A DNA stretch of 64,000 bases from Eledone cirrhosa (lineage: Eukaryota), in assembly GCA_964016885.1 (NCBI GenBank), contig OZ024740.1, positions 355,384,001-355,448,000 of the forward strand, written 5' to 3'. Below, in pieces: positions 1 to 64,000 of this stretch. Within the stretch, counting starts at the first letter, position 1. Each line of letters opens with the position of its first letter. The notes below the pieces were generated by a model. The model did not search any database and had not been told where the DNA came from. It was given only the letters and a program-made list of their open reading frames with translations. A program made the translations under genes and the position numbers.

Positions 1-352
1 TTTATTGTTGTTCATGTTATTTTATTCATGTAATTTGTATGATGACTGTTACATAACAGTTATCATTGAAATACTTATAATAACAATTGTGTAACATATA
101 AATGAGGTAAATTCTAACCTACTGATTTCTACTTCATTGTTATACCAATATTCCAATGTACACAGACCTACATGTATACTTTGTCACGTGCTTTATCCTG
201 CATAAACTAGTGTCAGTTGATTAACTAACACAAAATATACCAAATATACCAAGTCTATTTGCAAGCAGGGAAAAGCAGACGTAAAATGATGATGATGATG
301 ATATATATATATATATATATATAATTCCATATATATATATATATATATATAT

Positions 353-441
353 AATTCCAGATACAAGTAGGAGTACATCAGGGTTCGGTCCTCAGCCCGC
401 TCTTGTTCATTATAGTCCTCCAAGCCATAACAGAGGAGTTT
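353..441 (+). mobile_element. ~90-bp RTE LINE reverse-transcriptase fragment embedded in (TA)n
   Basis: aattccagatacaagtaggagtacatcagggttcggtcctcagcccgctcttgttcattatagtcctccaagccataacagag matches 32136-32218 (encodes QVGVHQGSVLSPLLFIIVLQAITE). Confidence 0.85.
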
Positions 442-486
442 ATGTGTGCAATGTCAATGTGCATATATATATATATATATATATAT

Positions 487-1033
487 AATCAAGGTTTAGC
501 AAATAAGAAATTTCAAATTACGAACTGGCGTTATTCAAAATTGTTCCCGAGATGAGAATAAATGAAGTGGAAGTGATTCCTTCAAGTGCCGTGTGTAAAG
601 ATAGAAGCAAAGGCAGGGAGGTCAGTCTACTACCACTATAACTAGCAGCAGTCAGAACGACCAAATTTTTTTCTCGACCAAGAGGAGAATAATAATAAAG
701 TATATATCCCTACACGCACAAAGCGCTTAGGGACACATGTATTGTCCAACCATATGCCAATGTGGTTCAATGGCTAGTTAATAAATTAACGAGCCAGAAA
801 ATATATAATCAAGGTTTAGCAAATAAGAAAAAGTTTCAAAATAAATTTTTTTAAATTAACTTTACTCACTATGGTTACCTTTACCGAATCGGTTTCGAGT
901 CTCAAAAATAAATGGACAGTCCTTACGGCATCCATTGCAAAGATAAACTCTCATCAGAAGGATCTTTTCACTCGGAGAATATAAAATTCCCGAGTTCAAA
1001 TTACAAACTGACGTTATTCAAAATTGTTCCCGA
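487..1033 (-). mobile_element. Non-coding Penelope-like/retrozyme-like unit with terminal redundancy
   Basis: A 39-bp direct repeat at 512-550/995-1033 (period 483) and a 24-bp repeat at 487-510/807-830. Contains a hammerhead motif and begins at a (TA)n tract. Confidence 0.65.
878..961 (-). ncRNA. Type I hammerhead ribozyme, intact core, long stem II
   Basis: Minus strand reads ccuu CUGAUGA gaguu...aaugga..ccGUAAgg..uccauu...gacuc GAAA ccg auu cgg UA aagg. Stems I, II and III all pair; the cleavage triplet is GUA. Confidence 0.85.
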
Positions 1034-1035
1034 TA

Positions 1036-2538
1036 CTTAGGGTAAACATTGATGCAATTCAATTCAAGCACTCAACGTACTTATTCCACATAGGAGTGAT
1101 GGAGTAAATATTGAATAAGGAAAAGCGAAGTAGTTTCAGATGTTCAAGTCTTTTAATAATAATGCTGTGATATATATTTCAATGGCGACAGTGGCCAGAC
1201 TGTTCTGTGCGCCAGCTTCGCGACATCGTCAGACAGCTTGTTACATAATAAGGTTATGTTTTCGAGGCAATCCAAATTGAATCGACATGGGAACGGACGA
1301 AGTATGTGCCTTTGGGTTCTTCATCCGTTCCCCTGTGAGTACCAATTCACCCCAACCGGTCTGCGCAGGCACAAGTCCAGGGGGAAGTTGACCATTAGCT
1401 ACCGCAGATTTCATCGAAATTCGCTTAGTCAGTTCCCCCTCTCAGCCAGACAATGACCCATTCAAGCCTGCACCATAGTTTACTACTACTTACCCTGTCT
1501 GTGACAGTCAGCCGAAAGCCAGTGAGGATGGGAGAGTGTTAGTATTTACAGGTCTCTTTACTACCTCGCACTAAGCATGGACAGTATAAATGACCATCAA
1601 CCCCTAAGAGGATATATTTAATTCTATGTATCATAGTTTCATATTGGAAGTTATAAGTGAAATTAGAACTAAAAATTACAATTTAAAATCGAAAATCCTA
1701 AATCAAGTATCAGAAATTAGAAATTACAAAATTAACAATTAGAAATTAAACAATTAAAAATTTTTCACGTGAGAATCCGGATTGAGGTGAGTCAAAAAAT
1801 TATAGATTGAAGTGAGTAAATAATATGCAGAGAGTTGTTTAAGTAAGAAGTTCTGAAAGGGGTCCTAATGTTACAGTTACACTGTCTACATACGGAACGA
1901 TGGTGCCGTACAGTAGAACTGAGGGTAGTAGCTAATCGAGTACATAGTCATAATTTCCATCAGATGGAACAAAACCAACAAAAACATATATAAAGTACAC
2001 AAAAGAAAGGAACCAATGAATGAATAAATGAATGAATGAATGAATGCAAAAACACAGAGTACATATATGCAAAATGATCCATATTATTGTCAATTTGTCC
2101 ATGTATAGATTGAATTGAGGGGGCTTCTGTTCAAATGCGATTTAGTGCAGAAAAATAGGGTTTATCTTTGTTTTTGTTTCCGCGTATTTATCCTGCCGAA
2201 AGTTATTATTATGTCCGTCCAGTGTCAGGGGTTTCCATCCTATAGTAGAGGGAATTTCCAGGTGTAGCTCGTGGTTGGTTCCTCTCTTCTCCACCATATC
2301 GGTTACATCATAGAGCGCTCAACCAATTGGAGCTAAATTCTTAGGGTATACATTGATGCAATTCAATTCAAGCACTCAACGTACTTATTTCACATAGGAG
2401 CGACGGAGTAAATATCGAATAAGGAAAAGCGAAGTAGTTTCAGATGTTCAAGTCTTTTAATAATAATGCTGTGATATATATTTCAATGGCGAAAGTGGCC
2501 ACACTGTTCTGTGCGCCAGTTTCGCGACATGTAACAAG

Positions 2539-2540
<2 letters not shown>
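1036..2540. mobile_element. ~1.5-kb non-coding element bounded by ~190-bp direct repeats
   Basis: 1036-1226 is nearly identical to 2340-2530 (cttagggta...tcgcgacat). No convincing ORF; ends at (TA)n. Confidence 0.6.
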
Positions 2541-2594
<54 letters not shown>

Positions 2595-2908
2595 GGAGGC
2601 ACATGGCTTAGTGGTTAGAGCATCTCAGACCGGGTGATGTGTTGTTTCCTTGAGCAAGACACTTTATTTCACATTGCTCCAGTTTACTCAGCTGTAGAAA
2701 TGAGATGATAGGACTGGAGTCCCTATCATTCCACTGCAAAGTGGTCGTGGAGGTGCCATGGCAAAAAAAGCACCCACCACTCACTGTAAATGAGGTTGGT
2801 GTTAGGAAGGGCATCTAGCTGTAGAAATCAAGCCAGCATCAGTTCCCGTCCTACCCTTGCAAGCAGGGAAAAAGCAGACATAAAATGAAATGATGAAAAA
2901 TGAAATGA

Positions 2909-2912
<4 letters not shown>
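2595..2912 (+). mobile_element. tRNA-derived SINE with RTE-type (ATG)n tail
   Basis: A-box-like tggcttagtggttag head, gttaggaagggcatc motif and a gcaagcagggaaaaagcagac...atgatg tail shared with RTE 3' ends in this window. Confidence 0.75.
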
Positions 2913-4053
<1,141 letters not shown>

Positions 4054-4240
4054 TCATTAGTTAAGCAAAACAAGACCACAAATTTCACAAAGAAGACATT
4101 ATTAAAAGATTGTCAACATATTTTAGTTTGATGTAAGTAATGTAGAGAATAATAATAATAATATTAATAATAATAATGTCCGTTTACAATTGTTTCGCTA
4201 CTCCATATAATATTTCTGGATATATATATGGGGGGGGGGG

Positions 4241-4495
4241 GTGCAATTGGGAGAATTGTTAGAGCATCAGATAGAATGCTTTGTAGTATTCATTTCGCCT
4301 CTCTCCTCTCCTAGTTCAAATCCCGCTGAGGTCAACTTTGCCTTTCATCCATTCATGGTTGATAAACAAAAAGTACCAGTCAAATACTGGAGTCGATTCT
4401 TCCTCTATATCTCTTTCTCACACTCTCTTTATCCGTCTCTGGAAGAAATCTGTTGTATTCAGGCCTGGAGTGGGGATGGGCGCCACCAGGTTTAA
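4241..4495 (+). mobile_element. tRNA-derived SINE
   Basis: B-box-like gttcaaatccc followed by gaggtcaactttgcctttcatcc. A related copy lies in the opposite orientation at ~24755-25012. Confidence 0.7.
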
Positions 4496-4599
4496 AAAAT
4501 GCCCTAGAAACGTTTTATGTTAATATGGCGCCCCTATGACTCTCTCAGAAGTTATGAGTCCATACCATATATACATACGTATGTACATACATACATACA

Positions 4600-5100
4600 T
4601 GATGGCTGCCCCCTCGTTATTGAGTATGGCCATTGCACGATATACCATTATTAATAATTATTAATTAATTCTATCGTGCAATGCCTGTGCGTGAAGATAT
4701 TTTTTAAAGTGACCAAAGACTGTGCACTGAGCCAATCCCACTCTCTGAGCGACAGGGGTCTTTCACTCCCAGTGGTTTAACCATGTGAACGGGTGTCCAG
4801 CCCGACTATTTCTATGTCCCCGCGCATATACATACACATGCACCCATGTATATACACATATACATATACATACATATGTACATGTGTATATACATATTTA
4901 CACACTTTTGGATGGCCATTGACTCTTATGAGTTCTTCCGCCCTTTGTCAGGTTTTGTTTTTTGTCCTGCAGGGTGTCCAAAATCACCCTCCTCACCAAG
5001 TAAACTTGGTGGGATTGCTGGTTTAGTCACCGACGACCCGACCATGCGACAGGTTGTACTGGGTTACATGTTACCAGTAGCACTCAAGAGTGACCTGACA
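4600..5100. repeat. Interspersed repeat, unclassified
   Basis: Reverse-complement copy at ~14876-15320 and a more diverged relative at ~12960-13460. Confidence 0.7.
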
Positions 5101-5144
5101 TACATACATACATGTGTGTGTATGCATATATATATATATATATA

Positions 5145-5971
5145 TCATCATCATCATCATCATCAACGTTTAACATCCGTGTTCCACGCTTGCATGGGTT
5201 TGGACGGGGGTTTTCCCACTTGAGACAAGAGTGATTGTCTTGCTCGCATAGGACTGTCTGGCGGGTTTTCTACAGTTGGATGCCCTTCCTAACACCAACC
5301 ACATTTACAGTGTGGGTCTGGGAGGTTTTTACCGTGTTGCCTACACGGCCACATTACAGCGTGGACTGTGTGTTTTTTTGTCGTGACACCTACACGATCT
5401 CATTTGTTTCGGCCTGGATGGTGTGGCACCAACATAACTTTACATAGAAGGGGGCGGTGTGGATGGGGTGGGGGTGGTGGGACGGGGGTGTATTTTGTTA
5501 GAGATGCCTACTGACTGTAGTAGGTTTTACTTTGTATTTAGGTAAGGCGGGTCTTCTCTATTACTGAGTACCGCCAAAGGTCTCGGTCCAGTGACATTGT
5601 CTTGGTGAGGTGTAAGTGTGTGAGGTCGGAGTTTATCAGCTCGTCCCAGGTTTTTCTGGGTCTGCCTATTCCGTGGCTACCGTCTATCTTTATTGCCCTG
5701 CACTTTGTTATACAGCTATCGTCCTTCATGCGCATCACGTGACCATACCAACGTAGCCTTCTCTCTAGTAAACAACATCTGATCCCTCTTATTTCTAATT
5801 TTTTCCTTAGTTCGTTTATGCTTTGTCGTTCACGTATATTACTATTACACATCCAGCGGAGCATGCAAGCTCCGTTTCTCTCTAGTCTGCGTATATCCTC
5901 TGCACACAATGCCCAGGTCTCTCACTGCGATGCAACATTGCTGTTCGTATGCAGGCATCGTACAGCCTGCC

Positions 5972-5977
<6 letters not shown>
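5145..5977 (-). mobile_element. 5'-truncated RTE LINE (subfamily B) with long 3' UTR
   Basis: ORF ...RRLRWYGHVMRMKDD...GRPRKTW. Near-identical to ~49470-50305; (ATG)n tail. Confidence 0.9.
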
Positions 5978-6012
<35 letters not shown>

Positions 6013-6177
6013 ATATTGAGAAACACACAGATACATGCGGACACACACATATACATGAATATATCCACATCCATCCTTGAGTTAATGGTGCCAACCTTAA
6101 CCGATGTTGCTCTATGAATAACTGGGACAAACCAATCCGAATGGATTAGACTGAACCAGTATCAGAGCTAAAAGTAC

Positions 6178-6863
6178 ATTATGAAGAGAGAAGAAACATT
6201 TAGATATAATTAGTAATAAGATGTATCATACCTAAACTGCTTCTAGATTCCTCGACTACGTAGTTTCATGGCATAATCAAAAACAATACATCACAGAGAT
6301 ATAGAGCTTTTGCGAGGTCTGCCGACTTATCAAGAGGATACCTCATTTTACTAGCCTCAAGAACACGTCTATAAGATGTGAGATAGAATCCCAAAAGGCG
6401 GAGGGGGAGTCAGTCACGTGATACAACGGTCAAGAAACAGAGCTAAGCCCCTTATAACCCTGAAAAAAATACCACGGAGGCGGAGGGGGTATTTATATCG
6501 AGGCCGTAGAAGAGGTGGTTAAGGAGGCGAGACGTATGAGTAATGGCAGCTTTCCAGCAGTCACTACACTTCAAAGATTACAGGGTTATAAGGGGCTTAG
6601 CTCTGTTTCTTGACCATTGTATCACGTGACTGACTCCCCCTTCGCCTTTTGGGATTCTATCTCACATCTTATAGACGTGTTCTTGAGGCTAGTAAAATGA
6701 GGTATCCTCTTGATAAGTCGGCAGACCTCACAAAAGCTCTATATCTCTGTGATGTATTGTTTTTGATTATGCCACGAAACTACGTAGTCGAGGAATCTAG
6801 AAGCAGTTTAGGTATGATACATCTTATTACTAATTATATCTAAATGTTTCTTCTCTCTTCATA
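6178..6863. mobile_element. ~285-bp inverted repeat pair carrying variant hammerhead motifs (Penelope-like)
   Basis: 6178-6462 is the reverse complement of 6582-6863 with few mismatches. Spacer ~120 bp; ends at (TA)n. Confidence 0.8.
6705..6794 (+). ncRNA. Hammerhead-like motif with variant core UUGAUAA (inverted copy at 6249-6338)
   Basis: uccuc UUGAUAA gucggca...ugccac GAAA cuacguag UC gagga. Stem III is the palindrome ACUACGUAGU; the triplet is GUC. Confidence 0.65.
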
Positions 6864-7000
6864 ATATATATATATATATAGTAATAATAATAAATTTGAA
6901 GACTAAAATCCAAAGAGGGCTCGATAAGGATAAATATATATAAGATCCCGTTAAGGGTGAAAGCAGCGATTCTTTGCTTAAACTTTAATCTGTTATTTTA

Positions 7001-7036
<36 letters not shown>

Positions 7037-7234
7037 ATAAATTACCATGTGTATCCAGTTTAGATTAGATGCACCATATCTCTTCATGTCATAAGAAACA
7101 ATTAAAAGGGTTAGTGTCAGGATGATATTGATGATCAACAAGATAATGTTGATGATCACACTTCATAGATTATCTCTGTCTTTATGACACCACAATTATT
7201 TTCCCAAGATTTACATCTCTTTTCTTACCACTAG

Positions 7235-7452
7235 GAATTGCCATTATTTATTATGGTCACAGAAAGCTGGACAGATAAACGACTTGATCTAAAGAAGTTG
7301 CCTCAAAGTAAATCTTTATATCTAAGTGGACTTACAGGCTTGCTTTGGAGACCAAATTTAATCTTTGGCAATGTTGGAATCAAACAAGATGTTAAAATAT
7401 ATTCAAGGAAGCTCGTTCTCAAACCAAACAGTGAACTAACATTAACTTATCA
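7235..7452 (+). CDS. Cys-loop ligand-gated ion channel subunit, extracellular-domain exon (loops D/A/E)
   Basis: ctag|GAA...CA|gtaaga, 218 nt, phase 0 to 2. ELPLFIMVTESWTDKRL...LLWRPNLIFGN carries the WxDxRL and WxPxxxFxN family motifs. Confidence 0.9.
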
Positions 7453-7974
7453 GTAAGAATCGTTTTTTTATAATTTATTTTAAATAAATATTAGTAAATA
7501 ATGCAATGACAGATAAGAAAGGAATCTTGTCCTTGACAAGAAACCAGTCTATTTCAGGCAACATTACCAGGAGATCTGGTATATATTTCTTGACATGTAT
7601 ATGTTAGCTAAGAGACTTAGAATAATGTTTTCTGCTGAGGATCATAACAAAACAACAGTAAATAAGAAGTCATAACTTGTAGGTTGAGAATCTTATACCA
7701 TAACTTTTCAGCCATTTTATCTTTACATATTTTGTTTTCTATGTTGTGTGTATCTGGTTTAGAATAGATACACCATATCACTGCATGTTGTAAGAGGCAG
7801 CTAAAAGAGCTGACATCAGGAAGAATATTCAGCCCTAAAACATTGCATAAAAATGATCCCATGATGAATGTGAACCCTGCCATAGGGCCTGGAAGCCAAA
7901 AACCCTACCTTAGCAGAGGATAGGCTTGTAAAAAATCTTGTGTTTTGCATATTTTATTATCTGTGAAGTATCTA

Positions 7975-8485
7975 TTTCTTCTTCCCCCACTTATTCCTGG
8001 GAGGGTCATGGGGTAGGTCATCAAGCACACCTTCCAGAAGATCCTGTTAAAAGCAACCATTTCCAATTGACCTGACTGGATCTCCAAGTAAGACAACTGA
8101 GCTGTGGATGTTATCCAACCATCTTGCTCAGGTCTACCCCTGGGTTTCCTTGCCAGTTGGTTTTGCCCATAAAATCTGTCCAGTGATCCTTTCCTGGGAC
8201 ATTCTAACCACATGTTCATAATATTGGAGAAGTAACAGCTCTACCCGGAGTGAGACTCTGATCTCCAAGCTATGCACACTATCAAATAACATTACTTGAC
8301 AGACCCTTCGGAGGAACCTCATTTTGACGGCATGTATTAGCAATTCTATTTTTTTAGTCATTACACAAGATTCATAGCCATAAGTAAGGATTGGCATGAA
8401 CAGTGAATTGTAGATAGAGTTTGGCTTTTACACCTACCTCTCTTCTTCTAGTGATCAAATGTTGAAGCTGGCACATTACTGCACC
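7975..8485 (-). mobile_element. Degraded RTE-clade LINE 3' fragment (family C)
   Basis: MPILTYGYES...EHVVRMSQERITGQIL. Related pieces at 9760-10330 (+), 40020-41130 (-) and 50328-50500 (-). Confidence 0.75.
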
Positions 8486-8557
8486 AGATTTCAAAATAAC
8501 TTTCTATATACTAAGTATCCATGTATTTACATATTTACATATTTGTGTATATTTCAG

Positions 8558-8640
8558 AGTAACTTTTCCAGTTTCTTGCCAAAAACACCTCAAGATATTT
8601 CCTTTGGATGGGCAAATGTGTACTATTAAGATAAAAAGCT
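8558..8640 (+). CDS. Cys-loop channel, Cys-loop exon
   Basis: tttcag|A...T|gtaagt, 83 nt. VTFPVS-CQKHLKIFPLDGQMC-TIKIKS gives C-x13-C with FPxD. Not in the ORF track. Confidence 0.93.
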
Positions 8641-9119
8641 GTAAGTATGTGTATATACATATTTTTAAAAATAATGATGATAATAACGATGATGATGATG
8701 GTGGTGGTTGTGTTGGTAGTGGTGATGATGATGATAACATGTGTGTATGTGTGTAGGTAATTTTACTCACATATCAACCAAAGGCTGTAGTAGAAGACAC
8801 TTGCCCAAGGTGACACTGTGTGGGACTAAACCTGAAGCCATATGGTTGTGAAGCAAACTCCTTAATTACACACCCATAGTATTTTAATGACTTTGAAACT
8901 GATAGGAGGGAGGGAGAAAGATATTCTTAGACAGAAGTCCTAGTGAAAATGCTTGTAACAAGGTGGATTAGGCTGAAGTTACACATCAGACAGCAACTAT
9001 TAGAGAGGATTTAAGCCATGGTATTTACAAAGGGGTTAGTTAGTATTTCTAACAACACTTCACTGTTCATCCAGTGGATTTGAAATATTTAGAGCAGAGT
9101 TTAGAACCATATTGTTCTA

Positions 9120-10330
9120 GAAATGCTAGTACATCCTCAGTTTTTTCAGAGAGTTCTCTAAACTTGAATGCAATAATATATGCATATCTGGTCCTGACCT
9201 CCCCATCATCCAGTGCTTCCCACCTTATCTTGTAGATTCAGCTGAACCTGCCAATTTTGTGGGATTTCTTGGCTTTAGGTAGTCTCAGGCAGCAGATAAC
9301 TAGATGATGATCAGTTGACAGTTCAGCCCCTATCTTAACATGAACATCCATCACTGAATTAAAGAGAATCAATTATTGATTTCTGTCCCCAATTCCCCTT
9401 ATACCATGTGTATTCATGGATGTCTTTGTACTGGAAGGTGTTCATAATAGAGAGCCCAATACTAAAACAGAGGTCTAGCAAGGGCTCTCAATTTGTATTT
9501 AGATTGGGGTCACCATTCCTTCCAATCCTTCCTTTTCATTTCAAGTGGTCAGTGCCAACATGTGCATTGAAGTCTCCCATAAGGATATATGACACAGTAT
9601 TAACTAAATCTAATGCTGCAGTGACTTCTTCAAAGAAGTATTCCAACTAGACTTGTTCTAGGTGTTGTAGGAGTATGGTATCAGCGAACAGCTTCTTGTT
9701 GACTTAAAGTCCATATATAAATGCCTTAGTTTTTGTGTTTAAATAAATAATGGTAAGTCAGAACTATTCAATATGAGTATCAGACTTTGCCAAAGGTGCA
9801 TATTGTCACTTCTCCTGTTCATAGATTTTATGAACAGGATTGACACGTGCAGCTGAGTGGAAGTGGTATTAAAACTGACAAGTGTAGGATCAGTGGGTGG
9901 AATTTACAGACAACATGGTACTACTTAATTCATTGGAAGGTGATCTCCAACATGCACTGGATAGGTTTGCTGCTGAGTACTGCATGGTAAGAATGAAAAT
10001 CAGTGCTGAAAAGACAGAGGCACTTGTCCTTTCAAGAAAGCCTGTGCAGTACACTCTGCATGTGAATTACACTGAAGGAGGTAGAGAAGTTCAAGTATCT
10101 CAAGGCCTTTTTCATGAGTGATGTAATAAAAGAAGCTGAATTAAATGAAAAACTGTTGAAGGTAGTGCAGTAATGCACTAGATTCAGCACTGTCATCTTC
10201 AGGAGAGAGGTAGGTGTAAAAGCCAAACTCACTATCTTCAATACAATGGTCATGAATCTTGGGTAATGACTGAAAGAATATGATTGCAAATAAAAGTGAC
10301 CAAAATTGGGTTGCTCTTAAGGATCTTTGA
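9120..10330. mobile_element. Degraded RTE-clade LINE pieces: endonuclease (minus, ~9120-9650) and RT (plus, ~9760-10330)
   Basis: Minus-strand MGDFNAHVG and TDHHLV motifs; plus-strand FTDNMVLL...LQHALDRFAAE. Confidence 0.7.
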
Positions 10331-11727
10331 AATAATTATTTCTACTTTTGGCACAAGGTCAGCAATTACCCAGTACATTACTGGTACTTTATTTTATCGA
10401 CCCCTAAGATTGAAAGGAAAAGTTAACCTCAGTGGGATTTAAACTCAGACTGTAAAGGGGCGTAACTATACTGGAAAGCATGGCATCTGACCCTCTAGCT
10501 CAGAGATCAGGGAGTTGTTCCAGGTAGAACCACTGCTTCTTCAATTCGAGAGATGACTGCACCAATACTATGGATTTATGGTTATAATGTCTAAAGAAAG
10601 AACCATGGGCAGATATTAGAGGCAAATCTAGCTGGCAAGAGACCCAGAGGTAGTCCATAAGAAAGATAGTTAGATAATATCCATGAGCTCGATTGGTCTT
10701 GCTTGGAGTTCCAGCCAGATCATTTGGAGATGGTTGTTTCTGATAGGGTCTTCTGCTCTCACAGCCCTTCCAGAAATATGTGCACAAAGAAAGGATGCTA
10801 ATATTTAAATGTGTTACAAAATAAACTGATGAAAGACCGCCATATTTTATTAGATGAGTATTTCACATAATAAACAAGGCGAAAAAAATAAAATAATCAA
10901 AAAAAGGGGAAAGTGGAAGGGAGAAGCTTACTCTACACCTTTGACAAGATGGTGAAATCATTGCTACAGTGTATAGCCAACGATACCTACTGCATCAGGC
11001 ACTTCACTTTACAGGGCTCCTTTTTCATGCATGATCCACTTCTCCCAATTTTGCAGATGAAAACAGCAGTTTAAGGACAGAGCACAGGAAGTGTTGTTGC
11101 CGGCATATAGAAAAGGAAGCAGTCAGTCAAGTCTTGGTGTCTTTTGCTATCTTCTGCTCCTCTGTATCAGAGGCAGCTATGCCTGGGCTTGTGGCGGCTG
11201 AACTGACAAGTCATTTAGTACTGAAATTGAGAAACACATCTGTCCAGGTAGATGACAATAATAATAATAATAATGAAATTGTGTATAGTGCTCAGGTGCA
11301 CTACAACTCATCAAAGGTGAATGTATAGTTCATAGAATAATGTACAAATGTCAGGAAAGTGAACAGTATATGAGTTATGATATATACACATACATTCGTA
11401 CATGTGCATGGATTACCATTTTCCTCATCAGATCAGAACGAGAGTATCATGTGAGGTAAAATGGCTGATGTAGTGGGTACTGCTAGCTGTTCTCTGTAGC
11501 AATACTTTCACCATCCTGTTGGCTGAGCTCAGTTGAAATTGGTCATCCAACCAAGGGTGTAGTAACTCCCCCTCCTCATTGCTCATCCCTTTTTCATTTT
11601 TCACTTTTCTTTTCTTTTTCGGATTTTTTTTACTTTACTTCCTTTTGTCATTATAATATTATAAATGTATTTAAATAAATAAAAATTACTGTGAAATGTA
11701 AATAAAAATAAATTCCTGTCCACCCAG

Positions 11728-11865
11728 TTTATTATCCAGCTGAAGAAGTACAACTAAAATGGGAATCAAATACAGACTGGCAGAAATCCATGGATAAACT
11801 GGAAATTCCTCATTATGATTTGAAGAATATTATACTGTTGGAAAAAAATATCAGTCAACTTGGAC
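11728..11865 (+). CDS. Cys-loop channel, loop B/F/C exon
   Basis: cccag|TT...C|gtaagt, 138 nt, phase 1 to 1. (F)YYPAEEVQLKWESNTDWQKSMDKLEIPHYDLKNIILLEKNISQLG. Not in the ORF track. Confidence 0.88.
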
Positions 11866-11914
11866 GTAAGTTTTTTTTGTCTTCTTAGTTAGTACCATGA
11901 TAAAAAAAAACATC

Positions 11915-12165
11915 CAGCCGACTCTGTAGAGTGGTAATGCTGGTGCCACAAGAAAAACACTAACCTACTCTGTAAAGTGGTAGTGCTGGTGCCAATATAA
12001 AAAAACACCCAGCCCACCCTGTAAAGTGGTAGTGCTGGTGCCACAATAAGAAACACCCAGTCCACTCTGTAAAGTTGTTGGTGTTATGAAACCAAGCCAA
12101 AAATGGAATGTATGAGTAAGTTGTGGTCATCTGACTGGTCTAGCCTCAGAACATAGCAACCCATT
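11915..12165 (+). repeat. RTE/SINE-related ~48-bp subrepeats
   Basis: Several copies of ctctgtaaagtggtagtgctggtgccac..aaaaacacccagc. Reverse-complement relative of the 53-bp minisatellite unit. Confidence 0.65.
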
Positions 12166-13556
12166 TAACCAATGAAAGTATAGTAAATACACATTAATTG
12201 ATGGTGGTGGTGGTGATGGTGGGGACAGTAATGATGGTAATGATGATGTGGTGATGGTAATGATGATGATGGTATTGATGGTGGTAATGGTGATGGTGGT
12301 GATGGTGGTGATAATGATGAGGAGGGGGAAGAGGAGGAGGAGGGGATAGGGTGCGAGGATGGCCTTGTAGAAATCACGGAGGGCTTTAGTAAACTAAGTT
12401 TGTGGTCCAGGTTTAATTTATAGTTCTATCTAATACAATTAGTTCTGTAATGACAGTGTGGAAGATATGAATGTTATAATTCCCATTTCACCAGGACTTG
12501 AACTCCATAGGGCTGATCAACAGTCGAGAAATACCTGTAATGATGAAAGAATCAACATAGTGTATCTAGGACTACATTATCAAATGTGTTCATTACTTAA
12601 TGTGTTAGGTTGGCTCTTTGATCATATTACTGCTAAGATAGTTAAATATTGTCTTCTATTTTATCTAGGTTACATAATTACTACTTGAAGTTTATCTAGT
12701 GATAAAATAATGGGTAGAGTAGGAAGAAGATTAGAGTTCTATTTCTGCTGGCAACAAAGATTTTATGTCACCAAACAAAAGATAGATGATATGAGTGTGG
12801 TGTGTACACAAGAGAAGATATTACTACAATAATATATATATATATAGAAGGATAGGCTGGGAAAACCTGGATATCTGTAGCAAATAGAAAGCAAATAAAT
12901 GAATAAGGTTAATTATATTATTATTGTTATAAATACATATTTACATACATACATACCATGATGATGATGGCTACAACTCAATTTTGAGTAATGCCATCAC
13001 TTGACACTTAAGCATGAGCAACACAGACGTGGATTTTTAGTCCTGCTAGGGACTTGCCTATTGCAAAGAGTGTCACATATCAAGCAATGTCTGAGCTTGA
13101 AGTTTTTTTTAAGTGAGGAAAGGCTTTGCACGGGGCCAATCCCACTCTCTGAACATCGAATGCATTTGCCCAAAATGAAGAACTGGTCTACATCATAGGA
13201 TGCAAATGAAGTCACAGGTTTTATATCAGAGTGACCTTCTCCTAGAGAGATGTCTTAATGAAGACTAGGAGTTTATATGTCAAGTCGCTTTTCAGCGCTA
13301 CTGGTAACATGTAACCCAGTACAAACTGTGCTTGATCAGACTAAACCAGCAACCCACCAAGCTTGCTTGGCAAGGAAGGTGATTTGGGACACCCTGCAGG
13401 ATGAAAATCAAAACCTGTCAAAGTGCATTTGAACTCAGAAGAGTCAACAGCCATCCAATAAAGTATTTTGTTTGTGGAGCAAGAGATGTACATACATACA
13501 TACATACATACATACATACATACATACATACATACATACATACATACATACATACA

Positions 13557-13587
<31 letters not shown>

Positions 13588-13896
13588 CTCTGCTAAATCA
13601 CTGCTATCAATGGCAGTTAGCCTCTCTTTTAGCTTGGTTTCAATCTTAATGTTCCCCTTGGAATCAATTAGCAATATTGCATAGATATGAAGATACAACC
13701 AAGGCTCTTAATTGCCTGAACCTTGATCATCAGAATCATCTCCTCCTCCAATTTCAAAGTGGAATTCTTTGATCATATCTTGCATTAAGGACAGACTGGT
13801 GCACAGTCAACATTGCTGGAATAACACATCCAATTGTGCTAGAAGAGCTTTTGCTTCTTTGCTTGTTTCCACAGTGTCAGCAATGTCATCCATAAA

Positions 13897-14836
13897 TGAT
13901 CACATTAGCATAGGAGCCTTTATATTCTTTCATATAATGAATAATATCCCTAACCACATTTTCATTAATACAAGTCTGAAACATCCCCACCTCTACAAAA
14001 AACGATTATCTTTGGATAAATGCAAAGACACCTTTTTTTAAAATTTATAAATGATCATAACGATAAGAAAGCATAGAAATTAGACCGATTAGTCTAAAGT
14101 CTATCTTAAGCCAGACGTCTCATTTGGCCGGTGCTTATCCCAGTTTCATGGCGTGAAGCGACTGAGAGTACAAAACTACCCCCTGGACAGGACGCCAGTC
14201 CATCGCAGGGTTAAACCCCCTGTTATTGCTGGAGCAACGTGAAATGAAGTGTTTTGCTCAAGAACACAACATGCAACCCAGGAATCAAACCCACGAAATT
14301 ATGATCATAAGTCCAACACCCTTACCACTAGGCCACGTGCCTCCACACCACATTAGTACCAATCCAAATTATTACACTCACCTTGGAATATGAAAAAAAC
14401 TTCTAATGCGTTATATATCATCACAGGAAGAACTGATCCATATGCATTTGCCAGGTCAAGCTAGCCAACCTGAAGCTTTCTTCCTTCTCTTTTGTCATAC
14501 AGAATGGAGCTCCAAATCAGCTGTGCATGTTCAAGGAAAAGTACACTGGAATTTCTCTTAGTAGTTCTGTGACTTGTAATAGCTGACACTGGACTCCTGT
14601 GTTGCATGAGCATATATACTAGTAATTTTCCACAAGCTGTATATTGGTCTAATTTCACTGCTTTCTTACTGCTATGATCATTTATAAATTAAAAAAAAAA
14701 GGTGTCTTTGCATTTATCCAAAGATAATCGTTTTTGTAGGGGTGGGGATGTTTCAGACTTGTATTAATGAAAATGTGGTTAGGGATATTATTCATTATAT
14801 GAAAGAATATAAAGGCTCCTATGCTAATGTGATCAT
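13897..14836. repeat. ~175-bp inverted repeat pair enclosing a SINE
   Basis: ~13897-14073 is the reverse complement of ~14659-14836. Confidence 0.75.
14080..14347 (-). mobile_element. tRNA-derived SINE
   Basis: The minus strand starts tggaggcacgtggcctagtggtaagg. Same family as 41147-41420 (+). Confidence 0.75.
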
Positions 14837-15830
14837 ATTTGATGCCATGTATGTTTTATGTATGTATGTGTGTATGTGTCGGGTCACTCTTGAATACTAC
14901 TGGTAACATGTAACCCAGTACAATCTGTCACATGGTTGAGTTATTGGCGTCTAAACCGGCAACCCCACCAAGTTTTACTTGGTGAGGAGGGTGATTCTGG
15001 ACACCCTGCAGGACAAAAAACAAAACATGACAAAGTGCGGAAGAACTCATAAGAGCCTTTGTCAGAGCATTCTTCTAGGAGAAGGCAACTCAGAAAACTG
15101 GGATAACTCTGATATAAAACCTGTGGCTCAGTAGTTACCGATGATGTTGATCTTTCTTTTCGGATTACAGCTACTGTCGCTCAGAGATTGGGATTGGCTC
15201 AGTGCACAGTCTTTCCTCACTTAAAAAAAATTTTTAGGCACAGGCATTGCACTATAGCATTAATTGATAATTATTAATAATTTTATATGGCCATACTCGA
15301 TAATGAGGGGGCAGCCATCATGTATGTATGCGTGCATACATGTATGTACGCATACATGTATGTATGTGGTATGTGTGTGTATGTAGAGAAATACTTGGTA
15401 TGGTGCCCGAGTGCATGGTTAGCCCACTGGGAGTGTTGAGATATCATTCTAGAAGGCAAACTCTGATGTAAAACCTGCAACTCGAAGGCAACAGCCAATG
15501 GTATTGACCTGTTCTTCTATTTGGATACCTGTCACCATTGTTCTGAAAGTGGAATTGGTCCAGTGCAAAACATGTTTTTCACTGAAAAGAACTTCAAGCA
15601 CAAGCACCACTTGATCTAAACATCCTTCACATGTGTTGCATAAGCATGGTTGGCCATAGCCAAAAAAGCCTTGTTTTTTACCTGCTGCAACATATTCAGA
15701 AAGGAATGTAAGTCTTTGGGAGGATTAAAAAGACATATTTATGCCCCCAATGTTTGATTAAACGTTCAAATGATAACAATTCTTAAAATTGAGATGCAGT
15801 CATCATGTACAAATATGTTTTATATTTCAG

Positions 15831-16195
15831 AAAACTGGTCCCAAGTTGAAGCTAATTTGCATTTAAAAAGAAAATTCAGTTTACAAATTATGGTTGTCTT
15901 CTTTACCAGCACTATCTTGGTGATTATTGGGGGTCTGTCATTTTGGATTGATGCTGAAAGCACTGCAGCCCGTATGTCCCTTGGTTTGATCACCTTACTC
16001 ACTCTTATAACTCACAACTCAAGCCTGCATCCATCAAAAGACTACTTTGCAACAGGAATGCTAGGAATTGACATATGGCTTATTATATGTCTCAGCTTTG
16101 TCTTTGCAGCCTTAATTGAATTCATTTTACTTAACCATTCAATAACATACCACAGAAAATTTAAAATGACCAACAATCAGCCATCACATGTTTCA
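15831..16195 (+). CDS. Cys-loop channel, M1-M2-M3 exon
   Basis: tttcag|AA...TCA|gtaagt. ...LHLKRK-M1-SFWIDAESTAARMSLGLITLLTL...IDIWLIICLSFVFAALIEF. Confidence 0.93.
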
Positions 16196-17048
16196 GTAAG
16201 TAAAAACTTGAAATTATCAAATTCAATAATTAATTCAAAATAAATAAAATGTATGGTAGTGCTCCAGCATGGCGTCAGCTTGTTAGCTGCAATACATAAG
16301 AGAGTAATAGAATATGAGTAAGATGCAGTCTGCACTCCAGTTTCACATATTATTCTGCTTGCTGGGACAAGATAAGGAGGAGGAGGTCCCCTTTGGTTAA
16401 GGCTACCCATGGTTTTACACTAAAAAGTTCCTCTCCAAGGTATGAGCCAGGGCAAGGTATTTTTATAGAAGAGCAGCAGTCACCCATGCATGCCAGTCTC
16501 TTCTCTTCATGCCAGCGATGTTGTCCAAAATGAAAGGCAAAAGCTGATAAATCTTGGCACCAGTACCATTGCAACTCACTGGAACCTCCTTTCTCACTCC
16601 CCATAAGCTGCTGCTCTGCACTTTCCACACTATCCAAGGTCCCCCTTCATAACCCAAACACTTGTTCTCATTCTCTTTTTTTCTCCCTCCATATACAGCT
16701 CACAATGCCACTTTCACCCTGTGCTTATAATCTCCTCCTACTACCATCATGGACTCTCTTTGCATGACTGAGAAGACAATAATCATCTTAGTGTTAGTGG
16801 CACAATAAAATACACCCTGTACACTCTGTAAGTGGCAGTGCTAGTGCCAAAATAAAATGTACCAAGATCACTCTGTAAAGTGACAGTGTCAGTGTCACAA
16901 TACATGCTGTAAACTGGTTGATATTAGAAAACCATGCCAAAATGAAATGTGTGATCAACAGACATGTCTAGTCTCAGAACATGACAATCTGTTCCACCCA
17001 TGCCAGCATAGAAAAGAGACATAAAATGGTGACGATGATGACGATATA

Positions 17049-17117
<69 letters not shown>

Positions 17118-17138
17118 ACCGTACCTTTGTGTATATAT

Positions 17139-17180
<42 letters not shown>

Positions 17181-17319
17181 TATATAACCGTACCTTTGTA
17201 TATTCTGAAACTTAGTGGTTTGATAAATATAGAGCAATAATATAAGTACTGAACTTGAAAATTTTAAGTACTAAATTGATAAGTTTTATCTGTGTACAAA
17301 CAGGATCATCAGACAAGAG

Positions 17320-17370
17320 TCTTGTCTGATGACTATGTGAGTACACAGGTGAAACACCAGAGTAACAAGA
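17320..17370 (+). ncRNA. Degenerate hammerhead ribozyme
   Basis: ucuugu CUGAUGA cuaugug agua cacaggu GAAA caccagag UA acaaga. Stem I is 6 bp; stems II and III have mismatches. Preceded by an inverted copy of its own 5' end (17306-17318). Confidence 0.6.
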
Positions 17371-17682
17371 TACATCACTGTATGGTCTACACAATAAGTG
17401 ATCACCCAGTACACTTCTGTAGTTGCTGATAGGAAGGGCATCCAGCCATGGAAATCCTGACAAACAAAGGGTATGGAAGACTTTTTAGCTATGCCAAGGA
17501 CATGACATCCCACCTGGTGCTGGTGCCATGATAAAATGCATACAGTCTGTGTTGACATGTCCAACCCTTGTAAAGAGAAAATGACGGCGACAATATATAT
17601 GTTGGTGTTAGGAAGGGCATCCAGAAACCGTAAAAACCCAACCAAAACATGATCCTGCTATGAGCAAGGTACAGCATGGACA

Positions 17683-18338
17683 ACTGGCCAAACCCTCCTC
17701 ATAATGAGATCACCCAGCTTCCAAAATACAATTCCGCTATGAGCAGGGTACAGAGTGACTAACTGGCCAAACCTCCCTCATAATGAGATCACCCAGCTCC
17801 CAAAATACAATTCCGCTATGAGCAGAGTACAGAGTGACTAACTGGCCAAACCTCCCTCATAATGAGATCACCCAGCTCCCAAAATACAATTCCGCTATGA
17901 GCAGGGTACAGAGTGACTAACTGGCCAAACCTCCCTCATAATGAGATCACCCAGCTCCCAAAATACAATTCCGCTATGAGCAGGGTACAGAGTGACTAAC
18001 TGGCCAAACCTCCCTCATAATGAGATCACCCAGCTCCCAAAATACAATTCCGCTATGAGCAGGGTACAGAGTGACTAACTGGCCAAACCTCCCTCATAAT
18101 GAGATCACCCAGCTCCCAAAATACAATTCCGCTATGAGCAGGGTACAGAGTGACTAACTGGCCAAACCTCCCTCATAATGAGATCACCCAGCTCCCAAAA
18201 TACAATTCCGCTATGAGCAGGGTACAGAGTGACTAACTGGCCAAACCTCCCTCATAATGAGATCACCCAGCTCCCAAAATACAATTCCGCTATGAGCAGG
18301 GTACAGAGTGACTAACTGGCCAAACCCTCCTCATAATG
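17683..18338. repeat. 79-bp minisatellite, ~8 copies, SINE-derived
   Basis: Unit actggccaaacctccctcataatgagatcacccagctcccaaaatacaattccgctatgagcagggtacagagtgacta starts at 17762, 17841, 17920 and onward. Flanks are SINE 3' sequence. Confidence 0.95.
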
Positions 18339-18540
18339 TGACCACACTGTAAACATGGTTGGTTTTAGGAAGGGCATCCAGCTGTAAAAATTCAACCAAA
18401 ATACAGTTCCCTTTAAGCAAGGTACAGCATGGTCAACTGGTCCGACTTGTCTCATAGTGTGGATGACCCATCTAACCCATGCAATCATGGAGAAAATAGA
18501 TGTTAAACAGTGCTGCTGCTGATGATGAATATATATATGT

Positions 18541-18595
18541 ATGTATTCCTGATGATTTCATAGGAATGAAACAGTTCTAGTCTTGTAGAAGTCAT
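18541..18595 (+). ncRNA. Short or degenerate hammerhead ribozyme
   Basis: uuc CUGAUGA uuuc auag gaau GAAA cag uucuaguc uug UA gaa; followed by the ttgagtgc motif seen near other Penelope-like ends here. Confidence 0.55.
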
Positions 18596-18744
18596 TTCTA
18601 CATAAAATAAAGATGCCTATACTCTACTAACATATTGAGTGCCTTTTTTTATCTGTGGGCACCACTCGATATCCATTGGGAATCCACCCATGATTATACA
18701 TATATATTGAACCCAATAATACCAGTATAATAATAATAATAATG

Positions 18745-19052
18745 AAATTATTGTGTAAAGTGCTCAGGTGCACCACAACTCGTCAATATAGTACATAGAA
18801 TAATACACAAATGCCAGGGAAGTACATGTTTGTATGTGTTAGCTGTAGTGTTGGCGGATCTCGGGAAGCATGGAGGCCTTAAAGGATGCAGTGTCTCGAC
18901 AGCTAACAACTGATGCAGGTAGTTTGTTCCATGCTTCAGCAACTCTGAGCGTGAAAAAATGTTTCCGAAAGTCATGGGAACTGTGCTGTTTTCTTACTTT
19001 GTGGGCATGTCCACGTGTGTTAGACACATGGAAATCGAAAAGGCACTCAGGG
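18745..19052 (-). mobile_element. CR1-type LINE 3' fragment
   Basis: TRGHAHKVRK...RKHFFTLRVAEAWNKLPASVV is the typical CR1 ORF2 C-terminus. Confidence 0.85.
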
Positions 19053-19816
19053 TATACTAAGCGTTTGTTGACTCTTTAATTTAGTAGATTCACCCGTTTG
19101 GCCAATTCCAAGCACTATATTATTACCATCATCATCATTACTTTTGCATCAATTTTTCCATGTTGGCAGGTGTTCAACATGCCATTTGAAGCAGAATACT
19201 ATTTGTCATACCGTTCCTAATGCTAAATCTCAATTCATTTATCTATTTGATTATTGTAATGCAAAGAGAAATGAAGAAAGGAGTAGAGATAAATACACAT
19301 ATGTACATACATTTACATATACGATGAACTTCCTTACAGTTTCCATTTACCAAATGCACTCACAAAGCATTGGCCAGTTCAAGGCTATAGCAGAATGTTC
19401 AAGGTGCTAGGTAGTAGGGTAATACACAGACCACATGGTTTTGAAGCTATAGTACATACCACAATAGTTTTACTTTCAAAGAGTAAAGTCTTCTATATCT
19501 ACATACATTCTTCTCAACCTTTTTTCTTTCCTTTAATTAACTTAATTGCTTGTCTTTTAACTCTTAATAGACTGTAATGATTTACCAGAAAATATCTAAA
19601 AACGGGTGAGTTAATTCAAATATTTGTAGTGTCGTTACTATTAGACAAATTTTCGTTAAAATTTGTGGTATTTGAGTAAAGGTTTTAATTTTTAATGTGA
19701 TCCTGTCACAGTGTTATTTTGAACTTTTCAAGATTGTACTAGTGCAATTTCATGTAGTACGTCTTTCCTTCACAATCTGCATCGCATATAAGATTTTGAT
19801 TTTGTTTCTCTTTCAG

Positions 19817-20032
19817 TTTCCAAGCAGAGAGCAAGTAAATATACTTGACAAGAAAGAAAACCATGCAAACAGAATGGTTATAGAAAGGGATGTTGATAAA
19901 TACAAAATAACTGCCGATAACAATGAAAATGAAGGTAAACGAACTAACAAAGCTGACCGTTACTGCAGAGTTATCTTCCCTTGTGCTTTCATAGTTACCA
20001 ACATTATATATTGGGTGTGGCATTTTTGCTAA
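19817..20032 (+). CDS. Cys-loop channel, terminal M4 exon
   Basis: tttcag|TTT; ...KADRYCRVIFPCAFIVTNIIYWVWHFC-stop matches the DxxxRxxFPxxFxxxNxxYW M4 pattern. Confidence 0.92.
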   Translation, partial: FPSREQVNILDKKENHANRMVIERDVDKYKITADNNENEGKRTNKADRYCRVIFPCAFIVTNIIYWVWHFC

Positions 20033-20474
20033 CTCCCTTTTATTAGTTTTCTCTTGAAAATACAGGTACAACATTGATTTTTTTTCACACCCCTTTTAAT
20101 CTTGACATAATTATGAGCGGACACTTGAATTTTCTACGACTAGCCACATTAGTTTACTACATGGCCACAGACGACACTGTGTACCATTTGTATTCATCTA
20201 AATATCAGCAGATGTTATAGCTCCAGTGAATTGGGAAAACGTTGTATTATTTTACTTAAATTCTCCCTTTGTTATACCTTTCCAACATATTGTAAATGTT
20301 AAAAGACTTGTGGTTTTATATCATTACTGTTAAGGTGTAAGGAGAGTGTTTCTGTTTTTAATGAATAAACAAAGGTGTGTTTGGGACGATTTTGTAGTAA
20401 AAAAGTTATTTAACACTGCAGTGGTTTTCCTAAGAAGTTCAAAAGACCGAAATCTATAGAGAACTCCATAAATG

Positions 20475-20527
<53 letters not shown>

Positions 20528-20529
<2 letters not shown>

Positions 20530-20802
20530 CCGAAACAAATGAGATCGTGTAGGTGTCACGACAAAAAAACACACAGTCCACGCTGTAATGTGGCCGTGTA
20601 GGCAACACGGTAAAAACCTCCCAGACCCACACTGTAAATGTGGTTGGTGTTAGGAAGGGCATCCAACTGTAGAAAACCTGCCAGACAGTCCTATGCGAGC
20701 AAGACAATCACTCTTGCCTCAAGTGGGACTACCCCCGTCCAAACCCATGCAAGCGCGGAACACGGACGTTAAACGTTGATGATGATGATGATGATGATGA
20801 TA
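20528..20802 (+). mobile_element. RTE subfamily B 3' UTR fragment
   Basis: Near-identical to 50036-50305; (ATG)n tail; starts at (TA)n. Confidence 0.9.
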
Positions 20803-21101
20803 TACACACATATATAACCATATAGCAAATATTTATTATTTGGATAGATTAAATAAAAGTTTTACCACAGAACCTCTGCCAAAGTTTCTGAAGATCCATG
20901 TGTAGAGTGAAAGCAGAGATTCTATGCTCAAACTATATATATAAGCAGAAGGGATATTCAATTTGTTGGTAATTCAACAAATATAAATGTTTATAACTGA
21001 TTCAGAGCACTCAACGAGTTTTCTGGAGTATAATATACAATGATATTAAATAAATGGAAACTAAACTATATTTATAAAACCATATTTATTTATATATTTT
21101 A

Positions 21102-21158
21102 TTCTATTATATATATTTCAAGGGTACCAAAATGTTGGTACGCTGTCATCAGATAAAA
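21102..21158 (-). ncRNA. Hammerhead ribozyme in inverted pLTR
   Basis: uuuuau CUGAUGA cagcguaccaa cauu uugguacccuu GAAA uauaua UA auagaa. Confidence 0.75.
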
Positions 21159-22085
21159 TACGAAGTGTGTTTTATAAATTTTGACATAACCAAAGAGAAT
21201 ATACCTTAACGGTTCAAGTTTTCCGTGGATAGTGAAGGAATAAGAGAAGAAAAGTCAGATATTTCAAATAATAGTATAATAGTACCGTTCTGAACAACAA
21301 TAACTCCAGTAAATGTAACTGTAGAATCAAATCAAACTGCCCTTTACAAAATAATTGTTTAGACAAAAACGTAGTTTATAAATGCACAGTTAAAACTAGA
21401 GACAAAATATTTAACTATGTTGGTACCACTTCAACAAAATTTAAAAAACGCTGGAATAACAATAATCATACATTTAAGAGATCTGATAAAAAAATCTTCT
21501 ACTTCACTTTCACATCTAATTTGGAATTTAAAAGACAACAATATAGACTATTCAATATCTTGGAGAACGATTTCGAAAGCACCTGCATACCGAAATATGG
21601 CTTTATCAAGATTCTGTAAATTGTGTATCGAAGAAATTTTTTATATAATTAACTGTCAAAACTCTATTAATCTCAGAACAGAATTATTTTCTTCTTGCAG
21701 ACATCGCCAAAATTCCACGTTCAGAACTATTTTAAATTTATAATATTCCTATACACCTTCAAAATGATCCTACCTTTTAAAAAATTTAAATGTAAATTTT
21801 TTAAATATTTTAAATATTTTTTAAATATTTTTAATATTTCTAACTTTTTTAATATCTCTAATATTTATAATATTTTTAATATATATATTTAATATTTTAA
21901 TTTCCGACATTATTTTAATTCTGACATTATTTTTAATTCTGACATTATTTTTCTAAGGTCACCCCTCTAAATATATTTTTTAGATGTAGATTGATAATCT
22001 TTAAATGACATTCTGAAAATGTATCCTCTTTACGATAGATCTTTGAAAAGCACATTACATTTTTCCTCTCTATTTTTGGTATTCA

Positions 22086-22147
22086 AATTATGGTTGTAAG
22101 TATTTTTATCTTATTACAATAAGATAAAAATACTTACAACCATAATT
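22086..22147. repeat. Perfect 30-bp-arm palindrome
   Basis: aattatggttgtaagtatttttatcttatt-ac-aataagataaaaatacttacaaccataatt. Confidence 0.95.
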
Positions 22148-22432
22148 CTTCATATAATCTAATTGATTATATATACAATATTATAACTCATAATATAGGT
22201 AACAAAATTTTTCCCCAAAAATTAACGTTATTCCTTTCTCTTTCTCTTCCTTATCATAATTAGTTAAATTTTCCATAGCATCTAAAATAACGTTTTTTTA
22301 GCCCTCATTTGCATACTCATATTAATAATTTTAAATATCTGTTTTCTCTCTTGCCTTCACTTTCCAGGGATAACTTGAACCGTTAAGTTATATTATCCTT
22401 GGTCATGTCAAATATTTATAAAACATTTTGTA

Positions 22433-22489
22433 TTTTATCTGATGATAGCGTACCAAAATGTTGGTACCCTTGAAATATATATAATTGAA
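22433..22489 (+). ncRNA. Hammerhead ribozyme in 3' pLTR
   Basis: uuuuau CUGAUGA uagcguaccaa aaug uugguacccuu GAAA uauaua UA auugaa. Confidence 0.7.
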
Positions 22490-22535
22490 TAAATATGGTT
22501 TTATAAATATAGTTTCCATTTATTTAATATCATTG

Positions 22536-22631
<96 letters not shown>

Positions 22632-23864
22632 ATGAATGTGTGTGTGTGTATGTATGAATATGTGTGCATGTGTGTGTGTGTGTGTGTGCATGTGTATATA
22701 TGTGTGTATGGAAAATGGAATATAACAAAAAGCATTTGAAAAGCCAAATTTGAAGAGTTTTGAGAGTTGAAGCCTATTCAGGATATTTCTATTTTTAATG
22801 CCTCTGTGAAAGACATTGATGCTACACAATTTGGAACCTGTTTTTTGTAAGAAATGAATATTTTACAGAGGTATAAACATCAAAACATCCAATACCTACA
22901 CAACACACACCCTTTTATATATGGAGTCAGTGTGCATGATTTAGGAGTAAGTGGGGAAAGGAAGCTGAATTTTTCATGTATTTCTCAAAACGTAAGCAAT
23001 GTAAGTTGTTGTTTAATCCTTTTGTAACCATATCTCAAGTAAATGTCCAACCCCTGCTAGCAAGGAAAGTGGACATGATACATCGATGATGCCTATTGCC
23101 TTTGTCTTAATTTTGAAAATAATCAAGAGGTTTAGTAATACACCTTTCAATTTTAAGAAAGACCAATGTTTGCCTATTGAAATATCACAATATTATCTTT
23201 TATATAATAATGATTTCAGCTCTACACGCTTAATGGGGCAGTTTGGGGTTGAAAAGTTTTTTAAAAGCTTAACCCAAAGTCAACCTTAAAATCAAAGGCA
23301 TTGCATCTATGACAATATATTTTTTTTTTGTTTTTTTTTTCAGGTATAAAGTAACTATAACTACATTATCGAATGTGTTGCTCTTATTTTTAAGACTGTA
23401 GGATGTGATTTAGATTTTATTTGTAGCAAGTTGAGCAACCATGTAGATGCTCCCTTATTTTAAGTTATTAATAAAAAGCTGTTTACAATGAAATGTCTTT
23501 TTTCATCATATTAAAGAATGTTTCTTTGTTGTTTTGTAGCAATATAAGGATACACATAATTCCAATTCTGTAAAATGTAGACATATGATGAAAATACATT
23601 CTGGATATTAGAAATGGAAGTTTAGATAGTAATAAAGAGGATTTCACAACTATTTCTGAATGGCAGTAATTCAAGGGAGATTACTCTAAATAGATTTCTG
23701 TTCTGTTCATAAATCAATGTATTATGCCTTGTGCAATATTATATAATATAATTGTTTCTACTTTTGGCACAAGGCCAGCAATTATCCAGTGTATTACTGG
23801 TACTTTATTTTATCGACCCCGTAAGGATGAAAGGCAAAGTTAACCGCGGCTATATGATATAATG

Positions 23865-24420
23865 AAAATTATTGTGTACAGTTCTCGGGTGCACTACAAC
23901 TCACCAAAGGTGCATGTATAGTATATAGAATAGTGTACAAGTGTCAGGAAAGTAAACAGTGTATGAGTCATGATATACACACAAATACATACGTACGTGT
24001 GTATGGAGGGGGAATATCAGGTGTAGTGTTGGCGAATTTCAGGAAGCACAGAAGTTTTGAAGGATGTAGTGTTCCGACGGCTAACAACCGATGCAGGTAG
24101 TTTGTTCCATTCTTCAGCAACTCTGAGTGTGAAAAAATGTTTCCAAAAGTCCTGGGAGCTGTTCTGTTTTCTGACTTTGTAGGCATATCCACAGGTGTTA
24201 GACACATGGAATTCAAAAATGGGCTCAGGGTTGTTGTTGGCAAGATGGTTAATAATTTTGTGGGTGTTTACCAAGTCAGTTGCCAGACGTCGGAGCTTTA
24301 ATCTATCCATGCCCAGGGAAGCAAGGCATTCAGTGTATGGTAGATGCCTGATGGTGGGTATTCGCTTGGTTGCACGTCTCTGAACAGTTTCCAGGAGGTC
24401 AATATTCTTCTGAGCAAGAT
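23865..24420 (-). mobile_element. CR1-type LINE 3' fragment
   Basis: LLETVQRRATKRIP...LRRLATDLVNTHKII...KHFFTLRVAEEWNKLP. Confidence 0.88.
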
Positions 24421-24434
24421 GAAAAAAGGGAAAT

Positions 24435-24549
24435 GCTTACAGCACCTAGGTTTCCCAAGGTCAGCCATCTAAGTACTAACTAGGCACGACTTTGGTTCTC
24501 ATCCAATCACTGAAGTAAAGCAATGTTTTCAGCGTGATATCGCTGTAAA
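24435..24549 (-). pseudogene. 5S rRNA pseudogene with ~30-bp internal inversion
   Basis: The minus strand has the 5S 5' part (tacagcgatatcacgctgaaaaca) and 3' part (gttagtacttagatggctgacc..gggaa..ggtgctgtaagc). The middle part ggttctcatccaatcactgaagtaaagcaa reads on the plus strand at 24494-24523. Confidence 0.85.
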
Positions 24550-25229
24550 ATATACCCACCAATCACACACTGTTCAAAAGGTAGTGAAATGGAAAATGAA
24601 CTAAACAGTATTTACTGTCAGTCTACTAAATTTGTAATTCAACTGCTTCAGTTCATTTAGTAATAAATTGTATGTATGTACGAATGGCTCCATAACTCTT
24701 GATAGAGTTGAAGTGGGAGGGTGGTATTGTTACATACTGTGTGTCTTAGGCATTTTAAACCTGGCAGAGCCCATCCTCTTTCCAAGTCTGAACACAGTCA
24801 ATTTTTTCTAGAGTAGGAGAGTGATAAAGAGGAAGTGAGAAAGAGATATAGAGAAGAATCGACTCCAGTACACAACTGATACTTTTTTTATTGACCTTGA
24901 AAGAATGAAAGGCAAAGTTGACATCAATGGATGTCAGAATGCAGAGAGCTGAAATGAATACCACAAAGCAGTCTGTCAGACGTTCTAACATCTCTGTCAA
25001 TTTACCACCTACAGATGACGAAGGACCATGATGAGTGGAGAGATGCGGTGCTGAAGAGGACCTGTCCCACCCTAGCAAGCAAGGAAAAGCGGATGTAAAA
25101 TGATGATGATGATGATAATAAATTAAGGGTGAATTGAATTAAGGAAATGCTACAAACATTTGGTGTCAAAATATTTTTTTTTATCACAAATGGTGAATAA
25201 AAGCTTGTGCAACCAGGCTCAGCTGCTAG

Positions 25230-25268
<39 letters not shown>

Positions 25269-25287
25269 TTATATATACACATATGTA

Positions 25288-25334
<47 letters not shown>

Positions 25335-25353
25335 TTATATATACACATATGTA

Positions 25354-25417
<64 letters not shown>

Positions 25418-25701
25418 TATGTATGTATATATGTGTGTGTGTGTATATATATATACACACACACACACATATATATATGTATATATATATATATATATAC
25501 ATAGGTGTGTGGCATAGTTTTTAGGGAGGTTATGATCATAACATTGTGGGTTCAATTCCTGGACTAGATGGTACATTGTTTCTTGATCAAAATACTTTAT
25601 TCTATATTGCTCCTTCTGGCAGGAGCTGCAGCTGGTGGTAGATAGTATCAGCTCTGAAGACCAACGGAAACATTGTTTACTTGTTCCAATCTGACAACTG
25701 G

Positions 25702-26274
25702 CTCCATTCTATTGTGAGTGGATGTGTGTGTGTATGTATGATACACATATATATACTAGACATGAAAAATGCGCAAGCTCAAAAGAGCCACGGAATGTTA
25801 TAATAAACCTTCAAAAGTGTGGGACTAGAGTTATTGCTCAAAAATATTGTAATCATTATCTATCGTACACTCTGTGGCATCCTTTTATAAAAAAAAAGTG
25901 GCTCATAACGAACTCAAGACGACACAATAATTATTTAAGCTAATGTTCACTATCTCATATTAGATGTTTAGTAAAGATTAATACGAAATGCACTTAAACC
26001 GAATTCTATATTATAAGTTCACTTAAATAATTATTGTGTCGTCTTGAGTTCGTTATGAACCTCTTTTTTTATAAAAGGATGCCACAGAGTGTACGATAGA
26101 TAATGATTACAATATTTTTGAGCAATAACTCTAGTCCCACACTTTTGAAGGTTTATTATAACATTCTGTGGCTCTTTTGAGCGTGCGCATTTTTCAGGTC
26201 TAGTATATATATGTGTATCATACATACACACACACATCCACTCACAATAGAATGGAGTCATTTTTCAGGTCTAG
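25702..26274. repeat. ~240-bp fold-back inverted repeat
   Basis: 25702-25939 is the reverse complement of 26022-26258; spacer ~80 bp. Confidence 0.9.
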
Positions 26275-26485
26275 TTTAATATTTTTTTAAGGCAACGCCT
26301 GTAATAACTCTAGTTAAAAATGATATATATTAATAATAAATTATCGTTGTAATGTAATTAGATTATATAATTGTTATTTTATAAATGATCTTATAAATAT
26401 TATTGTAAGATGTATAAAAATATTTTCAGACTTAATAGTTAATATAAATTTTAAAAATCATATATAAATTAACAATATAACTTAC

Positions 26486-26625
26486 CAAAACGAGAAAAAT
26501 ATTTTGATGATAAAACGACGAAATACTGGAGGGAGATTCGAAAGTGAAACGATAAATAAACATGGAAACAAAGTGGCGGATGCTTTTGACCAACAATTAC
26601 TCTCGTTGGTTGATTAGCCAATAAG
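26486..26625 (-). promoter_or_regulatory. Possible promoter and first exon of an unidentified minus-strand transcript
   Basis: CpG-enriched patch, CCAAT at ~26618 and a minus-strand donor ttttg|gtaagtt at 26486/26485. No downstream exon identified. Confidence 0.3.
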
Positions 26626-27675
26626 ACAATACATTACAAAAGATGTTTGGGAGGCATCACCATGGCCAGCGATACCCCTTAAAATTTTTATTCACAAGCT
26701 ATGCATATATGTCAGACACGGAGACTTAAAACATTCTGATGTATTATACTTTGGGAGGGTCATGCTGCCAATAAAAACACACACCTGTTGGTTTTCACTT
26801 CAATTATGAATTTCAGGTTGGTTTGGTAACTGGATGGTTGTTTATATATTGCCAAAGCTTTTGTCACATATTGTGACCTCTTCAGTGACTGGGTTTTTAT
26901 TTTGTATATCTCCTTTGTTCTGTTCTACACCATTTTGTTTTTGTGAGTTGTGTGCTATCAAACCAGCTAACCAACCAGAAATTTATAGTAAATTGAAGTG
27001 AAAACCAACAGGTGCATGTGTTTTTTATTGGCAGCATGTATAATAATGTTTCAACACACGTTTTCAGATAAGAAATCTTGCAAAACAAATTCAAAAATAA
27101 AGTATATATATATGCATTAATAAGCATGCATATGTACCGGTAATTCAAAGTTACACTGCCTAATTTCCCTGAAAACTACATTGTGTACACATCTGTCGAA
27201 TGCTCACAAGCAAGCTGTTCCATCGATCAAACAACTGGAACACTTATTATCAGAACCAATGGAGGTCCAACAACATAAATAAGAGATTATATAACTGCAA
27301 TTTTGGCTAAGATGTCACATAGGCATACATTAATCCTTTCTTTATATATATTTTGAAAACAATCAAGAATTTGGGGAGCTTTAGTAATATAATTAACTTA
27401 TTCATATCTAGCTGATGTTTCTAACTTAACAAAGGTTTTTAGATAGAATTTAATAGAAGGGCTTTTAGATAAATATAAACACTTTTTAACAAACAGAATT
27501 GAAGTGATTTAAGGCATTGTGGTATCAAAAAGATTAAATAAAGGAAAGTTTGGTAAATTGGAAAAAGAGTTGTTTACCTAAAATACTAAGGTTTAGTGTG
27601 TAACATGGAGGTATTGTAATGAGATAAATTGAGTTAGTGGTTAAAGTAAAAGATTATATCATTATTATTATTATT

Positions 27676-27876
27676 TGGCAGTATCGGTAGAGCGCCAGAC
27701 ACCATGCATAGTTATGGCCCTTTACGTTCTGAGTTCAAATCCTGCCGAGGTTAGCTTTGCCGTCCATCTTTACGGCGTCAATAAAATAAAGTGCCGGTAA
27801 GTACTGGAGTCGATTGAATCGGTTTTCCCTTCCCCTTCAAATTGCTGGCCTTGTGCCTAAAGTAGAAACAATTATC
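27676..27876 (+). mobile_element. tRNA-derived SINE family with ...ggccttgtgcctaaagtagaaacaatt tail
   Basis: Other copies at ~10340-10500 (-), 23751-23850 (-), 36111-36295 (-), 45585-45712 (+), 58857-59050 (-) and 61667-61763 (-). Confidence 0.8.
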
Positions 27877-28625
27877 ATCATCGTTTAATGTCCATTCTCC
27901 CTGCTAGTAAGGGTTGCAAATGTCATCACTGGCTGGTCAGTATTCAATTTGAGCCTCTCACCTCCAGGTGGGCTGGGGACCCAATGAAGTACTGACAAGG
28001 AGTTTACAAGTTGCTGGATCTACCCAGGTAGTTTATACCATAATGCCTTCTCTGGCAGTTTCTTTCAGTCTTATACAAATTAGCATATTATCACTAAAGA
28101 TAATTCAAACAAACTGAAAAGCAAAATAAAATAATTGGTGATAGCAGTTACAGTAGAGATTTTCAGTACAATACAGAAAGGATATTGAATACATAACTAA
28201 TATCTGTATTTGTGGACGCATGTATTGCTGAGTAGTTAGGAAGTTTGCTTCACAAAAATGAAGTTTCAGGTTCGTTCCATGTGTGACATCTTGGGTAAAT
28301 GTCTTTACCATAGCCTCAGGTCAACCCAAGCCAATGAAGTTGAATAAATGGAAACTATATGGAAGCCCATTGTATTTGTAATTCAAAAATCCAACCATGT
28401 CACATATTGTGTAATGCTGATTTAGCTTGAGAATTACATAAAAGGCACACAAATCTATGGAATACTCAACCACTTACATATTAATTGACAAGACAGATGT
28501 TCAGTTGATCTAATAACTGAATGGTTATTGTAGAAACTGTTGGAGGAGCCTTCATTATCAATATCCTCATAAAACTAAATATCAAATGAAAGAAAAAAGA
28601 CTTCAAGGTGAGGTTAACAAAAGGA

Positions 28626-28631
28626 TTTATT
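28626..28631 (-). terminator. Probable polyadenylation signal AATAAA of UQCRQ
   Basis: tttatt on the plus strand, ~30 nt beyond the stop codon. Confidence 0.6.
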
Positions 28632-28662
28632 CTAAACAGTACACTTCATTTTCTATATTAAA

Positions 28663-28757
28663 TTATTCATCATTTTCAAAATCTTTAGGGTTTTTTCTCA
28701 AGGAAGCAGCATGTGCTTTCTCTCCATAGTCATATACCAAGTAACAAAAGACCAATG
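28663..28757 (-). CDS. UQCRQ: Cytochrome b-c1 complex subunit 8 (QCR8), last coding exon
   Basis: ctttttcag|CA TTG...; (P)LVFCYLVYDYGEKAHAASLRKNPKDFENDE-stop. 95 nt, in phase with the upstream exon. RKNPxxxEND is the characteristic C-terminus. Not in the ORF track. Confidence 0.93.
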
Positions 28758-28855
28758 CTGAAAAAGAGTAATGAAATTTAGGAAATTGTCAAAAAAATAA
28801 CAAATAATTTCATAGAAAAACAAAATGTAGTTATGTAAAAACAAATATATATATA

Positions 28856-29076
28856 TTTTCTAATTGGATACCCCGAAACTGGATACCAACACTGAATACA
28901 CCTGAACTTCTACCAGAAAATCTTTCGTTGTTATTTCTGCTTACATTTTACATATATACATATATATATCAATGCTTGCGTGGACCCCTCTCAAAAATTC
29001 GTTGGATTTTCTAATTGGATACCCCGAAACTGGATACCAACACTGAATACACCTGAACTTCTACCAGGAAATCTTT
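28856..29076. repeat. 70-bp direct repeat pair
   Basis: ttttctaattggataccccgaaactggataccaacactgaatacacctgaacttctaccag..aaatcttt at 28856-28925 and 29007-29076. Confidence 0.85.
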
Positions 29077-29984
29077 TGTATCATTGAAATATTCTTTTCT
29101 TTGCTTCATATATATATATTATATATACTTGTCCGCCATTGCAAAAGGCCATAAATTCAAAATTTTGAAGAGAGAGGAAAAGAGACAAGCAAGTGATCTA
29201 TGAACTTGTACATCTCACTGACCCCCCGCCACCACAATAAAAATAACGTCTACACTCGCTCCCCACCATCACCACAGTACTCATTACTCTATCTAAGGTG
29301 GCTGACCTGTTCCCTGTTGACATACTGCTGACTCTTTTGATGTATGTATGTGTATATACATATATATATAAGTGTGTATATGTATATCTCAGTGGATGAG
29401 ACCAGATTTCAACACAGCAACAACTACAACAACAACAGCAGCAACACCAACAACAACAACGGCAACAACACCATCGTCTGTGTTGAATGTGTGTGTATGT
29501 ATGTATTTGTATATATGCGACAGCAATAACAGCATCAACACCATTGTCTGCAGCAACAGCAGCAGTGAAATGAAGAACAACAACAACAGCGACAACAGCA
29601 ACAACAACTACAGCACCAACAACTGCCACCACCATCACTGACCATCCACCACCACCACACTGACACCATTCACCACCACCACCGCCATTACCAGCGTAAA
29701 GCAAACAATTATTATTATTATTATATACAAGCTGAACTGGACTGGGAAAGGTCAACAGTTGACATGATATTGATTTTGATTTTGATGATTTTAATTTTGA
29801 TTTTGTATTTCTATCAGTACTGTCGGTAATATATGTATATATATGTGTGTGTGTGATTGTATGCATAAATGAGTGTTGGTATGTGAGTGGCGTGTTGTGG
29901 TTGTGGTTTGTATGCATGAGTGTTGGTGTGTGAGTGTTTGGGTGTGCGTCGTGTCAATAAGTTTTTTTTTTTTTTTTTTTTAAA

Positions 29985-32218
29985 TGACCATGCTGTAAAA
30001 TGGAGGGGTAGAGAGGGCCCTTGAGTCTAGTAAGACATCCTCTCTAGTGCTGGTGGCACAAATAAAAGCACTCAGTCCATGCTGTAAAGTGGCGCTAGTG
30101 TTAGGAAGGGCATCCAACCAGTGTATCAATGCCAAAACGCTTATCAGCACAGCAGCAAATAGGAACAACAACAAAATATGAAGACGTCGCATCTCAGAGT
30201 TGCAACACTTAATGTTGGCACTCTCAGAGGTAGATCTGCTGAAATAGCGGAGATGCTGGAGAGAAGGCAGGTGGATGTGTGCTGCGTGCAAGAGGTGAGA
30301 TGGAGAGGTGCCTCTGCGAGACTAGTCGTAGGCAAGCGTCTTAGCTATAAGCTATTCTGGGTAGGTAAGGATGATGGGCTAGGGGGAGTAGGCATTTTCC
30401 TGGCTGAGAAATGGATCAATAAGACAATAGAGGTAGTTCGAGTTAGTAATCGAATAATTAAGCTTAGATTAGTTGTAGGTAGGAGACTACTGACAATCAT
30501 CTCGGCCTATGCTCCCCAGGCAGGCCTAGGCAAAGATGAGAAAGACTGCTTTTATGAGCAACTTTTGCAAACAACCGCAATGACAGAGGACGGAGACATC
30601 GTTATGCTAGCAGGAGACTTCAATGGCCATGTTGGACAGCTCCAGGATGGTTACACTGGGGTACATGGTGGACACGGTTACGGTTCAAGAAATGAAGGAG
30701 TGAAACTTCTTGAATTTTGTGATGACTATTTGCAACACAAACTTCCAGAAACCTGCCAATCACCTAATAACCTACAAATCTGGTGAGCACATAAGCCAGA
30801 TTGACTTCTTGCTAGTTAGGCAGCGGGACAGGCAGATAGTGTCTAATACCAAGGCATACCCTGGGGAAGAATGTACCCCACAGCATAGGTTAGTTGTTAG
30901 TGATATCTCAGTAAGCAAGAGATGGAATGAGACATATAGGAAGGTGTGGACAAGAAAGGTCTGGAAGCTAAAAGACCTTTCACTAAAATACAAATTTAGG
31001 AAAGCCCTTCAAGATGTATATGACGAAAAAGAAGACGATTTAGAGACATATGACATAGATAATAACTGGAATTTCTTACGTGACAACTTGCTGCAGGCTA
31101 CTGATGAAACCTGTGGCTGGAGCAGAGCTCCAACCAGACAGAGAGTGACCTGGTGGTGGAACAGCACAGTAGATAAGGCTATTAGAGACAAAAGACTAGC
31201 ATGGAAGGTTTGGAAAAAGGGTGGGAGTAGGGAAGAATATACAGCCACTAAGAGAGAAGCTAGACGTCAGGTGTACTTAGCACGCAGGGAGGCAGAGAGT
31301 AGGAGGTTTGCCAATGTTCTGCGGGGAAGATCAGAGGCGTGCGGTTTTCCACATTGCAAGGCAGTGTGTCAATGCAAATCAGGATGTTGTTGGAGATAAA
31401 TGTGTCCGGGATGATGCCGGTGTACTTAGTGTCACGAATGATCAGAAAAAGGAGGCCTGGAAATGTCATTATGAGAGACTGATGAATGTGGAGAACGAAT
31501 GGGAGAGAGAGAAATTACCCTTGGTAGATCCGACAGAGGGACCAGCTATTGAGATTGACGAATATAGGGTCCAAGAGGCGATTAGGGAAGTGAAAAATGG
31601 TAAGGTTGCCGGACCATCGGGAATAGTTGCTGAGATGCTGAGGCATCAGGGGACGTAGGCACTAAACTGGTTGCATGCATCATCAATCAGGCTATATATG
31701 GTGGTGTCATACCCAAAGACTGGTGCAGCAGTATTCTCATAAATTGCTACAAAGGTAAAGGGGATGCTCTGGAGAGGAGCAATTATAGGAGTATAAAACT
31801 GATGGATCAGGTTATGAAAGTGGCAGAAAGAATATTAGCACAACTAATTAGAGAAAGGGTCAAACTAGATGAGATGCAGTTTGGTTTTGTGCCTGGGAAG
31901 AGTACAACAGATGCCCTCTTCTTGGTGAGACAATTGCAAGAGAGGTTCTTAGAGAAAAATAAGCCACTATACTTAACTTTTGTTGACCTAGAGAAGGCCT
32001 TTGATAGGGTACCCTGATCTGTCATCTGGTGGTCCCTAAGGAAACTAGGTGTTGAGGAATGGCTTGTGAGGACAGTGCAAACTTTGTACAGAGGTACTCT
32101 CAGTAAAGTCAGGGTAGGAATGGAGTTTAGTTAGGAATTCCAGATACAAGTAGGAGTACATCAGGGTTCGGTCCTCAGCCCGCTCTTGTTCATTATAGTC
32201 CTCCAAGCCATAACAGAG
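29985..32218 (+). mobile_element. RTE LINE (subfamily A): 5' UTR, APE endonuclease and RT, frameshifted and 3'-truncated
   Basis: RVATLNVGTL, CVQEVRW, SAYAPQ, AGDFNGHVG, SQIDFLL, QHRLVV (APE); QFGF, FVDLEKAFDRVP, GVHQGSVLSPLLF (RT). Confidence 0.95.
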
Positions 32219-35200
32219 CGGGCTGGGTACAGTTTATTATAGCACCAACACTACCACTTGACATCACAGAGTAGGCTGGGTACAGTTTATTATAGCACCA
32301 ACACTACCACTTGACACCACAAAGTGGGCTGGGTACAGTTTATTATAGCACCAACACTACCACTTGACATCACAGAGTAGGCTGGGTACAGTTTATTATA
32401 GCACCAACACTAACACTTGACACCACAGAGTAGGCTGGGTACAGTTTATTATAGCACCAACACTACCACTTGACACCACAGAGTGGGCTGGGTACAGTCT
32501 ATTATAGCACCAACACTAACACTTGACACCACAGAGTGGGCTGGGTACAGTTTATTATAGCACCAACACTACCACTTGACACCACAGAGTGGGCTGGGTA
32601 CAGTTTATTATAGCACCAACACTACCACTTGACACCACAGAGTGGGCTGGGTACAGTTTATTATAGCACCAACACTACCACTTGACACCACAGAGTGGGC
32701 TGGGTACAGTTTATTATAGCACCAACACTAACACTTGACAACACAGAGTGGGCTGAGTACAGTTTATTATAGCACCAACACTACCACTTGACACCACAGA
32801 GTGGGCTGGGTACAGTTTATTATAGCACCAACACTAACACTTGACAACACAGAGTGGGCAGAGTACAGTTTATTATAGCACCAACACTAACACTTGACAC
32901 CACAGAGTAGGCTGGGTACAGTCTATTATAGCACCAACACTACCACTTGACACCACAGAGTGGGCTGGGTACAGTTTATTATAGCACCAACACTACCACT
33001 TGACACCACAGAGTAGGCTGGGTACAGTCTATTATAGCACCAACACTAACACTTGACATCACAGAGTGGGCTGGGTACAGTTTATTATAGCACCAACACT
33101 ACCACTTGACACCACAGAGTGGGCTGGGTACAGTCTATTATAGCACCAACACTAACACTTGACACCACAGAGTAGGCTGGGTACAGTTTATTATAGCACC
33201 AACACTAACACTTGACACCACAGAGTAGGCTGGGTACAGTTTATTATAGCACCAACACTACCACTTGACACCACAGAGTAGGCTGGGTACAGTCTATTAT
33301 AGCACCAACACTAACACTTGACACCACAGAGTGGGCTGAGTACAGTTTATTATAGCACCAACACTACCACTTGACACCACAGAGTAGGCTGGGTACAGTT
33401 TATTATAGCACCAACACTAACACTTGACACCACAAAGTGGGCTTGGTACAGTCTATTATAGCACCAACACTAACACTTGACACCACAGAGTGGGCTGGGT
33501 ACAGTTTATTATAGCACCAACACTACCACTTGACACCACAGAGTGGGCTGGGTACAGTTTATTATAGCACCAACACTACCACTTGACATCACAGAGTAGG
33601 CTGGGTACAGTTTATTATAGCACCAACACTACCACTTGACACCACAAAGTGGGCTGGGTACAGTTTATTATAGCACCAACACTACCACTTGACACCACAG
33701 AGTGGGCTGGGTACAGTCTATTATAGCACCAACACTACCACTTGACACCACAAAGTGGGCTTGGTACAGTCTATTATAGCACCAGCACTACCACTTGACA
33801 CCACAGAGCGGGCTGGGTACAGTTTATTATAGCACCAACACTACCACTTGACATCACAGAGTAGGCTGGGTACAGTCTATTATAGCACCAACACTACCAC
33901 TTGACACCACAAAGTGGGCTGGGTACAGTTTATTATAGCACCAACACTACCACTTGACACCACAAAGTGGGCTGGGTACAGTCTATTATAGCACCAACAC
34001 TACCACTTGACACCACAAAGTGGGCTTGGTACAGTCTATTATAGCACCAGCACTACCACTTGACACCACAGAGCGGGCTGGGTACAGTTTATTATAGCAC
34101 CAACACTACCACTTGACATCACAGAGTAGGCTGGGTACAGTCTATTATAGCACCAACACTAACACTTGACACCACAGAGTGGGCTGGGTACAGTTTATTA
34201 TAGCACCAACACTACCACTTGACACCACAGAGCGGGCTGGGTACAGTTTATTATAGCACCAACACTAACACTTGACACCACAGAGTGGGCTGGGTACAGT
34301 TTATTATAGCACCAACACTACCACTTGACACCACAGAGCGGGCTGGGTACAGTTTATTATAGCACCAACACTACCACTTGACACCACAGAGTGGGCTGGG
34401 TACAGTTTATTATAGCACCAACACTACCACTTGACACCACAGAGTGGGCTGGGTACAGTTTATTATAGCACCAACACTACCACTTGACACCACAGAGCGG
34501 GCTGGGTACAGTTTATTATAGCACCAACACTAACACTTGACACCACAGAATAGGCTGGGTACAGTTTATTATAGCACCAACACTACCACTTGACACCACA
34601 GAGTGGGCTGGGTACAGTTTATTATAGCACCAACACTAACACTTGACACCACAAAGTGGGCTGGGTACAGTCTATTATAGCACCAACACTACCACTTGAC
34701 ACCACAAAGTGGGCTGGGTACAGTTTATTATAGCACCAACACTAACACTTGACACCACAAAGTGGGCTGGGTACAGTTTATTATAGCACCAACACTAACA
34801 CTTGACACCACAGAGTAGGCTGGGTACAGTTTATTATAGCACCAACACTAACACTTGACACCACAAAGTGGGCTGGGTACAGTCTATTATAGCACCAACA
34901 CTAACACTTGACACCACAAAGTGGGCTGGGTACAGTCTATTATAGCACCAACACTAACACTTGACACCACAAAGTGGGCTGGGTACAGTTTATTATAGCA
35001 CCAACACTAACACTTGACACCACAAAGTGGGCTGGGTACAGTTTATTATAGCACCAACACTAACACTTGACACCACAGAGTGGGCTGGGTACAGTTTATT
35101 ATAGCACCAACACTAACACTTGACACCACAGAGTAGGCTGGGTACAGTTTATTATAGCACCAACACTAACACTTGACACCACAGAGTGGGCTGGGTACAG

Positions 35201-36085
35201 TTTATTATAGCAACAACACTAACACTTGACACCACAGAGTAGGCTGGGTACAGTTTATTATAGCACCAACACTAACACTTGACACCACAGAGTAGGCTGG
35301 GTACAGTTTATTATAGCAACAACACTACCACTTGACACCACAGAGTAGGCTGGGTACAGTTTATTATAGCACCAACACTAACACTTGACACCACAGAGTG
35401 GGCTGGGTACAGTTTATTATAGCACCAACACTACCACTTGACACCACAGAGTGGGCTGGGTACAGTTTATTATAGCACCAACACTACCACTTGACACCAC
35501 AGAGTGGGCTGGGTACAGTCTATTATAGCACCAACACTAACACTTGACACCACAGAGTAGGCTGGGTACAGTTTATTATAGCACCAACACTAACACTTGA
35601 CACCACAGAGTGGGCTGGGTACAGTTTATTATAGCACCAACACTACCACTTGACACCACAGAGTGGGCTGGGTACAGTCCATTATAGCACCAACACTACC
35701 ACTTGACACCACAGAGTGGGCTGGGTACAGTCTATTATAGCACCAACACTACCACTTGACAACACAGAGTAGGCTGGGTACAGTCTATTATAGCACCAAC
35801 ACTACCACTTGACACCACAGAGTGGGCTGAGTACAGTTTATTATAGCACCAACACTACCACTTGACACCACAGAGTAGGCTGGGTACAGTTTATTATAGC
35901 ACCAACACTAACACTTGACACCACAGAGTGGGCTGGGTACAGTTTATTATAGCACCAACACTACCACTTGACACCACAGAGTGGGCTGGGTACAGTTTAT
36001 TATAGCACCAACACTACCACTTGACACCACAGAGTGGGCTGGGTACAGTTTATTATAGCACCAACACTACCACTTTACAGAGTGA
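32213..36085. repeat. 53-bp minisatellite, ~73 copies
   Basis: Unit cagagtgggctgggtacagtttattatagcaccaacactaccacttgacacca with a few recurring variant positions and no unique spacers. Confidence 0.97.
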
Positions 36086-37192
36086 ATTGAATGCATTCTA
36101 TTGTGACAATAATTGTTTCTAATTTAGGCACAAGGCCAGCAATTACCCAGTGCATTACTGGTACTTTATTTTATCGACCCCGTAAGGATGAAAGGCAAAG
36201 TCAACCTCGGCGGGATTTGAACTCAGATCGTAAAGGGACGTAACTATGCTGGAAAGCATGGCGTCCGACCCTCTAACGATACTGCCAATCCACAATAATA
36301 CAATCACTTTACAGTTGACTGGGTGCATTTTATTGACACCAGTACTACCACTTTACAGAGTGGGCCAAGCATAATTTGTGACACCAGCCTCACTACTTTT
36401 CACACCACTACTACTACTACTTTATGATTGTTATGCGTGTATTTTGTAACACCAACACCAGAATGGGCTGGGTTCATATAATTGGGATACCAGCTCCACC
36501 TCTTTTCACATCAATACTATCACTTTTCAACATTAAGATATTTAACAAACAACATATCAAAACAAAGTGTGAAGGCAGACGTCCAAGTGCTTGGAAGTCA
36601 CAATCATAAAGTGGTTAGTTCAACTGCAAGACCATGAGATGCCTTGTGTCCTTGAGCAGTGTATTTCATTTCATGTTCCAGTTCACTCAGCTGAAAATGA
36701 GTACTAGGAGCAGCTGATGGTTAGCCATTAAACATTTATGGCTTTACTCTAATACTGCAAATATTCCCAACAATCTGTCCACTGGTAAAGATACTATAAA
36801 TATTTGAGTTAAAAGATTTTTTAGATATTTTCAGCTAAATTGTTACGGGATGTTAATCAAGTCAATGTCGTTTTTAAAATTTTAATTCAGGCATAGGTTT
36901 AATCAAAATTGCTTGTTTTCTAGGTAAAGCTATTTACCTTTCACATCTTGTCTTTAGCCTGTTAATTGCAACTACTTAATTGGCATATGTTTGAATTTAT
37001 GCTTTGGAGCTCCTTTCATTTAGTTGGTCAAAATACTGAGGCTAACAGAAGTAGCATGCACCTTATACAATAATCCTTAAACATTGTGAAGAAGAAAGAA
37101 AGCAAAACAGTAACAATGAATAAGGGAAATGACTTCAAGGATATTTCCAAGTGTTCTTTACAACTTGAAACGTTTTGATAAACAATACTTAC

Positions 37193-37346
37193 GAGGCAAA
37201 ACTCGGAAAACTTGGCCTTTGAAGCGATTCCACATATTTGGTATTCCGTGGCTAATAGCTCCAGCAAATGCTCTCTGTTCAAATGGAGAGAGATTGTAGG
37301 TAATGATACCACTAATGTGGTGGAGATTTCCAAACATTTTACCCAT
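37193..37346 (-). CDS. UQCRQ: Cytochrome b-c1 complex subunit 8 (QCR8), first coding exon
   Basis: ttttgttag|ctATG; MGKMFGNLHHISGIITYNLSPFEQRAFAGAISHGIPNMWNRFKGQVFRVLP, donor C|gtaagt. 154 nt; spliced product is 82 aa. Confidence 0.95.
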
Positions 37347-37440
37347 AGCTAACAAAAGAAAAATAAATAATATTGCATTAGAAACCACTTACGTTCAACT
37401 CTAAACTGAAATTCTACATTTAGGAAATTTGATCCACTAA

Positions 37441-38112
37441 ACAGTAATATACGTGAACGGCAAAGCATAAACGAACTAAGGAAGAAATTAGGAATAAGAG
37501 GGATCAGATGCTGTTTACTCGAGAGAAGACTACGTTGGTACGGTCACGTGATGCGCATGAAAGACGACAGCTGTATAAAAAAGTGCAGGGCGATAAAAAT
37601 AGACGGTAGCCACGGAGTAGGCAGACCCAGAAAAACCTGGGACGACTTGCTAAACTCCGACCTCACACACTTACACCTCCCCAAGACAATGTCACTGGAC
37701 GAGATCTTTGGTGATACACAGTAATACAGAAGACCTGCCTTGCCTAAGTACAAAGCGAAACCTACAGTCAGTAGGCACCTCTAACAAAAATACACCCCGG
37801 CCCCACTACCCCCACCCCTTCCAATGTAAAGTTATGTTGGTACCACAGCATCCAGTCTGAAACAAATGAGGGCGTGTAGGTGTCACGACAAAAAAACACA
37901 GTCCACGCTGTAATGTGGCTGTATAGGTAACACGGTAAAAACCTCCCAGTCCACACTGTAAACGTGGTTGGTGTTAGGAAGGGCATCCAGCCGTAGAAAA
38001 CCCGCCAGACAGTCCTATACGAGCAAGACAACCAATCTTGCCTCAAGTGGGAAAATTCCCGTCCAAACCCATGCTAGCGTGGAACATGGACGTTAAACGA
38101 TGATGATGATGA
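37441..38112 (+). mobile_element. RTE subfamily B 3' fragment
   Basis: Similar to 49600-50305; (ATG)n tail. Confidence 0.88.
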
Positions 38113-38344
38113 TAAACATTGTAAAAACTCCAGAAATATAAATGTCGGAAGGTGGTGGATTAAGACCAAAGATGACCAAGGGATGTTATAGTCCAATGCA
38201 CGCAATACATATGAAAGAAGCAGGCAAGACGAATACTAAATTGAAAGAAGAAAATGTGAATGAAGTAATAGAAAATGTATATGTAGTAATATATAAAACA
38301 AGATGATATAATAAAAGAAAAACAATGTAATTGACAATACAAGT

Positions 38345-38600
38345 TTAAAAGATCACAAAGTCTATTGTTAAATATCTGTTATATCTTCTGTAACACTGCT
38401 GATTTCTTTTGTCTCTAAGTTTCCAAATTTGCTTTGAAAGCGATGTGGTGTTTTTACAAGGATAATGATAGAATGGAGTGTTGTGCAACTTTTGAAAGAG
38501 ATGCTCTAGTTTGCTGCAGATGACGACAGCAACTAGTAAACAATGCTTTTCTCTAGACATTTACCCATTAGGAGGAAATTGTCTTTGCTTCAGCAATTGC
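38345..38600 (-). mobile_element. Degraded Penelope-like GIY-YIG fragment
   Basis: TTSLSKQIWKLRDK parallels STSLSHLIWNLKD of the element at 21417-21743. Confidence 0.5.
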
Positions 38601-39574
38601 ACATACATCATCATAGTCATTTAATGTCCATTTTTCTCTGCTAGTAAAGGCTGAACAGGTTATCACAGACTTAATTGAAGCTAATGAACTCTCAAATGGA
38701 CCAGGAGCCTATATACATACATTTATGCACTCAACAGAGTGCACTGGGTGCATTTTATCATAGCACCAGCACTAGAGATGTTGTCATATTTTTGACACAG
38801 CTGAAGAGTCCTCCTGTTTGCTTGGCAGGTTTTCTACAGCTGGATGCTCTTTCTATCACCAACCACTTTACAGACTGTCAGGGTGCATTTATTAAGCAGA
38901 TCACCAACACTAGAGAGGTGGCCATGTTCTCAACACAGTTAAAAAGTTTTCTTGACCCTTTCTTGGTATGGTTTCTACAGCTAGATGCCATTCTTATCAC
39001 CAACCACCTTACATGGTGTACTGGATGCATTTTTCATGGCACCACCATTAGAAAGGTTGCCATGTCATGACTGAAGGGTCCTCTCTGCCAGTTTTGGCAT
39101 GATTTCTATGGCTGGAAGCCCTTCCTAACACCAGTCACTTTACTGAGTGCACTGAATCAATTTTATCATAATACTCTACCACTTTACAGAGTAGTCTGGG
39201 TATTGGATATATAGCAGAATCAGTAGTGACTAACAATATATCTTATGGAATTTTATAACATTCTAAATTAAATCCTGTCCAGTTTGAATATGCCTTTTCC
39301 CCCTTCCGAGGCCAATAAAATAAGTACAAGACAATGTAATGGGGTTAATATAATTGATTAAATCCTGTAAGTGTTGTGCCACAACATGGCCACAATCCAG
39401 TGACTGAAACCAGGAAAATGATAAACGGGAGAAAAACGTACTACTTTATTGTAGTCATATCTACATTAAAATTACGTTAAATTTATCATATGCTGAGTTC
39501 TAGCATAAATATTTATAATTTAATTACATCGCGAAATGAATGCAAATTAGATTAACTATTTCAGTTATGGTGAA

Positions 39575-39830
39575 GGCAATAGGCTTAGTGGTTAGAAAGT
39601 TGGATTCGCAATCATGAGGTTGTGAGTTCAATTCTCAGACCAGGTGATGCTTTGAGTCCTTAAGGAAGATACTATATTTCACATTGCTCCTTCTGCCAGG
39701 AGTTACAGTCGCTAGATAGTATCAGCAATGGAAACATTGTTTCCTTGGTCCGATTTGACGAGGTCCACCCCACTCAACAAGCGAATGAGGTCTGGAATCT
39801 TGTCAATCAATCAGAGCGAGTGATTTCAGT
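39575..39830 (+). mobile_element. tRNA-derived SINE
   Basis: ggcttagtggttag...gagttcaattctc head. Related copies at ~25503-25720 and ~50882-51145. Confidence 0.7.
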
Positions 39831-40019
39831 TATAATCTACATGCTGTTGTTATAAAAAGATACCCCTGTAGACAGAATCTTAGAGAGAGTTTCTTTATGA
39901 CAAGGAGACAATAATCTCTGAAATACATAAAGGCAATCACTAATGTTTTTTGTGTACAGACTAGAGTGTGGAAATATTTACAGTTCATTCTTTTCACAGC
40001 AAGACTTCTTTGCCCACTT

Positions 40020-41135
40020 ATTTCTGAGACAGAAGTGGGGTAAGAGTTCTCAGGCAAGCCATCCAGCAGATCTTGTCAGAAGCACCCATCTCCAAGCGAA
40101 ACCAGCCGAATTCATAGATGTTATCCAAAAATCTTGTTCGGAGTCTACCCCCTGGCGTCTTACCAGTTGGTTTTGCCTGTAAAATCTGTCCAACGATTCT
40201 TTCTTGAGACATCCTAACCACATGTCTGTAGTATTGGAGCTGTGATCTCTAAATTCAAAGTAGTAGCTCTACCTGGAGTGAATCTCTGATCTCCGATCTA
40301 TGCATTCTGTCAAGTAACGTTACTCCAAAGGCCCTTTGAGGAACCCATTTTGGAGCTAGTATTTGCGATTGTATTTTTAGGTATTTACACAAGGTTCATG
40401 ACAATAGGTAAGTGTTGGCATGAAAACCAAATTGAAGATGGCGAGTTTGGCTTTTACACCCACTTCTCTTCTGATGATGATTGAATGCCGAAACTGATGA
40501 ACTACTGCATCAGCTGTTGCAATTCTTGCATTTAGTTTAGCCTCTTGCCGTCCATCACTCATGAACACGGCCCCCTAGATACTTGAATTTCTCCACCTGC
40601 TTCAGTAGAACTCTTTCCAGCACTAATTTTCATTCCTGCTATGCAGCACTTGGCAGCAAACCTATCAAGTCCATGTCAAAGATCACCTTCTGGTGAGTTA
40701 AGTAATACCATGTTGCTCACAAATTCCAGCCCACTGATCCTATACCCATCAGTTTTGATGTCACTTCCAAACTGGCTGTGCATGACAATCCTGTCCATGA
40801 AGATTATGAACAGGAGAGGTAACAGTACGCACACTAAGAGGTGTCAGACTCTCACATTGGATGGTTTCGAATTAGCATCATTTATCCGAATACAAATACT
40901 TGAGCATTCCTATTGAGTCATCAGGGCAACAAGAAGCTGTCTATTTATACCACACTCCTGGAGAAGTTTGTACAACAGGTACCATGGAATGCAGCCATAT
41001 GCCTTTTTAAAGTCTACAAAATAAGCATACACCACAATTTCTCCAAGGCCTGCCACAGTGTGAATATTTAGTCAGCTGTGCTGCCTCTGGGGCGAAAACC
41101 ACACTCTTTGTCAGCTATCTTGGACTCGACAATAA
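40020..41135 (-). mobile_element. Degraded RTE-clade LINE (family C)
   Basis: Minus-strand FVDF.KAY, PLLFIIFMDRI, PTLTYCHE and HVVRMSQERIV remnants. Confidence 0.8.
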
Positions 41136-42444
41136 CCCTACATCTCGTAGCCTAGTGGTAAGAGTGTTGGACTTACGATCATAATGTCGTTGGTTCGATT
41201 CCTGGGCTACGTGTTCTTGAGCAAAACTTCATTTCACGTTGCTCCAGTATACTCAGCTCAAAATGAGTACCAGCAATAGCTGGAGGTTTAACCCTGCGAT
41301 GGACTGGCGTCCTGTCCAGGGGGAAGTCTTGTACTCTCAGTCGCTTCACGCCATGAAACCGGGATAAGCACCGGTCAAATGAGCCTTCTGGCTTAAGACA
41401 GACTTTAGACTTTTTTTTAGACTTTGCATAGACTTTACGGGGGAAGCTTCACAGGGAGATCCCCCTATAATTAGATCAATCTTTCTTGTCTCCCCTTTTG
41501 AAAATTATCACTCCCAATTTCGACATAATCGTAATTTCTACCTTGGAAAACATATCTTTACAATAATTCATTTTAAAAATTGGCATTAAATCGAACGATC
41601 AGGTAAAAGAGGCTGTCTGGTTAACTATTATTAATGCAGGACAAAAGAGATATTGCGTAATAAATAGAATAGTAAAATAAGGGTATTTAGTAGAAAGATA
41701 AATGATAAAAATTCACCAGTGGAATTTCGTAAAGAAATAAAATACATTTTAAAAAATTTATTTAAAAGATGGAAACTAAGCTATACTTTAACCTTCCACG
41801 TAAAAGATACCGTTGAAAGTCAGTAAAATAAAATTGGCAATTAATTAAATTAATTATCTGTACATATAAGAAATCCAGATTTGAAGGAAATTAAATATTT
41901 TATAAAAAGTATCGATATTAATATAAATTTGTCAAAATAAAAGGAAGAATACAAAGATATACGATGAGGTCGTTAATAGTTAGGTCTAGAGGTGAAGAAA
42001 GGACAACGGGGAAACATTCAGAAAAATTATAATAAATATGTACACTTTTAGTTGAAAATGAAAAAAACTATTGAAAGAAAAACTATTTCATCTTAAAATA
42101 TGTTTGTTATGTTAAGAAAACTTACTGATTCTTCTGACCTTCTCCAAATACAGGACAGGTAAGAGTACACGAGCGAAAATATGAAGTTAAATCTTAGTTT
42201 CGTATTTAAACCTACTGCTAATAAGACAGGAAAAAGTCAAACAAAAGAAGGATTATTGATGTAAATTATTTATTAATTCCTAATTAATAAAATTTAATTT
42301 AATTATATTATAATTTATCTAATAAATTAGGTTCAACACAATTTGACTACTTTGTATTAGTTCGAATGTGACAAAGACCATGGCTTTAGTTGTAATCTGT
42401 CAGTGAACTAATGTTTACGATTTCGTTGTACTAATTTCACTTAC

Positions 42445-42560
42445 GCCACTAATAATCACGAGAAAGGGATCTGCATCACCCTGTCATTTTACCCCATCTC
42501 ACGAAATCAAATTATATGATAGTGTATTCTAAAGCACCCTAAATATCTCGCGGAATAGCT
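42445..42560 (-). promoter_or_regulatory. Candidate UQCRQ non-coding first exon (~42445-42470) and core promoter
   Basis: Minus-strand ccctttctcgtgattattagtggc|gtaagtg gives a pyrimidine-rich start and a strong donor; tctcgcgga motif upstream. The ATG exon begins with an acceptor, so an upstream exon is expected. Confidence 0.5.
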
Positions 42561-43596
42561 ATAAATTTGATCACTTTCTTTAGTTTAGTATTTTTTAAAA
42601 AATATATATATTTTTTTTTAATACGTGCATTTTTTTAAATTTTATTAGCTTTTATACATAAACATATTATGTCAACTATATTTTACAAAAAGAAGTTCTA
42701 CATAGATGGAAATAGGAAAGAAAAAAAGATAAAAACAAAATTGAATAATGAAAAGAATGGGGAGAAGGGCAGATCTGGCTGGATAAGAAAGTAGAGAAAA
42801 GGATTATGAATACCATAAATGAGAGGAAAAGCAAGGGCTATTAGGCCACAGGAGAAAGGGCGGGGAAGGGGAGAGGGTGGCAGGCTTTATGCCTAGGCAG
42901 GGTAGTGTTTCATTTGTGCCCTGAAGTCAAAACAAAGAAGGCATTTCCACAGACAATGATCAGCAACACCCACTGCAACAGCCACCTCACCTCGCAGGGC
43001 TCCTTCCTCAGACTACTGATGTTCTGATTTTATGGAGGAGCTCTGCAGTATGGGGTCCAAGGATGCCTGAGGTCTCAATGGTGACTGGAAGCTCCTTGTG
43101 TGTGATTAAGTGTGCCAGGTCCCCTCTCTCGTTTTCTTTCTTTATTAATCAAGAATTAACCCCACAGTTATCAGCCATTGATATATTTTAAATAAAACTC
43201 GCTAGTTTAGTACCCATACTCATCACCATCATAGAAGAAATTATTGAATTATTGAGTCTCAGTTTCAATCGGGGATAACCACAGTAAGTAAGGAACTCAA
43301 TACAGGAGCTTTCCTGATTATTTCCTTTTTACACTTTAGCATTTACATTACTCTATATTTACTATTGTATTTTCACAGAAAAATTTTACCTCACATAATA
43401 TAGAATCTATGAGATTTTGATATTATTTATTTTGAGAACAATACCTTAACATCAGAATGAGTGGCCAGTTACAACCAGTTTGAACAAAAAGAGATGATAG
43501 AATTCTGGCCGGATATGGCCAGTTTAAATGCTAAAGGGTTAATGAAACAGTTCCATAGAAGACATTTCTATTTGTTATATATATATATATATATAT

Positions 43597-45368
43597 GATG
43601 CCAGTGTACTTAGTGTCACGAAAGATCAGAAAAAGGAGGCCTGGAAATGTCATTATGAGAGACTGATGAATGTGGAGAATGAATGGGAGAGAGAGAAATT
43701 ACCCTCAGTAGATCCAACAAAGGGACCAGCTATTGAGATTGGTGATTAAGGAAATGAAAAATGGTAAGGCTGCTGGACCATCGGGGATAGTTGCTGAGAT
43801 GCTGAAGGCATCAGGGGACGTAGACACTAAACTGGTTGCACGCATCATCAATCAGGCTATATATGGTGGTGTCATACCCAAAGACTGGTGCAGCAGTATT
43901 CTCATAAATTGCTACAAAGGTAAAGGGGATGCTCTGGAGAGGAGCAATTATAGGAGTATAAAACTGATGGATCAGGTTATGAAAGTGGCAGAAAGGATAT
44001 TAGCACAACTAATTAGAGAAAGGGTCAAACTAGATGAGATGCAGTTTGGTTTTGTGCCTGGGAAGAGTACAACAGATGCCCTCATCTTGGTGAGACAATT
44101 GCAAGAGAGGTTCTTAGAGAAAAATAAGCCACTATACTTAGCTTTTGTTGACCTAGAGAAGGCCTTTGATAGGGTACCCTGATCTGTCATCTGGTGGTCC
44201 CTAAGGAAACTAGGTGTTGAGGAATGGCTTGTGAGGACTGCAAACTTTGTACAGAGGTACTCTCAGTAAAGTCAGAGGAGGAATGGAGTTTAGTGAGGAA
44301 TTCCAGATACAAGTAGGAGTACATCAAGGTTTGGTCCTCAGCCCGCTCTTGTTCATTATAGTCCTCCAAGCCATAACAGAGGAGTTTAAGACTGGCTGTC
44401 CATGGGAACTTCTGTATGCTGACGATCTGGTTCTTATAGCAGAATCAGTAAAGGAGCTAGAGAATAAATTCTGGCTATGGAAACAGTGTTGATGAGTAGA
44501 AAAGAGGACAAAACTCTGATTCCGTCAGAGAAATGGCCATGTTCGATATGCAGAAAAGGAACTGGCATAAATTCTATAAAATGCACACAATGCAGGTCCT
44601 GGGTACACAAGAGATGTAGCGGGATAGCAGGCAAACTAACAGGTAGGGAGAAATATGTATACAGTAGATGTACAGGGAAATTAGACAGTAGAAGTCGCAT
44701 TGATAGACACATTTTTCAAATGTAGGCGGGTGATATAGAAGTGGTGGATAGCTTCCGGTACCTAGGAGATCAGATTAGCATGGGGTGGGGTGTTCCGAGG
44801 CCGTAGTATCTACAATAAGGACGGGTTGGAAGAAGTTTAGGGAGCTGCTTCCTCTGCTGACGAAGAAGGGTTTCTCCCTGCGTACGAAAGGCCGCTAATA
44901 TGATGCCTGTGTGAGGAGCACGATGCTGCATAGTAGTGAGACATGGGCAACAACTGCAGAGGATATGCAACAGCTGGAGAGAAATGAGGCAATCATGCTC
45001 CGTTGGATGTGCAGTGTCAATGTGCGTGAACGACCCAGCATGAATGTGTTGAGAGAGAAGCTGTGTCTGAGAGGGATAGAATGTAGTGTGCGAGAGAGGA
45101 GACTGAGGTGGTATGGACATGTGATGCGCATGGAGGATGACCGATGGATGAAGAAGTGCCAGGAAATGCCAGTTGAAGGAAGACGTGGTAGAGGTAGACC
45201 ACGAAAAACATGGGCGGAGATGGTGAGAACAGACCTCAGATCGCTGAAGCTCACGGTGGAGATGACGAAGGACCGTGACAAGTGGAGAGATGCTGTGCTG
45301 AATAAGACCCGTCCCACCCTTGCAAGCAGGGAAGAGCGGACGTAAAATGATGATGACGATGATGATGA
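43597..45368 (+). mobile_element. 5'-truncated RTE LINE (subfamily A)
   Basis: RT motifs FVDLEKAFDRVP, LLYADDLVL and RRLRWYGHVMRM; (ATG)n tail. Confidence 0.95.
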
Positions 45369-46300
45369 TATATAAATATATATGTGTGTGTGTGTGTATA
45401 ATGTAGGGGGGGAGGAGGTGCTCAAAGACAGGAAAATACAATGAAAAAACAAACAATCTATTCTTTTCAGTCAACTCCTAGAAATCTTTAGAGTTTCCGT
45501 GCATTACAGTGGAGACTATTTATTCGATTGTGAAGAAAGCAGACTGTTTATTTTCCATTATTTTTTCTGTTGCATAGAGTTACGCCCTTGCCATTCTGAG
45601 TTCAAATCCTGCCGAGGTTAACTTTGCCTTTCATCCTTACGGGGTCGATAAAATAAAGTACCAGTAATACACTGGGTAATTGCTGGCCTTGTGCCTAACG
45701 TAGAAACAATTATTTTTTCTGTTGTCTTTATCTTGTGTGCCCTCTTTTTTATTATTATCCAATATGGTCTTAGCTACATGGATCTTTTTAACACCAATCT
45801 AAAAGTAGACATTACTCCAGCTGCTTTCTTCCCTCCTTCTTTATTTTCCTGTGCCTTTATTTTTTTTATTTCTGTACTCTTGGTTCCTCTCACCGCTACC
45901 TCATTCCTCTCTGTCACCACTTGTCCTGTGTTCTTTTTTCATGGGACTGCAGTCCAAACTATTATATTTATATCTATTCTGTATGCAGTTCTGTATGCGC
46001 TATCATTGCCCACAACAGGACCACACGTCTAACCCATGCTAGTGTGGAAAATTTGACGTAAAACGATGATGATGATGGTGATGATATATATATATATATA
46101 GTGAAAATAATAGAAAGTTGTGATGTGCATTTCATGATTGAGCAGCTAAAGGTTCAATCTGTATTGATCTGGCCTGACTCTGGAATCAAAAGCTCGTTGG
46201 ACTTCTGTTACTCTCAGCTTAGTTCTACACCAATATACCTACTGGAAACTACACATCGTGTGCTCACTCTGGTGAACCTACAGTAACGGGACTTTACAAT

Positions 46301-46338
<38 letters not shown>

Positions 46339-46391
46339 TTACGACTAAGCTTGGTAGAGCTTATATTCAGCACTATATTTTTGTTTATAAA

Positions 46392-46436
46392 GCTCTGATG
46401 ATTCCTGCCCCATGGTATGGATGAAACATTGTCAGC
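46392..46436 (+). ncRNA. Minimal hammerhead ribozyme
   Basis: gcu CUGAUGA uucc...ggau GAAA cauug UC agc; GUC triplet; lies in a short unit next to (TA)n. Confidence 0.65.
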
Positions 46437-46500
46437 AAATAAAAATTGTATGAGTATGTAGGCGTTCTTTGATTTCTTTTACACATATATATATCTATAT

Positions 46501-48205
46501 ATCATCATCATCATCATTTTACATCGGCTTTTCCCTGCTTGCAAGGGTGGGACAGGTCCTATTCACCACAGCATCTCTCCATCTGTCACGGTCCTTCGTC
46601 ATCTCCACCGTGAGCTTCAGCGATCTGAGGTCTGCTTTCAGCACCTCTGCCCATGTTTTTCGTGGTCTACCTCTACCACGTCTTCCTTCAACTGGCATTT
46701 CCTGGCACTTCTTCACCCATTGGTCATCTTCCATATGCATCACATGTCCATACCATCACAGTCTCCTCTCTCACACACTACAATCTATCCTTCTCAGACA
46801 CAGTTTCTCTTTCAACACATCCATGCTCGGTCGTTCACGCACATTGACAGTGTACATCCAACGGAGCATGTTTGCCTCATTTCTCTCCAGCCATCGCATA
46901 TCCTCTGCAGTTGCTGCCCATGTCTCACTTCCATGCAGCATCACGCTCCTCACACAGGCATCATATAACCGGCCTTTCGTATGCAGAGGAAACAGCTCCC
47001 TAAACTTCTTCCAGCCCGTCCTTATTCTAGATACTATGGTACCGGAAGCTATCAACCACTTCTATAACACCCACCTGCATTTCTAAAATCTGTCTATCAA
47101 TGCAACTTCTACTGTCTAATTTCCCTGTCAGCTACTGCATACGTATTTCTCCCTACCTGTTAGTTTGTCTGCTATCCCACTACATCTCTTGTGTACCCAA
47201 GATCTGCATTGTGAGCATTTTATAGAATTTATGGAAGTTCCTTTTCTGCATATCGAACATGGCCATTTCCCTGATGGAATCAGAGTTTTGTCCTCTTTTC
47301 TACTCATCAACACTTTTGTCTTAGCTAGGTTCACTCTCAGTCCTCTTGATTCCAACTGCTGTTTCCATAGCCAGAATTTATTCTCTAGCTCCTCTACTGA
47401 TTCTGCTATAAGAACCAGATCGTCAGCATACAGAAGTTCCCATGGACAGCCAGTCTTAAACTCCTCTGTTATGGCTTGGAGGACTATAATGAACAAGAGC
47501 GGGCTGAGGACTGAACCCTGATGTACTCCTACTTGTATCTGGAATTCCTCACTAAACTCCATTCCTACCCTGACTTTACTGACAGCACCTCTGTACAAAG
47601 TTTGCACTGTCCTCACAAGCCATTCCTCAACATCTAGTTTCCTTAGAGACCACCAGATGATAGATTGGGGCCTTCTCTAGGTCAACAAAAGCTAAGTATA
47701 GTGGCTTATTCTTCTCTAAGAACCTCTCTTGTAATTGTCTCACCAAGAAGAGGGCATCTGTTGTACTTTTCCCAGGCACAAAACCAAACTGCATCTCATC
47801 TAGTTTGACCCTTTCTCTAATTAGTTGTGCTAATATCCTTTCTGCCACTTTCATAACCTGATCCATCAGTTTTATACCCCTTATAATTGCTCCTCTCCAG
47901 AGCATCCCCTTTACCTTTGTAGCAATTTATGAGAATACTGCTGCACCAGTCTTTGGGTATGACACCGCCATATATAGCTTTATTGATGATGCGTGCAACC
48001 AGTTTAGTGTCTACGTCCCCTGATGCCTTCAGCATCTCAGCAACTATCCCCGACGGTCCAGCGGCCTTACTATTTTTCATTTCCTTAATCGCCTCTTGGA
48101 CCCTATATTCGTTAATCTCAATAGCTGGTCCCTTTGTTGGATCTACTGAGGGTAATTTCTCTCTCTCCCATTCGTTCTCCACATTCATTAGTTTCTCATA
48201 ATGAT
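46501..48205 (-). mobile_element. 5'-truncated RTE LINE (subfamily A), inverted relative to 43597-45368
   Basis: Same RT motifs on the minus strand; (CAT)n at 46501. Confidence 0.95.
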
Positions 48206-48475
48206 ATTTATATATATATATAAACAATTAATTTATTGCAAACGAATCGAATATCATTATTAATATTCGAAAAACTCAGATTACATTTATACATATATAT
48301 ATATGTATATAAACACATATGTGCATATATTTCATACAATTAGATAACTTACAAAAATATATACTCAGACAAGACTAAACACATGCACACATACAAACAT
48401 ATAGATAAATACACGTATGTGGAGTCTTACACCCACGTTCACATTGTTAAACTTCATATATAGATATATATATTA

Positions 48476-50305
48476 GAGTAACTATAGAGGCATTAAATTA
48501 ATCGACCAGGTCATGAAGGTCACGGAAAAAGTAATAGCGCAACTAATCAGAGAGAGAATTGACCTAGATGAAATGCAGTTTGGGTTTGTGTCAGGCAAAA
48601 GTACCACAGACGCTCTTTTCATAGTACGACAACTACAGGAGAAGTACCTAGCTAAAGGTAAACCCCTCTACTTAGCTTTTGTCGACTTGGAGAAAGCCTT
48701 CGACAGAGTCCCCCGCTCCATTATCTGGTGGGCTCTTAGAAAACTAGGCGTTGACGAATGGCTTGTGAGGGCTATACAAGCCATGTATAAAGAAACAGTC
48801 AGCAAGGTTAGAATTAACAAAGAATATAGTGAAGAGTTTAGCGTAAAAGTTGGCATCCATCAGGGCTCTGTTCTCAGCCCCCTACTATTTATTATTGCCC
48901 TTCAGGCTATAACAGAGGAGTTCAAGACAGGCTGCCCATGGGAACTCCTATACGCAGACGACCTGACACTCATAGCGGACTCAATGGCCGAGCTAGAGAA
49001 GAAATTCCAAACATGGAAGCACGGCCTAGAGTCAAAAGGACTTAAAATTAACCTGGCTAAGACTAAAGTTCTAGTTTGTAGGAAAGAAAACAAGGCGGCG
49101 GTCCCTTCTGGGAAATGGTCGTGCTCGGTGTGTAGGAAAGGTGTAGGTAGAAACTCCATTTTATGTCCTAAATGCAAAGTATGGGTGCATAAAAGATGTA
49201 GTGGGATCACAGGTAAGCTAACTAAGAACATAGATTTTACATGTGGCCGGTGTTCTGGTGCAATAAGTAGCAGCAAGTGCTCACAAAATACTAGCTCTTT
49301 CAATTGCGCAGAGGGTTCTATAGAAATAGTGGACAGCTTCCGTTACCTGGGCGATAAAATCAGCAGTGGGGGAGGGTGCTCTGAAAGTACTGTAGCTAGA
49401 GTCAGAACTGGTTGGAAAAAGTTCAGAGAGCTTATACCACTATTAGCTGCTAAAGGGTTCTCCCTAAAAATGAAAGGCAGGTTGTACGATGCCTGCATAC
49501 GAACAGCAATGCTGCATGGCAGTGAGACCTGGGCATTGTGTGCAGAGGATATACGCAGACTAGAGAGGAACAAAGCTTGCATGCTCCGCTGGATGTGTAA
49601 CAGTAATATACGTGAACGGCAAAGCATAAACGAACTAAGGAAAAAATTAGAGATAAGAGGGATCAGATGTTGTTTACTCGAGAGAAGGCTACGTTGGTAT
49701 GGACACGTGATGCGCATGAAAGTCGATAGCTGTATAACAAAGTGCAGGGCAATAAAGATAGACGGTAGTCACGGAATAGGCAGACCTAGAAAAACCTGGG
49801 ACGAGCTGATAAACTCCGACATCACACACTTACACCTCTCCAAGACAATGTCACTGGACCGAGACCTTTGGCGGTACTCAGTAACAGAGAAGACCCGCCT
49901 TACCTAAATATATAGTAAAACCTACTCCAGCCAGTAGGCATCTCTAACAAAATACACCCCGTCCCACCACCACCACACCCACCCCATCCACACCACCCCG
50001 TTCTATGTAAAGTTATGTTGGTGCCGCGCCATCCAGGCCAAAACAAATGAGATCGTGTAGGTGTCACGACAAAAAACACACAGTCCACGCTGTAATGTGG
50101 CCGTGTAGGCAACACGGTAAAAACCTCCCAGACCCACACTGTAAATGTGGTTGGTGTTAGGAAGGGCATCCAACTGTAGAAAACCTGCCAGACAGTCCTA
50201 TGCGAGCAAGACAATCACTCTTGCCTCAAGTGGGACTACCCCCGTCCAAACCCATGCAAGCGTGGAACACGGACGTTAAACGTTGATGATGATGATGATG
50301 ATGAT
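48476..50305 (+). mobile_element. 5'-truncated RTE LINE (subfamily B) with open 464-aa RT ORF at 48513-49907
   Basis: Uninterrupted ORF with YADD, a Cys-rich insert (CSVC...CPKC...HKRC...CGRC) and GRPRKTW; ~400-bp 3' UTR and (ATG)n tail. Confidence 0.95.
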
Positions 50306-52290
50306 GCATTAACTAGTGGACCTACACTGATGATTGAATGCTGATGCTGATGCACTTCTGCATCAGCTCTTGCAATTCTTGCATTTAATTCAGCCTCATG
50401 CCTTCCATCACTCATGAACGCTGCTCTAAGATAGTTGAATTTCTCCACCTGCTTCAGTGGAACTCCATTCACATGTAGAGTGCACTGCACAGGCTTCTTT
50501 GATGGTAATAACTTTGTACATATATAATTTTTGGAGACCAGGGCTGGTATGCCATATATATATTGATTACTGGATATATGAATAATCATACAAACTGGTA
50601 AATTTGGGTTTTGATAAATTTATGGTTTGCATAAGAGAAAGCCTATAGTTTATATTGATTACTGACATGTGGATGTGATTAAAAATAATAATATTTCATT
50701 AATTCATTTCAGCATATATGTATGAATGACATACATGATTAAATATATGAGTAACTATAGAGAAATAAATATTTACAGAGTCAAATGTAAAGTTAGAACC
50801 CAGGATCTTGTGATTGGAAAGTAAACATCTTATTGTAGCAACATGACAGAGATGAGAAATGTGTTGTGTGTATGTGTATGTAGGCACGTGGCTTAGGGGT
50901 TAGAGAGTTGGATTTGCAATCGTGAGGCTGCGAGTTCAATTCTCAGACCGGGTGATGTGTTGTGCCCTTGAGCAAAACACTTTATTTCATGTTGCTTCTT
51001 CTGCCAGGAGTTGCGACCGGTACATAGTATCAGCAATGGAAAGACCAATGTAAACATAGTTTCCTTGATCCAATTTGATGAGGTCCACCCCACTCAGAAA
51101 GCAGATGAGGTTTGGGATCTCATTGATCAATCAGAGCGGGCAATATGTATGTATGTTTGTGTGTAAATTTTAAGGAAAATATTTAAATATATCTATATAT
51201 ATATAGACACACATGGCATATTATTGGATTTCATGCCCAACAGCTAGATGCCTCAACTTGATTCACTGTTTACAACAATAGACAAACCTTTCCTCTATCT
51301 CTAGGCAATGAACATGGACATTCAAATATTCTAAACGTGTTTGAGGTAATAATAAAAAAAAAATTACTTTTATCATTCTCTTTTTTTAACTTGTTTCAAT
51401 CATTCTACTATGGTCATGGTGGAATACTGCCATCCAGGGATTTAGTTGATCATAGTGACTCTAACCGTCATCATAATATTACAAATATAAAGAGAAAAAA
51501 GAAAGAAGAGGGAAAGGAAAAAAGAAAAAAAATCACACACAAGCAGGTAATACTCACATCAAGGACCACATACAACAAAAGGTAGGTGAAAGAGGTGGAC
51601 AAATGAACCTCTACCAGAGCAAAATATGGCAATATCGCGAGGAGCACTGGGAAACCTCTCTAATTATTTTTGAGGCAAGCCAGCATGCTTGCAGTGTTAC
51701 CTCGGGTGATGGCGAGGCTGATGTGCTGGAACAGAAAATGCTCTCGCTAGCATCACCAATTACCTGAGTTAGGCCAGCCACCAGTAAATAGCCTGACTCC
51801 CCCAAACATCTCAAAAGCCAGTACTTATTCTTAAAAAGTCTGTTGCTTATTTCATTAATCACTACTTATTGAATTGTTATATTACAAGGCATAAACAAAC
51901 AATGAAAATATATATCATTCTTATATTCTTTTAATCTCCCCTCATCCTTAACAGCACTTTTCAACTGCATCTAACTCTTATTTATCATATCTATATGTAT
52001 TAGTATAATTTTATCAATATAAATATACCCATCAATTAAATTAATTTTATATCCTTTTCATAGATGTATTTTTTTTCACTAACATCCTTATCTTAAAACT
52101 CTAGTCACCTTAGATATTTGTATTGGCATTACTATTTTATAACAGTAACTGCTTGTATACCTTCTACTGACCACCTGACCTAGTTTCACCCCTAAAATAA
52201 GTTTCAATTACTACTATTTTACCATTTGGCCAATTATTAACCTTCTATTGGTTAATTCTAAACATCTTACCAAACAGACAGAATATATTT

Positions 52291-52423
52291 GATCTTTGTT
52301 GGTTTTATTCAATGAACAAATAAAATTATTTCTGAGGTCAACATTAAAGTAGAAACAATTATTATATTGGATCTTTGTTGGTTTTATTCAATGAACAAAT
52401 AAAATTATTTCTGAGGTCAACAT
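52291..52423. repeat. 54-bp direct duplication flanking a ~25-bp SINE-tail-like insert
   Basis: 52291-52344 equals 52370-52423; the spacer taaagtagaaacaattatta matches the SINE tail at ~27858. Confidence 0.75.
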
Positions 52424-54438
52424 ATGACCTACTTCTTCCCTAAAGTAATCCTTCATTCATAATACTCTTTTCCATCCAAAACTGAAATCTACCTTCTTCT
52501 ACCCATAATTTAAGATTCTCCTAATATCACTATCTTGACCCTCACTATCTCCTGATTGGTCAATTCAAAACCTGTTCCCAAACAGACCTATTGTATTGAA
52601 TCTTTGTTCTTATCAATAAACAAGTTTCATTATTTCTGAAGACAGCATATATATGTGAAGGCATGTATATTCCCTCTGATAGTTTGTATAAATATTGTAC
52701 ATAGATCTATAGAATATGCATACCAACTCTAACAAATATATATCCTAGAAACGATCGTAAAATAATGAATTTTTCTAATATAAGGAACTGTTTCTTTGTT
52801 TATTCATTATTTTTTTTATATTTTATATATATATATATACATACTGTAAAGTGGTCGTGTAGGTGTCATGACAAAAACTACCACTACTCACTGTAAATGT
52901 GGTTTGCATTAGAAAGGGCATCCAGCCATAGAAACCAAGCCAAAATTGGTTCTGTATGAGCCAGACATGGTCATCTGACCTCAACTTGCCTCAAATAGGA
53001 CAACGCATCTAACCCATGTTAGTATGGAAAATGGACGTTAAACGATGATGATGATGATGATGATAAATTTACAAAAATGATTTAAAACTCTGTAAATTGT
53101 TATATTTGTAACTTTATAGTGGAACTACCACAAGATTTACCAAAGGAAATAATTCAACCATTGAGTAAAATACTACTGTAAGCAGCTCCAGTTTCTTGTT
53201 AGAATACTACAATAATCCTCTGTATATATATATATATATATATATTTATTAAAATAACAGATTAAAGTTTAAGCAAAGAATCGTTGCTTTCACCCTTAAC
53301 GGGATCTCCTGAAACTAAAAAAATAAATCTGTGAACGCAGAAGTAAATATTTCGAAAAACGTTGCAACCGAAGGAAAACAGGAAGACGATACTTTGGTTT
53401 GTGAAGACGTTCCCTGGCAATGAACAGAAAAAGCGAAGATAATGCGTCGTTATGTGGAACGATGAGAACAATTACACGCAAAGACAAAACCACATTTATG
53501 GTATAAATGAAGTCGTAGACTAATATTCTATTTAGGAAACCGAATGATTCTTGGCTACAGAGTTAAGAATAATGTAAATAAATTAGTAGAACGAAAATGA
53601 CAGAGGTTATTAAAATCAATAATAATTAAATATATAAAAATGTGCAGGGGTTTAGAAATATAAATTTTTCATTATTAAGTTGGTATTTGGAACATAACTT
53701 AACAACGGTTCTTACATAAAATTATAATGGAAAGTTTAATTGTAAATAGGAACACTTTAAAATAAAAAAATGTTTCAGGTGGGTTGGTTTTGAAAGGACC
53801 AAGGTCAAAATTGTTGAAAAGTAATTATGAGGTACCTGTTAACGAAAGGCAATCAGAGTCATAGCATATCCTGATCCCACTTAAGTAGCAGCTTCACACT
53901 GTGTTCATTTATACTTGTTTTGTGTAAAAGGAATTTAACATGTCTTAATATATTGTGTGTGTTTGCCTCACCCACTCATCTATTATATACATATGTACAT
54001 CCCACACATCTAACCATTCTTATAACATTTTGTATTGTATATATGGGTTCTTGTGTTCAATTAAGAAAGGATTATGATGATTATTGTGGTTGTAATTTGC
54101 TGTGAACAGTTACATTTTACAGAGTTCCGTGTAGATATTTTCTTTAAATTATTTCACATTTTCGACATTTGCAATGTTTATACATTGCAAGATGTCTGCC
54201 TCTAAAGTGGCAAAGAAATGTGCTAGCCAAAGGGGTTGTAACACTAAATAAATAAATACGCCCTCAAATTGTTAATTAAACATGCAGATCAGATGGAGCT
54301 TCACATTCAGGCACTTACACATGTACAGTAAAATACAACTGGAATGAACAATATTTGAAGCATCAGTTTAAGTGAAAAACAAACCCAAAAAGGAACAACA
54401 ACAAAAAAACAGTAGCATCACCAACAACACCAACATTC

Positions 54439-54639
54439 TATGAGGGCTGGCTGAAAAGTTCAAGGCTGACCAAGATACTCTCATGGAATGACCAAATGAG
54501 GTTTATTTTTCAGCATAGTCCCTAGAAAGAAACAATGCAGTTATTATTAAGAATAGCTGGAATTAATGCATGCTAAATTTCACAGCCCTAGCATCACTTC
54601 TTCATAGTCAGCCTGTGAACTTCTCAGCCAACCTTCATA
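54439..54639. mobile_element. Mariner-like MITE
   Basis: Terminal inverted repeats tatgagggctggctgaaaagttca(a)ggctgac / gtcagcctgtgaacttctcagccaaccttcata with TA ends. Confidence 0.75.
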
Positions 54640-56832
54640 TAATATTTTGTTAATGTTGCGTGGGAGAATGAAAACTACTCAATTTGAATGACATAAAGGA
54701 AATTCAGAAGGGGTGGGCAAGTTATGTCCTAAAAAATAATGCTTCCTTAGCTGATGAATATATCCATGAAAGGGTAAGGAGGAAAGTGGTGTCGCTCTGG
54801 TTCTCAAATAACAGAAGGAGCTTCTATATGAACTTAAAAGGTCTTAGTGAAGGAACTTGGTAATGTGTAGTAGGATTTGTATTCTATCAACCAGATAAAG
54901 GAATATGAAAGCATGTATTTTTTAAGACTAACAACAAGGTAAGGAGATAAGTAGAGCTGGTGTGTCACACTCATACCCAACCTTCTGCAGGCTAGTGTCA
55001 CAATACATATAACATTGGTGAGTCTTGGCACAGATGTCAACCTTTGGCTTGTAGTCACTTTTCTGCAACACTATGGGCACAAGGTGATTGTAGAGGTGAC
55101 CTACAACAACATGAGGTTAGGTGATCCCTACTTGACCACATATTGATGAAAGTCACTGTTGATTACAAAGCCATCCCAGAGTTGTGAGCTATTCAAAAAG
55201 AAGAGAAAAGGGTCATTGAAACTGGTGGCACAGGTTAGAAGAACCAGTTGCTCAATATATGATAATATGGGACATTTAAAGAACTTCTTCCCAGAAGAAG
55301 AAAGATAGGGGGAAAAGACTGTGGTGGAGGACAGCATATGCAACAGTAATAACAGCAGCAGGCTCTAAGGGTGAAGAAAATTTTGACTGCTGCTGCCTAT
55401 GTTTCCAAAGCACCACCAATAGCAGTGGAAATAATTGAAATAATCTTGTAATTGGTACCACCAGGAGATGGTGATGATTGTGAAACAAAGATGTTTCCTT
55501 TCCAGTACAGATTATGATCAGCATGGCATTCCACCCTCTTATGACAACATGAAGGAAATGGAAATTGTGAAGGGGCAGAAAACTACCAAGAAAATAAGAA
55601 TGGGCCTAAATGAAAAGCAAATAAGACAATGGAAGTTCCTTGTAAAAAATTACCTACTCAAAAAGAAGTGCTTCAACATTCTGTCAGTCCAAAAGAATAC
55701 TGACTTGCTCCATGTTTTTATTGTTCCTGGTGTAAATAATATGCTGATTGAGAAGTGATGATATGTGTTCCACGATCCTCTAGATGATACAATGTTGATA
55801 ACTATATTAGGTGTCTATCAACAACTGGGGAGGGATGACACCCTAGAAGATGTAAAGCCCTTCACAATATGTCTGCTTCCACATAAGTAACTGGAAAGAA
55901 TTTGGGCCTCTCTTCTTGGATTATTCCACATCAAATCACTCAGTTGCAGAAACATTTCCCAGGTCACCCCCTCAGATACCCCTAAAAAAATTAATTTCAG
56001 CTACTATACCTATATAATGGAAAAATATCAAGTATTAGGTCAATATCTTTGATAGTTTTGAAATTGTAGGCCTTTAAAATATTAATTAATTATACATTTT
56101 TTTTCCGAACGAGCCTCTCAGACCAACTTGAGACAGTCATTTCTCCTCTAATAAGGTAAACACAGCATTGAAATCATGTGTTTGAGGCTAACTTTTTCTG
56201 TATTGTTCAAATATCTTATCAAATGAAGTGTATCTTGTATATTTTTCTATCTATCTTGTATATTTTTCTATCTCTGAAAATTGCCAAGAGTTAAACGTAC
56301 AGCAAATGTATGCCTCTTATAGGCATTTTCATCTCAATAGGTACACTACATAAAGCAACCACAATTGTTTTCCTGTTACTTAGCATATAGTAGACCATTT
56401 CTGAGCAGTAACCATGTTAGTTACTATTATGGGAGTGTCATAATAATTTTTTGAAATATGTGCGATTTCAAAATTTCTCAAAAAATGCCCATTTTGATGC
56501 CCTTAGTTGACCATATGGGCAGTTCACTATCATTTTTACCATGCATTTCTATACTTCCGTAGATGATATGGCAGAAATCTGGTTTTGTTGCTGAGCTTCT
56601 TTTCAGAGTTATGAATTTTTAATGCATCATATTAAAAGTTGAGGTACTCGTCCTGCCATGATGGAGTCCAGTTCTATACCTCAGTGTAATCTTGGAAGTA
56701 AATTGGAGATGAATGTCACAAAATCACTTATTCAAGAAAACAGGGATTTTTGAAATGCAGTTCTTTATCTGACAATGAAAAGGTTTTAATTCACTGGAGA
56801 TCTGGAGTTTTACTGCATGAAGATGACAATGT

Positions 56833-57588
56833 TTGCTTTCAAACATTTTGCTAACCTCTGCAGCCATTATGATGGTCTGTCTGCTGAATGGCATTTTTTT
56901 TACTACTAGCCACAGAAAGAGTCAGTGTAATGGTGTGTGTGTGTGGGGGGGGGGGACTATTAAGAGACTGGTAGCCAGAACAAGCCATCAGGCTACTGTT
57001 AATGACCAAATTTTAATACCACATGATATGTACAGCTGGGCAAGAGATAACATTCATGGGATTGAATTTTTCTTTGTTTCAAAAGATCCAGTAAAAGAAA
57101 ATGCTGTCAAATTCAAATTGGCTGAACAGTTTGATGCTTGCAAAACAATAGCTGGAGTTAGGTCGCATCACAATTTCATTCCATGTCCAGGAAATAAGCT
57201 TCCGATGAGAAGAATATCCCTAAATGATATGTACACTGTTGTGAATGTAAGAGATGATATGGAGGACCAGGCTAGTATAAACTGGGATGACTATCAACCA
57301 GGCAAGTATGTAGCCTGTGTGTACGATTCCAACTGGTATGTGAGAAATCTTATTGAACGCTCATTTGAACATTCTGATGATCGTATTTCCTTTATGAAAG
57401 GATCGAAGAACAATGTACTTTCTTGGCTGGCAGCATCCACTGAGGATGAATGTTGGGTTCCTTTACAACATGTCATGTGTGTAATCAGTGCACCAATTGT
57501 TCAAGGTAGAAGTGCCCACACCTACACTATTAGTTCAAGTGACCTGAACAAAATTCTTACTCTATTCCCACAATTTGTGCAGAATTAA
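56833..57588 (+). pseudogene. DNA transposon (Sola2-like) transposase C-terminal relic
   Basis: FANLCSH...AEWHF, then a frameshift in a T run, then FFTTSHRKSQCNG..GGTIKRLV, RSHHNFIP and YVACVYDSNWY. Resembles the HGKxxCDGxGGTxK transposase family; the superfamily call is from memory. Confidence 0.65.
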
Positions 57589-59269
57589 TATGATTCACGT
57601 TTGTGTTTGACCTAAATATGTTTTATAATTATTTAATACAAGTTATTGAGTTGGGCACTGAAAGTTTTTAATATTTACTTTTGTTGTATTTAAATCATTC
57701 TGTGGCATGCTATCTTGTCACTTTGGTACTATGTACTAATTCCAGTGTGACTGTATAAAGTGTATTAGTTACTTGTCTGCAGCTGTATGTAAAAAGGGCT
57801 CATGGATATGCCTTGTTTGTCATCAATGAATCAATAGGTAATGTATTGAATAATTCAATGAAGGGCAATATAGCATTCTATCCCTGATTAAAATAAATTT
57901 ATGTTGAATTATTGTGGATTCTAGCTGTTTACCATTTGTGTCTTATGTGTGGCTCTGTACACGATCATGTAAAACGTGGTTATGGATATACATGTAGTAG
58001 TTTGCTATTTGTTGAATCAACAAATACCCATTAATTTAACCCTTTAATGTTCAAACCGGCCAGAATTCTCTACCTCTTTCTGTTGCAAGGAGAGACTATT
58101 TAGTTTCACATAGATCATCTTAGCAGCTTTCTTGTTTAAGAACCAAACCATATCCAATATCTCCGTTTGAACAACTGAGGCAAAACTGGTTCCATTAATG
58201 TTATTGCTATTTTCAACATTTTTCACACTTTACTGAGCAACTTATTTCTCTGCATGTGATTGTTGTTGATATTTTTTATGCTATCATTAAACCTATCATT
58301 TAACATATAAGTAAAATTGTTCAAAACAATTCTCTTCTCTCTCAAAATGTTATTATTGTTTACTTCACATTGAAGGCATGTACTGTGCTGTGCAATTAGG
58401 CTTTATTTTCTGTCCTTTTCTTTATATGATTGCATTAATTTAATTTTTAAAAAAAAATTTTCTGTTGTTCTGTTTTTGCTATTGTCAAACATATTATTAA
58501 AACTTTTCAAAACAATTCTGTTCTTTAACAAAAGGTCATTATTTTTCTTTGTGTTGAAAATGTTGACTGTTTTGTGCCATTAATTATTCTTCTATTTTCT
58601 ATTTGTTTTATCTTTTGAAATAATGTCTTTTATACATGATTTTTGTGCATTTATTTTGTCTTGTGGCCATTTTGATGTGAAAATGTAACCAAAAATAAAA
58701 TATCTGCAGAGACATATTGAGTCAGACATGTACATGCCAGCTAAGCTTTTTATTTACAAATTCTAAGAAAAAAAATTAATTTAGTAATCCATGATGAAAA
58801 ATCAAATTGGAGTACATAAAAACATGTCTACTCCTTGCCATAGGCTTAAATAATAATAATTGTTTCTACTTTAGGCATAAGGCCAGCAATTACCCAGTAC
58901 ATTACTGGTACTTTATTTTATCGACCCCCGTAAGGATGAAAGGCAAAGTTAACCTCGGCGAGATTTGAACTCAGACTGTAAAGGAACGTAACTATGCTAG
59001 AACGCATGGCGTCAACCCTCTACCGATACTGCAAATTTGCCACCCTTAAATAATAATAATGGTTTTTGATTTAGGTGTAAGGTCAACAATTTGGGGAAAT
59101 GGGAAAGTTGATTAAATTGATCCCAGTGCATTACTGGTACTTTATTTTATCGACCCTGTAAGGATGAAAGGCAAATCTAATCAAGATTTGAACTCAGAAT
59201 GTAACCAAACGGTGAAAGAATTGAGTCACTATAAATTGATATAAATATAATATCAATAAAGTCAATATA

Positions 59270-61320
59270 AATATCTAGGTACTACAAAGCCATAAAGTAA
59301 ACAGCAATAAAATAAAAGAAATTGTTAGAAAAGACTACTTTCGAAGATTGTGGACGATTCTCAAGTCCAGGTTGAATGGTGGAAATACTGTGGAGGAAAT
59401 AAACACCAGAGCTGTTTCATTAATTAGGTATGGCTCAAGTAAAGTAGAATGGACAAAAGTAGAGTTGAAGGAAATTGATCGGAAAACAAAAACAATGCTC
59501 ACTATCTGTTGAAGTATGTACCCACAAAGTGATATTGGAATAGAAAGGAGGGAGGTAGAGGATTGCTGAGGTTACAGGATGATGTTAAAATAGAAGAAAG
59601 TGGTATGGGGCTTCCACATAAAAAATAAGGAAGAAAAGCTTCTATTAGAGGTTGTCAGGGAAGTGGTCATCATATTTGAGAAAAATGGAGGCTCAGAAAA
59701 CACAGAGACTGAAATTGTAGAAGAGCATAAAAAAGTTCCTACTTTCAGCATTCCTTACAGAAACAAGAAATGTGTGATAACAAAAATATTTGGTTTTGAT
59801 TACAGAAAGGCTACATTAAAAAAGTAACAAGAGGATTTATATTAGCAGCACAAGATCAAGCCATAAGAACAAGGTGGGTAATAAAAAACATAGACAAGAA
59901 AGATGTTCAAGCTGAATATTGGTACCAATACTTGAGTAATCCTGGTAATAAACAACAGTTTTAATATTCTGAACTGGACATTAAAAAAACTAGCAGGAAT
60001 AGACTGAAAAACAAGAAAAATAATGTCTGCATTTAGAATACACCATCCAAAATCAGATGTAGAAAGATTATACCTACTAAGAACACAAGGAGGAAGGGGC
60101 CTTGTGCACCTGGGAATCTATTATAAAATAACCACTGTGGGACTACAAAGATATCTAATGAAGAATAAAGGAAAGTTAATACAAAAAACCACAAAACATG
60201 AACAAAACAAAAAAATTGTTTTCTGTCTTCTAGGAAGTCAGCAAAATGAAAACCATAAGCTGGATTGAGAGATAATTGTGAGAAAAATATAAACAAAGAA
60301 GAAACAGCAAAAGGAATTGTGAAAAACATGAAATCTAAATTGAAAGCAGACCTCCAGATTGCCATGCTAAAACAATGGCAAGAAAAATCCTCACATGGCC
60401 AATACCTGAAAAAACTGATCAGAGAGGAAGTAAACAAGCCAAATACACAAAACTGGCTACAAAGTGGTGGACTAAAAATCAAAACTGAAGGATTTCTAAT
60501 TGCAGCTCAAGATCAAAGCCTCCCCACCAGAAACCACAAGAAGTACATAATGAAGCAGAACACAATAACTATAGAATATGTGGAGGTGTGGAAGAAACAA
60601 TTAAATGATTAATCACATTATCTCTGGTTGCTCAGTCTCAGCCAAAAAAAAAAAATAAAAAAAAGAATATTTCCACAGATATGATAGAGTCTGAATTTAC
60701 ATATACTGGAAGTTGTGCCAACACTACGAAATACCAACAGAAAAAAGATGGTACAAATACTGGAAGTTGTGCCAACACTATGGAATACCAACAGAAAAAA
60801 GATGGTAGAGACACATACAAGAAAAGGTGTCAGAAAGAAAAAGCAACCATACTCTGGGATATGCCAATACACTCAGACAGAGAGATGAAAGCCAATCGAT
60901 CAGATATCATAATCAAAGACCACAAAGAAAAAAAATGTCTCCTAATTGATGTACGAATCCCCATAGATGACAATATATCTACCAAGGAAATAGAGAAATC
61001 ATCCAAATATAAAGATCTGGTGATAGAAATAAGCTGAATGTGGATGATGAAAATAGAAATGATACTTATAATAATAGGTGCCCTGGAAATGATAAAAAAC
61101 ACACACAGACAAATACATAACCAAGACCCTAGGACTTACAAATACATACAGCATACAAAAGATAGCACTACTAGGCACTGCACACATATTACGAAAAGTA
61201 CTATCAATACAATAGAAACAATATCAGCAAAAACTACACTGCTCATACCCAAAGCGCACAGGTAAAGCAATAATGATGTGCAATAAAAATAATCATGGAA
61301 ATAATGATAATAATAATGAT
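59270..61320 (+). mobile_element. Degraded R4/Dong-clade LINE (RT C-terminus plus restriction-like endonuclease), probably two fragments
   Basis: HHPKSDVERLYLLRTQGGRGL, TEGFLIAAQDQSL and ILWDMPIHSD...NRSDIII...LIDV..P...EKSSKYKDL. TAA-rich tail; internal ~42-bp duplication at 60704-60806. Confidence 0.85.
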
Positions 61321-62190
61321 TTCATTTATTAGCCACAAGGGCCGACATGTAGGGGACAATACAAAGACAGGGACAGTGGGGGTTTACAATAAGGTCGAAT
61401 AAAAGTGCACAATGGCAAGACTAATTTAACAATGAAGATATAAAAAATCTGAAATAAACTATGCATAAATATAACAAAATAAATTCTCCGATAGGGGGTG
61501 GACGACCCTGTGGTGACTCAGGTACCCCACCAATCTTGAACCACCCTGCGCTTCTAGGGCACCCAGGGAGAGCACCCTTCTCCTCAAGTTAGATAGCCTA
61601 TAGGCGCATGGTCAGAGTAGGCCCATTCACACGGGCCATTCTCGCCACATTCATCCACCTTAATAATAATTGTTTCTACTTTTGGCACAAGGCCAGCAAT
61701 TACCCAGTACATTACTGGTACTTTATTTTATCGACCCCGTAAGGATGAAAGGCAAAGTTAACCTAATAACAATGCACCACCACCAACAACATCAACAGCA
61801 TCAGTAGCAAGAAGAAGAAGAAGAAGAAGAAGAAGAAGAAGACTGAATAATAACATTAATCTTCCTGATCATTATCCCACACAATTTGAACATGAAGAAA
61901 AGAATAACAAAGCAGTACTGTTAATGTTTTGCTTATGAAACAATATCTTTTGAGATAGAGAATTCAAGGCTACATTATAAAGAACTGCATATGAGTATTT
62001 ATGCCTGCAGGCTATAATCTATTTGTTTTTAACAATCAACAAAGCTGAAATATTATAGCAATCTGAATGAAGTATTTTAAAAGCAAGCTGTCTTCAAGGT
62101 TTGTAAAATTGCTATTGTTGCCCACATCCTTGGATTTTTTCCTCTTGAAAGAATTTGATTTCATACATATATATATTTTCCTGGACCTTT

Positions 62191-62309
62191 AAACAATTTT
62201 CGCAATTTGTCCACAGGATACATTTCGTATGGGTTATGCTTTAAGCAATATGAAATCAAATTCTTTAACCCATACAAAATGTATCCTGTGGACAAATTGC
62301 GAAAATTGT

Positions 62310-62311
<2 letters not shown>
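62191..62311. repeat. 46-bp-arm hairpin next to (TA)n
   Basis: aaacaattttcgcaatttgtccacaggatacatttcgtatgggtta / taacccatacaaaatgtatcctgtggacaaattgcgaaaattgttt, one mismatch. Confidence 0.85.
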
Positions 62312-62360
<49 letters not shown>

Positions 62361-62389
62361 TAGAGAGAGGGAGAGAGAGAGAGACACAC

Positions 62390-62566
<177 letters not shown>

Positions 62567-62584
62567 TATATATATATATATATG

Positions 62585-62850
62585 TAGAAGTTCTATTTAA
62601 ATTGTTGGGATACAACAAGCAAATATTTTTATAACTGATATAAAGCACTCAACAAATTATTGGAGTAAAAATACGATATATTAACAAATGGAAACTATAT
62701 TTATAAAACCATATTTATTTCATTATACATATTTCAAGAACACCAAGTTAAATTATGGTGTGCTTTCATCAGATAAAATATAATATAGATCAGTTTTATA
62801 AATAAATATTGACTTACCCTTAAAGAATGCGACCATTTCTGTTGGAAGCT
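62585..62850 (-). mobile_element. Penelope-like pLTR related to 20940-21255
   Basis: Shares agcactcaac...aaatggaaact..atttataaaaccatatttatt with 21005-21090; starts at (TA)n. Confidence 0.75.
62718..62778 (-). ncRNA. Hammerhead ribozyme
   Basis: uuuuau CUGAUGA aagcacacca uaauuuaacu ugguguucuu GAAA uaugua UA augaaa. Stem II differs in sequence from the 21102 copy but still pairs. Confidence 0.8.
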
Positions 62851-63900
62851 CCCGGATAATGGGGTTATAAATTTATTTATTCTATTATGCAAATTAGTGT
62901 CGGATATGTTTAAATCACAGTAGATTTAAAATAAGCCGTTGGGGTATGGAGAAAGGGAAAGAAAAGAAAGAGAAAAAAAGAGAAAAAAGAGCAAACTTTA
63001 AGAGGAAAATAAGAAAACAAGAGAAAGAGAAAGAGAAAGAGAAAGCTCTAAGTGATAGGTTGTTGTATTAGCGTAACTTTTAAGATGAAGTGAAAAAATA
63101 AATATTTATTGGATGAGTAAATAAGCGTGAATAGAAAATAAATAAATAATAATAACTGGAGATTTTTACCAGTGTTTAAATATGATTAAATGTTTAGTTT
63201 ATCAATTAAATTATCAATTAAATTATTGAGATCTATACATTAAAATTGAGATCTATATATTATTAAAACTATATATTATTAAAAGAATATATTCATATAT
63301 ATACATACGCACACATACCTATATATACATATAAATATATATATATATATATACACATACATACATACAATAAAGGACTTTTTATGTTTAAGATATAGGA
63401 ATTTTTCTAAACTTATAGATTTTTCGGAGAAAACGGAGAAAAAACTGGAGAAAATCATTTCTAAACAGTGTGAAGGAAATTAGGTTATTTACTTATATTA
63501 AATGTTATAAATGTTAAGATAATAAGGTAAATTTAAAATTATACAAACCTTATATTATTATACAAACCTTATATTATTTAATAGATTTTATAAATTTTAT
63601 ATCTAATAAATCCACCTGTTATGTAGTTGTGACTGTTATTATATAAGTTTGTTTATCATAAACCGTAAGAAATCCCTTATAACCGAGTGCATTCGAATTG
63701 TATGCATATATACATATACACAACCCCCACATACCGGTAGACATGCATCATATATATATATATATATATATAGATTACATGAAACAAAGTTCTGTTTAAA
63801 TCATTTATCAGCTTACAATTGTTTCTTCCAATTTAGGGTATAATATATATATAACTATAAAAAGTTTTAGTATATACATAACCATAAATAGTATCCTTAA

Positions 63901-64000
<100 letters not shown>

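What the first reader, a model, noticed from the sequence alone, without database searches (positions are those of the whole stretch)
7235..20032. Intact but highly divergent anion-type Cys-loop receptor with a remodelled ligand pocket
The five exons splice in frame, and the 83-nt and 138-nt exon sizes and phases match the GlyR/GABA-A gene layout, so this is not an intronless nAChR-derived chemotactile receptor. By eye against GlyR alpha1: loop D F63/R65 read M/T, loop B ESFGY reads KSFYY, both loop C cysteines of GlyR/GluCl are absent, and F207 reads W. Inference: it probably does not bind glycine or glutamate canonically. It may be an orphan, sensory, pH-gated or accessory subunit of a lineage-specific clade.
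Basis: partly seen in the sequence, partly recalled or inferred. Interest (0 to 1): 0.75.

Follow-up and report, generated by a model that had tools for sequence, protein, structure and literature searches.

The report
Cephalopod chloride channel losing transmitter pocket
An intact gene of octopuses and cuttlefish encodes a fast-evolving relative of glycine and GABA receptors that keeps its pore but has lost the usual transmitter-binding residues and several gating residues, so it likely passes chloride without a classical neurotransmitter; this is untested.

Summary
The gene is real. The five exons splice in frame, and three more upstream of the window complete an 8-exon, 418-aa ORF. It is single-copy here, with orthologues in Octopus, Argonauta and cuttlefish; the cuttlefish one is inferred to be transcribed. 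No orthologue outside these was found. It is on the anion branch, not a chemotactile receptor. Its sister group is unresolved.

More unusual is the clade-wide loss of near-invariant gating residues: the M1 proline (kept in 146 of 147 others), loop-A Asp and Cys-loop Met. The pocket is no better conserved than the rest of the outer domain (12/23 vs 73/170), unlike paralogues (45/48), while M2 is almost fixed (20/22).

Best reading (0.4): a transmitter-independent chloride channel, tonically open or pH/ion-tuned, like fly secCl/pHCl-2. Rivals: accessory subunit, novel-ligand receptor. A preprint already reports unnamed cephalopod anion-branch clades; the match could not be checked.

The parts
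7235..7452 (+). Coding exon 4 of 8 (aa 80-152): loop D (M86, T88 for GlyR F63, R65), loop A (N120 for D97, I122 for F99), loop E (K138, V140, T150). Exons 1-3 lie outside the window at G000:C1:355373590-355373663, 355375862-355375959 and 355377752-355377816.
8558..8640 (+). Exon 5 (83 nt): Cys-loop C159-C173 with FPLD; K161 replaces the conserved Met; loop B K178
11728..11865 (+). Exon 6 (138 nt): end of loop B, loop F, beta9 and loop C, with no loop C cysteines
15831..16195 (+). Exon 7 (365 nt): beta10, pre-M1 R239, M1-M3 and start of the intracellular loop
15905..15907 (+). T251, at the position of the M1 proline (GlyR P230)
   Evidence: Thr in 5 of 5 clade rows; Pro in 146 of 147 others
15962..16027 (+). 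M2 pore helix: -2' A, -1' A, 0' R, 6' I, 9' L, 13' T
   Evidence: 20 of 22 positions identical in all five clade sequences
16028..16069 (+). M2-M3 loop: Pro and Tyr (GlyR P275, Y279) kept, followed by a 4-residue insertion
19817..20032 (+). Exon 8: end of intracellular loop, M4 and stop codon

Best explanation
This is an intact, single-copy, fast-evolving anion-branch Cys-loop subunit of octopods and cuttlefish that likely forms a chloride channel working without a classical transmitter, predicted to be tonically open or tuned by pH or ions. Shown: the gene, its orthologues, loss of the amino-acid agonist motif, loss of the M1 proline, loop A Asp and Cys-loop Met, and a nearly fixed M2. Inferred: anion selectivity (from -1' Ala and 0' Arg), self-assembly, uncoupling of gate from pocket, and a non-synaptic, possibly secretory role like fly secCl/pHCl-2.
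For: Pocket positions are no better conserved than the rest of the outer domain between octopus and cuttlefish (12/23 vs 73/170, p=0.50), whereas two paralogue pairs keep 45/48 vs 272/349 (p=0.007). M2 is 20/22 identical in five sequences vs 35/69 for M1, M3 and M4 (p=8e-4). Of 57 near-invariant family columns the window protein has lost 13, O. sinensis 14 and cuttlefish 11, against a median of 3. Loop A D97 is N/K/K (acidic in 134 of 144 others, basic in 0 of 144) and R119 is V/V/I; that this pair holds GlyR shut is recalled (only the title of Todorovic 2010 was seen). The outer domain is 44% identical between octopus and cuttlefish vs 77% and 82% for paralogues, which is easier to reconcile with self-assembly than with slow-evolving partners (inference). 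Three copies of the O. sinensis orthologue scored 0.39 vs best control 0.00 (runs agree in at least 83% of contacts, pLDDT at least 68; mark reached by 21/30 solved pairs and 0/23 single chains in microbes, 17/29 and 0/30 in eukaryotes, only 1/7 with no older relative). Solved homologous pentamers exist, so this pass may be from memory. Precedent: secCl is a highly divergent, lineage-specific, constitutively open homomer of secretory tissue (PMC6522505 passages).
Against: No functional or tissue data. The 9' Leu gate, Cys-loop Pro-x-Asp, pre-M1 Arg and M2-M3 Pro/Tyr are kept, so coupling may persist. P230A in GlyR only raises EC50 five-fold, and the ELIC Ala mutant is unchanged (PMC9607081 passages). 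Some pocket residues are fixed across the clade (E70, K178, F180, Y181, Y182, Q223, G225), which could serve a new ligand. The pocket test has only 23 hand-picked positions and little power. Other divergent rows lose 10-12 invariant columns too (P0083, P0071, P0077). The -2' Pro is Ala, as in GABA-A beta and GlyR beta, which mostly work in heteromers (recalled). The placement near nematode/arthropod rows may be long-branch attraction and is not used as support.
Confidence: 0.4

Rival explanations
1. A non-binding accessory subunit that joins heteromers with conserved cephalopod anion-branch subunits and changes their pore, kinetics or pharmacology.
For: Drifting pocket with a fixed M2; single copy; -2' Ala. 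It shares K157, loop D aliphatic/Thr and, with one gene, ESTAAR with a cephalopod paralogue group (K157 in 4 of 147 rows, all from that group). CG6927 is silent alone but gives a pH-sensitive channel with secCl (PMC6522505 passages).
Against: The outer domain evolves much faster than those of candidate partners (44% vs 77-82%). The homomer model passed, though possibly from memory. No heteromer was modelled.
Confidence: 0.27
2. A homomeric receptor for an unconventional ligand (an anion or zwitterion held by loop B Lys and loop G Glu, or an environmental chemical), an anion-branch parallel to chemotactile receptors.
For: E70, K178, F180, Y181, Y182, Q223 and G225 are fixed across octopods and cuttlefish; the charges are swapped relative to GlyR. 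Rapid outer-domain evolution is typical of sensory receptors (recalled).
Against: Single copy, whereas the chemotactile receptors of this genome form a tandem array on C11. No excess pocket conservation. Neither the Lys nor the Glu was among the confident interface contacts, which leaves the point open.
Confidence: 0.22
3. An ordinary glutamate-, glycine- or GABA-gated chloride channel, as its database names suggest.
For: NCBI names: glycine receptor beta-type 4-like, glutamate-gated chloride channel alpha, GABRR. AU tests do not reject grouping with the GABA-A, GlyR or mollusc clades (p 0.20, 0.17, 0.11).
Against: It lacks the loop D Arg, loop A aromatic, loop C Thr and both glutamate-binding arginines (motif defined in PMC4338433). 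It is only about 25% identical to GlyR alpha1 in the outer domain. The automatic names disagree with each other.
Confidence: 0.04
4. A decaying or non-conducting protein under relaxed selection.
For: Long branch; loss of conserved residues; no full-length transcript-derived member in the octopus clusters.
Against: Intact 418-codon ORF with canonical splice sites, orthologues in five other named species, a nearly fixed M2, and 89 cuttlefish-type Logan contigs carrying the ORF.
Confidence: 0.07

Closest known systems
Vertebrate GlyR alpha1 and GABA-A beta subunits
   Same: Best PDB sequence hits (about 1e-39) and fold matches of the O. sinensis model (pLDDT 83.8; Z 29.4, rmsd 1.8 over 326 aligned to GABA-A beta2). 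Cys-loop, pre-M1 Arg, -1' Ala, 0' Arg and 9' Leu kept.
   Different: About 25% identity in the outer domain; agonist motif lost; M1 Pro, D97, M140 and (in octopods) W239 lost; M2-M3 insertion; no intron within M1-M3.
Cephalopod GlyR/GluCl-like paralogues P0271, P0232/P0293, P0019/P0263 (loci L021, L023, L027)
   Same: K157, loop D aliphatic plus Thr, ESTAAR in P0271, and the same uninterrupted loop C-to-M3 exon ending in phase 0.
   Different: They keep loop C cysteines, M1 Pro and D97, and evolve slowly. Sister status is not shown (AU p 0.39 in the free search, 0.06 on a fixed backbone; nesting inside the group rejected).
'PSG unknown 1 and 2' (bioRxiv 10.1101/2025.06.15.659772, passages read)
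   Same: Cephalopod-specific, uncharacterised anion-branch groups from venom-gland transcriptomes. Group 1 had 11 cuttlefish sequences; this clade is well represented in cuttlefish-type contigs.
   Different: Identity with this clade could not be checked because the supplements are closed; the text gives no residue analysis.
Drosophila secCl/pHCl-2/CG6927 and mite SsCl (PMC6522505, PMC13065796, passages read)
   Same: Highly divergent, lineage-restricted anion-branch subunits without a classical agonist; the proposed functional analogue.
   Different: Arthropod clade; SsCl keeps the PAR motif; no named member was in my trees; activity is shown for them and not here.
Octopus chemotactile receptors (CRT1; PDB 8eis, 9e6b)
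   Same: Cephalopod-specific, fast-evolving Cys-loop proteins with altered pockets.
   Different: CRs here are long single ORFs in a tandem array; 19% identity to the O. sinensis orthologue, E 1e-6; this gene has 8 exons and one copy.

Membership tests
Cys-loop pLGIC | LBD plus four TM helices, C-x13-C loop, pre-M1 Arg | tested here: met
Cys-loop pLGIC | M1 proline (stated to be present in all pLGICs, PMC9607081) | tested here: not met
   Thr in 5 of 5 clade rows; Pro in 146 of 147 others. An exception within the family, not grounds for exclusion.
Anion-selective branch | Closest to GABA-A/GlyR; -1' Ala and 0' Arg | tested here: met
   -2' is Ala, as in 16 of 147 others
Anion-selective branch | Measured chloride selectivity | not testable with these tools
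   needs electrophysiology
Glycine receptor | Amino-acid agonist motif and loop B Glu | tested here: not met
   I122, T88, K178, G225; 3 of 6 on a lenient score, cuttlefish 2 of 6
Glycine receptor | Loop C disulfide | tested here: not met
   K219 and Q230
Lophotrochozoan GluCl | Loop A Arg plus agonist motif (PMC4338433) | tested here: not met
   G/G/V where gastropod P0273 and P0259 have Arg
Ecdysozoan GluCl | Loop G Arg plus loop D Arg (PMC4338433) | tested here: not met
   Glu and Thr/Ser
GABA-A subunits | Clade membership by tree | tested here: inconclusive
   not grouped in the ML trees; AU p 0.198
GABA-A subunits | Intron within M2, as in this genome's four GABA-A-like genes | tested here: not met
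Chemotactile receptors | Single coding exon, tandem array, nAChR-derived | tested here: not met
   8 exons, one copy, 19% identity of the orthologue to a CR
secCl/pHCl-2/Alka/HisCl group | Phylogenetic membership | tested here: inconclusive
   Best placement is beside a nematode row and two unnamed rows (95/90), but 32 of 73 placements were not rejected; no named pHCl or HisCl was in the set
secCl/pHCl-2/Alka/HisCl group | Ligand-free or pH-dependent chloride current | not testable with these tools
   needs oocyte recording
PSG unknown 1 or 2 | Listed in that paper's tree | not testable with these tools
   bioRxiv supplements closed

The most novel reading that the evidence does not exclude
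Coleoid cephalopods evolved, independently of insects, a Cys-loop chloride channel whose gate is uncoupled from the transmitter site and which works without the 'universal' M1 proline. It would supply the chloride conductance of a secretory epithelium such as the venom gland and be the clade reported as PSG unknown 1.
Probability: 0.15. Interest if true: 0.72.

Novelty: new variant of a known kind. Interest (0 to 1): 0.45.

Why it matters
If it conducts, it is a natural Cys-loop channel that has done without the M1 proline and loop A Asp since octopods and cuttlefish split (about 270 Myr, recalled), which gives a direct test of gating models. It would also be a second, independent case of a neurotransmitter receptor turned into a transmitter-independent chloride channel. 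Orphan divergent anion-branch subunits are common in invertebrates, the gene already has database models, and nothing functional is shown, so interest is moderate.

Tried and rejected
dN/dS could not be run: no orthologous coding DNA was available. Only 3 of 12 differences in a 141-nt relative's contig were listed, two synonymous and one A>S; this is too few to use.

RNA in the window's organism: no RNA holder listed. Laying runs X1, X2, X3 and X6 on 7150-11950 was swamped by repeats and listed no exon joint. On exon 7, X1, X2 and X6 each gave one short contig inside the exon and no joint. None of this is used as evidence.

Sister group: FastTree on 152 rows flagged long branches meeting. IQ-TREE PMSF on 45 and 38 rows gave different neighbours. 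AU tests rejected none of four groupings. A count of 28 rare shared residues found no row sharing more than 4.

A K178-E70 cross-subunit salt bridge was considered; neither residue was among confident contacts, so it is left open. ESM Atlas gave only generic family clusters. Tandem copies or duplicated exons: none found in the window plus 200 kb upstream or genome-wide (few candidates scored). Squid, Vampyroteuthis and Nautilus orthologues were not seen, which does not show absence.

Literature: five accession numbers gave 0 papers; topic searches found no description of this gene. Supplements of two bioRxiv papers (41 octopus channels screened; PSG tree) are closed and may include it. Todorovic 2010 is not held. 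Three look-ups of earlier scan findings gave nothing relevant.
Full report
Gene structure. Fetching 200 kb upstream and searching with the orthologue found three more coding exons 10.4, 8.1 and 6.2 kb before the window. The whole CDS is 1257 nt, 418 aa, with a weakly hydrophobic N-terminal stretch and four membrane helices. No second copy was found in the 3.0-Gb genome: the membrane exon finds itself and eight paralogues at 34-41% (20 candidates scored), and exon 4 finds only itself (3 scored).

Orthologues. Searches returned O. sinensis (P0001), O. bimaculoides (P0002), O. vulgaris (P0005), Argonauta (P0003) and a cluster containing Sepia pharaonis (P0004, P0153-P0159). The window protein is 67% identical to P0001 and 43% to P0004, so the window is from an octopod (inference). 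Among the best 150 of 4928 hits of a full HMMER scan, rows outside the clade were 23-35% identical, apart from one 41% fragment. Six cuttlefish-type proteins lie on 89 Logan contigs of at most 2445 nt. P0099 and P0153 start and end at the octopod exon boundaries, so the cuttlefish gene has introns and those contigs are inferred to be spliced mRNA. In the two S. pharaonis genome models M2 is frameshifted, while the matching transcript-type P0155 is intact.

Family. PDB sequence hits are GABA-A beta and GlyR alpha. The AlphaFold model of P0001 (pLDDT 83.8) matches GABA-A and GlyR chains. A chemotactile receptor from this genome (L036, identified) is a single long ORF and only 19% identical to P0001. 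The clade is supported 100/100 on a very long stem. Its sister is unresolved: AU p 0.11 with the mollusc GlyR/GluCl-like group, 0.20 with GABA-A, 0.17 with GlyR and 0.39 with a cephalopod paralogue group; 32 of 73 placements were not rejected. Exon layout agrees with the eight GlyR/GluCl-like paralogues (no intron in M1-M3; a phase-0 donor after M3, clear in 7 of 8) and not with the four GABA-A-like ones; this may be ancestral. Labels of unnamed rows (GABA-like, GluCl-like) come from motifs I recall; only P0085 was verified.

Comparison set. The 147 other rows are the 330-520 aa proteins and from the lower part (P0228 onward), plus five shorter mollusc ones; multi-domain and partial models were dropped.

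Pocket. The agonist motif defined in PMC4338433 (first two of five parts read) is not met, nor is either glutamate-binding arginine. But 37 of 147 others score as low, and K157 occurs in 4 of 147, all from three cephalopod paralogue genes that also have loop D Ile/Thr. Pocket positions (my choice, from recalled GlyR literature) are 12/23 identical between octopus and cuttlefish vs 73/170 elsewhere; two paralogue pairs keep 45/48 vs 272/349. The outer domain is 44% identical between the groups vs 77% and 82% for those paralogues.

Gating and pore. The M1 proline is Thr in all five clade rows and Pro in 146 of 147 others. PMC9607081 (passages) says it is present in all pLGICs, essential in nAChR and 5-HT3R, and worth five-fold in GlyR EC50; PMC4813548 (passages) agrees for GLIC. 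D97 is N/K/K, M140 is K in all three full-length rows (0 of 147 others), W239 is Gly in octopods, and the M2-M3 loop has a 4-residue insertion. In all, 11-14 of 57 near-invariant columns are lost against a median of 3, though three other rows lose 10-12. Kept: both Cys-loop cysteines, its Pro and Asp, pre-M1 Arg, 0' Arg, 9' Leu, 13' Thr and M2-M3 Pro/Tyr. M2 is 20/22 identical across five sequences vs 35/69 for the other helices (p=8e-4). The hydrophobic 6' residue is not unusual (Leu or Ile in 69 of 147).

Mechanism. A constrained pore with a drifting pocket and altered coupling residues fits a channel that no longer waits for a transmitter. Fast change across the outer domain fits self-assembly better than partnership with slow-evolving paralogues (inference). 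A three-copy model of P0001 scored 0.39 vs best control 0.00, with at least 83% contact agreement and pLDDT at least 68, but it may pass by likeness to solved pentamers. The precedent is fly secCl, a constitutively open homomer of secretory tissue, with CG6927 active only as a heteromer (PMC6522505 passages), and mite SsCl (PMC13065796 passages). I put this reading at 0.4, accessory subunit at 0.27, novel ligand at 0.22, decay or non-conducting at 0.07 and canonical transmitter at 0.04. None is tested.

Prior work. The gene has automatic database models under conflicting names. bioRxiv 10.1101/2025.06.15.659772 (passages) reports two uncharacterised cephalopod-specific anion-branch groups in venom glands. 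bioRxiv 10.1101/2025.04.02.646353 (first two of ten parts and passages) screened 41 octopus channels and collapsed the GABA-A-like branch in its main tree figure. Both supplements are closed and may contain this gene. PMC13174522 (passages) covers the nAChR side. PMC13103399 was seen as abstract only. Searches found no description of this gene.

Verdict. A real, intact, coleoid-restricted variant of a known family. The pocket alone is ordinary for invertebrate orphans; the loss of gating residues with a fixed pore is the notable part. Interest 0.45.

Noticed in passing
window 37164-37346, minus strand: Exon of cytochrome b-c1 complex subunit 8 (UcrQ, E 2e-19), the neighbouring gene, about 17 kb beyond the stop codon.
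   Followed up: partly
window 6175-6465 / 6578-6868 and 2980-3176 / 3631-3827: Two near-perfect inverted repeats (291 nt 98%; 197 nt 99%) in intron 3, the first ending about 370 nt before exon 4. They would form long hairpins in the pre-mRNA, possible RNA-editing substrates (inference).
   Followed up: no
L021, L023, L027 (G000 C4:374.79 Mb, C4:375.70 Mb, C1:76.22 Mb): Three slow-evolving cephalopod anion-branch paralogues whose named orthologues have a conserved non-canonical pocket (loop B Lys, loop D Thr, loop E Arg, loop C Glu). They look like better candidates for an unknown ligand than the gene studied.
   Followed up: partly
window 17657-18345: 79-bp tandem repeat, 8.7 copies, 97% matches, in intron 7.
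   Followed up: no
G000 C11:23.62-23.92 Mb (L036, L037): Tandem array of about 17 long single-ORF Cys-loop genes; one checked is a chemotactile receptor.
   Followed up: partly
window 30163-32017, 43712-45345, 46771-49907: Several broken copies of a LINE-type retroelement (endonuclease, reverse transcriptase, PHD finger).
   Followed up: no
P0153, P0154 vs P0155: The Sepia pharaonis genome models have a frameshifted M2 while the matching transcript-type protein is intact; probably an assembly or model error.
   Followed up: partly
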